Below are positions 1 to 64,000 of a DNA stretch of 64,000 nt, piece by piece (the first letter of the stretch is position 1; every line of letters begins with the position of its first letter). The position numbers were made by a program, and so were the translations under genes. Under the pieces are notes generated by a model. It had not been told where the DNA came from and did no database searches. It saw only the letters and a list, made by a program, of their open reading frames with translations. This DNA comes from Mustelus asterias (lineage: Eukaryota), in contig NC_135803.1 in the NCBI RefSeq assembly GCF_964213995.1, forward strand, positions 3,906,001-3,970,000. The letters run 5' to 3'.

Positions 1-1010
1 CAGGAGGAATATGGAGAGACATCTTAAACCAAAGGGAAATTCTCGAAAGGAGATGCAGGAACAGATGGACCTCCTTGTACAAGTACGTTAGTCATTGAAA
101 TGATAGGACACGTCGATAGAGCAGAGGTGGTATCGTAGGCTCTATTCGTAGGGACATTGAGTACGCAAGTAAGGAGGTCATGTTGAACTTGTATAAGGCA
201 CTAGTTAGTCGTCAGCTGGAGATTGCATCACGTCCTGGGCGCTTTACTTGAGGACGGGTATGAAGACATTGGAGAGAGCACAGAAGAGTTTAACAAGAAT
301 GATTCCAGTGATAAAGAATTTTAGCTATGAGGATAGATTGGAGTGGTTGGGATTGTCTTCCTTGGAGAAACGAAAGCCGAAAGGAGACTTGGTAGGGGAA
401 TTAAAAATCTGAGGGGTATGGAGCGGGTAAGTGGAATCACGGAATCACACATAGCAGAAGAGGCCCTTTGGCCGCTCGTGTCTGCACTGACACGTGAGAA
501 ACACCTGACCGACCTACCAAATCCCATCTGTCACCACCTGACCCATATGAATGTTATGATGTGCCAAGTGCTGATCCAGGTGCTTTTTAAAGTATATGAG
601 GCAACTCACTTCTACCACCCTCCCAGGCAGCGCATTCCAGAGCGTCACCACCCTCTGGGTTTAAAAGGATTTTCCTCACATTCCCCCTAAACCTCCTACC
701 CTTCAGCTTGAGCTTGTGTCACCTCGTGACTGACCCTTGAACTAAGGGGGCCAGCTGTCCCTTATGCCCCCTGTCCATTCGTCTCATAATCGTATACACA
801 GCTAAACCTTTGACAGAGTTCCACGTGGGAGATATAAATAAGTCAAATGTACATGAGGTACAGGATAACTTGATAAAGTGGATTCAAAATTGGCTTAGTT
901 GTAGGAGACAAAGTTTGATGACAGATGACTGCTTTCGTCACTGGAAGCCAGTATCCAGTGGGTTTACCACAGGGGTATGTGCTGGGTCCCCTCTTATTCG
1001 TCATTTATAT
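1..1010. mobile_element. Mosaic of old CR1 fragments (+ 1-435, - 440-810, + 810-1010)
   Basis: Degenerate RT/3' sequences (tataaggcactagttag, ggattcaaaattggcttag, tggaagccagtatccagtgg). Confidence 0.7.
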
Positions 1011-2391
1011 ACTATTCTCAGGGTACCTAGGAATGGCCAACGAAGAATGTCTTGTCTGTTAACCAAAAACAATTTAACAAATCTGTCTAGGAAGCTTTGA
1101 TAAATCAATGTCCACGTGGAAACTATTCTAACAAATATGATATTTGCAGATAGTTATCACCTGTATATCAATTTATAATTTGTTTAGTTCTTCGAAAGGA
1201 AGAGCGCCAGGTGAAGGTAGCATAATAATGAATAGTATGGACAAAGTAAACGCAAAATTCAATTTCAGGTGCACCGGAATATAGAGATAGACGAGATCAG
1301 TGGAATTTATTGAAATACTAACGAGAAACGTGAAGACTTATCAAGCAAACAATGAGGAATATGTAGGTTAATTGCAAATGAAATAAGAGAACCCATAGCA
1401 TCAGAATCATGCAGAATCCACAGTGGAAGATTTAATGCGCCAGATGATTGTAATGCAATGGCCTTTGCTGAACTCACCATTTTCCTACGTTCTGGTAATT
1501 AATGTTATGTTGATGAACATTGGAAATTTGACAAAACATTTGATTAATCATCGGGTCTGCAACATTTATGGTCACAGTTCAATAAAATCTTTCACACTCG
1601 GCACGCCACTTCTTAACCCTGTCGATCTGATGAAATATTTTACTGTTAGCCTCTGAGGTGTTAAGGTACTGTCTCTGTCTGGTCTGTGTTTTATTGAAAG
1701 AGTTTCAAGGGATATTCGTCCCTTGAAATATATTAAATATGTCCCGCAATTCATTCTATTCCTTTCTGGAGTAATTGGATATTTGGATTCGTAATTAGCT
1801 GTAGTTTTTCCTTTATTCTTTGATGGAATCGCTGGCAAAGCCAATATTTGCTGGCCATCCCTAATTGCCCTTAAACTGAATGGCTTACAAAGCCTTATCA
1901 GAGGATGGTTAAGAGTTAAACCACATCGCTTTGCGTCTCAATGTAGGACGGACCAGACAAGGTGGTCAGATTTCCTTCCTTTTAACCAGACTTTTAAGAG
2001 AAATCAACAATGGTTTCGTTGTTATCTTTACGGAATGAAAATTAATAATTCCGGAAATATTAACTAAATTTGAATCCCACCAGCTGTCGTGGTGGTTTTA
2101 AATGTATTGTCGTCTAGTTGCATTAACATTGCAGCAGCGTGTACCCCTGAGCAATGAATGTAGTTACAAAGACAATTTGTGTTTTCATTATATTTCGAAT
2201 TTTGAATTATAAACAAGTTACAGCAGTAGTAAGAAGAGACCACACCCTCAGGTAGCAAAGGTACATTTATCAATAAAATCAACGGTTGTGATTTCGCATG
2301 ACGTTAATATTTGTTAAGACTTCCCAACATCGACTTTAATACTTTGCAAATATTGTGGTTTGAGGATAAAATATCGTCTCTGTCTCCGCAG

Positions 2392-3577
2392 GTCCCTGTC
2401 TCAGTATGTAGTGATAGTTGTGTTCCAGGAACAAGAAGAGCTGTTCGTAAGGGACAGCCTGTTTGCTGCTATGACTGTTTACCGTGCGCTGATGGGGAGA
2501 TCAGTAACCAGACAGGTAGGCAAGAATGAGAACATCCTTAATATTCCAGCAGGAAACAAGAACGTGGGAATTACATGTACCAAGGCATTGTTTGGATTTG
2601 TCATCAGAGCAGCTTTCATTAATTCCAAAAAGTTCATTTGAACTATTATTTGTACATATCTGTCCACAGATTCTATCGAATGTATCAACTGCCCAGCAGA
2701 TTACTGGTCCAACGTTCCAAGAAATCAATGCATTCCGAAAGAGATTGAGTTCCTCTCGTTTCACGACAGTATGGGAATAATACTCGCAGCGATTTCCTTG
2801 TTTGGAGCTTGTATCACAGGAGCTGTTGCAGCAATTTTCTTATATTTCATAAACACTCCCATTGTAAGGGCCAACAATTCTGAATTGAGTTTCCTTCTAT
2901 TAATCTCATTAATACTCTGCTTTCTCTGCTCCATTGCATTCATTGGACAGCCAGCACCATGGTCATGTATGGTGCGTCACACTGTGTTTGGAGTTAGCTT
3001 TGTTCTGTGTATTTCCTGTATTCTCAGTAAAACTCTGGTGGTCCTGATGGCATTTAAAGCAACCCTACCATCCAGTAATGTGATGAAATGGTTTGGCCCC
3101 AAACAACAAAGATCAATTGTCTTTCTCTGCACATTGATTCAAATTATAATATGTGTGATCTGGTTGGTGACATCTCCCCCAGTCCCAATTAAAAACACAG
3201 AGTATCAGAGTGCTAAAATTATCCTTAAGTGTGACGTGGGTTCCACAGTTTCATTCTGGAGTGTTATAGGTTACATCGGGCTGTTAGCTTGCATGTGTTT
3301 GATTTTAGCATTCCTGGCCCGAGCTTTACCCGACAAGTTCAATGAAGCTAAATTCATTACCTTTAGCATGCTCATCTTTTTTGCCGTTTGGATAACTTTT
3401 ATTCCAACCTATGTGAGCAATCCGGGGAAATATGCGGTCGTTGTGGAAATATTTGCAATTTTAGCATCAAGCTACGGATTGCTGATCTGTATCTTTGCTC
3501 CAAAATGTTACATTATCTTGTTAAAATCAGAAGAGAACACCAAAAAGCACCTGATGGCTAAAAATGTGCAACCTTAG
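2392..3577 (+). CDS. V2R/OlfC-family class C GPCR, gene A (3' part only: exons 5-6)
   Basis: Exon 5 2392-2515 (124 bp, cag|GTCCCT...ACAG|gtagg; [10 protein letters not shown]...CCYDCLPC cysteine-rich domain). Exon 6 2670-3577 (cag|ATTCT; 7TM with [36 protein letters not shown]). Exons 1-4 lie upstream of the window. Confidence 0.93.
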
Positions 3578-3847
3578 CTAATTACCCGAGTTTTGTAAAT
3601 TCAGAAGTCTGCACGATGATGAAGAATTGGGCATGTTGAATGAATAATACAGTTTTACACTTAACACAAAAGTTTTGACATCTAATATTCCTGGCACTGT
3701 TTTCTGATAAGATTGCCCCGAATTAAGATACCTTTCATCGGTGGATTAAGTAATGAAATGTTCTTCATTCTGTATAAACTAGAAACACATATCGTAAGAT
3801 TTTGAGTGTTCGCTGATAAGGCTTATGTCTGTATTTTGATTACTATT

Positions 3848-3853
3848 AATAAA
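3848..3853 (+). promoter_or_regulatory. Candidate poly(A) signal of gene A
   Basis: AATAAA about 270 nt after the stop, in the same context (gattactattAATAAAtgcaac) as in gene B. Confidence 0.5.
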
Positions 3854-4786
3854 TGCAACTATAAAATCGTAAAAGGATTCAAATGACCAAAGATGGTTTC
3901 TATATAACACCAATGTATTGGGAAGAAATGCCTGAAGTTCATCATCCCGCATTCATGACTTCCAATTGTTTCAGGCACGTTTCTCTCCCGAGCACACCAG
4001 CGATTTGTTACATTTTCCGCAGCTCTTGAGAGTGTTGGTCAGTCCTTGTGATTATGCACTTATTTGGCTGTTTTTGTTAAAGAAGATTCTCTGACCGAAA
4101 TTACTGGGGAACGGGTACATTTCGGTGCTGAAGAATATGTTTCCTGGTGCTCTATAGTGCATTTTCAGCACTTGGGTCTTTACTAAGGAAGGGTTATTCA
4201 GTTGGAAACAATTTGAAGCGTTTCTTATGGAAGTTTTACATCTTGTCAGACTTCATTTACCTCGTTTAACATGCCAGGAATAGCTTGCAACAACTATTTT
4301 ACTCTTTATTGTTCCTATTTTTAGGTCGCTGCTGACAATCCGAATGCGAGCGTACTGCTTTAACTTCACATTGACCTCAATCCTTTCTACTCCTTTGATT
4401 TCAAGTGAAATATCAATTATGTTTTCCAAGACATCTGATGAAACACAATTTTTGTTGTTACACCCATGAAGTCGCCTGCTCCGATGGATTGCATTCCAGG
4501 TTGAGAAATAAAGTAGTGGAAGGACTTTCATTAATATTTTCTTTAGGTGTTGGGGAGGTGCCAGAGCACTGGTCAGAGGAAAATGTGACATCTTAATTGA
4601 AGAAAGGGTGTAAGGACAGTCCCAGCAACGACAGGCCAATTAGTTTAATATTAGTGGTGGATAAGTTATAGGAATCCATAATCGTGGAAGAAAATTGACA
4701 GGCACTTGGAGAGGTTTGAACTAATGAAGCAGAGCCAACACAGATTGTGAAATGCACAACATGTTTGACTAATTTAATGGGTTTTA

Positions 4787-5048
4787 AAGTTAATTTATTA
4801 GTCACAAGTAAGGCTTACATTAACACTGCAATGAAGTTACTGTGAACTTCCCCTCGTCGCCACACTCCCGCACCTGTTCGGTTCAATGCATTTAACCAGC
4901 ACGTCTTTCAGACTGTGGGAAGAAGCCGGAGCACCCGGAGGAAACCCACACAGACACGTGGAGAACGTGCAAATTTCACACAGACAGTGACCCAAGCCAG
5001 AAATCGAACCTGGGTCTCTGGCGCTGTGCGGCAGCAGTGCTAGCCATT
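4787..5048 (-). mobile_element. V-SINE variant with a different 3' tail
   Basis: Tail tttattagtcacaagtaaggcttacattaacactgcaatgaagttactgtgaa; further copies at about 19318-19550(-), 26090-26365(-), 32910-33170(+), 33175-33455(-), 40250-40470(-), 44070-44350(+). Confidence 0.75.
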
Positions 5049-5393
5049 GGGCGGCACGGTAGCACAGTGGTTAGCACTGCTGCTTCAAAGCTCCAGGGAC
5101 CTGGGTTCGATTCCCGGCTTGGGTCACTGTCTGTGTGGAGTTTGCACATTCTCCTCGTGTCTGCGTGGGTTTCCTCCGGGTGCTCCGGTTTCCTCCCACA
5201 GTCCAAAGATGTGCGGGTTAGGTTGATTGGCCATGCTAAAATTGCCCCTTAGTGTCCTGGGATGCGTAGATTAGAGGGATTAGCGGGTAAAATATGTAGG
5301 GATATGGGGGTAAGGCCTGTGTGGAATTGTGGTCGGGGCAGACTCGATGGGCCGAATGGCCTCCTTCTGCACTGTAGGGTTCCTATGATTTCT
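5049..5393 (+). mobile_element. HE1-type V-SINE, full length
   Basis: tRNA-like head (ggtagcacagtggttagc, gggttcgattccc), V-domain tgtgtggagtttgcacattctcc, CR1-like tail gggccgaatggcct. Confidence 0.85.
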
Positions 5394-6797
5394 GTGCCGC
5401 CCATAGAGAGAGATTTTGTTGTGAAACAACACAGATAGTTGATGAAGTCAATACAGTGGATGTTGTCTATATGGATATTAAGAAAATGTTTGCCAATGCA
5501 TCGCATCAAATGTTGTTTAACAAAATTAAGCTTGTGGAATAGGATGGTTGGAGTGCAATAGGATGGTTGGAGTTAAATTGGATAAAAAAACACTTAAATG
5601 AGAGAAAGCAGAGAATGGTGGTGCATGGTCGTCTTTTGGATTCGGTGGCGTTCCCTAAGGGTCACTGCCAGGACCAATGATATTTTTGCTATCTATTTTT
5701 AAATCTATTAATGGGACGTGGGTGTCGCTGCGTCGGCCAACATTCATTGCTTATCCCTAATTACCAGCCGCACCCGCATTCCATTAAAGCGCAAGAAGAC
5801 TCGAAAGAATTCGTGTTCGTCATGAAGGTGTAGTAGGTTTATGGTAGCTTATATCAGCAGCTGTTGTAAGGTTTTGGGGACAGGATTATCGTACTTCCTG
5901 TTTGAAGGGACTTGATTGTTGTTTTCGACAGGAGTGAAAATATCTGTAATGTGATCACATCGTTTGCCCTGGCCTACATTTCTCCATAAAAGACAAAGAA
6001 ACCTCATGAATTTGTAAAGAAGTAGAAAATGCTGGAAATATTCATAAAGATTGGCAGCAGTTGTAGTGAGAGAGAGAGAGAGAAAACAAAACCAATTTAT
6101 TTCGATGACTTTTTTACTCCGTTTTTTCACCTACAAGAAATACTAAGCAATGAGAGCAAGCTCCTCCTCAGTGCGGTTCATTGACAACATCTGTTATCAC
6201 ACTCAGAATGTGAGCCAGCTCATTTCACAGCAGGAGAACAATATGGATGAGTTTTTGTTAATGGATGAGCCGCTGCTGATTTAGTTTCACCTCTGTGCGA
6301 CTCCTGGAATTTCAAATTCGCATGAAATTATGGAATGTTAACCTTTAAATGAATCTTCATCCTGATACTAAATGTCTCTTTTCAGTGCCTGTGTAATGGT
6401 TTGAAATGTTGAATATGGGGCTACTTCCCCGCAGATCGACACCGAACACTTTCTCAATAGATGCACTGACAATAGCAGTCCGACACCTTGCCGGTACTGA
6501 GCATGTACTGAACATGGAACTGACTATCTTCCAAATGTGGTAACGGGTCTTCGGCGTGCACATTTGATCTAACTAAAATGTTAGGGATACAATAGCCCCG
6601 AGCGTTGGAAAATATGACATGAGCCTTCCCTATATGACAGCGAATGAGCGTCAGTGAGATTTGTGTTTGAAAACACTTGGGACTGGTGTGTGAGGTTAAA
6701 TATTCCCGATGTAGGGGGTTGCTTGCAGCAGAGTGCTGTCACTCCGATCCGAAACATCCTTCCCAGTGACTCCTGAAAAACTGTTTCGATTTTCCTG

Positions 6798-7012
6798 ATG
6801 CCATTTTATTCCATTTGGAGCGTTTTATTACTGATGCCGATCCAGATTCTAGGATCCGGCCTTGATCAGACATGCCAACTTCGCGAAAGGTTCAACCCTG
6901 GAATGTTTCAGGATGGAGATGTCATCCTGGGCGGTTTATTCCCGATCCATTTAAGAACCGCTCCGGATTATAACTCATTCCAAACAAAACCTCAACCGGT
7001 GCGCTGTGTGGA
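6798..7012 (+). CDS. Gene B exon 1 (signal peptide, start of Venus flytrap domain)
   Basis: [12 protein letters not shown]...[13 protein letters not shown]...RCV; donor GA|gtgagt, phase 2. Confidence 0.9.
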
Positions 7013-10000
7013 GTGAGTGAGAGTTATCATTGGTCATTCTGTTTGACAATTCTCCAGTCTGGAATGGAATCTTCCCTAAGCGTTGCTTAATGTTTAGATC
7101 ACTGTGTCTCTTTTGGGTAGTTATTATCCTTCCATGTTTTCACATTCTTGGCTTTCCTTCTCCCGTTTTCCCTTGGTTCATTTAGTTGTCGAATTCTTAT
7201 ATGTTGAGTAATTCGGTGAGACGAGAGAAACTCGGTTGTTCTCCTTCGGGTAGAGGTGCTTAATTTTGTCAGGGTTTTTGATGTGCTAAGTAAGTCAACA
7301 GATATTTAAAAAAACGTAATGTTCTGGAAATACTGGCAGCATCTGTGGAGGGAGAAGCGATGTTAATATTGTGAGTCGAATATGACTCTTATTCAGAACC
7401 AATCAATCTATCTGTTGTGGGGGAGACAGAGGATCCTCGCAGGGTCCAGTGTGGTCGCCTCTTTTGCCGTTGGTACAATTAGATGTGTCAATTGTTTTGC
7501 ATTCCTCGCTTTCTTGTGACGCGGTTGAGGGTAGTTGAGTGCAGTTGCAGTAATCCGTTTAAAAGTGCAGGTGAATCAGTGAGCAAAATGCACAGTTTAA
7601 CCTAACTGGCAAATTAACCAGAAGCGAGATGAGAGTTACCAGTGCTTTATAAAGCACTGGTTAGGCCCCATTTGGAGTACTGTGAGCAATTTTGGGCCCC
7701 ACACCTCAGGAAGGACATACTGGCACTGGAGCGGGTCCAGCGGAGATTCACACGGATGATCCCAGGAATGGTAGGCCTGACATACGATGAACGTCTGAGG
7801 ATCGTGGGATTATATTCATTGGAGTTTAGGAGGTTGAGGGGAGATCTGATAGAAACTTACAAGATAATGAACGGCTTAGATAGGATGGACGTAGGGAAGT
7901 TGTTTCCATTAACAGGGGAGACTAGGACGCGGGGGCACAGCCTTAGAATAAAAGGGAGTCACTTTAGAACAGAGATTAGGAGAAATTTCTTCAGCCAGAG
8001 AGTGGTGGGTCTGTGGAATTCATTGCCACAGAGGGCTGTGGAGGCCGAGACGTTGAGCGTCTTCAAGACAGAAATTGATAAATTCTTGATTTCTCGAGGA
8101 ATTAAGGGCTATGGGGAGAGAGCGGGTAAATGGAGTTGAAATCAACCATGATTGAATGGTGGAGTGGACTCGATGGGCCGAATGGCCTTACTTCCGCTCC
8201 TATGTCTTATGGTCTTATGGTCTTATTTTCCATTGTACCTTTTTCTGATCTGGAATTCATTGCATGAAAGGATGGAGGAAACGGATTTCATTGTAATTTT
8301 CTGGAATGAATTGAATATTCAGTTGAACCGGAGATATTTCCACGTGGAGTGCGATTATTGAGATTGCAGTGACACAATGGGCTGAATAACTTAAATTGCT
8401 GTTAAATCTCGCGATTGTATGTGCAATTATGGACAACGGATCTGGAGACCAACAGATCAGGTTTAGTCTATCTTGGAATACACTTGGAATACTGCGTACA
8501 GTTCTGGTCACCCTATTATAGAAAGGATATTATTAGACCAGGAAGAGTGCAGGACAGATTTACTAGCATGTTTATGGGACTTGATGGTTTGAGTTATAAG
8601 GAGAGACTGAATAGACTGGGACTTTTTTCCCTGGAGCGTAGAAGGCTTAGGGGTGATCTTTTAGAGGTCTATAAATTAATGAGGAGCATAGATCAGCGAG
8701 ATAGTCAATATCTTTTCCCCAAGGTAGCGAAGTCTAAAACTAGAGGGCATAGGTTTAAGGTGAGAGATGCAAAAGGATCCAGAGGGGCAATGTTTTTAGG
8801 CAGAGGGTGGTGAGTGTCTGGAATGAGCTGGAAGAGGTAGTAGCAGAGGCAGGTACAATTTTGTCTTTTGAAAAGCGTTTAGACAGTTACATGGGTAAGA
8901 TGGGTAGAGAGGGAGATGGGCCAGACGCGGGCAATTGGGACTAGCTTAGTGGTTAAGAAAAAGAGTCGGCATGGACAAATTGGGCCGAATGGCCTGTTTC
9001 CATGCTGCAAAACTTTATGACTCTATCCGTGACCTTCTATTCTCCCCCCCCCCCCTCCCAATTCCCTTGTGCAACTATATAATTCATCACATTCCTGCTC
9101 CTGTTCAATTCGTAGAAGAGCCAAACAGGCTCATAATTTTGACCTTGTTTCTCTCTCCACGGGTGCTGCCGGAGCGGCTCAGTTTATCCAGCATTTTCTG
9201 TTTTGAGTTTAGCTGAGGCGATGCCGCTTAGCTCCAGCTGCTACAGAAGTAGTGCAGCAGAGAGGGACTCTTGGTTATGAAATATAAGGTTGGAGCAGAG
9301 GGCCGCAAGCACTTCTTTGTACAGAGCGGTTCAGGTGAGGGCGGCACGGTAGCACAGAGGTTAGCACTGCTGCTTCACAGCTCCAGGGTCCCGCGTTCGA
9401 TTCCCGGCTCGGGTCACTGTCTGTGTGGAGTTTGCACATTCTCCTCGTGTCGGCGTGGGTTTCCTCCGGGTGCTCCGGTTTCCTCCCACAGTCCAAAGAT
9501 GTGCGGGTTAGGTTGATTGGCCAGGTTAAAAATTGTTTCTTAGAGTCCTGGGATGCGTAGGTTAGAGGGATTAGCGGGTAATAATATGTGGGGGTGGGGC
9601 CTGGGTGGGATTGTGGTCGGTGCAGACTCGATGGGCCGAATGGCCTCCTTCTGCACTGTAGGGTTTCTATGTTTCTAGAAGCTGGGTTTATCTAATGAGT
9701 GGTTGGGATAAAACAAAGGAGTCTGCCGGGTGGTACAAAAAATGCTACGCATGGATTTCCAACATTTGTTTGCTTTTATTGCAGCCTGTTGTTGTTCAGT
9801 TAGCTGAAGGTCGAAAAAGGAGTCACAATTTCGGGAATAAACCTAATACATTTTCTGAAAAAATGATGTTTCATTGTAGGAAATTGGCAGGTTCAAAGTA
9901 ATTAAATTATTAGTTCTGACGAAGGGTCATAGAATCCCTGCAGTGAATAAGGAGGCCATTCGGCCGATCGAGTCAGTACCGACCACAATCCCACCCAGGC

Positions 10001-13000
10001 TATTTCCCTATAACCCCATACATCCACTCTACTGGTTCCCCTGACGCTAAGTGGCAATTTAGCACGGCCACTCAACCTAACCCGCACATGGTTGGACTGT
10101 GGGAGGAAACCGGAACCGAAACCCATGTAGACACGAGGAGAATGTACAAACTCCGCACAGACAGCGACTCAAGCTGGGAATTGAACCCGGATCCCTGGCG
10201 CTGTGAGGCAGCAGCGCTAACCACTGTGCCACCATGCCGTCCCCAACGTTTCCAGTCATCTAGACTCGAAACATTGGCTCTATTCTCTCCCCACAGATGC
10301 TGTCAGACTTACTGAGATTTTCCAGCATTTTCTGTTTTTGAACAAAATTATTGTCGTGGACTGTCACGAACAGTCTGGATATAAACTTAGCAATAAGAAA
10401 ACAGATACAATCACATTAACAATACAATTACCCGGCATCTGCCACTTTCCAAGAATGCGAACTCCTTTTTCAGAAATTTCCGCCCGTAATTGTGAGTTTT
10501 TTTCTGGACTTCCCATAGCCGAACTGTAAAGAGTAATAAAACAAACAAAGAAAAAAGAAATGCAGAAAATGCTCAGTTTGTTTGGCAGCAACTGTGGAGA
10601 AAGAAACTGCGTTATCATTCTGGGTCTCAAAGCCTTCGTCTACATTTCGTTAGAATAAACGGTAATTCGGTGCTGAACCGAATACAATGCTTTATGTTAG
10701 GAGCCAACAAAAGGTTGCGTGACACCTTCTTCTCATAGAATAGATGCCCAGGGCAGTCTTTTCCTGTCATAACCCGAATTGACCATGACAAAGTGGCCAT
10801 TTGGAACAGGGTTATAACGTAGACAGAACCAGCCCGTGTCGATGCGGGAAATGTTTTTAATGAGATTTAGCCGCCAGGTTCCCATATCGCCTCGAATCAT
10901 TTTCGTTCATCCACCTAACCTTGGAAGTGAAAGCCGCAGCGTCATAGTTCTCTGCCTGGCCATAGGCTTCTTCCCTCCTGACCAAATTTATTGCTCTAAA
11001 TCTTGCATCTGTGGGCTGTTATTCGGGGCCTCTGAATTACGGGGAACGGATTGACTCTATCTACCCTGTTCCATGTACCCTCACTTGAAAGATCTCTATG
11101 ATGTAATCTGCACGAGAAAAATGTATGGTGTTTTTTCTCAACTTTGCAAAGAACAATGATACACACGGAATGATATTGTCTTGAAATAAGTGTAACTCTA
11201 TAAATGTGTGGCAGGTTTAGCCAAAGTGGACTCCGCTGGGCGCTAACTATGGTGTTTGCCATTGAAGAAATAAATGGGAACGCAGATTTGCTTCCTAACA
11301 TCACTCTGGGTTACAAGATTTTCGATAGCTGTGGCGCAGCTTCTGAAGGGCTTAAAGCAGCTTTCAATTTACTAAATGGGAAAGACAGAAGTACTTCCAG
11401 TGACACGTGTGCTGGCGTTCCATCAGTGCCCATGATTGTGGGGGATGCCGGATCATCGCAATCTATCGCAGTATCGCGAGTGGTGGCTCGTTTTGCCATT
11501 GGTATGGTAAGATGTGTTAATGCATTTACACGGACGTGGGAAAGGCACGCGCCTGCAATTACGTTTACAAAATTAAAATGCTGCAAGTTCCAGAAATCAG
11601 AAATAATGTCAGAAAATGCTGGAAATACTCAGAAGGTCTAGCAACATCTATGGAGAGAGGGAAAAGTTGGAGGGTGGGGGGGGGGGGGGGGGGGGGGCGG
11701 AAAGCGGGGCGGGGGGGGGGGCGGGGAGGGGTGGGGGGGAGTGTTGGCCCGAAAGGGTAACTCTGTTTCTCTCTCCACGGTTGCTGCAAGTCCTGCTGAT
11801 TATTTCGTCATTCTTTGTATTTATATGAAAATACATTTAACTGTTTCCAGAAGCAATGGGTTTCGATACGTTCTCAGTTTTAGTGCGAAGCATTAGTAGT
11901 GAAATAGTTTTGCGGAAATTGTTGGGATTGAAGGTGGACAAATCTCCAGGTCCTGATAATCTTCATCCCAGAGTTCTTAAGGAAGTGGCTCTGGAAATAG
12001 TAGATCCATTGGTGATTATTTTCTAAAATCATTTGGACACTTGATTGGTTTTGATAGATTGGAGGGTAGCCAATGTAAGCCCGCTATTCAAAAATGGAGG
12101 TTAAGAGAAAACAGTGAGCCTAACGTCGGTCCTGGGGAAGATGCTGGACTCTCTTATCAAGGATCTCATAACTCAGCATTTGGAAGGCAGTGGTAATATC
12201 AGACAAAGTCAGTATAGATTTACAGGAGGGAAATCATGCTTGAGGAATCTATTGGAATTCTTTGAAGATGTAACTCGTAGAATTGACCGAGGAGAACCGG
12301 TGGATGTGTTTTATTTAGACTTTCAGAAGGCTGTCAACAAGGTTTTGCATAACAGACTACTGTGTAAAGTTAAAGCAGATGGGATTGCAGGTAATGTCTT
12401 GTTGTGGATAGAAAGCTGGTTCACAGATAGGAAGTAAAGAATGGGCATAAATGGGTCTTTTTCTGATTCGCAGGCAGTGACTAGTGGGGTTCTGCAGAGA
12501 TCTGTGCTCAGACCCCAACTGTTCACATTATATATCAATGATTTGGAAGAGGGAACTGAATGCAATATCTCCAAATTTTCAGATGATACAAAGTTGGGTG
12601 GGAGGGTGAGCTTTCAAGAGGATGCAGAGATGCTTCAGCGTGATTAGGACAGGTTTAGTGTTTGGGCATATGCATGACAGATGCAATGTAATGTGGATAA
12701 ATGTGAGGTTCTCCATTCTGGTAGCAATAATAGGCAGACAGATTATTGCTTGAAAGTGTGTAAATTGAGGAATGTGGGTATTCAGCGAGAACTTGGTGTC
12801 CACGTGCATCAGTCGCTGGAAGAAAGCACGCAGGTAGAGCAGGATCTGTAAAGGTGCAGTGGACGAGAGTGAGAATAATTCTATAGACGGACCTTGTGTG
12901 CTTCATGTGTGATCAATGAATATAAATGTCTCAGTTCATATATTCTCTCTCTCTCCGCTCCCTCCACCCCAAACAGGTCAGCTACTTCGCTTCATGCGCA

Positions 13001-16000
13001 TGCCTCAGTGATAAGCGTGAGTTCCCAACGTTTTTCAGGACAATTCCCAGCGATACCGTTCAGATGAGAGCTTTAGTCCGGGTTATACACCACTTCCGAT
13101 GGACTTGGATCGGAGCTGTGGCTGAAGATAATGATTATGGCCGATTCGGGATGAGGTCTTTAATTGAAGAGGCTGCGAAGTTTGACATTTGCATCGCCTA
13201 CATCGAATTCCTCTCACCCGGCCGTACCAGAGAAAGGATGCGGCAGGTTGTGAATACTATTAGAAATTCCTCGGCTAAGGTGATGATAATATTCTGCGGA
13301 GAGAGTGACACCATGTCTTTGGTAAGCGAACTCAGAACGCAGAACATTTCCGACATCCAACTGATAGCGAGTGAAGCCTGGGTCACATCATTCCAAATGT
13401 GGACAGCGGAAACTCAGGACATTTTAACGGGAACAATCGGGTTTGGAATCAGGAGAGCGGAAATTGCAGGACTGAGAGAGTTTCTAGTCAAATTCCATCC
13501 TTCCACAGCAGTAGACAATCCATTTGTAGAAGAACTCTGGGGGGAAATCTTTGGCTGTAAAATCTCAAATCAAACTCTGGGAGAAAACATAACAGCTTCC
13601 TTTTACAAGCCATGCACAGGTTTAGAGAACTTGGAGACAATTGAGACTCCATTCACTGATGTATCGCAGTTAAGAATTTCCTACAATGTGTACAAAGCGG
13701 TGTACGCTACAGCGCACGCACTTCATAATTTACAATCGTGCGAAAATGGGAAAGGCCCATTTCTCAATAAAACATGTGGTCAAAAGTCAAACCATCTATC
13801 CTGGCAGGTGAGGAATTGTCTCAAACGCCGATTCATTCTGTAAAACTGAATAATTTCTTATTTCGTCAGAAACATCGCCAAGGGCACACAGGAGACCTGT
13901 TCCAAAGTCGAATGATGGTCATTTATTTAATGCTGCCTTAATCTCTTTGCAGAGAATGCGAAACATAGTCAGAGTTACAGAAGATAATAGTTGTTTTCTC
14001 TTTTGTAAAGCTTTTACGGTACCTGCGGGAGGTACGTTTTACAAACCAGTTTGGGGAGGAAGTAACTTTCGATGAAGACGGAGATCCAATCGCTTCCTAT
14101 GATCTGGTCAACTGGCAGAAGCGCCCTGATTGGTCGGTTGATTTTGTTAAAGTTGGTTATTATGATGCAGCGTTACCGGAAGGAGAAGAACTCGCGTTGG
14201 ATGAAAGTAGATTCGTTTGGCACAAAACAGGGCTAGAAAGGAAAGTAAGCAGATTTTCAATCCACAGAAGACTCGAAAGGATGTCTCTGGTCACTGTTTA
14301 CAGCTGCCCCATAACCGCGTTTATTTGAACTATTACTGTGGATGAGATTGAACCAGACTCCAGCGGTAGCGACCCGGGCAATTCTGGGGTTCAGTTACGC
14401 TTTCCGAGAATTGTTTTGAATGCATGGCGTCAATGTTAGAGTTACTGCTCTTCCTGATATATATTAATGACGTGGACTGCGGTCCTTGCATTTTTTTCAG
14501 CTGGTACAAAGATTCGGAAAACTGTGAAGCTTGATGAACTTCAAAAGGACAAAAACATGTTTGTGGGTTGGGCAATCATGTGACAGATGAAGTTTAGTGC
14601 AGAGAAGTGCGAGGTGATTCATTTTTAGAATGTGGAGTGGCATCTGACAGTGAAGGGAAATACTTTAAAGGAGGTGCAGCAACAGAGGGATCTCGGTGTA
14701 TATGTACAGAAGCCATTGCAATGGCAGGACTAGTTGAGAGACCAGTTAATAAATTATATACTACCTTACTCTTTATTAATAGCGGCATTGAGGAAAGAAG
14801 TCTTCCTGAACTTGTACTAGTTAAGCCTGATCTTGAGATTGCGTTCAGTTCTGAATGCCATACTTGACGAAGGATATGAAGGCTTTGGAGAAAGTAGAGA
14901 GAAGACTTATAAGTATGACTCCAGGGTAAACGCACTGTAGCGACAGGGATAGATTGGAGCGGTTATCTGTTTCTTTAGATAAAAGAAGTCTAAGAAGAGA
15001 CTTGATTGAGGTAATAAAGATTCTCAAGGATATCAACTATATGAATAGTGACAGACTATTCCCTCTCAGTTGCGGATAAAGAGTTCGAGGGCATTGGTTT
15101 AAAATAATTGTCAAACGGATTAAAATGATTTGAAGTCATTGTTTTACGTCCTGAATGTGTTTGGAGTCTGGAATAAACTTCGTGGGAAGATGGTGGCGGT
15201 GGTTTCTATTGAGGTGTTCAAAAGGGAATTTAATTTCTATCTGAAATGAGTGAATGTGCAAAGTTATGGGAATAAGGCTGGGGACTGAGTTTGGATAGAA
15301 ATCTCTTTCAGAGAGCCAGTACAGACTCGATGAGCCGAATAATCTGATTCTGCACTGTAAAGATACAGTGATTCTGTGATTTAGGGTCTGCCGACACATT
15401 TCAGCACCACAAGCAGAAGATCTGACCTTCGCTTGAAAGTGTTTGGGGGTGGCAAACTGAAACCCAATCTGCTGCACCATATCGGTGAGCGCCATTTCAA
15501 CCTATGGTATTAACGATATATTCGCGGCTCTTGACATCGATCAAACTACACTTTAGAACGAATCCTTTCAGAGGGTAACCTTTTGGAATTCAGAATTTGA
15601 AGTAATATGCGACCTGGCGTGCTATAAATATGCATGCGTTAAAAAAATAGGTGAGTTTGAACACAGAGTTCTCGATATTTCCTCAGCAGTGAGGCTTCCA
15701 CAGACCATGCCTGGGTCTGTTGAAGAATACCATTGATAGAGATTGATTGAGATGCTTAATCAGCAAATCCATTGTTGTTATATCATGTGGTTATCAGGGT
15801 GGGAGGAGGCGGACACGGCAGACCAAATTCCTCTTCTGTTTCTATTAATTCCAAAATTCCAACTTGTTTTTCAAACTTCGACATCTCCATGTTAATGCCT
15901 ATTCTATTCTGATTTTAGCATTTCATATTTTGGTTTTCATCGAGGTTTCTTTATTTTGATGAATAGTCAAATGAACATTATTCTCACTATATCTCAACAT

Positions 16001-19000
16001 GCCGTTTTATTTCACAACAAACAGAGGGCACAACATTGCAGTCTCTCTGGCCTCGGATGTTTAACTCAGTGGTGATGAGTTTCAATCCTTCTGCATGACA
16101 AGGTGTGAAGTTGAATTTAATCCATAGCCTGGCATCAGGATAAAAGTTGCTGAATGAATTTAAAAATCCAAAGATCATCATTCATGTCATTCAGAGGAGC
16201 GAATGGCCTTACCTGCTGAGGCTGATACATGGCTTTAGACCCACGCTGCAGGGTTAACTTTAAATATTTTAAGTGTACTTAAGAATGGCCAAACAAGGAT
16301 GACTTTATTGTTCACACACATTCTAAGAACAAACTTTTAAAATTCTTTCCAGTAAGCTACGATGAATCAATGTCCAAGTGGAGCTATACTGGACCTAGTA
16401 CTGGGGAATGAGCCCGGTCAGTCTTCAAAGTTTCGGGAGGGGAACATGTGGCAAACAATGATCACAATTCTGTTAGCTTTAGGAGAGTGATGGAAAAGGA
16501 TGAGTCGTGTCCCAAGGGTAAGGTGTTGGATTGGGGGAAGGCTAACTTTAGTGGGATTAGGCAGAAATTGGCAGCTGTTGATTGGGAGAGGCTGTTTGAG
16601 GGTAAATCCACTTCTGGCACGCGGGAGGCTTTTAAGGAACAGTTGTTAGGGCTGCAAGATAGGCATGTGCCTGTAAAAAAGAAGGTTAGGAAGGGTAGGA
16701 TTCGAGAACCGTAGATAACCAGGGAAATTGAGGGACTGGTCAAAAAGAAAAGAGAGGCGTATGTTAGGCCCAGGCAGCTAAAAACGGAGGGAGCTCTGGA
16801 GGAATACAAAGAAAGTAGGAAAGAACTCAAATGAGGAATTAGAAGGGCAAACAGGGGTCACGAAATGTCCTTGGCAGACAGGATTAAGGAGAATCCCAAG
16901 GCATTTTATTCAGACGTTAGGAACAAAAGGGTTGTCAGGGAAAAGAAATCGGACCTCTCAGGGACAAAAGTGGGGAATTATGCTTAGAGCCCAAAGAAGT
17001 GGGGGAGATCCTAAATGAATACTTTGCATCGGTATTCACAAAGGAGAGGGATGTGTTGACTGGGAGTGTCTCGGAGGGGAGTGTTGACCCGTTGGGGAAA
17101 ATCTCCATTACAAGGGAGGAAGGGTTAGGTTTCTTAGGGAATATAAAGACCGACAAATCCCCAGGGCCTGATGGAATCTATCCAAGGCTGCTCAGGGAGA
17201 CGAGAGATGAAATCTCTGGACCTCTGACGCAAATATTTGTCTCGTCACTGGACACAGGTGAGGTCCCAGAGGATTGGAGGATAGCTAATGTGGTCCCGTT
17301 ATTTAAGAAGGGTAGGAAGGATAACCCGGGAAATTATAGGTCGGTGAGTTTGACGTCCGTGGTAGGGAAGTTGTTGGAGAGAATTCTTAGAGATAGGATG
17401 TATGTGCATTTAGAATGGAATAAACTCATTAACGATAGTCAGCATGGTTTTGTGAGAGGGAGGTGATGCCTCACTAACCTGGTGGAGTTTTTTGAAGAAG
17501 TGGCTAGAATGGTTGATGAGGGAAGGGCTGTGGATGTCGTCTATATGGACTTTAGTAAAGAGTTTGACGAAGTCCCTCATGGTAGGTTGGATCTCATGGG
17601 ATAAAGGGGGAGGTGGCTAGATGGGTGGAGAACTGGCTTGGTCACAGAAGACAGAGGGTGGTCGTGGAAGGGTCTTTTCCGGCTGGATGCCTGTGACTAG
17701 TGGTGTTCCACAGGGCTCTGTACTGGGACCTCTGCTGTTTGTGATTTATATAAACGATCTAGAAGAAGGTGTAACTGGGGTGATCAGTAAGTTTGCGGAT
17801 GACACGAAAATGGCTGGACTGGCAGATAGTGAGGAACATTGTCAGAGGCTACAGAAGGATATAGGTAGGCTGGAAATTTGGGCAAAGAAATGGCAGATGG
17901 AGTTCAATCCAGATGAATGCGAAGTGATGCATTTTGGTAGAACTAACGTAGGGGGGAGCTATATGATAAATGGCAGAACCATAAAGGGTGTAGATACGCA
18001 GAGGGACCTGGGTGTGCAAGTCCACAGATCCTTGAAGGTGACGTCACAGGTGGAGAAGATAGTGAATAAGGCATATGGCATGCTTGCCTTTATAGGACGG
18101 GGCATAGAGTATAAAAGTTGGGGTCTGATGTTGCAGGTGTATAGAATGTTGGTTCGGCCGCATTTGGAATACTGCGCCTCGTTCTGGTCGCCACACTACC
18201 AGAAGGACGTGGAGGCTTTAGAGAGAGTGCAGAGGAGGTTTACCAGGATGTTGCCTGGTATGGAAGGGCTTAGTTATGAGGAGAGATTGGGTAAACTGGG
18301 GTTGTTCTCACTGGAAAGACGGAGGATGAGGGGTGACCTAATAGAGGTGTATAAAATTATGAAAGGCGTAGATAGGGTGAACGGTGGGAAGCTTTGTCCC
18401 AGGTCGGTGGTGACGTTCACGATGGGTCATAGGTTCAAGGTGAGGGGGAGGGGGGAGGTTTAACACGGATATCAGAAGGACGTATTTTACACAGAGGGTG
18501 GTGGGGGCCTGGAATGCGCTGCCAGGCAAGGTGGTGGAGGCGGACACACTGGAATCGTTTAAGACTTATCTCGATAGCCACACGAACGGAGTGGGAATGG
18601 AGGGATACAAAAGAATAGTCTAGTTTGGAACAGGGAGTGGCGCGGGCTTGGAGGGCCGAAGGGTCTGTTCCTGTGCTGTATTGTTCTTTGTTCTTTGGAA
18701 AATATCCCAACAAATATAAAATGTGCCGATAGTTATCCCATGTTTATCAATTTAAAATTGGTTATATTTCTTCAAAAGGACGAGCGGCGTGTGAACGCAG
18801 CGCAATAATGAATAGCATGGAGAGGGCAAAACTCAATATTTAAGTCGAAAAGGCAGACGAGATGAGTGGAATTTATTAAAATACAAAGAGAAAGATGAGG
18901 ACTTTTCGAGCCAACAATGAGGATCATTTAAGTTAATTAACAAATGAAATAAAAGAACCAACGTAATTGGATCATTCGAAATAACACATCAGTTCAACCT

Positions 19001-21198
19001 TGGATGGAGTCATGCGCTCGGTGATTCAATTGCAATGGCCGTTCCTTAACTGCCCGCTTTCATGTATTCTGGAAAACAATGTTAAGTTGATGACGATTGA
19101 AAACTTTGCAAAGAATTCGGTTAATCATTATCTGGTCTGCAAACGTACGTTCACAGTTTCAGAGCTACTGTCAAACTGAGCACGTCACTTCCTTAACCCT
19201 TTGACTGGCCAGGACAGTGTTTGCTATCCAGTGTAATTGGCCGTGATATAAGTCTCTTACTTTGACATTTCAGAGGGTAGTTAAGAGTAAAATCACATCC
19301 CTTTGAGTCGCCATGTTTATTTTTTGTGTCACAAGTAGGCTTACATTAACACTGAAAATCCCCCAGTCGCCACACTCCGGCACCTGTTCGGGTACACTGA
19401 GGGAGAATTTAGCATGGCCAATGCACCTAACCAGCACGTCTTTTGGACTGTGAGAGGAAACAGGAGCACCCTGGGGAAACCCAAGTCGGGAATCGAACCC
19501 GGGTCCCTGGCACTGTGAGGCAGTAGTGCTAACAATTATGCCACCGTGGCATCCGAGACCAGACAATGTGGTTAGATTTCCTTCCTTTTACCCAGGCTTT
19601 TAAAATAAATCAATGATGGCTTCGTTGTCATTATACTGAGACTAAATTAATACTTCCGGATATATTAATTAAATTTAGATTCCACCAGCTGCCGTGGTGG
19701 GTTCTGAATGCATCTCTCGAGCGAATTAGCCGGGCCTTTAGATGAGCAGTCCTGTGATATTTCCATTGCAGCAAAGTCATCACCGAAACGATGTATGCAG
19801 TTGCAAAATGAATTTGTGTTTTCATTACATTTTGAGTTTTGAATTGTAACCAAGTTACAGCGGTAACTCAGATAGCAAAGATACAATTATCAATAAAATC
19901 AAAAAGTTTTAATTTCACAGGAAGTTAATATCTGATAAGACTTCCCAGCACCGATTTTACCACTTTGCAAATACTGTATTTTGAGGATAAAATATCGTCT
20001 CTGTTTCCGCAGGTCCCTGTCTCAGTATGTAGTGATAGTTGTGTTCCAGGAACAAGAAGAGCTGTTCGTAAGGGGCAGCCTGTTTGCTGCTTTGACTGTC
20101 TACCGTGCGCTGATGGGGAGATCAGTAACCAGACAGGTAGGCAAAAATGAGAACATCCTTAATATTCCAGCAGGAAACAAGAACGTGGGAATTGGATGTA
20201 CCAAGGCATTGTTTGGATTTGTTATCAGAGCAGCTTTCATTAATTCCGAAAAGTGCATTTGAACTATTATTTGTACATTTCTGTCCACAGATTCTATCGA
20301 ATGTATCAACTGCCCAACAGATTACTGGTCCAATGTTCCAAGAAATCAATGCATTCCGAAAGAGATTGAGTTCCTCTCGTTTCACGACAGTATGGGAATA
20401 ACATTGGTGACAGTTTCACTGTTTGGGGCTTGTATCGCAGGCGCTGTTGCAGCAGTTTTCTTATATTTCATAAACACTCCCATTGTAAGGGCCAACAATT
20501 CTGAATTGAGTTTTCTTCTATTAATCTCATTAATACTCTGCTTTCTCTGCTCCATTGCATTCATTGGACAGCCATCACCATGGTCATGTATGGTGCGTCA
20601 CACTGTGTTTGGAGTTAGCTTTGTTCTGTGTATTTCCTGTATTCTCAGTAAAACTCTGGTGGTCCTGATGGCATTTAAAGCAACCCTACCATCCAGTAAT
20701 GTGATGAAATGGTTTGGACCCAAACAACAACGATCAATTGTCTTTCTCTGCACATTGATACAAATTATAATATGTGTGATCTGGTTGGTGACATCCCCCC
20801 CAGTCCCAATTAAAAACACGGAGTATCAGAGTGATAAAATTATCCTTAAGTGTGACGTGGGTTCCACGGTTTCATTCTGGAGTGTTATAGGTTACATCGG
20901 GCTGTTAGCTTGCACGTGTTTGATTTTAGCATTCCTGGCCCGAGCTTTACCCGACAAGTTCAATGAAGCTAAATTCATTACCTTTAGCATGCTCATCTTT
21001 TTTGCCGTTTGGATAACTTTTATTCCAACCTATGTGAGCAATCCGGGGAAATATGCGGTCGTTGTGGAAATATTTGCAATTTTAGCATCAAGCTACGGAT
21101 TGCTGATCTGTATCTTTGCTCCAAAATGTTACATTATCTTGTTAAAATCAGAAGAGAACACCAAAAAGCACCTGATGGCTAAAAATGTGCAACCTTAG
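6798..21198 (+). CDS. V2R/OlfC-family class C GPCR, gene B, complete six-exon gene (867 aa)
   Basis: Exons 6798-7012, 11215-11506, 12977-13807, 14011-14244, 20013-20136, 20291-21198; all GT-AG; total 2604 nt in one frame. Signal peptide, [44 protein letters not shown], 7TM. Confidence 0.93.
7642..8225 (+). mobile_element. CR1 3' fragment, low divergence
   Basis: Open [13 protein letters not shown]...[10 protein letters not shown]; gggccgaatggcct hairpin; (GTCTTATG)n tail. Confidence 0.88.
8480..9025 (+). mobile_element. CR1 3' fragment
   Basis: [16 protein letters not shown]; same subfamily as 45225-45765. Confidence 0.85.
9339..9678 (+). mobile_element. HE1-type V-SINE, full length
   Basis: Near-identical to 5049-5393. 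Confidence 0.85.
9911..10340 (+). mobile_element. Penelope pLTR-like hammerhead element split by an HE1 SINE
   Basis: agttCTGACGAAgggtcat [SINE] gtcatctagactcGAAAcattggct...; GTCAT repeated at 9926-9930 and 10255-10259. Confidence 0.65.
9931..10243 (-). mobile_element. HE1-type V-SINE
   Basis: Reverse-complement head, V-domain and tail. Confidence 0.8.
11215..11506 (+). CDS. Gene B exon 2
   Basis: 292 bp; gcag|G...ATG|gtaaga; [26 protein letters not shown]. Confidence 0.92.
11575..11830. mobile_element. Inverted pair of pLTR-like arms around a poly-G tract
   Basis: agaaaatgctggaaatactcag...gcaacatctatggagagag on the left and its approximate reverse complement (ctctctccacggttgctgc...tgctgattatttc) on the right. 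Confidence 0.55.
11900..12850 (+). mobile_element. CR1 RT fragment
   Basis: [24 protein letters not shown] with stops. Confidence 0.85.
12977..13807 (+). CDS. Gene B exon 3
   Basis: 831 bp; acag|GTCAGCTAC...TGGCAG|gtgagg; [24 protein letters not shown]. Confidence 0.93.
14011..14244 (+). CDS. Gene B exon 4 (not in ORF track)
   Basis: 234 bp; taaag|CTTTTACGGTAC = [36 protein letters not shown]...ERK|gtaagc. Confidence 0.9.
14380..15380 (+). mobile_element. Old CR1 fragment
   Basis: Degenerate RT and 3' end (ctcgatgagccgaataatctgattctgcactgt). Confidence 0.65.
16383..18695 (+). mobile_element. 5'-truncated CR1 LINE in gene B intron 4
   Basis: RT motifs [14 protein letters not shown]; TTCTTTG tail; TGGA TSD; empty site visible in the gene A paralogous intron at about 1110-1135. 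Confidence 0.9.
20013..20136 (+). CDS. Gene B exon 5 (cysteine-rich domain)
   Basis: 124 bp; [16 protein letters not shown]...CCFDCLPC; GT-AG. Confidence 0.93.
20291..21198 (+). CDS. Gene B exon 6 (7TM domain)
   Basis: 908 bp to TAG; class C 7TM motifs. Confidence 0.93.
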
Positions 21199-21462
21199 CT
21201 AATTACCCGAGTTTTGTAAATTCAGAAGTCTGCACGATGATGAAGAATTGGGCAAGTTGAATGACTAATGCAGTTTTACACTTAACACCAAAGTTTTCAC
21301 TTTCAATATTCTTGGCAATGTGTTCATGATAAGATTGTTTCGACTGGAGATGCCTTTCGTCATTGGATAAAGTTGTGAAATGTTCTTCATTTTGTATGAA
21401 CTAGAAATTGTAAGATTTTGAGTGTCTGCTGACAAGGTTTAAACTGTATTTTGATTACTATT

Positions 21463-21468
21463 AATAAA
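21463..21468 (+). promoter_or_regulatory. Candidate poly(A) signal of gene B
   Basis: AATAAA conserved with the gene A 3' UTR. Confidence 0.5.
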
Positions 21469-21559
21469 TGCAACCATAAAAGCTTAAAAGGATTCAAGAC
21501 GTAAAAAAAGTAGTTTTCTGCATCACACAAATTTTTAGGAAGATATGTCTAAATGTCAT

Positions 21560-21830
21560 CTTCCCACATTCGTGACCCACCTGACCGCGAATATAGCCGC
21601 GGTAGAGGGGCAGACAGTCGCGATGGACAACCCCGTCGATCGCCCGCTGCCTGGACCTGTTGATGGAAGACCTCAATCAGGTATCTCTTTTTAATACCAA
21701 CCAAATAAACGAACTCAAATTAACTCAGGGACAAATTAAAAGTGGCAGCTCCCCAAAAGGAGGGGGAACAGCCCGAAATAAAAGACAAAGTCGAAAGGAA
21801 ACGTAAAACATCAAATCAAAATGTCACTCA
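21560..21830 (-). mobile_element. Probable L1/Tx1-clade fragment
   Basis: Minus frame NRSRQRAIDGVVHRDCLPLYRGYIRGQV resembles a Tx1-type ORF2 C-terminus; absent in the gene A flank. Confidence 0.45.
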
Positions 21831-21867
21831 AGTGCTCTTTGTTTAATTTTCAGCAGCTGTCGAGAGT

Positions 21868-24800
21868 TTTATTTATCTATTCGTCGGGCATGGGCATTGC
21901 TGGCTGGCGAGTATTTATTGCCCATTCCTAGTTGGCCTTGAGCTGGTGGTGATGAGCTGCCTTCTTGAATCGTTGCAGTCCACGTGCTGTGGGCGGACCC
22001 ACAATAACTTTAGGGACGGAGTTTAGGATTTTGACCCAGCGTCTGCGAAAGAACAGTGATATACGTCTAAGTCAGTGTGGTGACTAGCTTGGAGGGGAAC
22101 TTGCAGGTGGTGGTGTCCCCATGTATCTGCTGCCCTTGTCCTTCTAGATGGAAGTGGTCGTGGGTTTGGTAGGTGCTGTCTAAGGATCTTTGGTGAATTG
22201 CTGCAGTTCATCTAGTGGATAGTAGGCACTGCTCCTACTGAGCATTGGTGGTGGAGGGACTGGATATTTGTGTATGTGGTGCCAATCAAGCAGGCTGCTT
22301 TGTGCTGGATCGTGTTGAGCTTCTGGAGTGTTGTTGGACCTGACCCAACCATTTCATTGCTGACTTGTGCCCTGTAGATGATGGACATGTTTAAGGGAGT
22401 CAGGAGGGAGTTACTCGCCGCAGTATTCCTAGGCTCTGTCCTGCTTTTGTGTTTATGTGACGAGTCCAATTGTGTTTCTGGTCAATGATAACCCCAAGAA
22501 TGTTGACATTGTAGGGTTCAGTGATGGTAACACCATTGAATGTCAAGGGGCAGTGGTTAGAGTGTCTCTTATTGGCGATAGTCATTGTCTGGCATTTGTG
22601 TGGTGCAAATGTTAAATTTTTTTTACACAGAGGGTGGTGGGTGCCTGGAACTCGCTGCTGGGGGAGATGGTGGAAGCAGATACGATAGTGACTTTTATGG
22701 GGCGTCTTGACAAATACATGAATAGGATGGGAATGGAGGAATATGGTCTCTGGAAGGGTAGGGGGTTTTAGTTCAGTCGGGCAGCATGGTCGGTGGTGGC
22801 TTGGAGGGTCGAAGTGCTTGTTTCTGTGCTGTAATGTTCTTTGTTCGTTGTTCTTTTGTTCTTTGTTCTTTTGCCACTCGTCAGCCCAAGCCTGAATATT
22901 GTCCAGATCCTGTTACATTTGAACATGGACTACCTCAGTGTCTGAGGAGTCGAGAATGTTGCTGAGGATTGTGCAGTCATCGGTAAACATCCTTAAGACG
23001 GAGGGAAGGTCATTGATGAAGCAGCTGAAGATGGTTGGGCCTCGGACACTATCCTGAGGGATTCCTGCAGAGATGTCCTGGAGCTGAGATAGCTGATCCT
23101 CTATAACCACCACCATCTTCCTATGTGCCAGATATGACGCCAGCCAGCAGAGAGTTTGCCGCTGATGCCCATTGATTCTAGTTTTTCTAGAGCTCCTTGA
23201 TGCCACATTCGGTCGAATGCGGCCTTGAAATCAAGGGCTGTCACTCTCACCTCAATTCTGGAATTCAGTTCTTCTTTCCCATGTTTGAACCAAGGCTGTA
23301 ATGAGGTCAGGAGCTGAGTGATCCTGGCGAAATCCAAACTGGGTGTCACTGAGCAGGTTATTGCTGAGCAGGTGCCGCTTTATCGCACTGTTGATGACTC
23401 CTTCCATCAATTTACTGATGATTGAGAGTAGACTGATTGGACGGTAAATGGCCGGGTTGGATTTGTCCTTTTTTGTGTGTACAGGACATACCTGGGCAAT
23501 TTTCCACATTGTCGGGTAGATGGCAGTGTTGTACATGGACTGGAAGAGCTTGGTTAGGGGAGTAATACGTTCTGGATCACAGGTCTTCAGTACTACTGCC
23601 GGAATGTTATCAGGACTCATTGCCTTTGCAGTGTCCAGTGCCCCCAACCATTTCTTTATATCACGTAGAGCGAATCGAATTGGCTGGAGACTGGCATCTG
23701 AGATGTCGGGGGACACTGGAGGAGGCCCAGATGGATCATCCACTGGGCACTTCTGGTTGAAGAATGCTGGGAATGCTTCAGCCTTATCTTTTGCACTGAT
23801 GTGTTGGCCTGCTCCATTATTGAGGATGGGATATTTGTGGAACCTCCTCCTCCAGTGAGTTTAATTGTCCACCACTATTCACGACTGCATTTGACAGGAC
23901 TGCAGAGCTTAGACCAAAAGAGAAAACGCTGGAAAAAAGCTATCCACCTTTGCTGCCGAGGTTCGATCTGATCCGTTCGTTGTGGCGTCGCTTAGCTCTA
24001 TCTATCGCTTGTTGTTTAGCATTCAGATCGCCCTGTTTTGTAGCTTCAACAGGTCGTCATTTCATGTTCCATATGCCTGGTTCTGCTCCCGCTCTACTCT
24101 CCTGCACTTTCCATTGATCCAGGGTTGATCGCCTGGCTTCATGGTAAGAGTTGAGTGGGGGATGTGCCATGAGGTTACAGACTGTGCTGGAGTAGAGTAT
24201 GGCTGCTGTTGATGGCCTACAGCGCCTCATGGATGCCCAGTCTTAAGTTGCTAGATCTGTTCGAAGGCTTTCCCATTTAGCACGTAGACAGCGCCACACA
24301 ACACAATGGAGGTTGTTCTCAATGTGAAGGCGGGGCTTCGTCTCCACAGGGACTGTGCGGTGGTCACTCTTACTGATACTCTCATGGACAGATACATCTG
24401 CAGCCGACAGATTGGTAAGGGTGAGGTCTAGTGCGTTTTTCCCTCTTGTTGGTTCCTTCACCACCTGCTGCAGACCTAGTCCAGCAGTTATATCAGTTAG
24501 GACTCGACCAGCTCGATCAGTAGTGCTGCTGCCGTGCCATTCTTGGTGGTGGACATGGAAATCCCCGACCCAGAGTATATTTTGCATCCTTGCCACTCTC
24601 AGTGCTTCCTCCAAGTGTTGGAGAGAAGAACTGATTCATCAGCCGAAGGAGGATGGTGTATGGTAACCAGTAAGAGGTTTCCTTGCCCATGTTTAACCTG
24701 AAGCCATGAGGATTCATGGGGTTTGGATTCGATGTTCAGGACTCCCAGGGCAACTCCCTCCAGACTGTATACTATTGTGCTGCTGGGCCTGTCCTGCCAG

Positions 24801-24908
24801 TGGAACAAGGCATATCCAGGAATGATAATGGTAGTGTCTGGTGTGTTATCTGAAAGGCATGTTTCTGTGAGAATGTCAGGCTGTTGTTTTACTTGTCTGT
24901 GAGGCAGC
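21868..24908 (-). mobile_element. Second non-LTR family (CR1/L2 group), APE-RT, decayed
   Basis: ILWVGDFHVH, LDLTLTN, SDH, YRPISLLSIISK, QFGFR, ALDFKAAFDRMWH, GIPQDSVRGP, FTDD; absent from the gene A paralogous flank at about 4030. Confidence 0.85.
22615..22872 (+). mobile_element. CR1 3' fragment nested in the 21868-24908 LINE
   Basis: ttacacagagggtggtgggtgcctggaa... ending in a (ttctttg)n tail. Confidence 0.8.
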
Positions 24909-27149
24909 TGGTCAGTTCTTATGATTTTGCACTTATTTGTTTGTTATTGTTAAAGACGCTTCTTTGACAGTAATTACTGGGGAACGGGTACACTTGTCTT
25001 CGGAAGAATATGGTTTCTGGTGCTCTATGGTGCATTTTCAACACTTGGGTTTTAATAAGGAATGGTTATTGATTTGGAAACAAATTCAACCTTTTCTTAT
25101 GGACGTGCTACAGCTTTTCAGACTTGATTTAACTCGGCTTACATGCCAGGAATGATCTGCATTAACGATATTATTCTTTATTGCTCCTATTTGTAAGTCG
25201 CAACTGACACTCCTCGTGCGAACCTGCTGCTTTAATTTCACACTGACCTCAATCCTTTTTACTCCTTTGATTTTAAGTGAAATGTCAATTATGTTTTCCA
25301 AGAAATCTGATGAAACACTGTTTTTGTTGTTGCATCAATTAAGTCGCCTGTTCTGATGGATTGCATCTCAGGTTGCAAAAGAAAGTAGTTGAACGATTTA
25401 GATTAATATCTTCTCGAGGTTTTAGGGAGGTGCCAGAGGACTGGACAGAGGAAAATGTGATACCTCTTTTCAAGAAAGTGTGAACGGATAGTCCCAGCAA
25501 TGACAGGTGAATTAGTTTAATATTAGTGGTGGATAAGGTTTTGGAATCCATAATCGTGGAAGAAAATCGACAGGCACTTGGAGAGGTTTGCATGAATGAA
25601 GCAGAGTCAGCACAGGTGTGTGAAATGCACAACATGTTTCATTAATTTAATGGATTTTGTTGTGAAATAACACAGATAATTGATTAAGTCAATGCAGTGG
25701 ATGTTGTCTACATGGATATTAGGCAAACGTTTGACAATGCATCACATAAACAAATCTTTAACAAAAATTGAGGCCTGTGGAATAGGAGAGTCAGTGTCTA
25801 ATTGGATAAAAGTAGACTGCAAGGAGAGAAAGCAGTATATGGTGGTCGTTTTTTGGTTTCGCTGGTGTTTCCTATGGGTCACTGCGAGGACCAATGATTT
25901 TTTTGCTATATATTGCTAAATCCATTTATGGGATGTGGGTGTTACTGACTCGTCCAACAACAATTGCCTATCCTGATTGCCATTGAGCTGAATGGCTTGG
26001 TAGACCATTTTAGAGGGAGTTTAGAGTCAACAGTATTACTGTGGATCTGCAGTCACGTGTAGGCCAGACCAGTTAAAGGCGACCGATTTAAAGTTTATTT
26101 ATTAGTCACAAGTAAGGCTTACATTAACACTGCAATGAAGTTACTGTGAAATTCCCACAGTCGCCACGTTCTGGCACCTGTTCGGTCAATGCACCTAACC
26201 ATCACGTCTTTCAGATTGTGGGAGGAAACCGGAGCACCTGGAGGAAGCCCACGCAGACACGGGGAGAACGTGCAAACTCCACACAGGCAGTGACCCAAAC
26301 CGGGAATTGAACCTGGGTCCCTGGCGCTGTGAGGCAGCAGTGCTAACCACTGTGCCACCGTGCCACTCCACGTTCTTCCCGAAAGTACATTGATGAACAA
26401 GATGGGTTTTTAAGATAATTGTTTATGGTCATTACCAGACTTTTAATTCCAGATTTTTTTACTCAATTCATGTTAAATATAAATCATGGAAGCTTGCAAT
26501 ATGGAGTAACAATTCAACATTTGTTGATGATACCCAAGTTGAAAGATTGCCAAACTTTGAGGTGGGTCTGCATCCCTTGCAACAGAAGAGTTAGGCTCAC
26601 AGAACCGGTGAAGAAATGGCAGTTGCAATTGAATACAGAGAACCGGAAGGTGCTGCGCTTTGGCAGAAGTAATAGGGAGACACAACATAGGCTGAATGTG
26701 TAAAAGTTCTTCCTTTCACTCACCCGGCATATCTTGCTCTTAAATCCATACCTTTGGTCCTTGCATCGTCAGCTTAATGGCATAATTCTAGAGAGTATGC
26801 ACGAACAGAGGGTCCTGGAAATGAATGTGCATCAATTTTTGAAAGTGGACAGTCATACTGAGGAAATGGTTGGCAAAGCATATGTTGCCTTAGGTTTCAT
26901 CAATAGAAATACAAAAACAGAGAACCAACGTTAAACCTTTCTAAAGCGTTGTTAGATAGCAGCTACAGTGTAGCATCCAGTTCTGGTGACTGCACTTTGG
27001 AAAATATCATAGAATCCCTACACTGCCGAAGGAGGCCATTCTGCAGATCTGCAGCAAGTATCCCACAGCGTATCTTACCCACACCCGATCCCCGTACCTA
27101 CCCCACTAATCCACTAATTACACATCTTGGGACACTAATAACACTAATT

Positions 27150-27515
27150 ATAGTGGAGGTGATGGCCTGGTGATATTATCGCTAGACTATTAATCCAAAA
27201 ACTCAGCTCATGTTCTGGTAACCGGCGTTAGAATCCCACCAGGGCAGATGAAAGAATGTGAATTCAATTAAAAATATCTGCAATTTAGAAGCTACTGATG
27301 ACCGTGAAACCATTGTCGATTGTCGGAAAACCCATCTGGTTTACTCATGTCCTTTAGAGAAGGAAATCTGCCATCGTTACCCGGTCTGGCCGAGATGTGA
27401 CTCGAGAACCACAGCAATGTGGCTGACTCTCAAGTGCCCTCCAAAGGCAAGTAGGGATAGGCAATAAATGCTGGCCAGTAAGCGACATCCATGTCCCACG
27501 AATGAATAAAAAAAA
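27150..27515 (+). mobile_element. SacSINE1-like DeuSINE
   Basis: ctagactattaatcca...aaacccatctggtt...ggaaatctgccatc...cacagcaatgtggctgactct...ggcaataaatgctggcc...aataaaaaaaa. Confidence 0.65.
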
Positions 27516-28434
27516 CTAATGGACAATTGAGCATGGCTAACAGACCTAATCTGCACATGTTTGGACAGTGGGAGGAAATCGGAGCACCTGGAGGAAGTCC
27601 ATACAGATTCGGCGCGACCGTGCAAACTCCACACAACCAGTCACCCAAGGCCAGAATTGATAACAGGTCCCTGGCGCTGTGAGGAAGCAATGCTAACCAC
27701 TGTGCCAGGGAGCCAGGTTGAATTCCGGCCTTGGGTGACTGTGTGGAGTTTGCACGTTTTCCCTGTGTATGCGTTAGTTTTCTCCAGGTGCTCATGTTTC
27801 CTTTTTGATTCCTTTTTTGATTCCATTAAGGGACATTGGCGTCGCTGGCTAGGCCAGCGTTAATTGTCCATCTCCAATTTTCAACGAGAACGCGGTGGTG
27901 AGCTGCCTTCTTAAACCGCTGCAGTCCATGTGTGTAGGTACACCCACTCTGCTGGTAGTGAGTTCTAGCATTTTTACCCAGCGTCAGTGCTGGAACGGCA
28001 ATATATTTCCAAGTCAGGATGGTTTGTAGTTTGGAGAGGAACCTCTCGGTGGTTTCGATGTGGCTGTTGCTCTTTCAGATGCTAGTGGTTGTGAGTTTGG
28101 AAGATGCTGCTGAGTTCCTGCAGTGCATCTTGTAGATGTTAAACACGGATGTCACTATTTGTTGGTGGTGAAGGGGGTGAATGTTCCTGGATGTTGTGCA
28201 ATCAAGTGGGCTGCTTTGAACAGGATGATTTAAAGCTTCTTTGGTGTTTCATGCAGGCAAGGCGGCCAATCGGATTGGCGGGCAGTTCTAGCAATCTAAG
28301 TCTCAGTCCCAACACTCAGTAGTGGACGCTGCGGTAGTGCAATGATGACCATAAAGAGGACACGGCGACCGGAGAGAGGACAGTCTGGGCTTTTGGATAG
28401 GGAGGGATCGGGGAGCCTGGAGGAGGGAGATGTG

Positions 28435-28480
28435 CGGGGGGGCGGGGGGGGGGGGGGGGGGGGGGCGGGGGAGGGGAGCC
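28435..28480 (+). repeat. Poly-G tract (others at 11670-11745, 59913-59946, 61200-61265; C-rich at 41030-41095)
   Basis: Long G runs seen directly. Confidence 0.8.
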
Positions 28481-30627
28481 AGGGTGCAGACGGCTGGTGT
28501 TGCAGGCCCATTGGGTAGGAACAAAGTGATTTATCACCTTGGGTGGGCAGGGTGGGAGTTGTGCTAATGCTGCGCTGGGGACACTTTCCCAAAGGTCTTT
28601 GAATCAATCTGCATTAAAAATAACGTCTGTCCACTCTCGCCCGCCTGCTCTCTCCAACCATATTACGGCGCAAGGGCTGCGTATTGCCCGCGTCCATTGC
28701 TTGATGACAACGTCACTTGAGTCTTAGTTGTTTATTTTAAAATGGCTGTTCATTTCGTCGTTCGCCCACCTACCGTATTATCGATGACAACTCCAGACCC
28801 CTGCCCCCTCTCCGTAAACAGGCCACCCGTCCCTGGTTTAATTGGACTGAATAGTCAGTTTCTGTGTTGTGATTTTAAGCTGTTCTATATGTGCTGACCT
28901 CCTGTTGCTGATGACGTAACTGAGGAGAAGCATGTAAGTGACCATTAGGAAATGGTTAAGGACAACATTGGGAGACGATGGAAGACCCTCTGTTATTGGG
29001 ACGAGAAGCCATTACTTTAGATGCTGAGGCTACAATTGTCTTGACGAGCAGAAGAGCCTTTCCGTGCAGCCGGATAATGGGGGAAGGAGATTAGTATGAT
29101 GGACCACATCAAACTAACTTCGCTGGGTGTTTTCTACAGGCCGCCCAATAGTGACAGGGATGTTGAGGAGCAGATAGGGAATAGATCCTGGAGAGATGTA
29201 GGAATAACAGGGTTGTCGTGATGGGAGACTTTAATTTCCCAAACATCGATTGGAATATCGCTAGGGTAAGGGGTCTGGTCGGGGAGGAGTTTGTTAGGTG
29301 TGTTCAGGAGGGGTTCCTGACACAGCATGTGGATAAGCCTACAAGAGGAGAGGCTGTACTCGATCTGGTACTGGCTAATGAGCCTGGACAGGTGTCGGAT
29401 ATCTCAGTGGGGGAGCATCTTGGGGATAGTGATCATAACTCCATCTCCTTTACGCTAGCATTGGAAAGAGATAGGATCAGGAAAGCTAGGAAAGTGTTTA
29501 TCTGGAGTAAGGGGAAATATGAAGCCATCAGGCAGGAGATTAGAGGCGTAAATTGGAAGGAGGCATTCTCGAGGAAAAGTAATGAAGTAAGGTGGCAGAT
29601 TTTCAAGGAATGTTTGTCTGGAGCTCGGCATGACAATGTTCGGATGAGACAGGGAGGTGTTGGTAGGTTACGGGAACCATGGTGCATGAAAGCTGCGCTG
29701 AACCTGGAGAGAAAGAAAAGGAAAGCGTACAAAAGGTTCAGAGAGCTCGGCGATGATAGGGATCTAGATGAGTATATGGCTTGTAGGAAGGGACTTAAGA
29801 AAGAAATTAGGAGAGCCAGAAGGGGTCATGAGAAGGCCTTGGCAGGTAAGATTAAAGAGAACCCTAAGGCGTTCTATAAATATGTGAAGAGTAAAAGGAT
29901 GAGACGTGAAGGAATAGGACCTATAAAAGGTGAAGGTGAGAAAGTCTGTACAGAACTGGAAGAAATAGCAGAGGTGCTTAATGAATATTTTACCTCGGTA
30001 TTCACGGTGGAAAAAGACTTGGGTGGTTGTACTACAGGATTGAGGTGGACTGAAAAGATTGAGTATGTGGACATTAAGAAAGAGGATGTGTTGGAAATTT
30101 TGAATAGCATCAAGATAGACAAGTCGCCGGGATCAGATGGGATGTACCCCAGGTTACTGTGGGACGTGAGGGAAGAGATTGAAGAGCGTCTGGCAATGAC
30201 GTTTGCGTCGTTGATGGAGACGGGAGAGGTTCCGGAGGATTGGAGGATTGCAGATGTGATTCCTATATTCAAGAAAGGGAATAGGGATAGCAAAGGAAAT
30301 TACCGACCGGTGAGTCTAACCTCAGTGGTTGGTAAGTTGATGGAGAAGATCCTGAGGGACAGGATTAATGAACATTTAGAGAAGTTTAGTATGCTCAAAA
30401 GTAGTCAGCACGGATTTGTCAAAGGCAAATCGTGCCTTACGAGCCCGGTGGAGTTCTTTGAAAATGTGACTAAACACATTGACGAAGGAAAAGCGGTAGA
30501 TGTGGTTTACATGGACTTCAGCAAGGCGTTCGATAAGGTCCCCCATGCAAGACTTCTCGAGAAAGTGCGAGGGCATGGGATCCAAGGGGCTGTTGCCTTG
30601 TGGATTCAGAACTGGCTTGCCTGCAGA

Positions 30628-30803
30628 GCTGTAGAGATTTGCATTCTAATTAGTATTCTGTAACTTGATTTCTGTGTCTGTGCACTGTTGGAGCACAGAT
30701 ATCCACTCCATCTGACGAAGGAGCTGTGCTCCGAAAGCTTATGGTATTTGCTACCAAATAAACCTGTTGGACTTTAACCTGGTGTTGTGAGACTTCTTAC
30801 TGT
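30628..30803 (+). mobile_element. Short Penelope-like (pLTR-derived) element with minimal hammerhead ribozyme motif
   Basis: 176-bp insert flanked by 13-bp direct repeat GCTTGCCTGCAGA (30615-30627 / 30804-30816); absent from the sister CR1 at about 49107. Confidence 0.8.
30708..30744 (+). ncRNA. Minimal hammerhead ribozyme motif
   Basis: CCAT-CTGACGA-A-GGAGC tgt GCTCC-GAAA-GC-TT-ATGG: conserved core, 5-bp stem II, stem I CCAT/ATGG, palindromic AGCT in place of helix III. Confidence 0.7.
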
Positions 30804-32909
30804 GCTTGCCTGCAGAAGGCAGAGAGTGGTTGTAGACGGGTCTTTTTCTGAATGGAGGTCGGTCACCAGTGGAGTGCCCCAGGGATCTGTTCTGAGACCC
30901 TTGCAGGTTGTCATTTTCATAAATGACCTGGATGAGGAAGTGGAGGGATGGGTTGGTACGTTTGCCGACGACACGAAGGTTGGTGGTGTTGTGGATAGGT
31001 TGGAGGGATGTCAGAAGCTGCAGCGTGAAATAGATAGGATGCAAGACTGGGCGGAGAAGTGGCAGATGGACTTCAACCCAGATAAATGTATAGTGGTCCA
31101 TTTTGGCAGGTCAAATGGGATGAAGGAGTATAATATCTAGGGTAAGACTCTTATCGGTGTAGAGGATCAGAAGGACCTTGGGGTCCGGATCCATAGGACT
31201 CTTAAATCGGCCTCGCAGGTAGAGGAGGTGGTTAAGAAGGCGTATGGTGTGCTGGCCTTCATCAATCGAGGGATTGAGTTTAGGAGTCGGGAGATAATGA
31301 TGCAGCTTTATAAGACCCTCGTCAGACCCCACTTGGAGTACTGTGCTCAGTTCTGGTCGCCTCATTACAGGAGGGTTGTGGAAATGATTGATAGGGTGCA
31401 GAGATGATTTACAAGGATGTTGCCTGGATTGGTTGGCATGCCTTATGAGGGTAGGTTGATGGAGCTCGGTCTTTTCTCCTTGGAGAGACGAAGGATGGGA
31501 GGTGACCTGATAGAGGTGTACAAGATGTTGAGAGGTATAGATCGGGTGGATTCTCGGAGGCTTTTTCCAAGGGCTGAAATGGCTGCTACGAGAGGACACG
31601 TGTTTACGGTGCTGGGGAGTAGGTACAGAGGAGATGTCAGGGGTAAGTTTTTCACTCAGAGCGTGGTCGGTGAGTGGAATCGGCCGTCGTCAGTGGTGGT
31701 TGAGGCAAACTCGATAGGGTCTTCTAAGAGACTTCTGGATGAGTACATGGGACCTAATAGGATTGAGAGTTATAGGTAAGCCTATATATAAGCCTTGGTA
31801 GGTAGGGACATGACCGGCGCAACATGTGGGCCGAAGGGCTTGTTTGTGCTGTATTTTTTCTATGTTCTATGTTCTAAACCAAAAAGAATGATTAACGAGG
31901 GCAAAACGGGTCAGTGGAGCATCCAAATTCGCCGCCATTATTGTTCAGAAGTACGAATAAAACTGAGAGCAAGGAAGAATTCAAAAGGAAGGTTACAGAA
32001 GACGTGGGGACAGGTCTGGAAATGTTGGAACTGGAGTTTGGAAATGGTATTGGAGTTATTGAAGCCGGAAGAGTTGCTGACGGAAGATAGGTCACCTTGT
32101 TAGTGGGGAGTGAACACTGGTGATCACCAATTGGCAAGACGATTTGTGGATGAGCAAGCCAATCAGACAACCAGTGCAATGGTGTGTCCCGAGCGCATGT
32201 TTTCAGGAGAGGGAGATAATTACGTCTTTGAAAGCGAAGGGAGAGCGCAGGAGGATGACGTTGAGATAGAGGGCCAGCCATGACCATATTAAATGGCGTA
32301 GCAGGCCGAAAGGGCTGATTCGCCTAATACTGCTCCTATTTTCGATGTTCCTATGTTTGTACGTGCCCGAAGAAAGTAAAAGGTTGCCTGATAATTGGAA
32401 TGGGAATTGCGTGATTAATGGTTGAGTATGAAGGGGGTCGAGAGGACAGCTGCGAAAGCTCAAAGAGAGATTAAGCTTGGAGAGACCAAGGGGGAAAAGA
32501 AGAGAATCTGTAAGGCAATGGTTATTTGTGGATCGTGAGTTTGAGAATTGGAAGGCTCTGCACCCGGGGCCGGAGGACATGCAGGGACCACTAGAACAGC
32601 TATTGTGAAGAAAACGATCAACACGTTGCTTGAAGAGGTAATGTGGAATGATGACGTGAAAAGCTGTTCACAGTGGAAACTGAGTGTGTCTATCCTTACC
32701 CCCTAGAATCAGAAAAAAACAGTACACAGCTTTGGCTGAATAGAGTGAAGCATGATGTTGCTTAAAATAGCCAAGAACAATCTGAAAATGAACAGTTAAA
32801 TGATCACGCTCAAATTACACTTGAATTTACGTCGCAAAGTTTGAGGGGGAGGGGGTAATGAAAGGGGCAGCGCAAGAGGAGTTGCAATGCAAGTCATTAA
32901 TTGCCGAGA

Positions 32910-33455
32910 GGCATCGGCGGCACAGTAGCACAGTGGTTAACACAGGGACACGTGCTCAATTCCTGGCCGGTTCTGCCCGTGTCTGCGTGGGTTATCTTCG
33001 GGTGCTGCGGTTTTCTCCCAGAGTTCGAAAGACGTGCTTGTTCGGTGCATTGGCCGTGCTAAATTCTCCCACAGTGTACTCGAACAGGCGCCGGAGTGTG
33101 GCGACTAGGAGATTGTCACAGTAACTTCCTTGCAGTGTTAATGTACGCCTACTTGTGACCCTAATAAAAAATTAAAGTACATTTATTGGTCACAAGCAAG
33201 GCTTACATTAACACAGCAATGAAGTTACTGTGAAATTACCCTAGTCGCCACACTGCGGTGCTTTTTCGGGTCAATTCACCTAATCGGCACGTCTTTCAGA
33301 CTGTGGGAGGAAACCAGAGCATGCGGAGGAAACCTGCGCAGGCACGAGGAAAACGTGCAAACTCCACCCATACAGTGACCCAAGTCGGGAATCGAACGCG
33401 GGTCCCTGGTGCTGTGATTTAGCAGTGCTAACCACTGTGCCACCTTGCCGCCCTA
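32910..33455. mobile_element. Tail-to-tail inverted pair of V-SINE variants
   Basis: A + copy ending cttgtgaccctaataaaa directly followed by a - copy starting tttattggtcacaag. Confidence 0.75.
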
Positions 33456-34429
33456 TGTAGTGAGTCTGTGAGTGCAAAACTAAAGGAAAGGCGTAATTAT
33501 TCGTGCTTTTGTGTAAAAATGTCTCACAACTTTCAGGCATCTTCCAGACGAAGTGATAGTGTAACGGCTATTACACACGGAACAAGCAAAAGAAATGTAG
33601 GGTGAGGAGGGAAGGTTGACATTTTTAATCACTGCAGCAACGCGTCTTCATAGACAATGATGGACCAATGATCTTCTTCCGAGATATAAATGGAAATGAC
33701 ATGAAATGTTCCAGAGCCCAGGACACAACTGGATTATTGGCTATAGGGCAGATGGAAAAAACTCAAGTAACAGATAATCGACTTCTGTGTAAAGAAACTG
33801 AGGAGGACAGAATACTACCAGGTAGTTTTTTTTAGATAGGGAAAATATCAACAGTGGAAGTTAAACATCCACTGCTGAAAAATAAAGGGAAGTGTGGAGC
33901 TCAGGATTGCCTTTCTCCTCGACAGGGGATCCACAACTCGTGAACAAGTTAATAGCTTACCAGAACCTATGCGTTTAGGAAACTATATATATAGTGGATA
34001 ACAATGGCAGAATCTATAGAATTCAATTCAGTGCCCGAGGGCAGTAAGATTTTCTTTGATACCCAATGATTCTCTAATTGATATGTGGCGTTAAAATATG
34101 TTGCGGAAACTGTATCTCAGTACGTTAAGTAAGTAGAAATCTCGATTAAATAATAAACGGATGTTTTGCGGAAAGAATGGGGAGAAAGGGGATTCCAGAC
34201 ATTGACTTCGTTATGCTTTTGGGCGGGATGTTTCCAGATTTGGCTACAGTTGCATAACGCGGACGAGTTTATGCTTTGGGTGCGATCATTTTGTCAATTC
34301 ACATTATTTCCAGTGAATTGGACGGATTAGAGCAGAAGTGATCACCTGGCATATATAATAGTTGCGCTGTGTAGTATGTTTACTGCACAGCCAAGATGAC
34401 AGTCTTGTAATATCCGTCATATTAATACT

Positions 34430-34910
34430 TGGAATAGGCAAGCTATCTTATAAGGAAAGGTTTGGCACAGTCGGCTTGTATCGGCTGGAGTGTAGAGTGA
34501 GAGGCGACTTGGTTGAAGCATATAAGATCGTGAAGTGCTCTTGACAAGGTGGATGTGGAGAGGATGTTTTCTCTTGTGAGCGAATCTAGAACTACGGGTC
34601 ACTGTTTAAAAATAAGGGGTCAGCCATTTAAGATAGACGAGGACATTATTTTCTCTTAGAGGGTCCTGACTCTTTGGATCTATCTTCCATAAAAAGCGGT
34701 GGAGACAGAATCTTTTAATGTTTTAAAGGTAGACGTTGATAGATTATTGATACGCAAGATGATGAAAGATTATGGAGGGTGGGCAAGGATGTGGAGTTGA
34801 GGATAGCATCAGAACAGCCATGGTCTTATTGAATGGTGGAGCAGGCTCGAAGGGCCGAATGGCTTACTCCTGCTCCGAATTCATACGTTCGCTTGTCCGT
34901 TTATTCGTAT
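34430..34910 (+). mobile_element. CR1 3' fragment
   Basis: LSYKERF...VRGDLVEAYKI; ggctcgaagggccgaatggcttactcctgctcc. Confidence 0.8.
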
Positions 34911-35263
34911 GAAATGCCCATTAAAAGATCAAAAGGGTTTATTGAATAGCATTCATTATTATTAATCAATAAATTCAGCATTCAAATCAACAAATACGTT
35001 CCTAAGGCCAATGCTTAAAGGGAAATTTTAGGTTCCAGCCTTGCGCTATGTTACATTCTATCCTAGTTTGTAACGGCTACAATCGATTAGAACAGCTCTT
35101 GTTTATGTGAAGGCAAAACATAAGAACATTCTTCACAGTATTCCATAATTTCTCATAATTTCAAAGAAGCATTAAATTTAAAAATAAAGTCAATTCACTG
35201 TTTCGTCCGGCTGAGGAGAAATGGCCCTATTAGCTCCCTTCTGTATTCTATCAATTTATGATT

Positions 35264-36171
35264 CTATAATGTTTCTGTTCTACTCATCATTTGCTTTCTC
35301 GAGTTCTCTTCTGGCTTGAGTAAGATAATGTAACATTTTGAAGCAAAGATACAGATCAACAACCCAAAGCTTGATGCTAAAATTGCGAATATTTCCACAG
35401 CCACCGTATATTTTCCAGGAGTGCTCACGTAAGCGGGAATGAAAGTTACCCAAACTGCAAAAAATATGAGCATGCTGAAAGTTATAAATTTAGCTTCATT
35501 GAACTTGTCCGGTAAAGCTCGGGCAAAGAAAGCTAAAATTAAACACACAGAAGCTAATATCCCGATGTAACCTAACACACAGCAGAAAGCAACTGTAGAA
35601 CCCACATCACACTCGAGGATAATTTTAGAGCTTTGATACTTGGTGTTTTTAACTGGGACTGGGGGAGATGTCAGCAGCCAGATCACACATATTACAATTT
35701 GAATCAATGTGCAGAGAAAGACAATTGATCGTTGTTGTTTGGGTCCAAACCATTTCATCACATTACTGGATGGTAGAGTTGTTTTAAATGCCATCAGAAC
35801 CACCAGAGTTTTACTAAGGATACAGGAAATACACAGAACAAAGCTAACCCCAAACACAGTGTGACGCACCATACATGACCATGGTGATGGCTGTCCAATG
35901 AATGCAATGGAGCAGAGAAAGCAGAGTATTAATGAGATTAACAGAAGAAAACTTAATTCCGAATTGTTGGCCCTTACGATGGGAGTGTTGATAAAATATA
36001 AGAAAACTGCTGCAACAGCTCCTGTGATACATGCTCCAAACAGTGAAACCGCCGCCAGTGTTATTCCCAGAATGTCTTGAAAGGAAACGAACTCAATTTC
36101 TTTTGGAAGGCACTGATCTCTTCGGCTATTGGACCAGTAATCTGTAGGGCATTTGATGCATTCTGTCGAAC
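35264..36171 (-). CDS. Gene C exon 6 (7TM)
   Basis: 908 bp; CPTDYWSN...C, 7TM, ends SRTETL*. Confidence 0.93.
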
Positions 36172-39100
36172 CTGTGGAAGAATTGGGTAAAGTCAGCATG
36201 AATTGCCGAATTAAATATTGTGCGAGGTCATTCTGATATGCCAGTCGCTTTAGCCCAGTTGGCTAAACGGCGTGTTCGTGATGTAGAGGGAGGTCAACAG
36301 CACGCGTTTACATCCCCCTACAGTCTGAGATTAGTCTCTTTAACGTTGCACCTCGCCTGTGGTATACTGAACCTCAGGTTATTTCACCGACATTTGCATT
36401 ATGAGTCGGTACTGGATGTTCATTCTTCTTCTTTAAGATGTTAATGCTGTTTACCTGTTTGGTTGCTAATCTCTCCGTCAGAACATGGCAAACAATCAAA
36501 GCAACAGATTGGTTGCCCTTTCCGAGTGCCCTTTCTTGTACCCACAGGACAAATGCCACTGCAGACTGATATTGGTACCTGTGGAGATAAAAATAATCCA
36601 CTCTGAAACACAGTCTGGGTTTAGAACTTTATCTTAATATGGATGCATTCATTTTGCAAGGTACCTCGTTTGCCTTGGTTATACAACTTTTATAGCGCCT
36701 GAATCTTATCTGTTGGCTCGCATATCTGTGGAAAGGCTGAAGTTGGTGATAAAATTCGATCGGTTTTGGGATGTCATTTTGACTAATGAATATAATTAAT
36801 TTCATAAATTGTATATTCAATGTATTCAATAATTTTTAGACTTCATCAGTATATTTCCTCTTGTTCAATTCAGGACTAATACATTTATTTCCCAGTTTAA
36901 TTCGGTTTTTGCAACGCACAATTTAGAATTTGGAAAAATAAAAAACAAACTAATAAAACCGTAGACAAATGATAAAGATAAAGAAGCCGTTGGTATGGAG
37001 AAAGGTTGTGGAACAGACACTCTTTTACAAATCACCCAGATGTGAGATTTGTGAGGAGGAACTCCAATTATCCCTGATCACACCAGCAAGGCTCTGACGT
37101 AGGGTCATCTACACTCGAAACGTTGGCTCTATTCTCTCCCCACAGACGCTGTCAGACCTGCTGAGATTTTCCAGCATTTTGTGTTTTTGTTTCAGATTAA
37201 GGTAGTGATGCGCCTTGTTCAAAACCTGCCGTTGCAGTGCTCGGTAAATACTGTAGATAGCTGAACTTACAGGGTTTGTACTTGCCACGAATGAAGGAAT
37301 AATGTGAAATGTTCGAGCAAAGATAGGGGATGACTTGGAAGGGAGTTTGGCGATCATGGGCTTGTCATTATTGCCCCTCGATTGAATGTGGCTAGTTTTT
37401 CGAGATGCAGCGGGAGAAGATTTGGCGAGCTATTGTTTTGCATTCGATTGATGGTTCAGTTTCCACTGTGCGCTATGGGTAGAATAAGTGATTGTTTCGT
37501 CTAGTGGGTGAGATGCGTCAGAGACATGTACAGGGTGAAACTGAAAGTAAAATGTAATTGTGAAATTGTGTAGTTCTGCAGTCAGTAGAAAAATCCTTAC
37601 CCTGCTTTCGGATCCATGCCAAATGATTTTGCTTTCATTCAGGACGAATTCTTCGCCTTCAGGCAATGCGGCATCGTAATATCCAACTTTAACAAAATGC
37701 ACCGATCCATCTGCGCGCTGCTGCCAATTTATCAAGTCATAGGAAGCGATAGGATCTCCGTTCTTATCGAACCGTATTTCCTCGCCTAACTGGTTTGTGA
37801 AGCGGACCTCCCTCAGGTAGTGCAAGACCTTTAAACACAGAAAATCAATTCCATTCTGAAGAACAATAAATCATCCAATGGTCCCTAGCCTGTCTGATCA
37901 ATTATTGCAACACAAATAAAAAATTTGACATGGCTATGAGAAGGATATGTATCATGTTATTCTAACTTCCAAGGAACATTTTAAATAAATATGTTGTGAA
38001 GAAATAAAGGCTATATTTTGCCTCGCTTAGATGATCAGATCTTTCCTCACCTGCCAGGGGAGAATACGAGGTAGTTGGCCACACGTTTTGTTGAGAAATG
38101 GGCCTTTCCCATTTTCACAAGACTTTAAATTATGGAGAGCGTGAGCTATCGCATACACTGCTTTGTACACATTGTACGAAATTCGTAATTGTGACACATC
38201 GGTGTATGTATTTTCAATGGTCTCCAAGCTTTCTAAACCTGTACACGGTTTGTAAGGGGATGAGTTTTCTTCCAGACTCTGATTGGAAATTTTAATGCTG
38301 CATCCAAAAACAGCCCGCCAGAGATCTTCCACAAAGGGATTGTCTGCTGTTCTGGAAGGATGGAGTTTGACTAGAAACTCCTTCAATCCCGGAATTTCCG
38401 CTCTCCTGATTCCGAATCCGATTGTTCCTGAAAATATTTGCCGTGTTTCTTTTGTCCATAATCTGACGGATGTGATCCAGGCTTCACTTGCAATCAACTG
38501 AATGTCGGTTACGTTGTGCCGTCTGAGTTCTATTGCCAAAGATTTTGTATCGCGCTCAAGGGAGAATATTATGAGCACCTTAGCAGAAGACCTTTGAATA
38601 GTCTCTACAACCCGAAGCAGCTTAATTCTGGTGCTGTCTGGAGACATGAATTCAATAAAGGCGATACATGTTTCGAACTTGGAAACTTCTTCAATAAAGG
38701 ACATTGTCGCAAATCGGCCATATTCACTGTCTTCAGTTACAATCCCAACCCAAATCCATTTGAAGCGCTGCACCAGCCTCACTAACGCTTTGACTTGAAC
38801 GCCGTCACTGGGAATTGTCCTGAAGAAAGTTGGGAATTCGCGCTTGTCACTCAGACAGGTACAGGACGAAGAGTAGCTGACCTAGATGTTAACACACATT
38901 TTCAGTTATAACACAAAAACACATTTGTAATTCAATGGGTCGTGCGTCTAAACAAGGAAAAGTTCAAGCATTGTTCCGGGACCAGCAATTATTTCATTGA
39001 GTATAAAGTTCCAAAATTGTTTAGCAAGGGGAATTGAACCAGAGAACAGAACGTAAAAAAAACTCGATGATCATCAGAAAAATAGCAAAAACTTGGGACA

Positions 39101-41705
39101 ATATGCATGTGTCAGGTGCAATCCCGAACACTTCCGACTAAAAAAATATTACATGATCCACTGGCGTTAGTTTTACTCAGTGGCTCGGAGGGAATATCAC
39201 CCGGTCTGTTTCATTTGAAATCGATTGGGTTTTTTTCCGGATCGAATCAATGTCAGCCACCTGCCCGATAGAAATCAGATCAATTTGGCCGCTAAAGGGG
39301 CTACAAATCAAATCCCCTGCGTATGTTACTCTGATTGTGATTTAATTTATTCTGCCTTCACGAGATGTTATACAATTAGTGATTGTGTGGAATGAGATTT
39401 CGTGATAAAGAATACTTCCGGTAAAAATATGCCAGCACATGCTACCCGTATGTAATACAGAATAAATCAAACATGGCCACCCTAACACGAGCTCTCCAGT
39501 GCCTACAGTTGACCGTTGGGTGCACCTATTTATTTAAATACACACTTGTTCAGCACCCATGTGACATTCAGTAAACGTGCTTTAATCCATGAAGTTAATG
39601 AATGAATCTTACCAGGCCAATATCAAAGGGAGCCAACAAGCGTGACGCGGCAATGGACTGTGAAGAGGCCGCGTCTCCCACAATGATCGGCACTGACGGA
39701 AGTTCCGCGCACCTGTAGCTGGATTCAGACTCATCATCGTTCAGTAATTTGAGAGTTCCTTTCAGCGAGTTAGAATGTGTGTGACAGCTGTCAAAGATCT
39801 TGTAGCCCAATGTTACATGGGGAAGCAGTTCTGGATTCCTGTTTATTTCTTCTATTGCGAAGATCATCGTTTGCATCCAGCGCAGCTCTCTTTGCCGGAG
39901 TCTATTAAATAAACATCGACATTCTGAATGTGAAAGCACGTTAGATAGACATCGTGGATTTTTTTAAGGTCCGATGAAAGGTCATCGACCTGAAGCATCT
40001 AATCTGTTTTCGTCCCCACAGGTTCTATCTGGGCTGCTGAGCGTTTCCTGCATTTTATTGTAGATTTCCAATATCCGCAGTTCTTTGCTTTTGTATAATT
40101 TTACGACGGCCTTTTGCAAGCCAAAGATTGAGCAGTTTTATAAGACATTGCAACAAAAGTGAAAGCATTTGAGATAGCATTTTACTCTAAATGTATAGAT
40201 CCATTTACCAATTCTGTAAATTGGACTTGTTTACTGAACAAAACGTTTATAAAGTTAACTTATTAGTCACAAGTAAGGCTTGCATTAACAATGCAATGAG
40301 GTTACTGTGAAATTTTCCTAGTCACCACCGTCCGGCGCTTGTTCGGGTCAATGCACCTAACCAGAGAATATGCGAACTCCACACAGAATGCGACCCAAGG
40401 CTGGAATTGAACCTGGGTTGCTGTAGCTGTGGAGCAGCAGTCCTGACCACTGCGCTACCGTGCCGCCCTAACAAGTTGTATTGCCATGTTCTTTGTCTCT
40501 CTGTGGCAATGCAATTCATTCTCATAGAGTTTACAGAACAAGCGTGAAAAAGTACACTCCTGTTAGTTGTCTGCGTTCTCCAAATCCCTGTACCTGAATT
40601 CTAACGGGCTAGTTTGGCAATTTTTTCTTGGGCGGCCGCGTAAACCGGATGGAAGGGCCTCGCCACCAGTTCCCGGTTCTTGAAGTTACTGGATTGAATT
40701 TGGTCAGAGTACAAACAGGAAGCGAATTGGCTTATCTTCTGCTTGTCGCCAAATTGAAATTCGACCAAATCTCAGATAGGTTGTGATATCCTTATTGTGT
40801 TCTCCAAACTAGAGAGATCCCTGGATAGAACAAATCAACAGTGAAATAAATACGAAATTAGGACAAATGTAACCCCAGTGAGAAAATCTCGAGACAATTC
40901 GCTTTGTAAGTAAAAAGATCGAGAGACACGTGATCAGAAGTGTATAGAACGAATCGTGTTTAGCTTTCCGCGATTGAAAACAAAGCACAGAAAATGTTAG
41001 AAATATTCAACATCTCAGAACCAACTAGAACTCCTCCCCATCCAACCCCGCCACCCATCGCCCCCCCTTCCCTCCCCGCCCCTCACCCCCCGCCACCGAA
41101 GCGAATCATTTGGTCTTGACTCTCCATCATTATTCAGCAGCTAAACATCTGATGATCCTTGAACAATCTCTGATTTTATTTTTCCAATTGTAATGTAGAA
41201 TTTATAATCAATTACTAGTTTGCCTTTTAATTGCAGTCGTTAGAACTCTTGCCCTCTTGCCGTTTTGTTTCTACTGCCGAAGATCTGGCACAGAAACACA
41301 TCGGCTCGTCCTCCCGATTGTGTCCACAACGCCCACGTTTTTCGATACGCTATAGAACTATCGAAACTTAAATCTGTTGCCCATCCTGTTCTAAGAATTG
41401 GGTGCTATTTGACAAACGCAGCTTTGATCATATTTCGGGAAACATTGCTATTCAAACTGCGATTCTTCGAAGCAGATTGGTAAATTCACTTACAGAAAGC
41501 AGCGCATTGGCTTAGGTTTAGAGCGAAATGTGTGATCATCTGGTGCTGTACCGAAATGTATTGGAAATAAGCCACCCAATACAATATCTCCATTTTGAGA
41601 GACTCCGCGATTGAACCTTTCCCGCTGCTTGCATGGAGGTTGAATCGCCAAACCCTTCTTCACTGAGAGGAGAAGCAGAAGTCTCCAAATAGAAAGCGAT
41701 CGCAT
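35264..41705 (-). CDS. V2R/OlfC-family class C GPCR, gene C, complete six-exon gene (863 aa)
   Basis: Exons (minus) 41705-41494, 39901-39613, 38881-38051, 37828-37601, 36578-36455, 36171-35264; all GT-AG; total 2592 nt in frame. Start taken as [13 protein letters not shown]; an upstream in-frame ATG at 41756 is an alternative. Confidence 0.92.
36455..36578 (-). CDS. Gene C exon 5
   Basis: 124 bp; [32 protein letters not shown]. Confidence 0.92.
37090..37198 (+). mobile_element. Penelope pLTR-like short repeat with mutated hammerhead motif
   Basis: ctgacgta-gggtc-atcta-cactc-gaaa-cg-tt, then ctctccccacagacgctgtcagacctgctgagattttccagcatttt; same family as 9911/10255. Confidence 0.65.
37601..37828 (-). 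CDS. Gene C exon 4
   Basis: 228 bp; [10 protein letters not shown]...[17 protein letters not shown]...ESR|gtaagg. Confidence 0.92.
38051..38881 (-). CDS. Gene C exon 3
   Basis: 831 bp; [26 protein letters not shown]...PWQ|gtgagg. Confidence 0.92.
39613..39901 (-). CDS. Gene C exon 2
   Basis: 289 bp; [26 protein letters not shown]; CTG|gtaaga. Confidence 0.9.
41494..41705 (-). CDS. Gene C exon 1
   Basis: Signal peptide + [13 protein letters not shown]; CT|gtaagt. Confidence 0.88.
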
Positions 41706-42537
41706 TATCCAAATCAAACAGCAACGTCCTCGAGATCGCTGGAGAACATAATGCATACGTCTCCTGGAAATTAATTTATATACTCGGGAGTAGCCTTGCG
41801 CTGCAGAAGCGCCTCAGCATTGGCCAGATTGGAATAACCCAAAGGAGGTTCCGCCTCCTTGGTTAAGCGAGATAACGAGCAGCAAGATTATTGTCAAATG
41901 CTTGAGGCAATTTGTCCCTGACAGATGGAGTTTAATCTAATTATGTTTGATTGATATGAAGGTTGCTGGCCCGCAATTGTCCACAACTTATTGGAGTGAT
42001 TCGGTGTCCAGATCATTGATCCACAATAATTAATGATACAGTTAGGATAGCAACGTTTAAGAACACGTTTGGAAACATGTGCGAACTGCACTTGTTGCCA
42101 ATTTAAAAAGAAGCTTATTTTTAAAATCCATTTGATTATTTATTGAAGTCGACGCATATTTGTATGTTGTGGATCACATGGCATATCCAAGCAGATTTCG
42201 CTGGCTGAGCTTGTGTAGCACCTGGTATGGTTTAATAATTCCATTCCGCTGAAGCATCGGGAAATGATAAATATACTTTGCATTAGCAGTGAGAGATGTT
42301 ATCTACCCGTAGCTTAATGATATGCAGGCAATGAGGAAATGTCTGACTCCCACGCAAGCATGAAGGGCCAGGCACGCTGTTCAGGACTCACCGGAGCTCT
42401 TTCCAAACGACATGAGAGTGATAGTTCATTTCGGGAGCTCAGCCAGAGCCATGTCCATGGTAGCGGGTTATACGGGGGGTAGGAACACGGTTGGAGTTGA
42501 TGTAGTGAATGGGGCTTCGAAAGTTAGGGAAACAGGC

Positions 42538-43560
42538 ATAGAAACATAGAAACAATAGAAACAATAGGTGCAGGAATACGTCAGTCTGTCCTCCGCGCAT
42601 GCTCCACTATTCAATATGATTATGGCTGATCATCCAACTCAACAGCCTGATCCCGCTTTCCCCATATTCTCTGATCCCATTAGCGGCAAGAGGTATATCT
42701 AATCCTTCTTGAAAACAAGCAACGTATTATCGATGGTAGGGAATTTCACAGGCTTACTATTCTTAAGACATCTCTCCTTATGTCAGTCCTAAAAGGTTTA
42801 CCCTACATCCTCAAACTATGACCCATGGTTCTGGACACCTCCACCATCGGGAATATTCTTCCTGCATCTAACTTGTCTAGTCCTGACAGAATTCTATAGG
42901 TTTTTATGAGGTCCTCCTCATTCTTCTAATTTCCAGCGCATATAATTCTAATCGACGCAATCGCTCCTCATACGTCAGTCCCGCCAACCCAGGAATCAGT
43001 CTGCTAAAGCTTCTCTGCTCTCCCTCTATAGCAAGAACATCTCTCCTCATATAAGCAGACCAAAACTACACGTAGCATTCCAAGTGGGCCTCATCGAGGC
43101 CCTGTATAGCTGCATCAAGACATCCTTACTCCTGCACTCGAATCCTCTCGCTCTGAAGGCCAACATGCCATTTGCGTTCTTTACTCCCTGCTGTAGCTGC
43201 ATTCTTACCTTCATGATTGGTGTACAAGGACACCCAGGTCTCGATGATCATTCCCCCCTCTCAATTTATAGCCATTCAGATAGCAACCTGCCTTCCTGTT
43301 TTTGAGACCACAGTGGATAGCTTCACATTTATCCACATTGTACTGCATCTATCATGCATTTGCCCACTCACTCACCTTGTCCAAATCACACTGAAGGATC
43401 TCTGCATCCTCCATACAACTCACCCAACCACTCAGCTTTGTGTCATCTGCAAATTGGGTGATATTACATTTAGTTCCTTCATCCAAATGATTAAGATATA
43501 AAAATTGTGAATAGCAGGTGTTCCATCACTGATTACTGAGGAAACCCATTAGTCAGTTCC
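42538..43560 (-). mobile_element. CR1 3' fragment
   Basis: (ATAGAAAC)n tail on +; degenerate RT on the minus strand. Confidence 0.8.
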
Positions 43561-44070
43561 TGCCAGCTTACTTTGAGTAAGTGCCGCTTGATTGCATTGT
43601 GGAAAACGCTTTCCAACATTTTCCTGATGATATTCAGCAAACGGACGATGCGGTAATTGGCTCAATTGGATTCGCCCTATGTTTTGAGTTCAGGACATAC
43701 CTGGGCAATGTTCCATTTTGTCAGGTTTTAGTTGTATTGGGATATTTTGGCCTGGCGGTGCCTATATTCTGGAGTACAGGTCCTTAGTACTATTGTCAGA
43801 ATGTTGTCAGTGTCCATAGCCATTGAAGTATCCAATGTATTCAGCCGTTCCTTGATACAATGTGGATTTATTCGAATTGGATGAAGACTGTTATCTGTGA
43901 TGCTGCGCACCACAGGAGGAGGCCGAGGTGGATCATCCACGAGGTATTGTTGACAGTAAATGGCTGCACATTCTCTGACCCTGTATTTTGTACTGATGTG
44001 CTGTGATCCCCAATCATTGAGGATAGTGATATTTGTGGAGCATACTCCTCTTGTAATTGTTTTGCAATGT
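43560..44070 (-). mobile_element. Fragment of the second LINE family
   Basis: DDPPRPPP...LHPIRINP..IKERLNTLDTSMAM, homologous to 23252-23743. Confidence 0.7.
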
Positions 44071-45224
44071 GTGGGCGGCACCGTGGCACAGTGGTTAGCA
44101 CTGTTGCCTCACAGCGTTCGTGTTGCCTCACCCGGGTTCGATTCCCTGCTTGGGTCATCGCCTATGTGGAGTTTGCACGTTCTCCCCATGTCTGCGTGTG
44201 TTTCCTCCGGTTTCCTCCCACATTCTGAAAAACGTGCTGGTTAGGTGCATTGACCCAAACAGGCGCCGGAATGTGGTGACTAGGGGCATTTCACAGTAAC
44301 TTAATTGCAGTGTTAATGTAAGCCTTACCTGAGACTAATAAATTAAAACTTTTAGTTGTCCACCACCATTCCCGACTGGATCTCCAATTCTTCTTGATAT
44401 CAATATCGCCATTGCTTCTTTTATCAATTACCTTAAACCTATGTCCTCACACATCAACTTTTCCACGAATGGGAACAGTTTTCCACCTGTCTATTCTGCC
44501 CATATGCCTCTTGATCTTAAATAATTCTATCAAATCTCTCAACCGCCTCTTTTGGTCCCAAATTCTCCAATCTGTCTCGTCCTGGGGAACTCGCCTGTGA
44601 TTTTTCCCTGCACTGCCTTTGATGCGTTCACATTCTTTCTAAAGTGTGGCGCTGGACTTAATACTCTCGTTGAGGTCGATCTAGGTTTTTATACAAGTTC
44701 AATGCTACCTCCTTTATCTTTTACTCTGTGACCAGTCTAGCACGTTGGGATGATGCCTTTCCAGTGTTGTTGGAAATTAGAGAAATACCCGTGTCTACTT
44801 GCCATCTTTTGGACTTATATGAACGTGGTAATCTGAGTGACGTTACATGCTTCGTGAACCTTTTGACCTTCCTTAAGTTTTGCAGGTTGTCAAATGTGCC
44901 TTTTGAACTACAATAAAACCGTTTAACGCCTTCCAGGACGGTAGAAAACGAATGTACAATCTGCCAGAAGCAATTTAGTTCATTGACATAAAACCGTAAT
45001 ATACTTGGTTCCTGCTGTTCTTCTCTAATTGTCGGCCGACAAAAAAAAACAAATGGAAGCAGAGATTACAACGGAAAATTGATGAATGAAATTTTGAGCC
45101 GAGAAGTTGTAGATTGCAGAACGGAAATATGAAATGCTGTTTCTCAAGTTTTGCGCTGATCTTCAGCAGAACACTGTCGTAGGTCAAGGACAGAGACCAT
45201 CAGAGTGGGAGAAAACCTAAGAAC

Positions 45225-45765
45225 CTATTGCGTACAGTTCTGGTCACCCTATTATAGAAAGGATATTATTAAACTAGAAAGAGTGCAGAAAAGATTTACT
45301 AGGATGCGACCGGGACTTGATGGTTTGAGTTATAAGGAGAGGCTGGATAGACTGGGACTTTTTTCTCTGGAGCGTAGAAGGCTGAGGGGTGATCTTATAG
45401 AGGTCTACAAAATAATGAGAGGTACAGATCAGCTAGATAGTCAATATCTTTTCCCAAAGATAGGGGAGTCTAAAACTAGAGGGCATAGGTTTATGGTGAG
45501 AGGGGAGAGATACAAAAGTGTCCAGGGGGGTATTTTTTCACACGGAAGGAGGTGAGTATCTGGAACAAGCTGCCAGAAGTAGTAGTAGAGGTAGCTACAC
45601 TTTTGTCTTTTAAAAAGCATTTAGACAGTGACATGGGTAAGATGGGTATAGAGGAATATGGGCCAAATGCGGGTAAATGGGATTAGTTAGGGGTTTTAAA
45701 AAAGGGCAGCAGAGACAAGTTGGGCCGAAGGGCCTGTTTCCATGCTGTAAACCTCTATGAATCTA
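45225..45765 (+). mobile_element. CR1 3' fragment
   Basis: [26 protein letters not shown]. Confidence 0.85.
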
Positions 45766-46006
45766 ATTAAAATGACAAGCCCCAGAAAACTTTAAGTCTC
45801 GGTTGTGGACTGAATGAAGATTTTCTGCAAAGCGATTACGCAGCTGCATTAGATCTCCATATTGTTGCGGCTGGTGAGCAGCCAATGCAATATCATAAAT
45901 TGAAGGAAGTGCGGGAAGGGTGAAAATTAGAAAAAAATTCAATGACATTTTCAGGGGAGAGATTTCAGGGAGAGAGCAGGAAATAGCAAATATGAAGTCA
46001 TCAATG

Positions 46007-49000
46007 GAACTGCAGCTCGAGGATCTTCGTCTGGTTAGGGAAAATGAGGAGGTGATAGACAGGAGCTATCAGAAGGTGGTCACACCGGGGCCACGGGAGG
46101 CAGACAAGTGGGTAACGTCCAGGAAGGGGAAAGCTCGGGTGATAGAGAGCACCCCGGTGGATGTGCCCCTTCACAATAAGTACTCCTGTCTGAGTACGGC
46201 TGGGGAGAACAGCCCACCTGGGGGAAGCAGCATTGGCCGTGTCTCTGGAGCAGAGTCCGGGCCTGTAACTCAGAGGGCTAAGGAAAGGAGGAGGAAGACA
46301 GTATTAATCGGAGGCTCGACAGTAAGGGGGTCGGACAGGCGTTTTTGCAGAGGCAGATGGGAGTCTCGGATGGTGGTCTGCCTCCCTGGTGCCGGGATCC
46401 GGGATGTCTCTGATCGCAAGCCAGATATCCTGAGGTGGGAGGGAGAGGGGCCAGAGGTCGTGGTACATATTGGTACCGGTGACATAGGTAGGAAGACGGA
46501 AGGGGTCATGAAAAGAGACTATAGGGAGTTAGGTAGACAGTTGGGAAGGAGGAACGCACAGGTAGTGATCTCAAGATTGCTGCCCGTGCCACGGGAACGT
46601 GAGAGCAGGAATGGAGTGAGGTGGAGGATGAATGCGGGGCTGAGGGACTGGTGCAGGGGGCAGGGATTCAGGTTCCTGGATCATTGGGACCTCTTTAGGG
46701 GAAGGTGTGACGTGTACAAATAAGACAGGTGGCACTTGAATCCCAGGGGGACGAATATCCTGGCAGGAAAGTTGGCTAAGGCTACTGGGGAGACTTTAAA
46801 CTGGAAAGGTTGGGGGGAGGGAATCGTGATGAGGTGACTGAGAGCGAGGAGGTTAGCCTGCAAATAGAGAAGGATTGTTCACAGTGTAAGAGGGAGAATA
46901 GACGGTGATGGAGAAGGGGAGAGCTCAGACCAAAGGTTTGAGATGTGTCTATTTTAACGCCAGGAGTGTAGTGAATAAAGTGGATGAGCTTAGAGTGTGG
47001 ATCGATGCTTGGAAGTGTGATGTGGTGGCCATTACGGAGACTTGGGGACAGGGACAGGACTGGATACTTCAGGTGCCGGGTTTCAGATGTTTCAGAAAGG
47101 ACAGAGAGGGAGGCAAAAAGGGGGGGGGGGAGTGGCACTGCTGATCAGGGATAGTGTCACAGCTGTAGAGAAGGTGGATTGTCTACCGAGGGATTGTCTA
47201 CTGAGTCTCTGTGGGTGGAAGTTCGGAGCGGAAAGGGGTCGATAACTTTGCTGGGTGTTTTACAAAGAACAAAGAACAAAGAACAGTACAGCACAGGAAA
47301 CAGGCCCTTCGGCCCTCCAAGCCTGTGCCGCTCCTTGGTCCAACTAGACCAATCGTTTGTATCCCTCCATTCCCAGGCTGCTCATGTGACTATCCAGGTA
47401 AGTCTTAAACGATGTCAGCGTGCCTGCCTCCACCACCCTACTTGCCAGCGCATTCCAGGCCCCCACCACCCTCTGTGTAAAAAACGTCCTTCTGATATCT
47501 GAGTTATACTTCGCTCCTCTCACCTTGAACACGTGACCCCTCGTGATCGTCACCTCCGACCTGGGAAAAAGCTTCCCACTGTTCACCTTATCTATACCCT
47601 TCATAATCTTGTACACTTGTTTTACTACAGGCCGCCCAATAGTAACAGGGATGCTGAGGAGCAGATAGGGAAACAGATCCTGGAGAGATGTAGGAATAAC
47701 AGGGTTGTCATGATGGGATACTTTAATTTCCCAAACATCGATTGGAATATCCCTAGGGTAAGGGGTTTGGATGGGGAGGAGTTTGTTAGGTGTGTTCAGG
47801 AGGGTTTCCTGACACAGCATGTGGATAAGCCTACAAGAGGAGAGGCTGTACTCGATCTGGTACTGGCTAATGAGCCTGGACAGGTGTCGGATCTCTCAGT
47901 GGTGGAGCATCTTGGGGATAGTGATCATAACTCTATCTCCTTTACGCTAGCATTGGAAAGAGATGGGATCAGGCAAGCGAGGAAAGTGTTTATCTGGAGT
48001 AAGGGGAAATATGAAGCCATCAGGCAGCAGATTAGAGACGTAAATTGGAAGGAGGGATTCTCGAGGAAAAGTACTGAAGTAAGGTGGCAGATTTTCAAGG
48101 AATGTTTGTCTGGAGTTCTGCATGACATCATTCCGATGAGACAGGGAGGTGTTGGTAGGTTACGGGAACCGTGGTGCACGAAAGCTGCGCTGAACCTGGA
48201 GAGAAAGAAAAGGAAAGTGTACAAAAGGTTCAGAGAGCTAGGCAATGATAGGGATCTAGATAAGTATACGGCTTGTAGGAAGGGACTTAAGCAAGAAATT
48301 AGGAGAGCCAGAAGGGGTCACGAGAAGGCCTTGGCAGTTAAGATTAAGGAGAACCCTAAGGCGTTTTATAAGTATGTGAAGAGTAAAAGGATGAGATGTG
48401 AAGGAATACGACCTATAAAAGGTGAAGGTGAGAAAGTGTGTGCAGGACCGGAAGAAATAGCAGACGTGCTTAATGAATATTTTACCTCGGTATTCACGGT
48501 GGAAAAAGACCTGGTAGGTTGTACTACAGGATTGGGGCGGACTGAAAAGATTGAGTATGTGGACATTAAGAAAGAGGATGTGTTGGAAATTTTGAATAGT
48601 ATCAAGATAGATAAGTCGCCGGGACCGGATGGCTTGTACCCCAGGTTACTGTGGGAGGCGAGCGAAGAGATTGCAGAGCCTCTGGCGATGATCTTTGAGT
48701 CGTCGATGGAGACGGGAGAGGTTTCAGAGGATTGGAGGATTGCGGATTTAGTTCCTATATTCAAGAAAGGGAATAGGGATAGCACAGGAAATTACCGACC
48801 GGTGAGTCTAACCTCAGTGGTTGGTAAGTTGATGGAGAAGATCCTGAGGGACAGGATTTATGAACATTTAAAGAAGTTTAGTATGCTCAAACGTAGTCAG
48901 CACGGCTTTGTCAAAGGCAAATCGTGCCTTACGAGCCTGGTAGAGTTCTTTGAGAATGTGACTGAACACATTGACGAAGGAAAAGCAGTAGATGTGGTTT

Positions 49001-50178
49001 ACATGGACTTCAGCAAGGCGTTCGATAGGTCCCCCCATGCAAGACTTCTCGAGAAAGTGAGAGGGCATGGGATCCAAGGGGCTGTTGCCTTGTGGATTCA
49101 GAACTGGCTTGCCTGCAGAAGGCAGAGAGTGGTTGTAGACGGGTCTTTTTCTGAATGGAGGTCGGTCACCAGTGGAGTGCCTCAGGGATCTGTTCTGGGA
49201 CCCTTGCTGTTTGTCATTTTCATAAATGACCTGGATGAGGAAGTGGAGGGATGGGTTGGTAAGTTTGCCGACGACACGAAGGATGGTGGTGTTGTGGATA
49301 GGTTGGAGGGATGTCAGAAGCTGCAGCGTGACGTAGGTAAGATGCAAGACTGGGCGGAGAAGTGGCAGATGGACTTCAACCTGGATAAATGTGCAGTAGT
49401 CCATTTTGGTAGGTCAAATGGGATGAAGGAGTATAATATCAAGGGTAAGACTCTTAGCAGTGTAGAGGATCAGAAGGACCTTGGGGTCCGGGTCCATAGG
49501 ACTCTTAAATCGACCTCGCAGGTAGAGGAGGTGGTTAAGAAGGCGTATGGTGTGCTGGCCTTCATCAATCGAAGGATTGAGTTTAGGAGTCTGGAGATAA
49601 TGATGCAGCTTCATAACATCCTCGTCAGACCCCACTTGGAGTATTGTGCTCAGTTCTGGTCGCCTCATTACAGGAGGAATGTGGAAATGATTGAAAGGGT
49701 GCAGAGAAGGTTTACAAGGATGTTGCCTGGATTGGTTGGCATGCCTTATGAGGATAGGCTGAGGGAGCTCGGTCTTTTCTCCTTGGAGAGACGAAGGATG
49801 AGAGGTGACCTGATAGAGGTGCGCAAGATGTTGAGAGGTACAAATTGGGTGGCTTCTCGGAGGCTTTTTCCCAGGGCTGAAATGGCTGCTATGAGAGGAC
49901 ACAGGTTAAAGGTGCTGGGGAGTAGGTACAGAAGAGATGTCAGGGGTAAGTTTTTCACTCAGAGGTTGGTGGGTGAGTGGAATCGGCTGCCGTCAGTGGT
50001 GGTTGAGGCAAACTCGATAGGGTCTTTTAAGAGACTTCTGGATGAGTACATGGGACTTAATAGTATTGAGGGTTATAGGTAAGCCTATATATAAACCTAG
50101 GTAGGTAGGAACATGACCGGCGCAACTTGGAGTCCGAAGGGCCTGTTTGTGCTGTATTTGTTCTATGTTCTGTGTTCT
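46007..50178 (+). mobile_element. Near full-length CR1 LINE (ORF1 SGNH esterase-like, ORF2 APE endonuclease + reverse transcriptase)
   Basis: ORF1 VLIGGSTVRG...CLPGA...VHIGTGDI. ORF2 [58 protein letters not shown]. (TTCTATG)-type tail; possible AATG TSD. Confidence 0.93.
47264..47617 (-). mobile_element. CR1 3' fragment nested in the ORF2 endonuclease of the long CR1
   Basis: (AAAGAAC)n tail on +; TGTTTTAC duplicated at 47256-47263 and 47618-47625. Confidence 0.85.
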
Positions 50179-50369
50179 AATGTCCCTGACAAAGATTTGA
50201 AGCAGAGTTCCTGAGTAGACCTTGAGCAAGGAATGTTCCACATATTCCATACACAGAACCTAGATACATGTATCTTGTTCATCTTGGCAAACTTGTTTTC
50301 CGAAAGTCATACAAGAAACAGTAAGGTGGTTACAACATCTTCAGTTACGTAGAATCACCGGCGAAGTTG

Positions 50370-52050
50370 GGACTGTTTTCCTTGGAGAAGATTATATTTG
50401 ATAGAGGTATTCAAAATCACACGGGGTCTGGGCAAAGTTGATAGGGGAAAACCTATCCCATTGGCCGAAAGATTGGGAACCAGAGGGCACAGGTTTAAGG
50501 TAATTGGCTGAAGAAGCAATGGTGACCTGAACGAAAGACTTTTCACACAGCGAGTTGCTAAGACCTGAAGTGCATTGCCTGAGAATCTGGTGGAGACAAA
50601 GTCAGCTGAGGTTTTTAAAAGCGAATTGGATCATTATCTGAATAGGAAACAAAATGCTAGGCTACGGGATAAAGGCATGGAAGTGGGAATCGGTGAACAG
50701 CTCCTTCAGAGGGCCAGCGCAGATACGGCTGTAACCCTTCTATGAATCTACGATTGTAAGACCCCGTTGCAGTTGTCGAGTGCATTGCGACCAAATTTGC
50801 TGACGAGGCAAAGATAGTTAAGAAGGCAAGACAAATGTTAGGGGGGCACGAAATGTGCAAAGCAATATCTGTTGATGAAGTAACTATGTAACAATGTGGC
50901 AGTTGGAGGATAAGATGGGAAATTGCGTGCTGGTCAACGTTGGTGAGAAGAATCGAAAATTGGAATGTTAATTAAATGGAGAGAGAATGCAGAATGCTAT
51001 GTTGGGGAGGGAGCTTGGTCTCCATGCACGGATTACCATGCGTTAGCATGCAATTGCGGAAAATATTTAGGGAGGCACATGCAATGTTGTCCTTTATTGA
51101 AATGGAGTATAAAGATAGGAAAGTTTTCTTACATCTGTACAGGGCATTTGTGAGCACACATACCGATTTTGTCTCCTCATTTTAGGGGAGATACACTTGC
51201 ATTGGAAACAATTCAGAGAAGACTCACTGGGTTGATTCCTCATATAAAAGCATTTGACTTATGAAGAAAGGTTGAATAGTTTAAGCCGATGTTCCTTGGA
51301 TTTTCAAAGAACGAGAAGCGATCTCATTGAAATATATAAGATTCATCACGTCAACCGGCCTCCCATCAATTGACTCTGTCTACACTTCCCGCTGCCTCGG
51401 AAAAGCAAGCAGCATAATCAAGGACCCCACGCACCCCGGACATACTGTCTTCCACCTTTTTCCGTTGGGAAAAAGATGTAAAGGTCTGTGGTCACGTACT
51501 AACCGGCTCAAGAACAGCTTGTTCCCTGCTGCCATCACTTCTTTGAATGGATCTACCTTATATTAAGTTGATCTTTCTCTATACCCTAGCTATGACTGTA
51601 ACACTACATTCTGCACCCTCTCCTTGCCTTCTCTATGAACGGTATGCTTTGTTTGTATAGCACACAAGAAACAATACTTTTCATTGCATACTAATACATG
51701 TGACAATAATAAATCAAATCAAATCCAATTAAATCGGATGAAAGGATTCCGAAAGTGCTTGACAGGGCAATGCTGAGAAAAGGTCTTCCTTCGTGGAGAA
51801 TCTAGAATTCGGGGAATAGTTTCAAAATTACAGGTATCTTATTTATGGAGGGGATGAGCATGAATTTATTCCCCCAGAGTACCGTTAACCTTTGGAATTC
51901 AGACAGTAGTGATTGTTGTGTCACTGAATATATTAAAAGCTATGCTAATCATATTTTGATCTACAAGGGATTGAAAGGTCATTGCGGACATGGGCGGGCA
52001 GCAAAGCTGAATTAGGGCGCAATCAGATCACCCATGAATTTCTGCATGAT
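50370..52050 (+). mobile_element. Old CR1 fragments (interrupted by Rex1/Babar)
   Basis: accaaatttgctgacgag, cagagggcacaggtttaagg, aatctagaattcgggg. Confidence 0.6.
51345..51735 (+). mobile_element. Rex1/Babar LINE 3' fragment
   Basis: LPSIDSVYTSRCLGKASSIIKDPTHPGH...RTNRLKNSLFPAAI; (AAATC)n tail; interrupts an older CR1. Confidence 0.75.
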
Positions 52051-53135
52051 CGGCGATTTCTTTCGCAGGAACAGTTGCAGCTGTTTTCTTATATTTAGTG
52101 AATATTTCATAGAAACATAGAAGAGAGGAGCAGCAGGAGGCCATTTGGCCCTTTGAGCCTGCTCCACCATTCATTACGATCATGGCTGATCATCCAACTC
52201 AATAGCCACTCCTGATTTCTCCCCATAACCTTTGATCCAATTCGCTCCAAATTTCCTCTGTAAGTGCCAAGAATTCGGAACTAAGTTTTCTGTTGCTCTC
52301 AGTGATACTGTTCTTTCTGTACTCTATGGCCTTCATTGGACAGCAATCACCATGATCACGTATGGTCAGTCACACTGTCGTTGGCGTTAGCTTTGTTCTG
52401 TTCTATTCTTGTTTTCTGAGCAAAACTGTTCTGGTGAGATTCAAAATAACCCTACCAGCTAGCAATGTAATGAAAGATATTGTGGTGAAGAGTCAGCAGT
52501 ATTTTCTGTTCTTGCTTCAGCAATGTGACAAAATAGTTTGGATGCAAACAGTGAAGATCAATCACCCCTCTCTCTGCACATTCATTCAAATTACAACCTG
52601 CCCGGTGACATTTCTTGCGTTCCCAGCTCAAACTGCCAGGTATAGAACATAGAACATAGAACATAGAACATTACAGCGCAGAACAGGCCCTTCGGCCCAC
52701 GATGTTGCACCGACCAGTTAAAAAAAAACTGTGACCCTACAACCTAAACCAATTTCTTTTCGTCCATGAACCTATCTACGGATCTCTTAAACGCCCCCAA
52801 ACTAGGCGCATTTACTACTGATGCTGGCAGGGCATTCCAATCCCTCACCACCCTCTGGGTAAAGAACCTACCCCTGACATCGGTTCTATAACTACCCCCC
52901 CTCAATTTAAAGCCATGCCCCCTCGTGCTGGATTTCTCCATCAGAGGAAAAAGGCTATCACTATCCACCCTATCTCAACCTCTAATCATCTTATATGTTT
53001 CAATAAGATCCCCTCTTAGCCGCCGCCTTTCCAGCGAAAACAATCCCAAATCCCTCAGGTATCAAAGTGTAAAGTTTAGCCTTGAGTGTGATGTGAATTC
53101 CTCAGTTACTTTCTGCTGTTTATTCAGTTGAATTG
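52050..53135 (+). pseudogene. Decayed V2R/OlfC 7TM exon (exon 6) remnant
   Basis: Recognisable homology: gttgcagctgttttcttatattt, gccaagaattcggaactaagtttt (ANNSELSF-like), ttcattggacagcaatcaccaTGA (stop replacing W), HTVVGVSFVL, LECDVNSSVTFCC. Contains stops, indels and two CR1 insertions; no upstream exons seen. Confidence 0.85.
52644..53055 (-). mobile_element. CR1 3' fragment inserted in the V2R pseudo-exon
   Basis: (AGAACAT)4 tail; TSD CAGGTAT at 52637-52643 and 53056-53062. Confidence 0.88.
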
Positions 53136-53867
53136 TTTTGGACGAAGTCAGAAGGTGCATTAGGGAAAGTTGTTTTTTCAGTGGGCTTGGAGGAGAGAGC
53201 TAACCGGCAGAGGCGACTGAATGGATGGTCTCAATTTAGTGGGGAAGAAGTCCAGGAACTCCATGCATTGGTTGCTGAAATGTGCAAGAAACAGGAATAA
53301 CCAAACGTAACAAGAGTTACCAAATAAAAATCCTGCCCAGGAGCTCTATAAAAATTGTTATTTAGGGTTGAAACAGAAGGTCATTCATCATTTCACAGTG
53401 AAACGGGAACAGATGGCACAAATTCCACTAAATGTCCGTGTCACTGAAATGCATTTTAACCCAAATTAAATATTATGCCGCTGGCATTTGGTTTATGTTT
53501 CACTAGCAAGAACCCACCTTTGGGAGTAAATTAGAAACTGTAATTCCCCATTGCATTCAAGTGAAAACATCGGGTTGATAGAATTTCTACATTGCCACGG
53601 ATTCTACCAATATGCAGTTAATCTAATTCAATTTAATACCGTCGATGTAATAAGCGATCGTCTCTAGCTCTGGAAATATGCTACCAGGGTGTCACACTGG
53701 CAACTTAAGTGATTAACGAATATCTTTCTGTCGGAAAAGCAATCTCTTGTTGTATTCAGAGGGGAACAGGTTGCGCTAATGAATTTCAGTGGCACCGCCT
53801 ACTTACATGATGGTGCATATATCGCCTTTCACTGAAAGTCACCCATTACTCCTGAAATGCGGAACGC

Positions 53868-56800
53868 ATGATCATGATGCACCTTCATCCGTTTTGGGTC
53901 CTTTTCTTACTTAATTCCATCGAAACTTTGCTTTCTACAGTTGAACATTTGTGTAAAATTCGGGAGAAGTTCAATCCCGGAGCGTTCGAAGATGGAGATG
54001 TTGTTTTGGGCGGATTATTCTCTTTACATCTAAGAACAGCTCCGGATTATAACTCATTCCAAAGCAAACCTTCGCCAGTACGATGCTTGCAGTGAGTGAC
54101 AGTTACTAATTTTCAGTTTACAATAGAAACACAGTTCTGGTTACGATTAAATGTCAATCAGCTTGTTGAAGTGGGTAAAAATGGAGTTTGCTTACTTCAA
54201 CACGTAAACAAATCTTCCAGTGTACCAGGCTGAATGGGGTAGATGTTCCTCGTTCGATGTGCGCTGTAAGTTCTCAGGCAGCGACTATAGAGATGCTCCC
54301 AGCAGTGGTTCAAATATAAAAAAGTTTGGAATGTGAAATAGTCTCGGGGTGCAGTAAACGGGCGCTATCAAATCAGCTGCTTGATTTATACTGGATAAAA
54401 TGGAAAATCATACCCGCGGCTCGGCGAATTATATTTACCTCGTTAGATAGTGTGCAGCCAGTTATATATCTCTCTCTGACTTTCTTCTTAGATGGGATTC
54501 CAATAGAAATAAAAAGGCAAATGAATGTTCGGCAGAGATGTTATAAAACGGGTCGGTTACATCGCCTGCTTAACACTTACCACATCAATTTTAGTTCCAC
54601 CCCGCAGTTTCGAGCAAGAAAAAGGGTTCACCCTTCTTGGAAGCTTTATCTTTCTTAAATGAATTACAAATGAAATTTATAACAACAACTTTCTGATCTA
54701 TGTCCAACTAGAGCATGTTTGCTTAAGTGATATTATAACCACCGAATCAGCAATGTTTAAATACGATGTGCTTCGCTAACAGCTATCATGCCGGTGTAAG
54801 GCGGTGGTTATGGCAACGACCTCTTTAGAGTAGATAACATAGAGCAGTATCATGAAAAGAAAATTGTTCTTGACATACCCTTGAAACAGAAAGTTATGAA
54901 GGAATACATCGGATAAATATAGGAATGGACACTCAATGACCAGGACAGGCTTCGGCAGCTGGACTTGTCTTTTTATTTTATTTTGAAGTGACCTATAAAA
55001 CAAATAGCCAGTCCAAATGGAATAGTTAGTTCAGAGGTCCATGATCGGAACTTCTCTAAATAACATAAATAAATATTAATAAGTAATATTAAATATTTTA
55101 CGTCAGGAGATACATTTTCACAGTGATTGACCTCTGGAAAAGTGTACTGAGTTGTAAGGTTTAGTAGGCTGAACGTATTCAAAACAGAGCTGGAAGAGTC
55201 ATTGGGAATGTCAAAACGATCTTCACATAAAGTAAACAAATCACTGGAAATTGTCTGACTCAGTCCTTGGTGCTTCATGGATCCTTGAACAGGTTTAATG
55301 TTATTTCACGCTGAGTTTTTAAATTTTCTCAGACTGACCGAGATTTGTCTCGTTTAATTTATTTTATACTTAAAAACATCGGAGCTGCTGGCGGGCGAGG
55401 TGGGGTTGGGTGAGAAGGGAAGAGAGGGTAGATGTTGAATTTAAATTACAGTGTGCCAGGGTGGGACAGACTGTACGAACCAAATATCATTTTGCAATCT
55501 TTCCTTCCTTCATACTGGTGTGGTTGAGTTGGGCTGCTTCAGTTATGGGCTGCGTGATGTAAACATTAAAATTGTGCGACTTTAGGAAAATAAGCTCTAA
55601 AAAATCATCAATGAAGCAGCATAGATTTGGAAAATTCTCAGGTCTTTTTCAAGAGTAGTTAAAATATTGATAACCAGTAATACTTGAATTTGAAAGTAAT
55701 CTTTTTAATGTGTGACAGTTTCAGCCAAAGAGGGCTTCGCTTAGCCCAAACCATGGTCTTTTCCATAGAAGAAATAAACAGAAACGAGGAGTTGCTTCCG
55801 AACATAACCCTAGGTTACAAGATCCTCGACAGCTGTGGCACACCCTCGGAGGGAATTAAAGGAGCCCTCAAATTACTTAACGAGCAGGATGAAGCCCTTT
55901 CCAATTACCCATGTGTTGGGTTTCCATCCGTACCCGTCATCATTGGAGATGGAGGATCATCGCAATCTGTCGTAGTGGCTAGGATGGTGGCCCCTTTCAG
56001 CGTTGGCATGGTAAGATGAGAATTAGTTTGGTGAAGGGCAAAGAATTACTCTGTTGGATGTAGACATTAAATCCTAACAGCATTCGTGCATCTCACTGCT
56101 AAAACCTTTTTTGGGTTTGGAGGGTGTTTAATCCATTTTGGGCAGCAACACTGAAGTATGATAGCTATTTGGAAGCACACCTAACTCCCTACCCACCGAT
56201 ATTTGCACTGGAATCGATATTTAGGAAGACGAGGCGGAATAACTCAACTGAATTTGGTAGCTTCATCTCCGACTTCAGTTATTTTTCACATCCCGAATGC
56301 GATTCCGCAGGAAAATCCAAGCAATCAATTATTTACTAAAGTATTTGCCATGTCAGTATGCAAAGTGACCAGTTGTATAACTGCCGTATGAAATGTTATA
56401 TAGTTGGCGGATATGTTCGTAGAATGGCTGTTTATAGAATATATCGAGCTACATCGAATCCACATCATGGAAGTAAATTGATGTTCATGCTCCATATGAC
56501 CCTCCTTCCATTTCTGCTCATCTCATCCCATCAGAGTTCCCTTTCATTTCTTTCACCCTGATGTGCGTCTCTATGTTCCACGTATTTGCGTGTATGGCAC
56601 CGCTTGAAATATTTCTTGTGGTGGCCCTTCCACTCTTTGGACACACTTTGGGAAAATAAGTTTAACCTGAGCTCCCTACCTGATGTATTAACAATTATCA
56701 TACAGATGTTGTTCTCGACTTGGTCACCCCATTAACCTAAACCTTTTGTTCACACCTTCTCTTTCAACGCAATTCATAATCTTAAACGCAGCAACTTGGT

Positions 56801-59800
56801 CACCACTAACGCCCCAACCCCCCAACCCGCCCGAAACACTTCTGTGTTCTCGATGTCTTTTTATTAAATGGAGATCAGAAACGTGCACCGCATTCCAATT
56901 CTGATCTAAGATCCGGTACCAATTTAACATAATTTTCATTTCTTCACGTCCATTATCTAGAAATGAGTCCTAGCTCTTGGTTTCCCCCTTTATGGCCTTA
57001 TTGAATAATAAAATACAGTGTAGAAGGAGGCCATTCAGCCCATCGAGCCTGCACCGACAAAAATCCCATCCAGGCCCTATCTACATATTTACCTGTTAAT
57101 CCCCCTGATACCAAGTGGCAATTTATCATGGCCAATCCATCTAACCGGCACATCTTTGGGTTGTGGAAGGAAACCGGAACACCCAGAGGAAACCCACACA
57201 GATACGGGGAGAATGTAGAAACTCTGCACAGACAGCGACCCGAGGCTGGAATTGAACGCGGGTCCCTGGCACTGTTAGGCAGCTGCGCTAACCACTGTGC
57301 CACCGGGCCACATGTCAGTGCCATCGCCCGACTCCAGCCCAGTCTCAGCCCATATGGAACTCACGCCCATTCCATTGTGACGTCACACTCTCACCCATTC
57401 CATTGTGACGTCAGGGCTTCACTCTCCAATCACAATCCCTGCTGGCCTCCCACATGCAGCCCGGGTCTAACACTACAGGCTGCCGCTCCATTTGGTACAA
57501 GAGGGGAGGGGGAGGGGGGTGGGGGGTGGGCGCGGGAAGTTTTTTCCGGGGTTTGGGTTTGACCGACATGTTTACAAAGCCTACACCCGCCCGCCACATT
57601 TATCATTCCCCGCACGCCGCCCTCTACCTCGTATTGATCTCGCTTCCAAGTTAAAACCGTCCGTCTGCCCGTCGCCATTACCCGCAATTATTAGCCTGCT
57701 ACTTTAGCTGATTTGTATACCTGTACGCTTAGGTTCCTGTCCTATCTCGGCTGTTATCATTGAAGCAGTATGTGACCTCTTTCTTTCACTAAAATGCATT
57801 ATCTCACAATGAGCTATGTCGAAATTTATTTACGAAGTATTCGCCCATTCTGTAAATTTGTTAATATATTCTCGATTTTCATGTCGTCCGCAAATTAAAG
57901 TTCAGATTCCAGAGTCAAAATCGTGAATGCAAATAGTGATAAAGAACAGTTCCAACACTGTTCCCTGTTGAACACCGTGTCCCCCATTTTGTCAGCCTGG
58001 GCAACTACTCCTCAATCCTACGCTAAATTCTCTGTTCTGTAGATAGCTAGCTATTCAATTTGCTTCTAATCCTCGACCCTACATGCTCGGACTTCAACCT
58101 TGAGTTTTGAAAATCCAAAGATATTAAATCTGCTACTTTATGCTTTTCCACCACGCCAGTTACCTCTTGAAGATTCAATAATGCTCATCAAGCATAACCT
58201 ACTCTTTCAAAAGCCATTCTGGCTAAGTTTTATGACAACTTCAGCTTCTGCGTTTTTTATTTCATTGTTGAGCAAGAATTCCATCATCTGTCCTGAAACC
58301 AATGGATTTCTGACTTATCTGTAGTTTCCTGAACAAAGAACAAAGAACAAAGAAAATTGCAGCACAGAAATAGGCCCTTCGACCCTCCAAGCCTGCGCCG
58401 ACCATGCTGCCCGACTTAACTAAAACCCTTTACCCTTCCGGGGACCAGAACCCTCTATTCCCATCCCGTTCATGTACATGTCAAGACGCCCCTTAAAAGT
58501 CACTACCGTATCCGCTTCCACTACCTCCCCCGGCAACAAGTTCCAGGCACCGACCACTCTCTGTGCAAAAAATCTGCCTCGTACATCTCGTTTAAACCTT
58601 GCCTCTCGCACCTTAAACCTATGCCCACAAGTAATTGACTCTTCCAGCCTGGGAAAAAGCATCTGACTATCCACTCTGTCCATGCCTCTCATAATCTTGT
58701 AGACTTCTATCAGGTCTCCCCTCAACCTCCGTCGCTGCAGTGAGAACAAACAAAGTTTCTCCAACCTCTCCTCATAACAAATGCCCTCCATACCAGGCAA
58801 CATCCTGGTAAATCTTTTCTGTAACCTCTCCAAAGCCTCCACATCCTTCTGGTAGTGTGGAGACCAGAATTGAACACTATACTCCAAGTGCAGCCTAACT
58901 AAGGTTCTATAAATCTGCAACATGACTTGCCAATTTTTAAACTCAGTACCCCGGCCGATGAGGGCATGCATGCCTAATGCCTTCTTAACTACCTTCTCCA
59001 CCCGCATTTCCACTTTCAGTATGCCATTTCCTTTATTAAATGAAGGTTTAGCATTAAGTATTCACCAGTTCTATGATACTATCCCCTTTTGTAATACATT
59101 ATAATATGTTGTAACATTGGAGTGACACAGTTATACCTTACACAACTTCTTTCAATATGCAGATGAAATCCATTTGGAACGAAATATCGCCCTCCATAAT
59201 TTGTCTTTTCAAGACTCTCCCTTTTCTACACTGAACTTTATGATACAATCTTCAAACTATTGGGGATTGCAACATTTAAAGCACGGTATCTCTTAATACA
59301 GACCCACATCTCAAAACAGCAGGTGTCCCCATCTTATAGAATATAGAACAGTACAGCACAGAACAGGCCCTTCGGCCCACGATGTTGTGCCGAGCTTTAC
59401 CTGAAACCAAGATCAAGCTATCCCACTCCCTATCATCCTGGTGTGCTCCATGTGCCTATCCAATAACCGCTTAAATGTTCCTAAAGTGTCTGACTCCACT
59501 ATCACTGCAGGCAGTCCATTCCACACCCCAATTACTCTCTGCGTAAAGAACCTACCTCTGATATCCTTCCTGTATCTCCCACCACGAACCCTATAGTTAT
59601 GCCCCCCTGTAATAGCTCCATCCACCCGAGGAAATAGTCTTTGAAACGAATTTGGCCAGTAAGGGGAGTGAACCCGCGACCTAGGCGTTATTAGCACCAC
59701 GCTCTAACCACCTGAGCTAACCGGCCAACACTTAATATCTAACAACGCAGCACTCTCAGTGTGTCTACAGCACATTTGATTGGAGCAGTTCAACAGGGCA

Positions 59801-62800
59801 GCTCAGCATCATCTTTGAAAGGCAATTATGGTTGGTTAAAAATATTTGCCTTGCCACCAGCATCCACATCCCACGAATTAATACTAACAAAGATAATTTT
59901 TCAGTCTGGAGATGGGGGTGGGGGGGGGGGGGGGTGGGGGGGGGGGTCTGCAGAAGGTTGTCAGCTTCATGCAGCTGCATTGCATTGGTTAGCACCCTAC
60001 AGTTAGGGCTCAGTGAGGCCAAGGAGTAGCAATTGCTTGGTGATGGTGGGGAGATTGGGACTGAGCGAGGCACAGGAACAGTAGTTTATTGATGCAAGTA
60101 GGGTCCAGAGAGGCCCAGGCATTGTCAGCTCAGTGAAATTGACACATAGGGGAAAGCAAAGCCCGTGATTAGTGGCGTTCTGTTCAGATGTAATTAGAAA
60201 GGTGCAATCGTGCTGCGTATGAAATAGTGATCCACCCAGTAGTATGGGGTCTGGAGAACGAGCAACTGGAAGGCAAACAGTAAATGGGCAAGTCTAGGTG
60301 GAGTGGCCTTCAAGAGAAATCAATGAGTAAATCTTCAAAACAAAGGAACTGAAGAACCTCAGGTCTTTAACGAATTTTGTAACTCACAGTGGCATTTTGG
60401 GGTGATGAGTGTGGGGGTAGGATGATGTTGCTGAGAAATTCAGGTGACCTGGTTCGGTTGTGACTGCCAGTTAATGTGCAGTGTTCCACCCCAGTGTGCT
60501 TATTAATTCATGTTTACCTTGTATTGCTTCAATATGTTAGATTATAAAATACATATTATTGCTTGATCGCTTCGTTGAGACTTGTAAAGTAAACAACATT
60601 TTGGTTGTTCAAAACGTTGGAAATCTGTAGCTTTATTCTCTTAATTTCTAAGTGGGACTTCAAATTTCATCTACCTGACCCCAAAACTTACGGGTCCCAA
60701 ATCAGCTGCTGATGGAATTTGGTGATCTCACTTGGGACAGTAAGAAAATTGGCGATCTGGTCGAAAAACGTCATGCTATGTTATAATAGCTGTCGAATTG
60801 GATGATGGCAACGTTAGAAGCTGGCTGCATGTTTGACGTTAAATTTCAAAAGCTTAGCTGATTTCCATTATAAATTTGGGAGGTACATCCATAATACTTA
60901 CGGGAATAATGATTCATTCTGATAGTGCGTGGAAGATGTCTGTGTTTATAATAATAAGAAAGACCAGTGAACACTCCTAAGTATCCATGTGCCATCGGTG
61001 CGTTTATATTTTATTTGAAATGATTTCAGTCGACCCACATAACATACAAATAAAATGGTCAATTTAACTGTGTGGAGCAAATAATGTACGGTGATATTGA
61101 GTCATGATTTATGAACGTGGAGAAATTAGAACCCATATTACTCGTCTTTTCCGTTACATGTAATGTTCTTTCATAATTAATGTTTTTGTTGCGGTAATGG
61201 TGGGTGGGGGGGAGGGTGGTGGGGGTGGCGGGTGGTGGGGGGGTGGTGGATTGGTGAGGGGGGGCATGGCCTCGTGTTTTGTCACTGGACTAATAATCCA
61301 GAGACCCAGAGTAATGCATTAGGAACTCGGGTTCAAATTCCACTATGGCAGATGGTGAAATTTGAATACAGTAAAAAATATGGTATTAAATGTCTAATGA
61401 TGACCATGAAGCCATTGCCGTAAAAACCGATCTGGCTCACCAATGTCCCAGAGAAACATAGAGAATTTCAGAGGTTGACCACTCTCTGGGTGAAGAAATT
61501 TCTCCTGGTTTCAGTCCTAAATTGCTTACCTCGTTTCCTTAGTCCATGATCTCTGGTTCTGGGCAGCCCCACCACCGGGAACATCCTTCCTGCAACTACC
61601 CTGTCTATAATATAACTACCGTATAATATCAAACCCCCACCCCCCACTCCCCCATTCTTCTAAACTCCCGCGAATATAATCTTAACCAACTCAATTTCTC
61701 CTCCATCGCAGGAATCAGCCTGATAAATCTCCTCTGCACCCCTCCTAGGGCAAGAACATCCTTCCTTATGTAAGGAGCCCAAAACTGCACACAATATTCC
61801 ATATGTAGCCTCACCAAGGCCCTATATGATTGCAGCAAGGCATCCCTGCTCCTGCAATCGATTCCTCTTTCTGTGAAGGCCAGCACACCCAAATTTGCCT
61901 GCTTTACTGCCTGCTGCGCCTTTAGCGACGATTGCACGTTCCCCTCCTTTAATTCATAGTCAATCAGATGATAATCCGTCTTCATCTTCTTGCTATCAAA
62001 ATGGGTGACTTTACATTTACCGATAATATACTTCATCTGCCATGCATTAGCCCGCTCACCCAGCTTGTCCAAATCACACTGAAGCATCGCTGCATCCTTC
62101 TCACAGCTCATCCTCCCACCCAGCTTCGTGTCATCTGTAAATTGCAGAAATTACATTTAGCTTCCTGGTTAATATCAGCAATGTAGTATGAATATCTGGG
62201 GTCCTACCACCGATATCTGCAGTATCCCATTAGCCAGTGCCTGCCATTCGGAAAATGACTCGTTTATTCCTACTATTTGTTTCATATCTGCCAACCAGTT
62301 ATCTCTCTAATTCAATACATTACCCCAAATCGCCAATCAAGGAAATCTGTCATCCTTACCTAGTCTGGCCTATATGTGACTCCCGGTCCACAACAATGTG
62401 ATTGACTCATAAATACCTTCAGGGATGGGCAATAAATGCTGACCCAGCCAACGGCGCCCAGATCCCATGAACGAATGAGCAACAATTATCAAATTACACG
62501 TATTCAAATTTTGCACATATATTAAACTTAGAGATCAATTATAGTAACAGTGTGGGAGAGGAATAGGCCTCTCCTAATCTAAACTTTTACCACGAAGCAA
62601 TCAACACATACCTAATTAGAAATAGGAATCAACAGGGCTGAGACTGCTATGGCCGCTTTAAGCTCCAGAAGAATATATCGCCTATGAATTAAATAAAAAG
62701 TAAATTTACGGAATTAAGATACTGGATATTTATAACTCAGGCACTTTTGAATCTTCTAAATTGCATATTCTTGGGCGATTCGTTTTACAGATCAGTTACT

Positions 62801-64000
62801 TTTCTTCCTGCATCTGTCTCAGTGACAAGCGCGAGTTTCCAACATTTTTCAGAACCATTCCCAGCGATGCTGTTCAAATCAAAGCATTAGTCAGCCTTGT
62901 ACAGCATTTTAGGTGGACTTGGGTTGGAGTCGTCGCACAAGACAATGATTATGGACGATTTGGAATGATGGCATTTATTAAAGAGATTGCCAAGTTTGAG
63001 ACCTGTGTGGCTTTTATTGAGTTCATCTCACCTGTTGGTACTGCAGAGAGATTGCCGCAAGTCGTGGAGACAATTAAAAAATCATCTGCTAAGGTGATCG
63101 TAATGTTCTGTGCAGAGAGGTTCACCGCTGCTTTGGTGAAAGAACTCCTCCTGCATAATGTTACTGATATCCAGCTGATAGCGAGTGAAGCCTGGGTCAC
63201 ATCAGTCCAACTATGGACAGCAGAAACTCTGAAAATATTGTCGGGAACAATTGGATTTGGCATCAGAAGAGTGGAAATTCCAGGACTGAAAGAATTTCTG
63301 GTGAAACTTCATCCTTCCAAAGAACCCCACAACCCGTTTGTCGAAGAACTGTGGCGGGAAGTTTTTGGCTGCAGTGTAACAATCTCAAATCAAACACTGG
63401 CCGAAAATATATCACCATCTTCTTTCAAGCCTTGCACAGGTTCTGAGAATTTAGAGGCAACTGAGACTACATACGCCGATGTGTCGGAGTTACGGGGTTC
63501 CTATAATGTTCACAAAGCTGTATACGCGGTGGCTCATGCTCTGCATAATCTGCAATTGTGCGAAAATGGAAAAGGTCCGTTTGTCAACAAAACCTGTGGT
63601 GAAAAGTCAAATATCGTGCCTTGGCAGGTAGGATAATAATTTAATTAAACAATTAAATACATTCTGTGTCTGAAATAGATGAAAGATGGGGCAATGGCGA
63701 AACTGCGTTGTGGAGTTGAAAATAAAACGTGCCCTCAGAATTTCTTTTTTCTGAAGATTTCTGTTACATAAATAAAGCTACTACTAATCTTGAGATTTTT
63801 ATAGGTCAACCATGATTCAACTGGTAGAACAACCTCCATGGGCTGAATAGCCTACTCCTGTTTATTTGCGAGGTAACTGTACGTTTTACTAACGGAATTC
63901 CATCATCTCTTAAAGCTTTTGCACTATATAAAGGAGGTGGCATTTATCAATAATTTTGGCGAAGAAGTTAGCTTTAATGAGAATGGCGATCCAGTCGCTT
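53868..64000 (+). CDS. V2R/OlfC-family class C GPCR, gene D (5' part: exons 1-4, runs off the window)
   Basis: Exons 53868-54091 (CA|gtgagt), 55719-56010 (292 bp), 62791-63627 (837 bp), 63916->64000 (LLHYIKEVAFINNFGEEVSFNENGDPVA); phases consistent. Confidence 0.9.
57010..57305 (-). mobile_element. HE1-type V-SINE
   Basis: Reverse-complement head, V-domain and tail. Confidence 0.8.
58331..59020 (-). mobile_element. CR1 3' fragment
   Basis: 197-aa RT C-terminal ORF; (GAACAAA)n tail. Confidence 0.88.
59337..59645 (-). mobile_element. CR1 3' fragment abutting the tRNA-Ile copy
   Basis: QRLFPRVDGAITGGHNYRVRGGRYRKDIRGRFFTQRV; gggccgaagggcc hairpin; tail. Confidence 0.85.
59653..59726 (-). tRNA. 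tRNA-Ile(AAT)-like sequence, probably a pseudogene
   Basis: GGCCGGTTAGCTCAGGTGGTTAGAGCGTGGTGCT-AAT-AACGCCTAGGTCGCGGGTTCACTCCCCTTACTGGCCA matches vertebrate tRNA-Ile-AAT except at about 5 positions, including the T-loop (TTCGATC to TTCACTC). Confidence 0.8.
61450..62335 (-). mobile_element. CR1 fragment splitting a DeuSINE
   Basis: YRALVRLHMEYCVQFWAPY; flanked by two halves of a SacSINE1-like SINE (61265-61450 and 62335-62480). Confidence 0.75.

Follow-up and report, generated by a model that had tools for sequence, protein, structure and literature searches.

A short insert inside a CR1 retrotransposon of Mustelus asterias very probably represents the 3' end, truncated on its 5' side, of an abundant Neptune-type Penelope-like element (PLE). 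It sits in a spaced palindrome favoured by the PLE family, where it was likely produced by a GIY-YIG double nick with a ~12-bp stagger and the copying of ~180 nt of uncut RNA. The insert, a tail-less 3' end of the element (pLTR), lies at 30628-30803 on the plus strand of the window, that is, the whole 64,000-nt stretch of DNA analysed. The initial annotation had interpreted it as a recently mobile, non-coding retrozyme-like element with an intact hammerhead ribozyme, an interpretation that, taken as a whole, is partly supported.

A young insertion within a CR1 element

The host of the insert is a CR1-type LINE on the plus strand, whose part alignable to a sister copy spans 29128-31877. Host and sister are 93.9% identical across 2563 bp of alignment. 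The sister has an open 859-codon APE + RT frame at 47503-50082; the host carries two stop codons besides the insert and is hence not otherwise intact. The integration site interrupts the RT codons N-W-L-A-C-R-R-Q-R-V, and alignment confirmed that the sister retains the corresponding empty CTG-N16-CAG site (49104-49125, plus strand), bearing out the earlier claims of an empty site and of an insertion later than the CR1 itself.

The insert is flanked on the plus strand by a 13-bp direct repeat, GCTTGCCTGCAGA, with its left copy at 30615-30627 (seen in the sequence and in the alignment to the sister CR1) and its right copy at 30804-30816. The perfect 13-bp target-site duplication described initially is thus present as a repeat, but its bounds are ambiguous: since GCTT at 30804-30807 fits both the target and the four nucleotides with which the PLE tail would continue, the duplication measures 9-13 bp and the insert, which may reach 30807 via this microhomology, 176-180 bp. 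The cutting register of the PLE family (see below) suggests that 11/12 duplicated bases correspond to 30617-30627. As for recent mobility, 2061 exact copies of the 42-nt hammerhead variant and a 176/176 identical copy elsewhere in the genome agree with the original proposal.

The insert carries a PLE-type minimal hammerhead

A minimal type I hammerhead occupies 30708-30744 (plus strand). It comprises a 4-bp stem I (CCAT, 30708-30711; ATGG, 30741-30744), the core CTGACGA (30712-30718) followed by an extra A (30719), a 5-bp stem II (GGAGC/GCTCC, 30720-30732) with a 3-nt loop, GAAA (30733-30736) and an AGCT palindrome (30736-30739; AGCU in the RNA) in place of helix III. By the hammerhead numbering of PMC4209133, the predicted self-cleavage bond follows CUU, at 30740-30741, and it is intact in the window copy. 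All core elements were found as previously described; the core pattern occurred once in the window and in 0 of 100 shuffles. Rfam returned no match between 29500 and 32000 at E values up to 10 and, over the whole window, a single tRNA-like match and nothing else.

Across 14 variants, the CUGANGA / GAAA..UH core, the extra base before stem II and G10.1-C11.1 were invariant; N7 and loop II varied. Stems I and II covaried, with 96% of cells paired, a U-A to C-G exchange beside the core in 6/14 variants, and a covariation score higher than in all 500 shuffles and every slid control. These changes represent few independent events, because the variants were hand-picked with a hammerhead-shaped pattern and are related to one another.

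According to Cervera and De la Pena 2014 (PMC4209133), PLE minimal hammerheads, which that study reports for Neptune, Poseidon and Xena elements of fish, share with the insert the 4-bp helix I, the extra pre-stem-II base and G10.1-C11.1, as well as the palindrome replacing helix III and the occurrence mostly as single dispersed copies of truncated PLEs. Stem II is shorter here than the 7-8 bp given there for Schistosoma families. The hammerhead of the insert is of this published PLE type.

In isolation, the 45-nt hammerhead was predicted to fold correctly (pairing probability at least 0.95). Within the 176-nt context, however, an upstream arm at 30685-30698 (plus strand), recognised as an inverted repeat and in predicted folds, pairs with 30724-30737 and is predicted to sequester stem II, leaving the hammerhead stems with pairing probabilities of at most 0.001. 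Folding of the whole insert was unremarkable (z -1.45). The tggta/tacca hairpin noted earlier beside the hammerhead coincides partly with the 3' strand of stem I, and this overlap makes the two mutually exclusive. Unconstrained co-folding of two 45-mers predicted a stem II-swapped duplex in which the AGCU helix was not formed.

Self-cleavage of the window copy in cis appears unlikely, given that the window contains no second hammerhead and that the insert runs uninterrupted across the predicted cleavage bond. The copy was reverse-transcribed from RNA uncut at the predicted bond, and the hammerhead is a passenger in it. In the parent element, the hammerhead would cleave only as a dimer via AGCU, or with protein help; in the example given in PMC4209133, the monomer was inactive and dimer activity low. 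Genomic 5' ends at -4/-2/0/+2/+4 relative to the predicted cut numbered 70/136/466/118/806, counts that include fold-back junctions and in which a local maximum at the cut is exceeded by the +4 position. By eye, 44/100 listed rows at +4 represented one fold-back junction type and 25/100 at the cut another.

The parent is a protein-coding PLE

The identical 176-nt sequence lies behind an RT + GIY-YIG ORF that belongs to an abundant PLE, the insert start corresponding to a position 128 nt past the stop codon. Along 185 nt, the insert shares 95.1% identity with the pLTR at locus L062, and its sequence is present behind the ORF at L007 and L032-L060. Locus L061 has the organisation pLTR-ORF-pLTR, with pLTRs at 264-699 and 5156-5591 that are 97% alike and the first ATG of the long ORF at the end of the tail. 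None of the three long loci examined had a fully intact ORF.

The parent protein, encoded by a single ORF, contains an RT domain (Pfam RVT_1, E=1.6e-7), and its best five Foldseek matches were telomerase RTs (TERTs); a PDB sequence search gave a best E no lower than 0.006. Its C terminus has a GIY-YIG-type core, VVYLIRC..C..WYI(G/V)ET, with CCHH residues, followed downstream by R, H, H, E and N aligned with homologs. Pfam detected GIY-YIG in homolog P0020 but not in its search of the L063 protein. Between RT and EN, the CX4CxxC linker PCHSNLCKTC was conserved in 22 aligned rows, and shark homologs were 84-94% identical; relatives are also present in turtles and amphibians. By domains and linker, the parent classifies as a protein-coding Neptune-type EN+ PLE.

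Craig et al. 2021 (PMC8557442) describe C-terminal EN+ Neptune/Nematis PLEs that resemble the shark element in a single ORF encoding the telomerase-like RT, a CX2-5CxxC linker and GIY-YIG with CCHH, and likewise in heavy 5' truncation, inverted 5' copies and a 30-40-bp tail that is often one-sided.

The insert is a truncation product rather than a discrete retrozyme

The initial annotation had proposed a separate non-coding family. In favour of a distinct 176-bp family of non-autonomous retrozymes or SINE-like elements, capable of self-cleavage and dependent on machinery supplied in trans, the insert has no ORF, a flanking duplication and a complete hammerhead core, and vertebrate non-LTR retrozymes are reported as PLE-pLTR derived in bioRxiv 10.64898/2026.07.22.740005. 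The genomic copies argue otherwise. Among 126 arms, sampled on one chromosome (C1), 78 begin upstream of the insert and 49 within the ORF, whereas just 1 begins within 3 nt of the insert start; 5' ends of family copies are dispersed across 2.5 kb. All six further full-length matches to the insert (6/6) extend upstream into more PLE sequence. Same-strand pLTR pieces occurred in pairs in 3/87 blocks, none of the 87 blocks held a short two-hammerhead tandem, and the window has one hammerhead motif. Helix I, moreover, has 4 bp as against the canonical 6. Because the insert's 5' end recurs in 1/126 arms and short tandem units are missing from these blocks, we do not assign it to a retrozyme family, a possibility already largely refuted and highly improbable. 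Many 5' ends appeared to cluster at insert position 75, but BLAST created part of this cluster, since the reference diverges immediately upstream.

As PMC7229834 and bioRxiv 10.64898/2026.07.22.740005 describe them, metazoan non-LTR retrozymes resemble the insert in being short, non-coding and PLE-related, with a type I hammerhead and a duplication of >4 bp, but they are tandem units with a hammerhead each, expressed as circles, whereas the insert is a solo truncation product without a fixed unit.

The PLE family prefers a spaced palindrome

In the window, the insertion site is framed on the plus strand by CTGGC (30612-30616) and GGCAG (30818-30822), half-sites of a palindrome recognised from sequence and motif statistics. 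We examined 142 blocks. Eight were located at the edge of a locus, a duplication was recognised in 89, and 81 passed a length and score filter; excluding 3 with a repeated duplication string left 78 target sites. No duplication was found in 45/134 non-edge blocks, some of which are split blocks, the remainder being unexplained. Target duplications, 12-13 bp long in 55/78 sites, occupied the middle of the motif CTG(N)C-N12-G(N)CAG. A perfect CTG-N16-CAG was present in 26/78 sites versus 0.18% in flanks, and a 5/6 match in 19/78 versus 1.9%. Nine sites had a spacer of 17 instead of 16, and other spacers occurred 0-3 times. Both half-sites were recovered in 43/81 by a register-free test (1.5% background), and a test independent of the duplications placed 33/69 CAG matches behind 62 tail-less ends at offsets 13-16. 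With two thirds of sites lacking the perfect motif, the rule is a preference and not a strict specificity. Nick positions deduced from duplications are blurred by 1-4 bases through microhomology.

The CR1 position hit in the window is a hot spot, with 596 junctions genome-wide at this one RT position, where a conserved Trp codon supplies CTG and a Gln codon CAG. The same CR1 motif shifted 11 bases further off served as a control and had 1 junction. Hot-spot junctions involve several CR1 subfamily spacers, differing element ends and both orientations; some of the 596 may be segmental duplicates, as many junction strings are identical.

Such a concentration, together with the 9/78 sampled sites at this position, could indicate that the element specifically targets CR1 and that the palindrome is a by-product of this single site. 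We rejected that explanation, which is very unlikely: the 69/78 sites outside the hot-spot position retain the motif, 17 of them perfectly, and it is enriched in non-CR1 targets (perfect in 10/43 of the C1 sample once CR1 hot-spot sites are removed). Equally rejected, and with a negligible chance of being right, was retroposition of the fragment by CR1 or other LINE machinery, or its recombination into the locus, rather than insertion by the PLE protein. The location within a CR1 and the 4-nt microhomology at the 3' junction would fit such an origin, but the insert's 3' end belongs to the tail-less class of the PLE family, a LINE-type tail is absent, and site and duplication obey the family's target rule.

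We found no prior published description of the CTG-N16-CAG rule, and the accessible part of PMC12910113 contains nothing on targets. In PMC8557442, the Neptune target bias is towards microsatellites with a variable duplication length, compared with 12-13 bp at a spaced-palindrome centre for the shark PLE; the anole Poseidon element PAc prefers AT-rich ATT sites according to Frangieh et al. 2024 (PMC11167929). The rule is therefore not generalisable to the PLE class.

End classes point to priming from both target ends

The 3' ends of the PLE family fall into two classes, tail-less (near 0) and with a ~40-nt tail (+40). From this comparison and PMC11167929, the tail-less junction of the window copy (30799-30807, plus strand) is the upstream one of two likely RT start sites. 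Head-to-head insertions (n=60) combined one tailed with one tail-less end in 57/60 cases (P = 3e-14 against a 50:50 expectation). Taken together, the target, hot-spot and mixed-end data point to symmetric nicking of both strands and two-end priming.

We lean towards a model in which a GIY-YIG dimer reads CTGNC-N12-GNCAG and makes a concerted 12-nt staggered break, after which both 3' ends prime, one per RNA start site. One endonuclease domain would engage each half-site, probably within the dimer, and nick each strand two bases 5' of CAG, leaving 12-nt 3' overhangs. Both 3' ends would be able to prime, one at each of the two RNA start sites; joining of the two cDNAs would produce head-to-head copies, and priming from a single end a one-armed stub, as in the window. 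Being one-armed, the window copy is by itself uninformative on twin priming.

Mammalian L1 undergoes twin priming, in which cDNA synthesis starts from the two ends of the cut target and an inverted part inside one duplication results; the internal position used by the second primer varies. Arms of the shark PLE, in contrast, begin at two fixed sites ~40 nt apart. Two internal RT start sites likewise set the tail in anole PAc, as PMC11167929 reports; in vitro, the PAc protein cut and extended both strands from two adjacent internal starts, a dimer was modelled, and the hammerhead was dispensable for insertion. The same study indicates that the PAc ORF begins within the hammerhead, whereas the first ATG of the shark PLE's long ORF lies at the tail end.

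Alternatively, the palindrome preference may be real and yet reflect a monomeric nickase reading the same half-site twice sequentially, with inverted copies formed by fold-back or self-priming. Homing GIY-YIG enzymes nick as monomers and PLE duplications are said to vary in length (PMC8557442), self-priming has been proposed for palindromic PLE junctions (PMC3846280), spacers of 16 and 17 both exist, and junctions often lie at short inverted repeats within the pLTR. Fold-back of a single cDNA, however, would not yield tailed plus tail-less outer ends in 57/60 insertions, and the stagger is narrow, with half-sites about equally strong in inverted insertions. We consider this sequential route unlikely.

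Implications for PLE integration

Neither the hammerhead nor the stub is unusual among PLEs; the new point is the family's preferential insertion mid-palindrome, for which a symmetric double cut is the likely cause. According to PMC11167929, activity in vitro has been obtained with a single PLE protein, and its authors left whatever follows first-strand synthesis unvalidated. Here, thousands of young insertions define a substrate (CTG-N16-CAG, 12-bp stagger) and a prediction of one primer per RT start, and the conserved codons of one retrotransposon constitute a genome-wide sink for another. If the dimer model with two-end priming is true, it alone would account for the CR1 hot spot, for tails on one side and for copies arranged head to head, and the palindrome would be the first two-sided target to be defined for any vertebrate PLE.

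Origin of the 176-bp insert

The insert (30628–30803) is a real feature of the host CR1, lying between two copies of GCTTGCCTGCAGA (30615–30627 and 30804–30816) that are 176 bp apart. Alignment of the sister CR1 near 49107, which shares 93.9% identity with the host copy across 2563 bp, showed a single repeat copy and no insert, in line with the empty site described in the initial annotation. The perfect 13-bp duplication reported there holds as a repeat pair but not as a length: the four bases that open the right repeat are shared with the element's own continuation, which blurs the 3′ boundary and makes the duplication 9–13 bp long. The sister CR1 (45899–50082) carries a GDSL-esterase-like ORF1 piece, an open 859-codon APE and RT frame, and three CTG-N16-CAG sites free of insertion, at 47141, 49104 and 49151. 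The window itself is a class C GPCR gene cluster, presumably of V2R/OlfC-type chemoreceptors, with 7tm_3 and ANF_receptor exons at 2642–3577, 12926–13843 and 20263–21198 and, on the minus strand, at 35264–36262, 38027–38881 and 62704–63636; a tRNA-like Rfam match at 59653–59726 (minus strand) is probably a SINE head.

A search of the insert's own genome returned many close copies, and all six other full-length matches extended upstream. In the copy L007, an RT thumb and a GIY-YIG-type endonuclease are encoded upstream, with a stop codon 128 nt ahead of the insert's first base. A search with this upstream part recovered the same join of coding part to insert sequence in thirty loci, showing the linkage to a Penelope RT/GIY-YIG ORF that the initial annotation had proposed to check. 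L061 retains the full layout of pLTR, ORF and pLTR, its ORF interrupted by a CR1 (L061:1056–2917, within the N-terminal part), a reversal of the nesting in the window; frameshifts or rearrangements affect L062 and L063, and the pLTR of L062 matches the insert at 95.1% identity.

The window's 42-nt hammerhead variant occurs 2061 times exactly across the genome. From the first 100 places listed, all on the single contig C1, 99 were fetched, yielding 126 arms: 78 start upstream of the insert's start, 49 start inside the ORF and one starts within 3 nt of the insert's 5′ end. Since arm starts are so scattered, the 176-bp length reflects ordinary truncation. These arms and the upstream matches speak against a discrete 176-bp mobile family. 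The hammerhead core, repeat and empty site of the first reading stand, and its separate retrozyme-like family does not. The insert is, with near certainty, a truncated end of a Penelope-like element (PLE), and the window copy is a dead stub of a known element class.

The PLE protein contains an RT domain, a CX4CxxC linker and CCHH residues; its predicted fold (mean pLDDT 88.8) has telomerase RTs as best structural matches. Homologs are 84–94% identical in sharks and about 40% identical in turtles, amphibians and invertebrates. On sequence grounds, the linker criterion given in PMC8557442 marks the parent as a putative Neptune- or Nematis-type element.

The hammerhead in the terminal repeat

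The annotated hammerhead core occurs once in the window and in none of 100 shuffles, and matches the minimal type described in PMC4209133; Rfam returned no match to it. Fourteen variants, picked by hand from several subfamilies, all left the core unchanged (14/14); position 7 and loop II varied, and the stem I pair adjoining the core switched from U-A to C-G in six. This conservation and covariation is modest evidence, since a pattern was used to select the variants and they are related to one another. Both stems are predicted to form in the isolated 45 nt; within the full 176 nt, stem II is predicted to be paired with an upstream arm, at a cost of 7.2 kcal/mol for the active fold.

As the window copy spans the predicted cut after 30740, its template was uncut there, and no partner hammerhead lies nearby. 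Both features agree with the element of PMC11167929, for which hammerhead mutants are reported to have inserted normally and cleavage to have required protein. Copy starts at −4, −2, 0, +2 and +4 from the cut numbered 70, 136, 466, 118 and 806, giving a local peak at the cut and a higher count at +4, both inflated by fold-back junctions.

A five-codon upstream ORF runs from the predicted cut (30740–30760, ATG at 30741); in full-length copies the ATG of the long ORF sits at the end of the tail. Other PLE subfamilies have the downstream pLTR motif in common and carry different hammerheads (L052:2684–2730, L081, L098, L110, L026:964–1010 and L007:1077–1121), with stem I CAC/GUG, a longer stem II and A at position 17.

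A spaced palindrome at the target site

The 142 insertion blocks comprised 8 situated at the edge of a locus, 45 lacking a duplication and 89 with one; 81 duplications passed the filter, and removal of three with a repeated string left 78. Duplications measured 12–13 bp in 55 of these. A perfect CTG-N16-CAG was centred on the duplication at 26/78 sites (0.18% in flanks), and five of its six bases at a further 19/78 (1.9% in flanks). A spacer of 17 gave nine perfect sites, and spacers other than 16 and 17 gave 0–3. The position-ordered C1 subset had the perfect motif at 13/46 sites, or 10/43 once CR1 hot-spot sites were removed. A test free of register choice returned 43/81 against 1.5%, and one free of duplication calling placed 33 of 69 CAG matches at offsets 13–16 behind 62 tail-less ends, one of two 3′ end classes ~40 nt apart. 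The resulting profile reads CTG(N)C - 12 bp - G(N)CAG, of which the window site is a perfect instance. Since most sites are imperfect, the palindrome is a preference, and one that this PLE family very probably has.

Translation placed 9 of the 78 sites, in either orientation, at the same CR1 RT motif, W-L-x-x-R-x-Q-x-V, in which the half-sites come from the Trp and Gln codons; of the three dropped sites, two also belong here. The window insert lies at this CR1 position. In 596 junctions genome-wide the motif stood at the expected spacing from a tail-less element end, compared with one when that spacing was shifted by 11 bases. The junctions listed involve a number of CR1 subfamilies and different element ends, so many are independent; identical strings may include duplicates; two further matches lie in the window's own CR1 subfamily. 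L151 (G000:C1:186.41 Mb) is inserted at a second CR1 RT palindrome, which follows the main hot spot by about 47 bp and is equivalent to window 49151. Insertions at L054, L058 and L128 group at another CR1 position, further 3′, that reads ATG-N16-CAT; L054 and L058 share the duplication and differ in arm length.

Two ends and a model of integration

Of 60 head-to-head insertions with both 3′ ends outward, 57 paired one tail-less with one tailed end (P = 3e-14 versus an even draw). One-sided tails are already described, qualitatively, in PMC8557442, and the two end classes match the pair of RT start sites that PMC11167929 gives for the anole element in vitro. An earlier proposal for head-to-head junctions, in PMC3846280, invokes self-priming on an antisense template. 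We lean towards a concerted double nick with priming from both ends. Both strands would be nicked symmetrically, two bases 5′ of CAG, most simply by a putative dimer, leaving 12-nt 3′ overhangs; each end would then prime at one of the RNA's two start sites, and the cDNAs would be joined where they share short inverted repeats. If one end primed and copying stopped early, a one-armed stub like the window insert would result.

Many head-to-head junctions (L009, L010, L012–L015, L018 and others) lie near insert positions 63–75 (window 30694–30710), at a GATATC palindrome and a GGAGCACAG arm complementary to hammerhead stem II. Their location suggests that cDNAs may be joined via the element's own inverted repeats. 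At L067, L072 and L083/L084, head-to-head pairs stand 0.1–0.5 kb apart with non-PLE sequence between them, possibly DNA or RNA captured within one insertion.

The hammerhead within the pLTR and the insertion layout are already known. A spaced-palindrome target or CR1 hot spot for a PLE was not found in the literature searched, and a prior description may exist outside it. The rule by which this PLE family appears to choose its targets is apparently undescribed.
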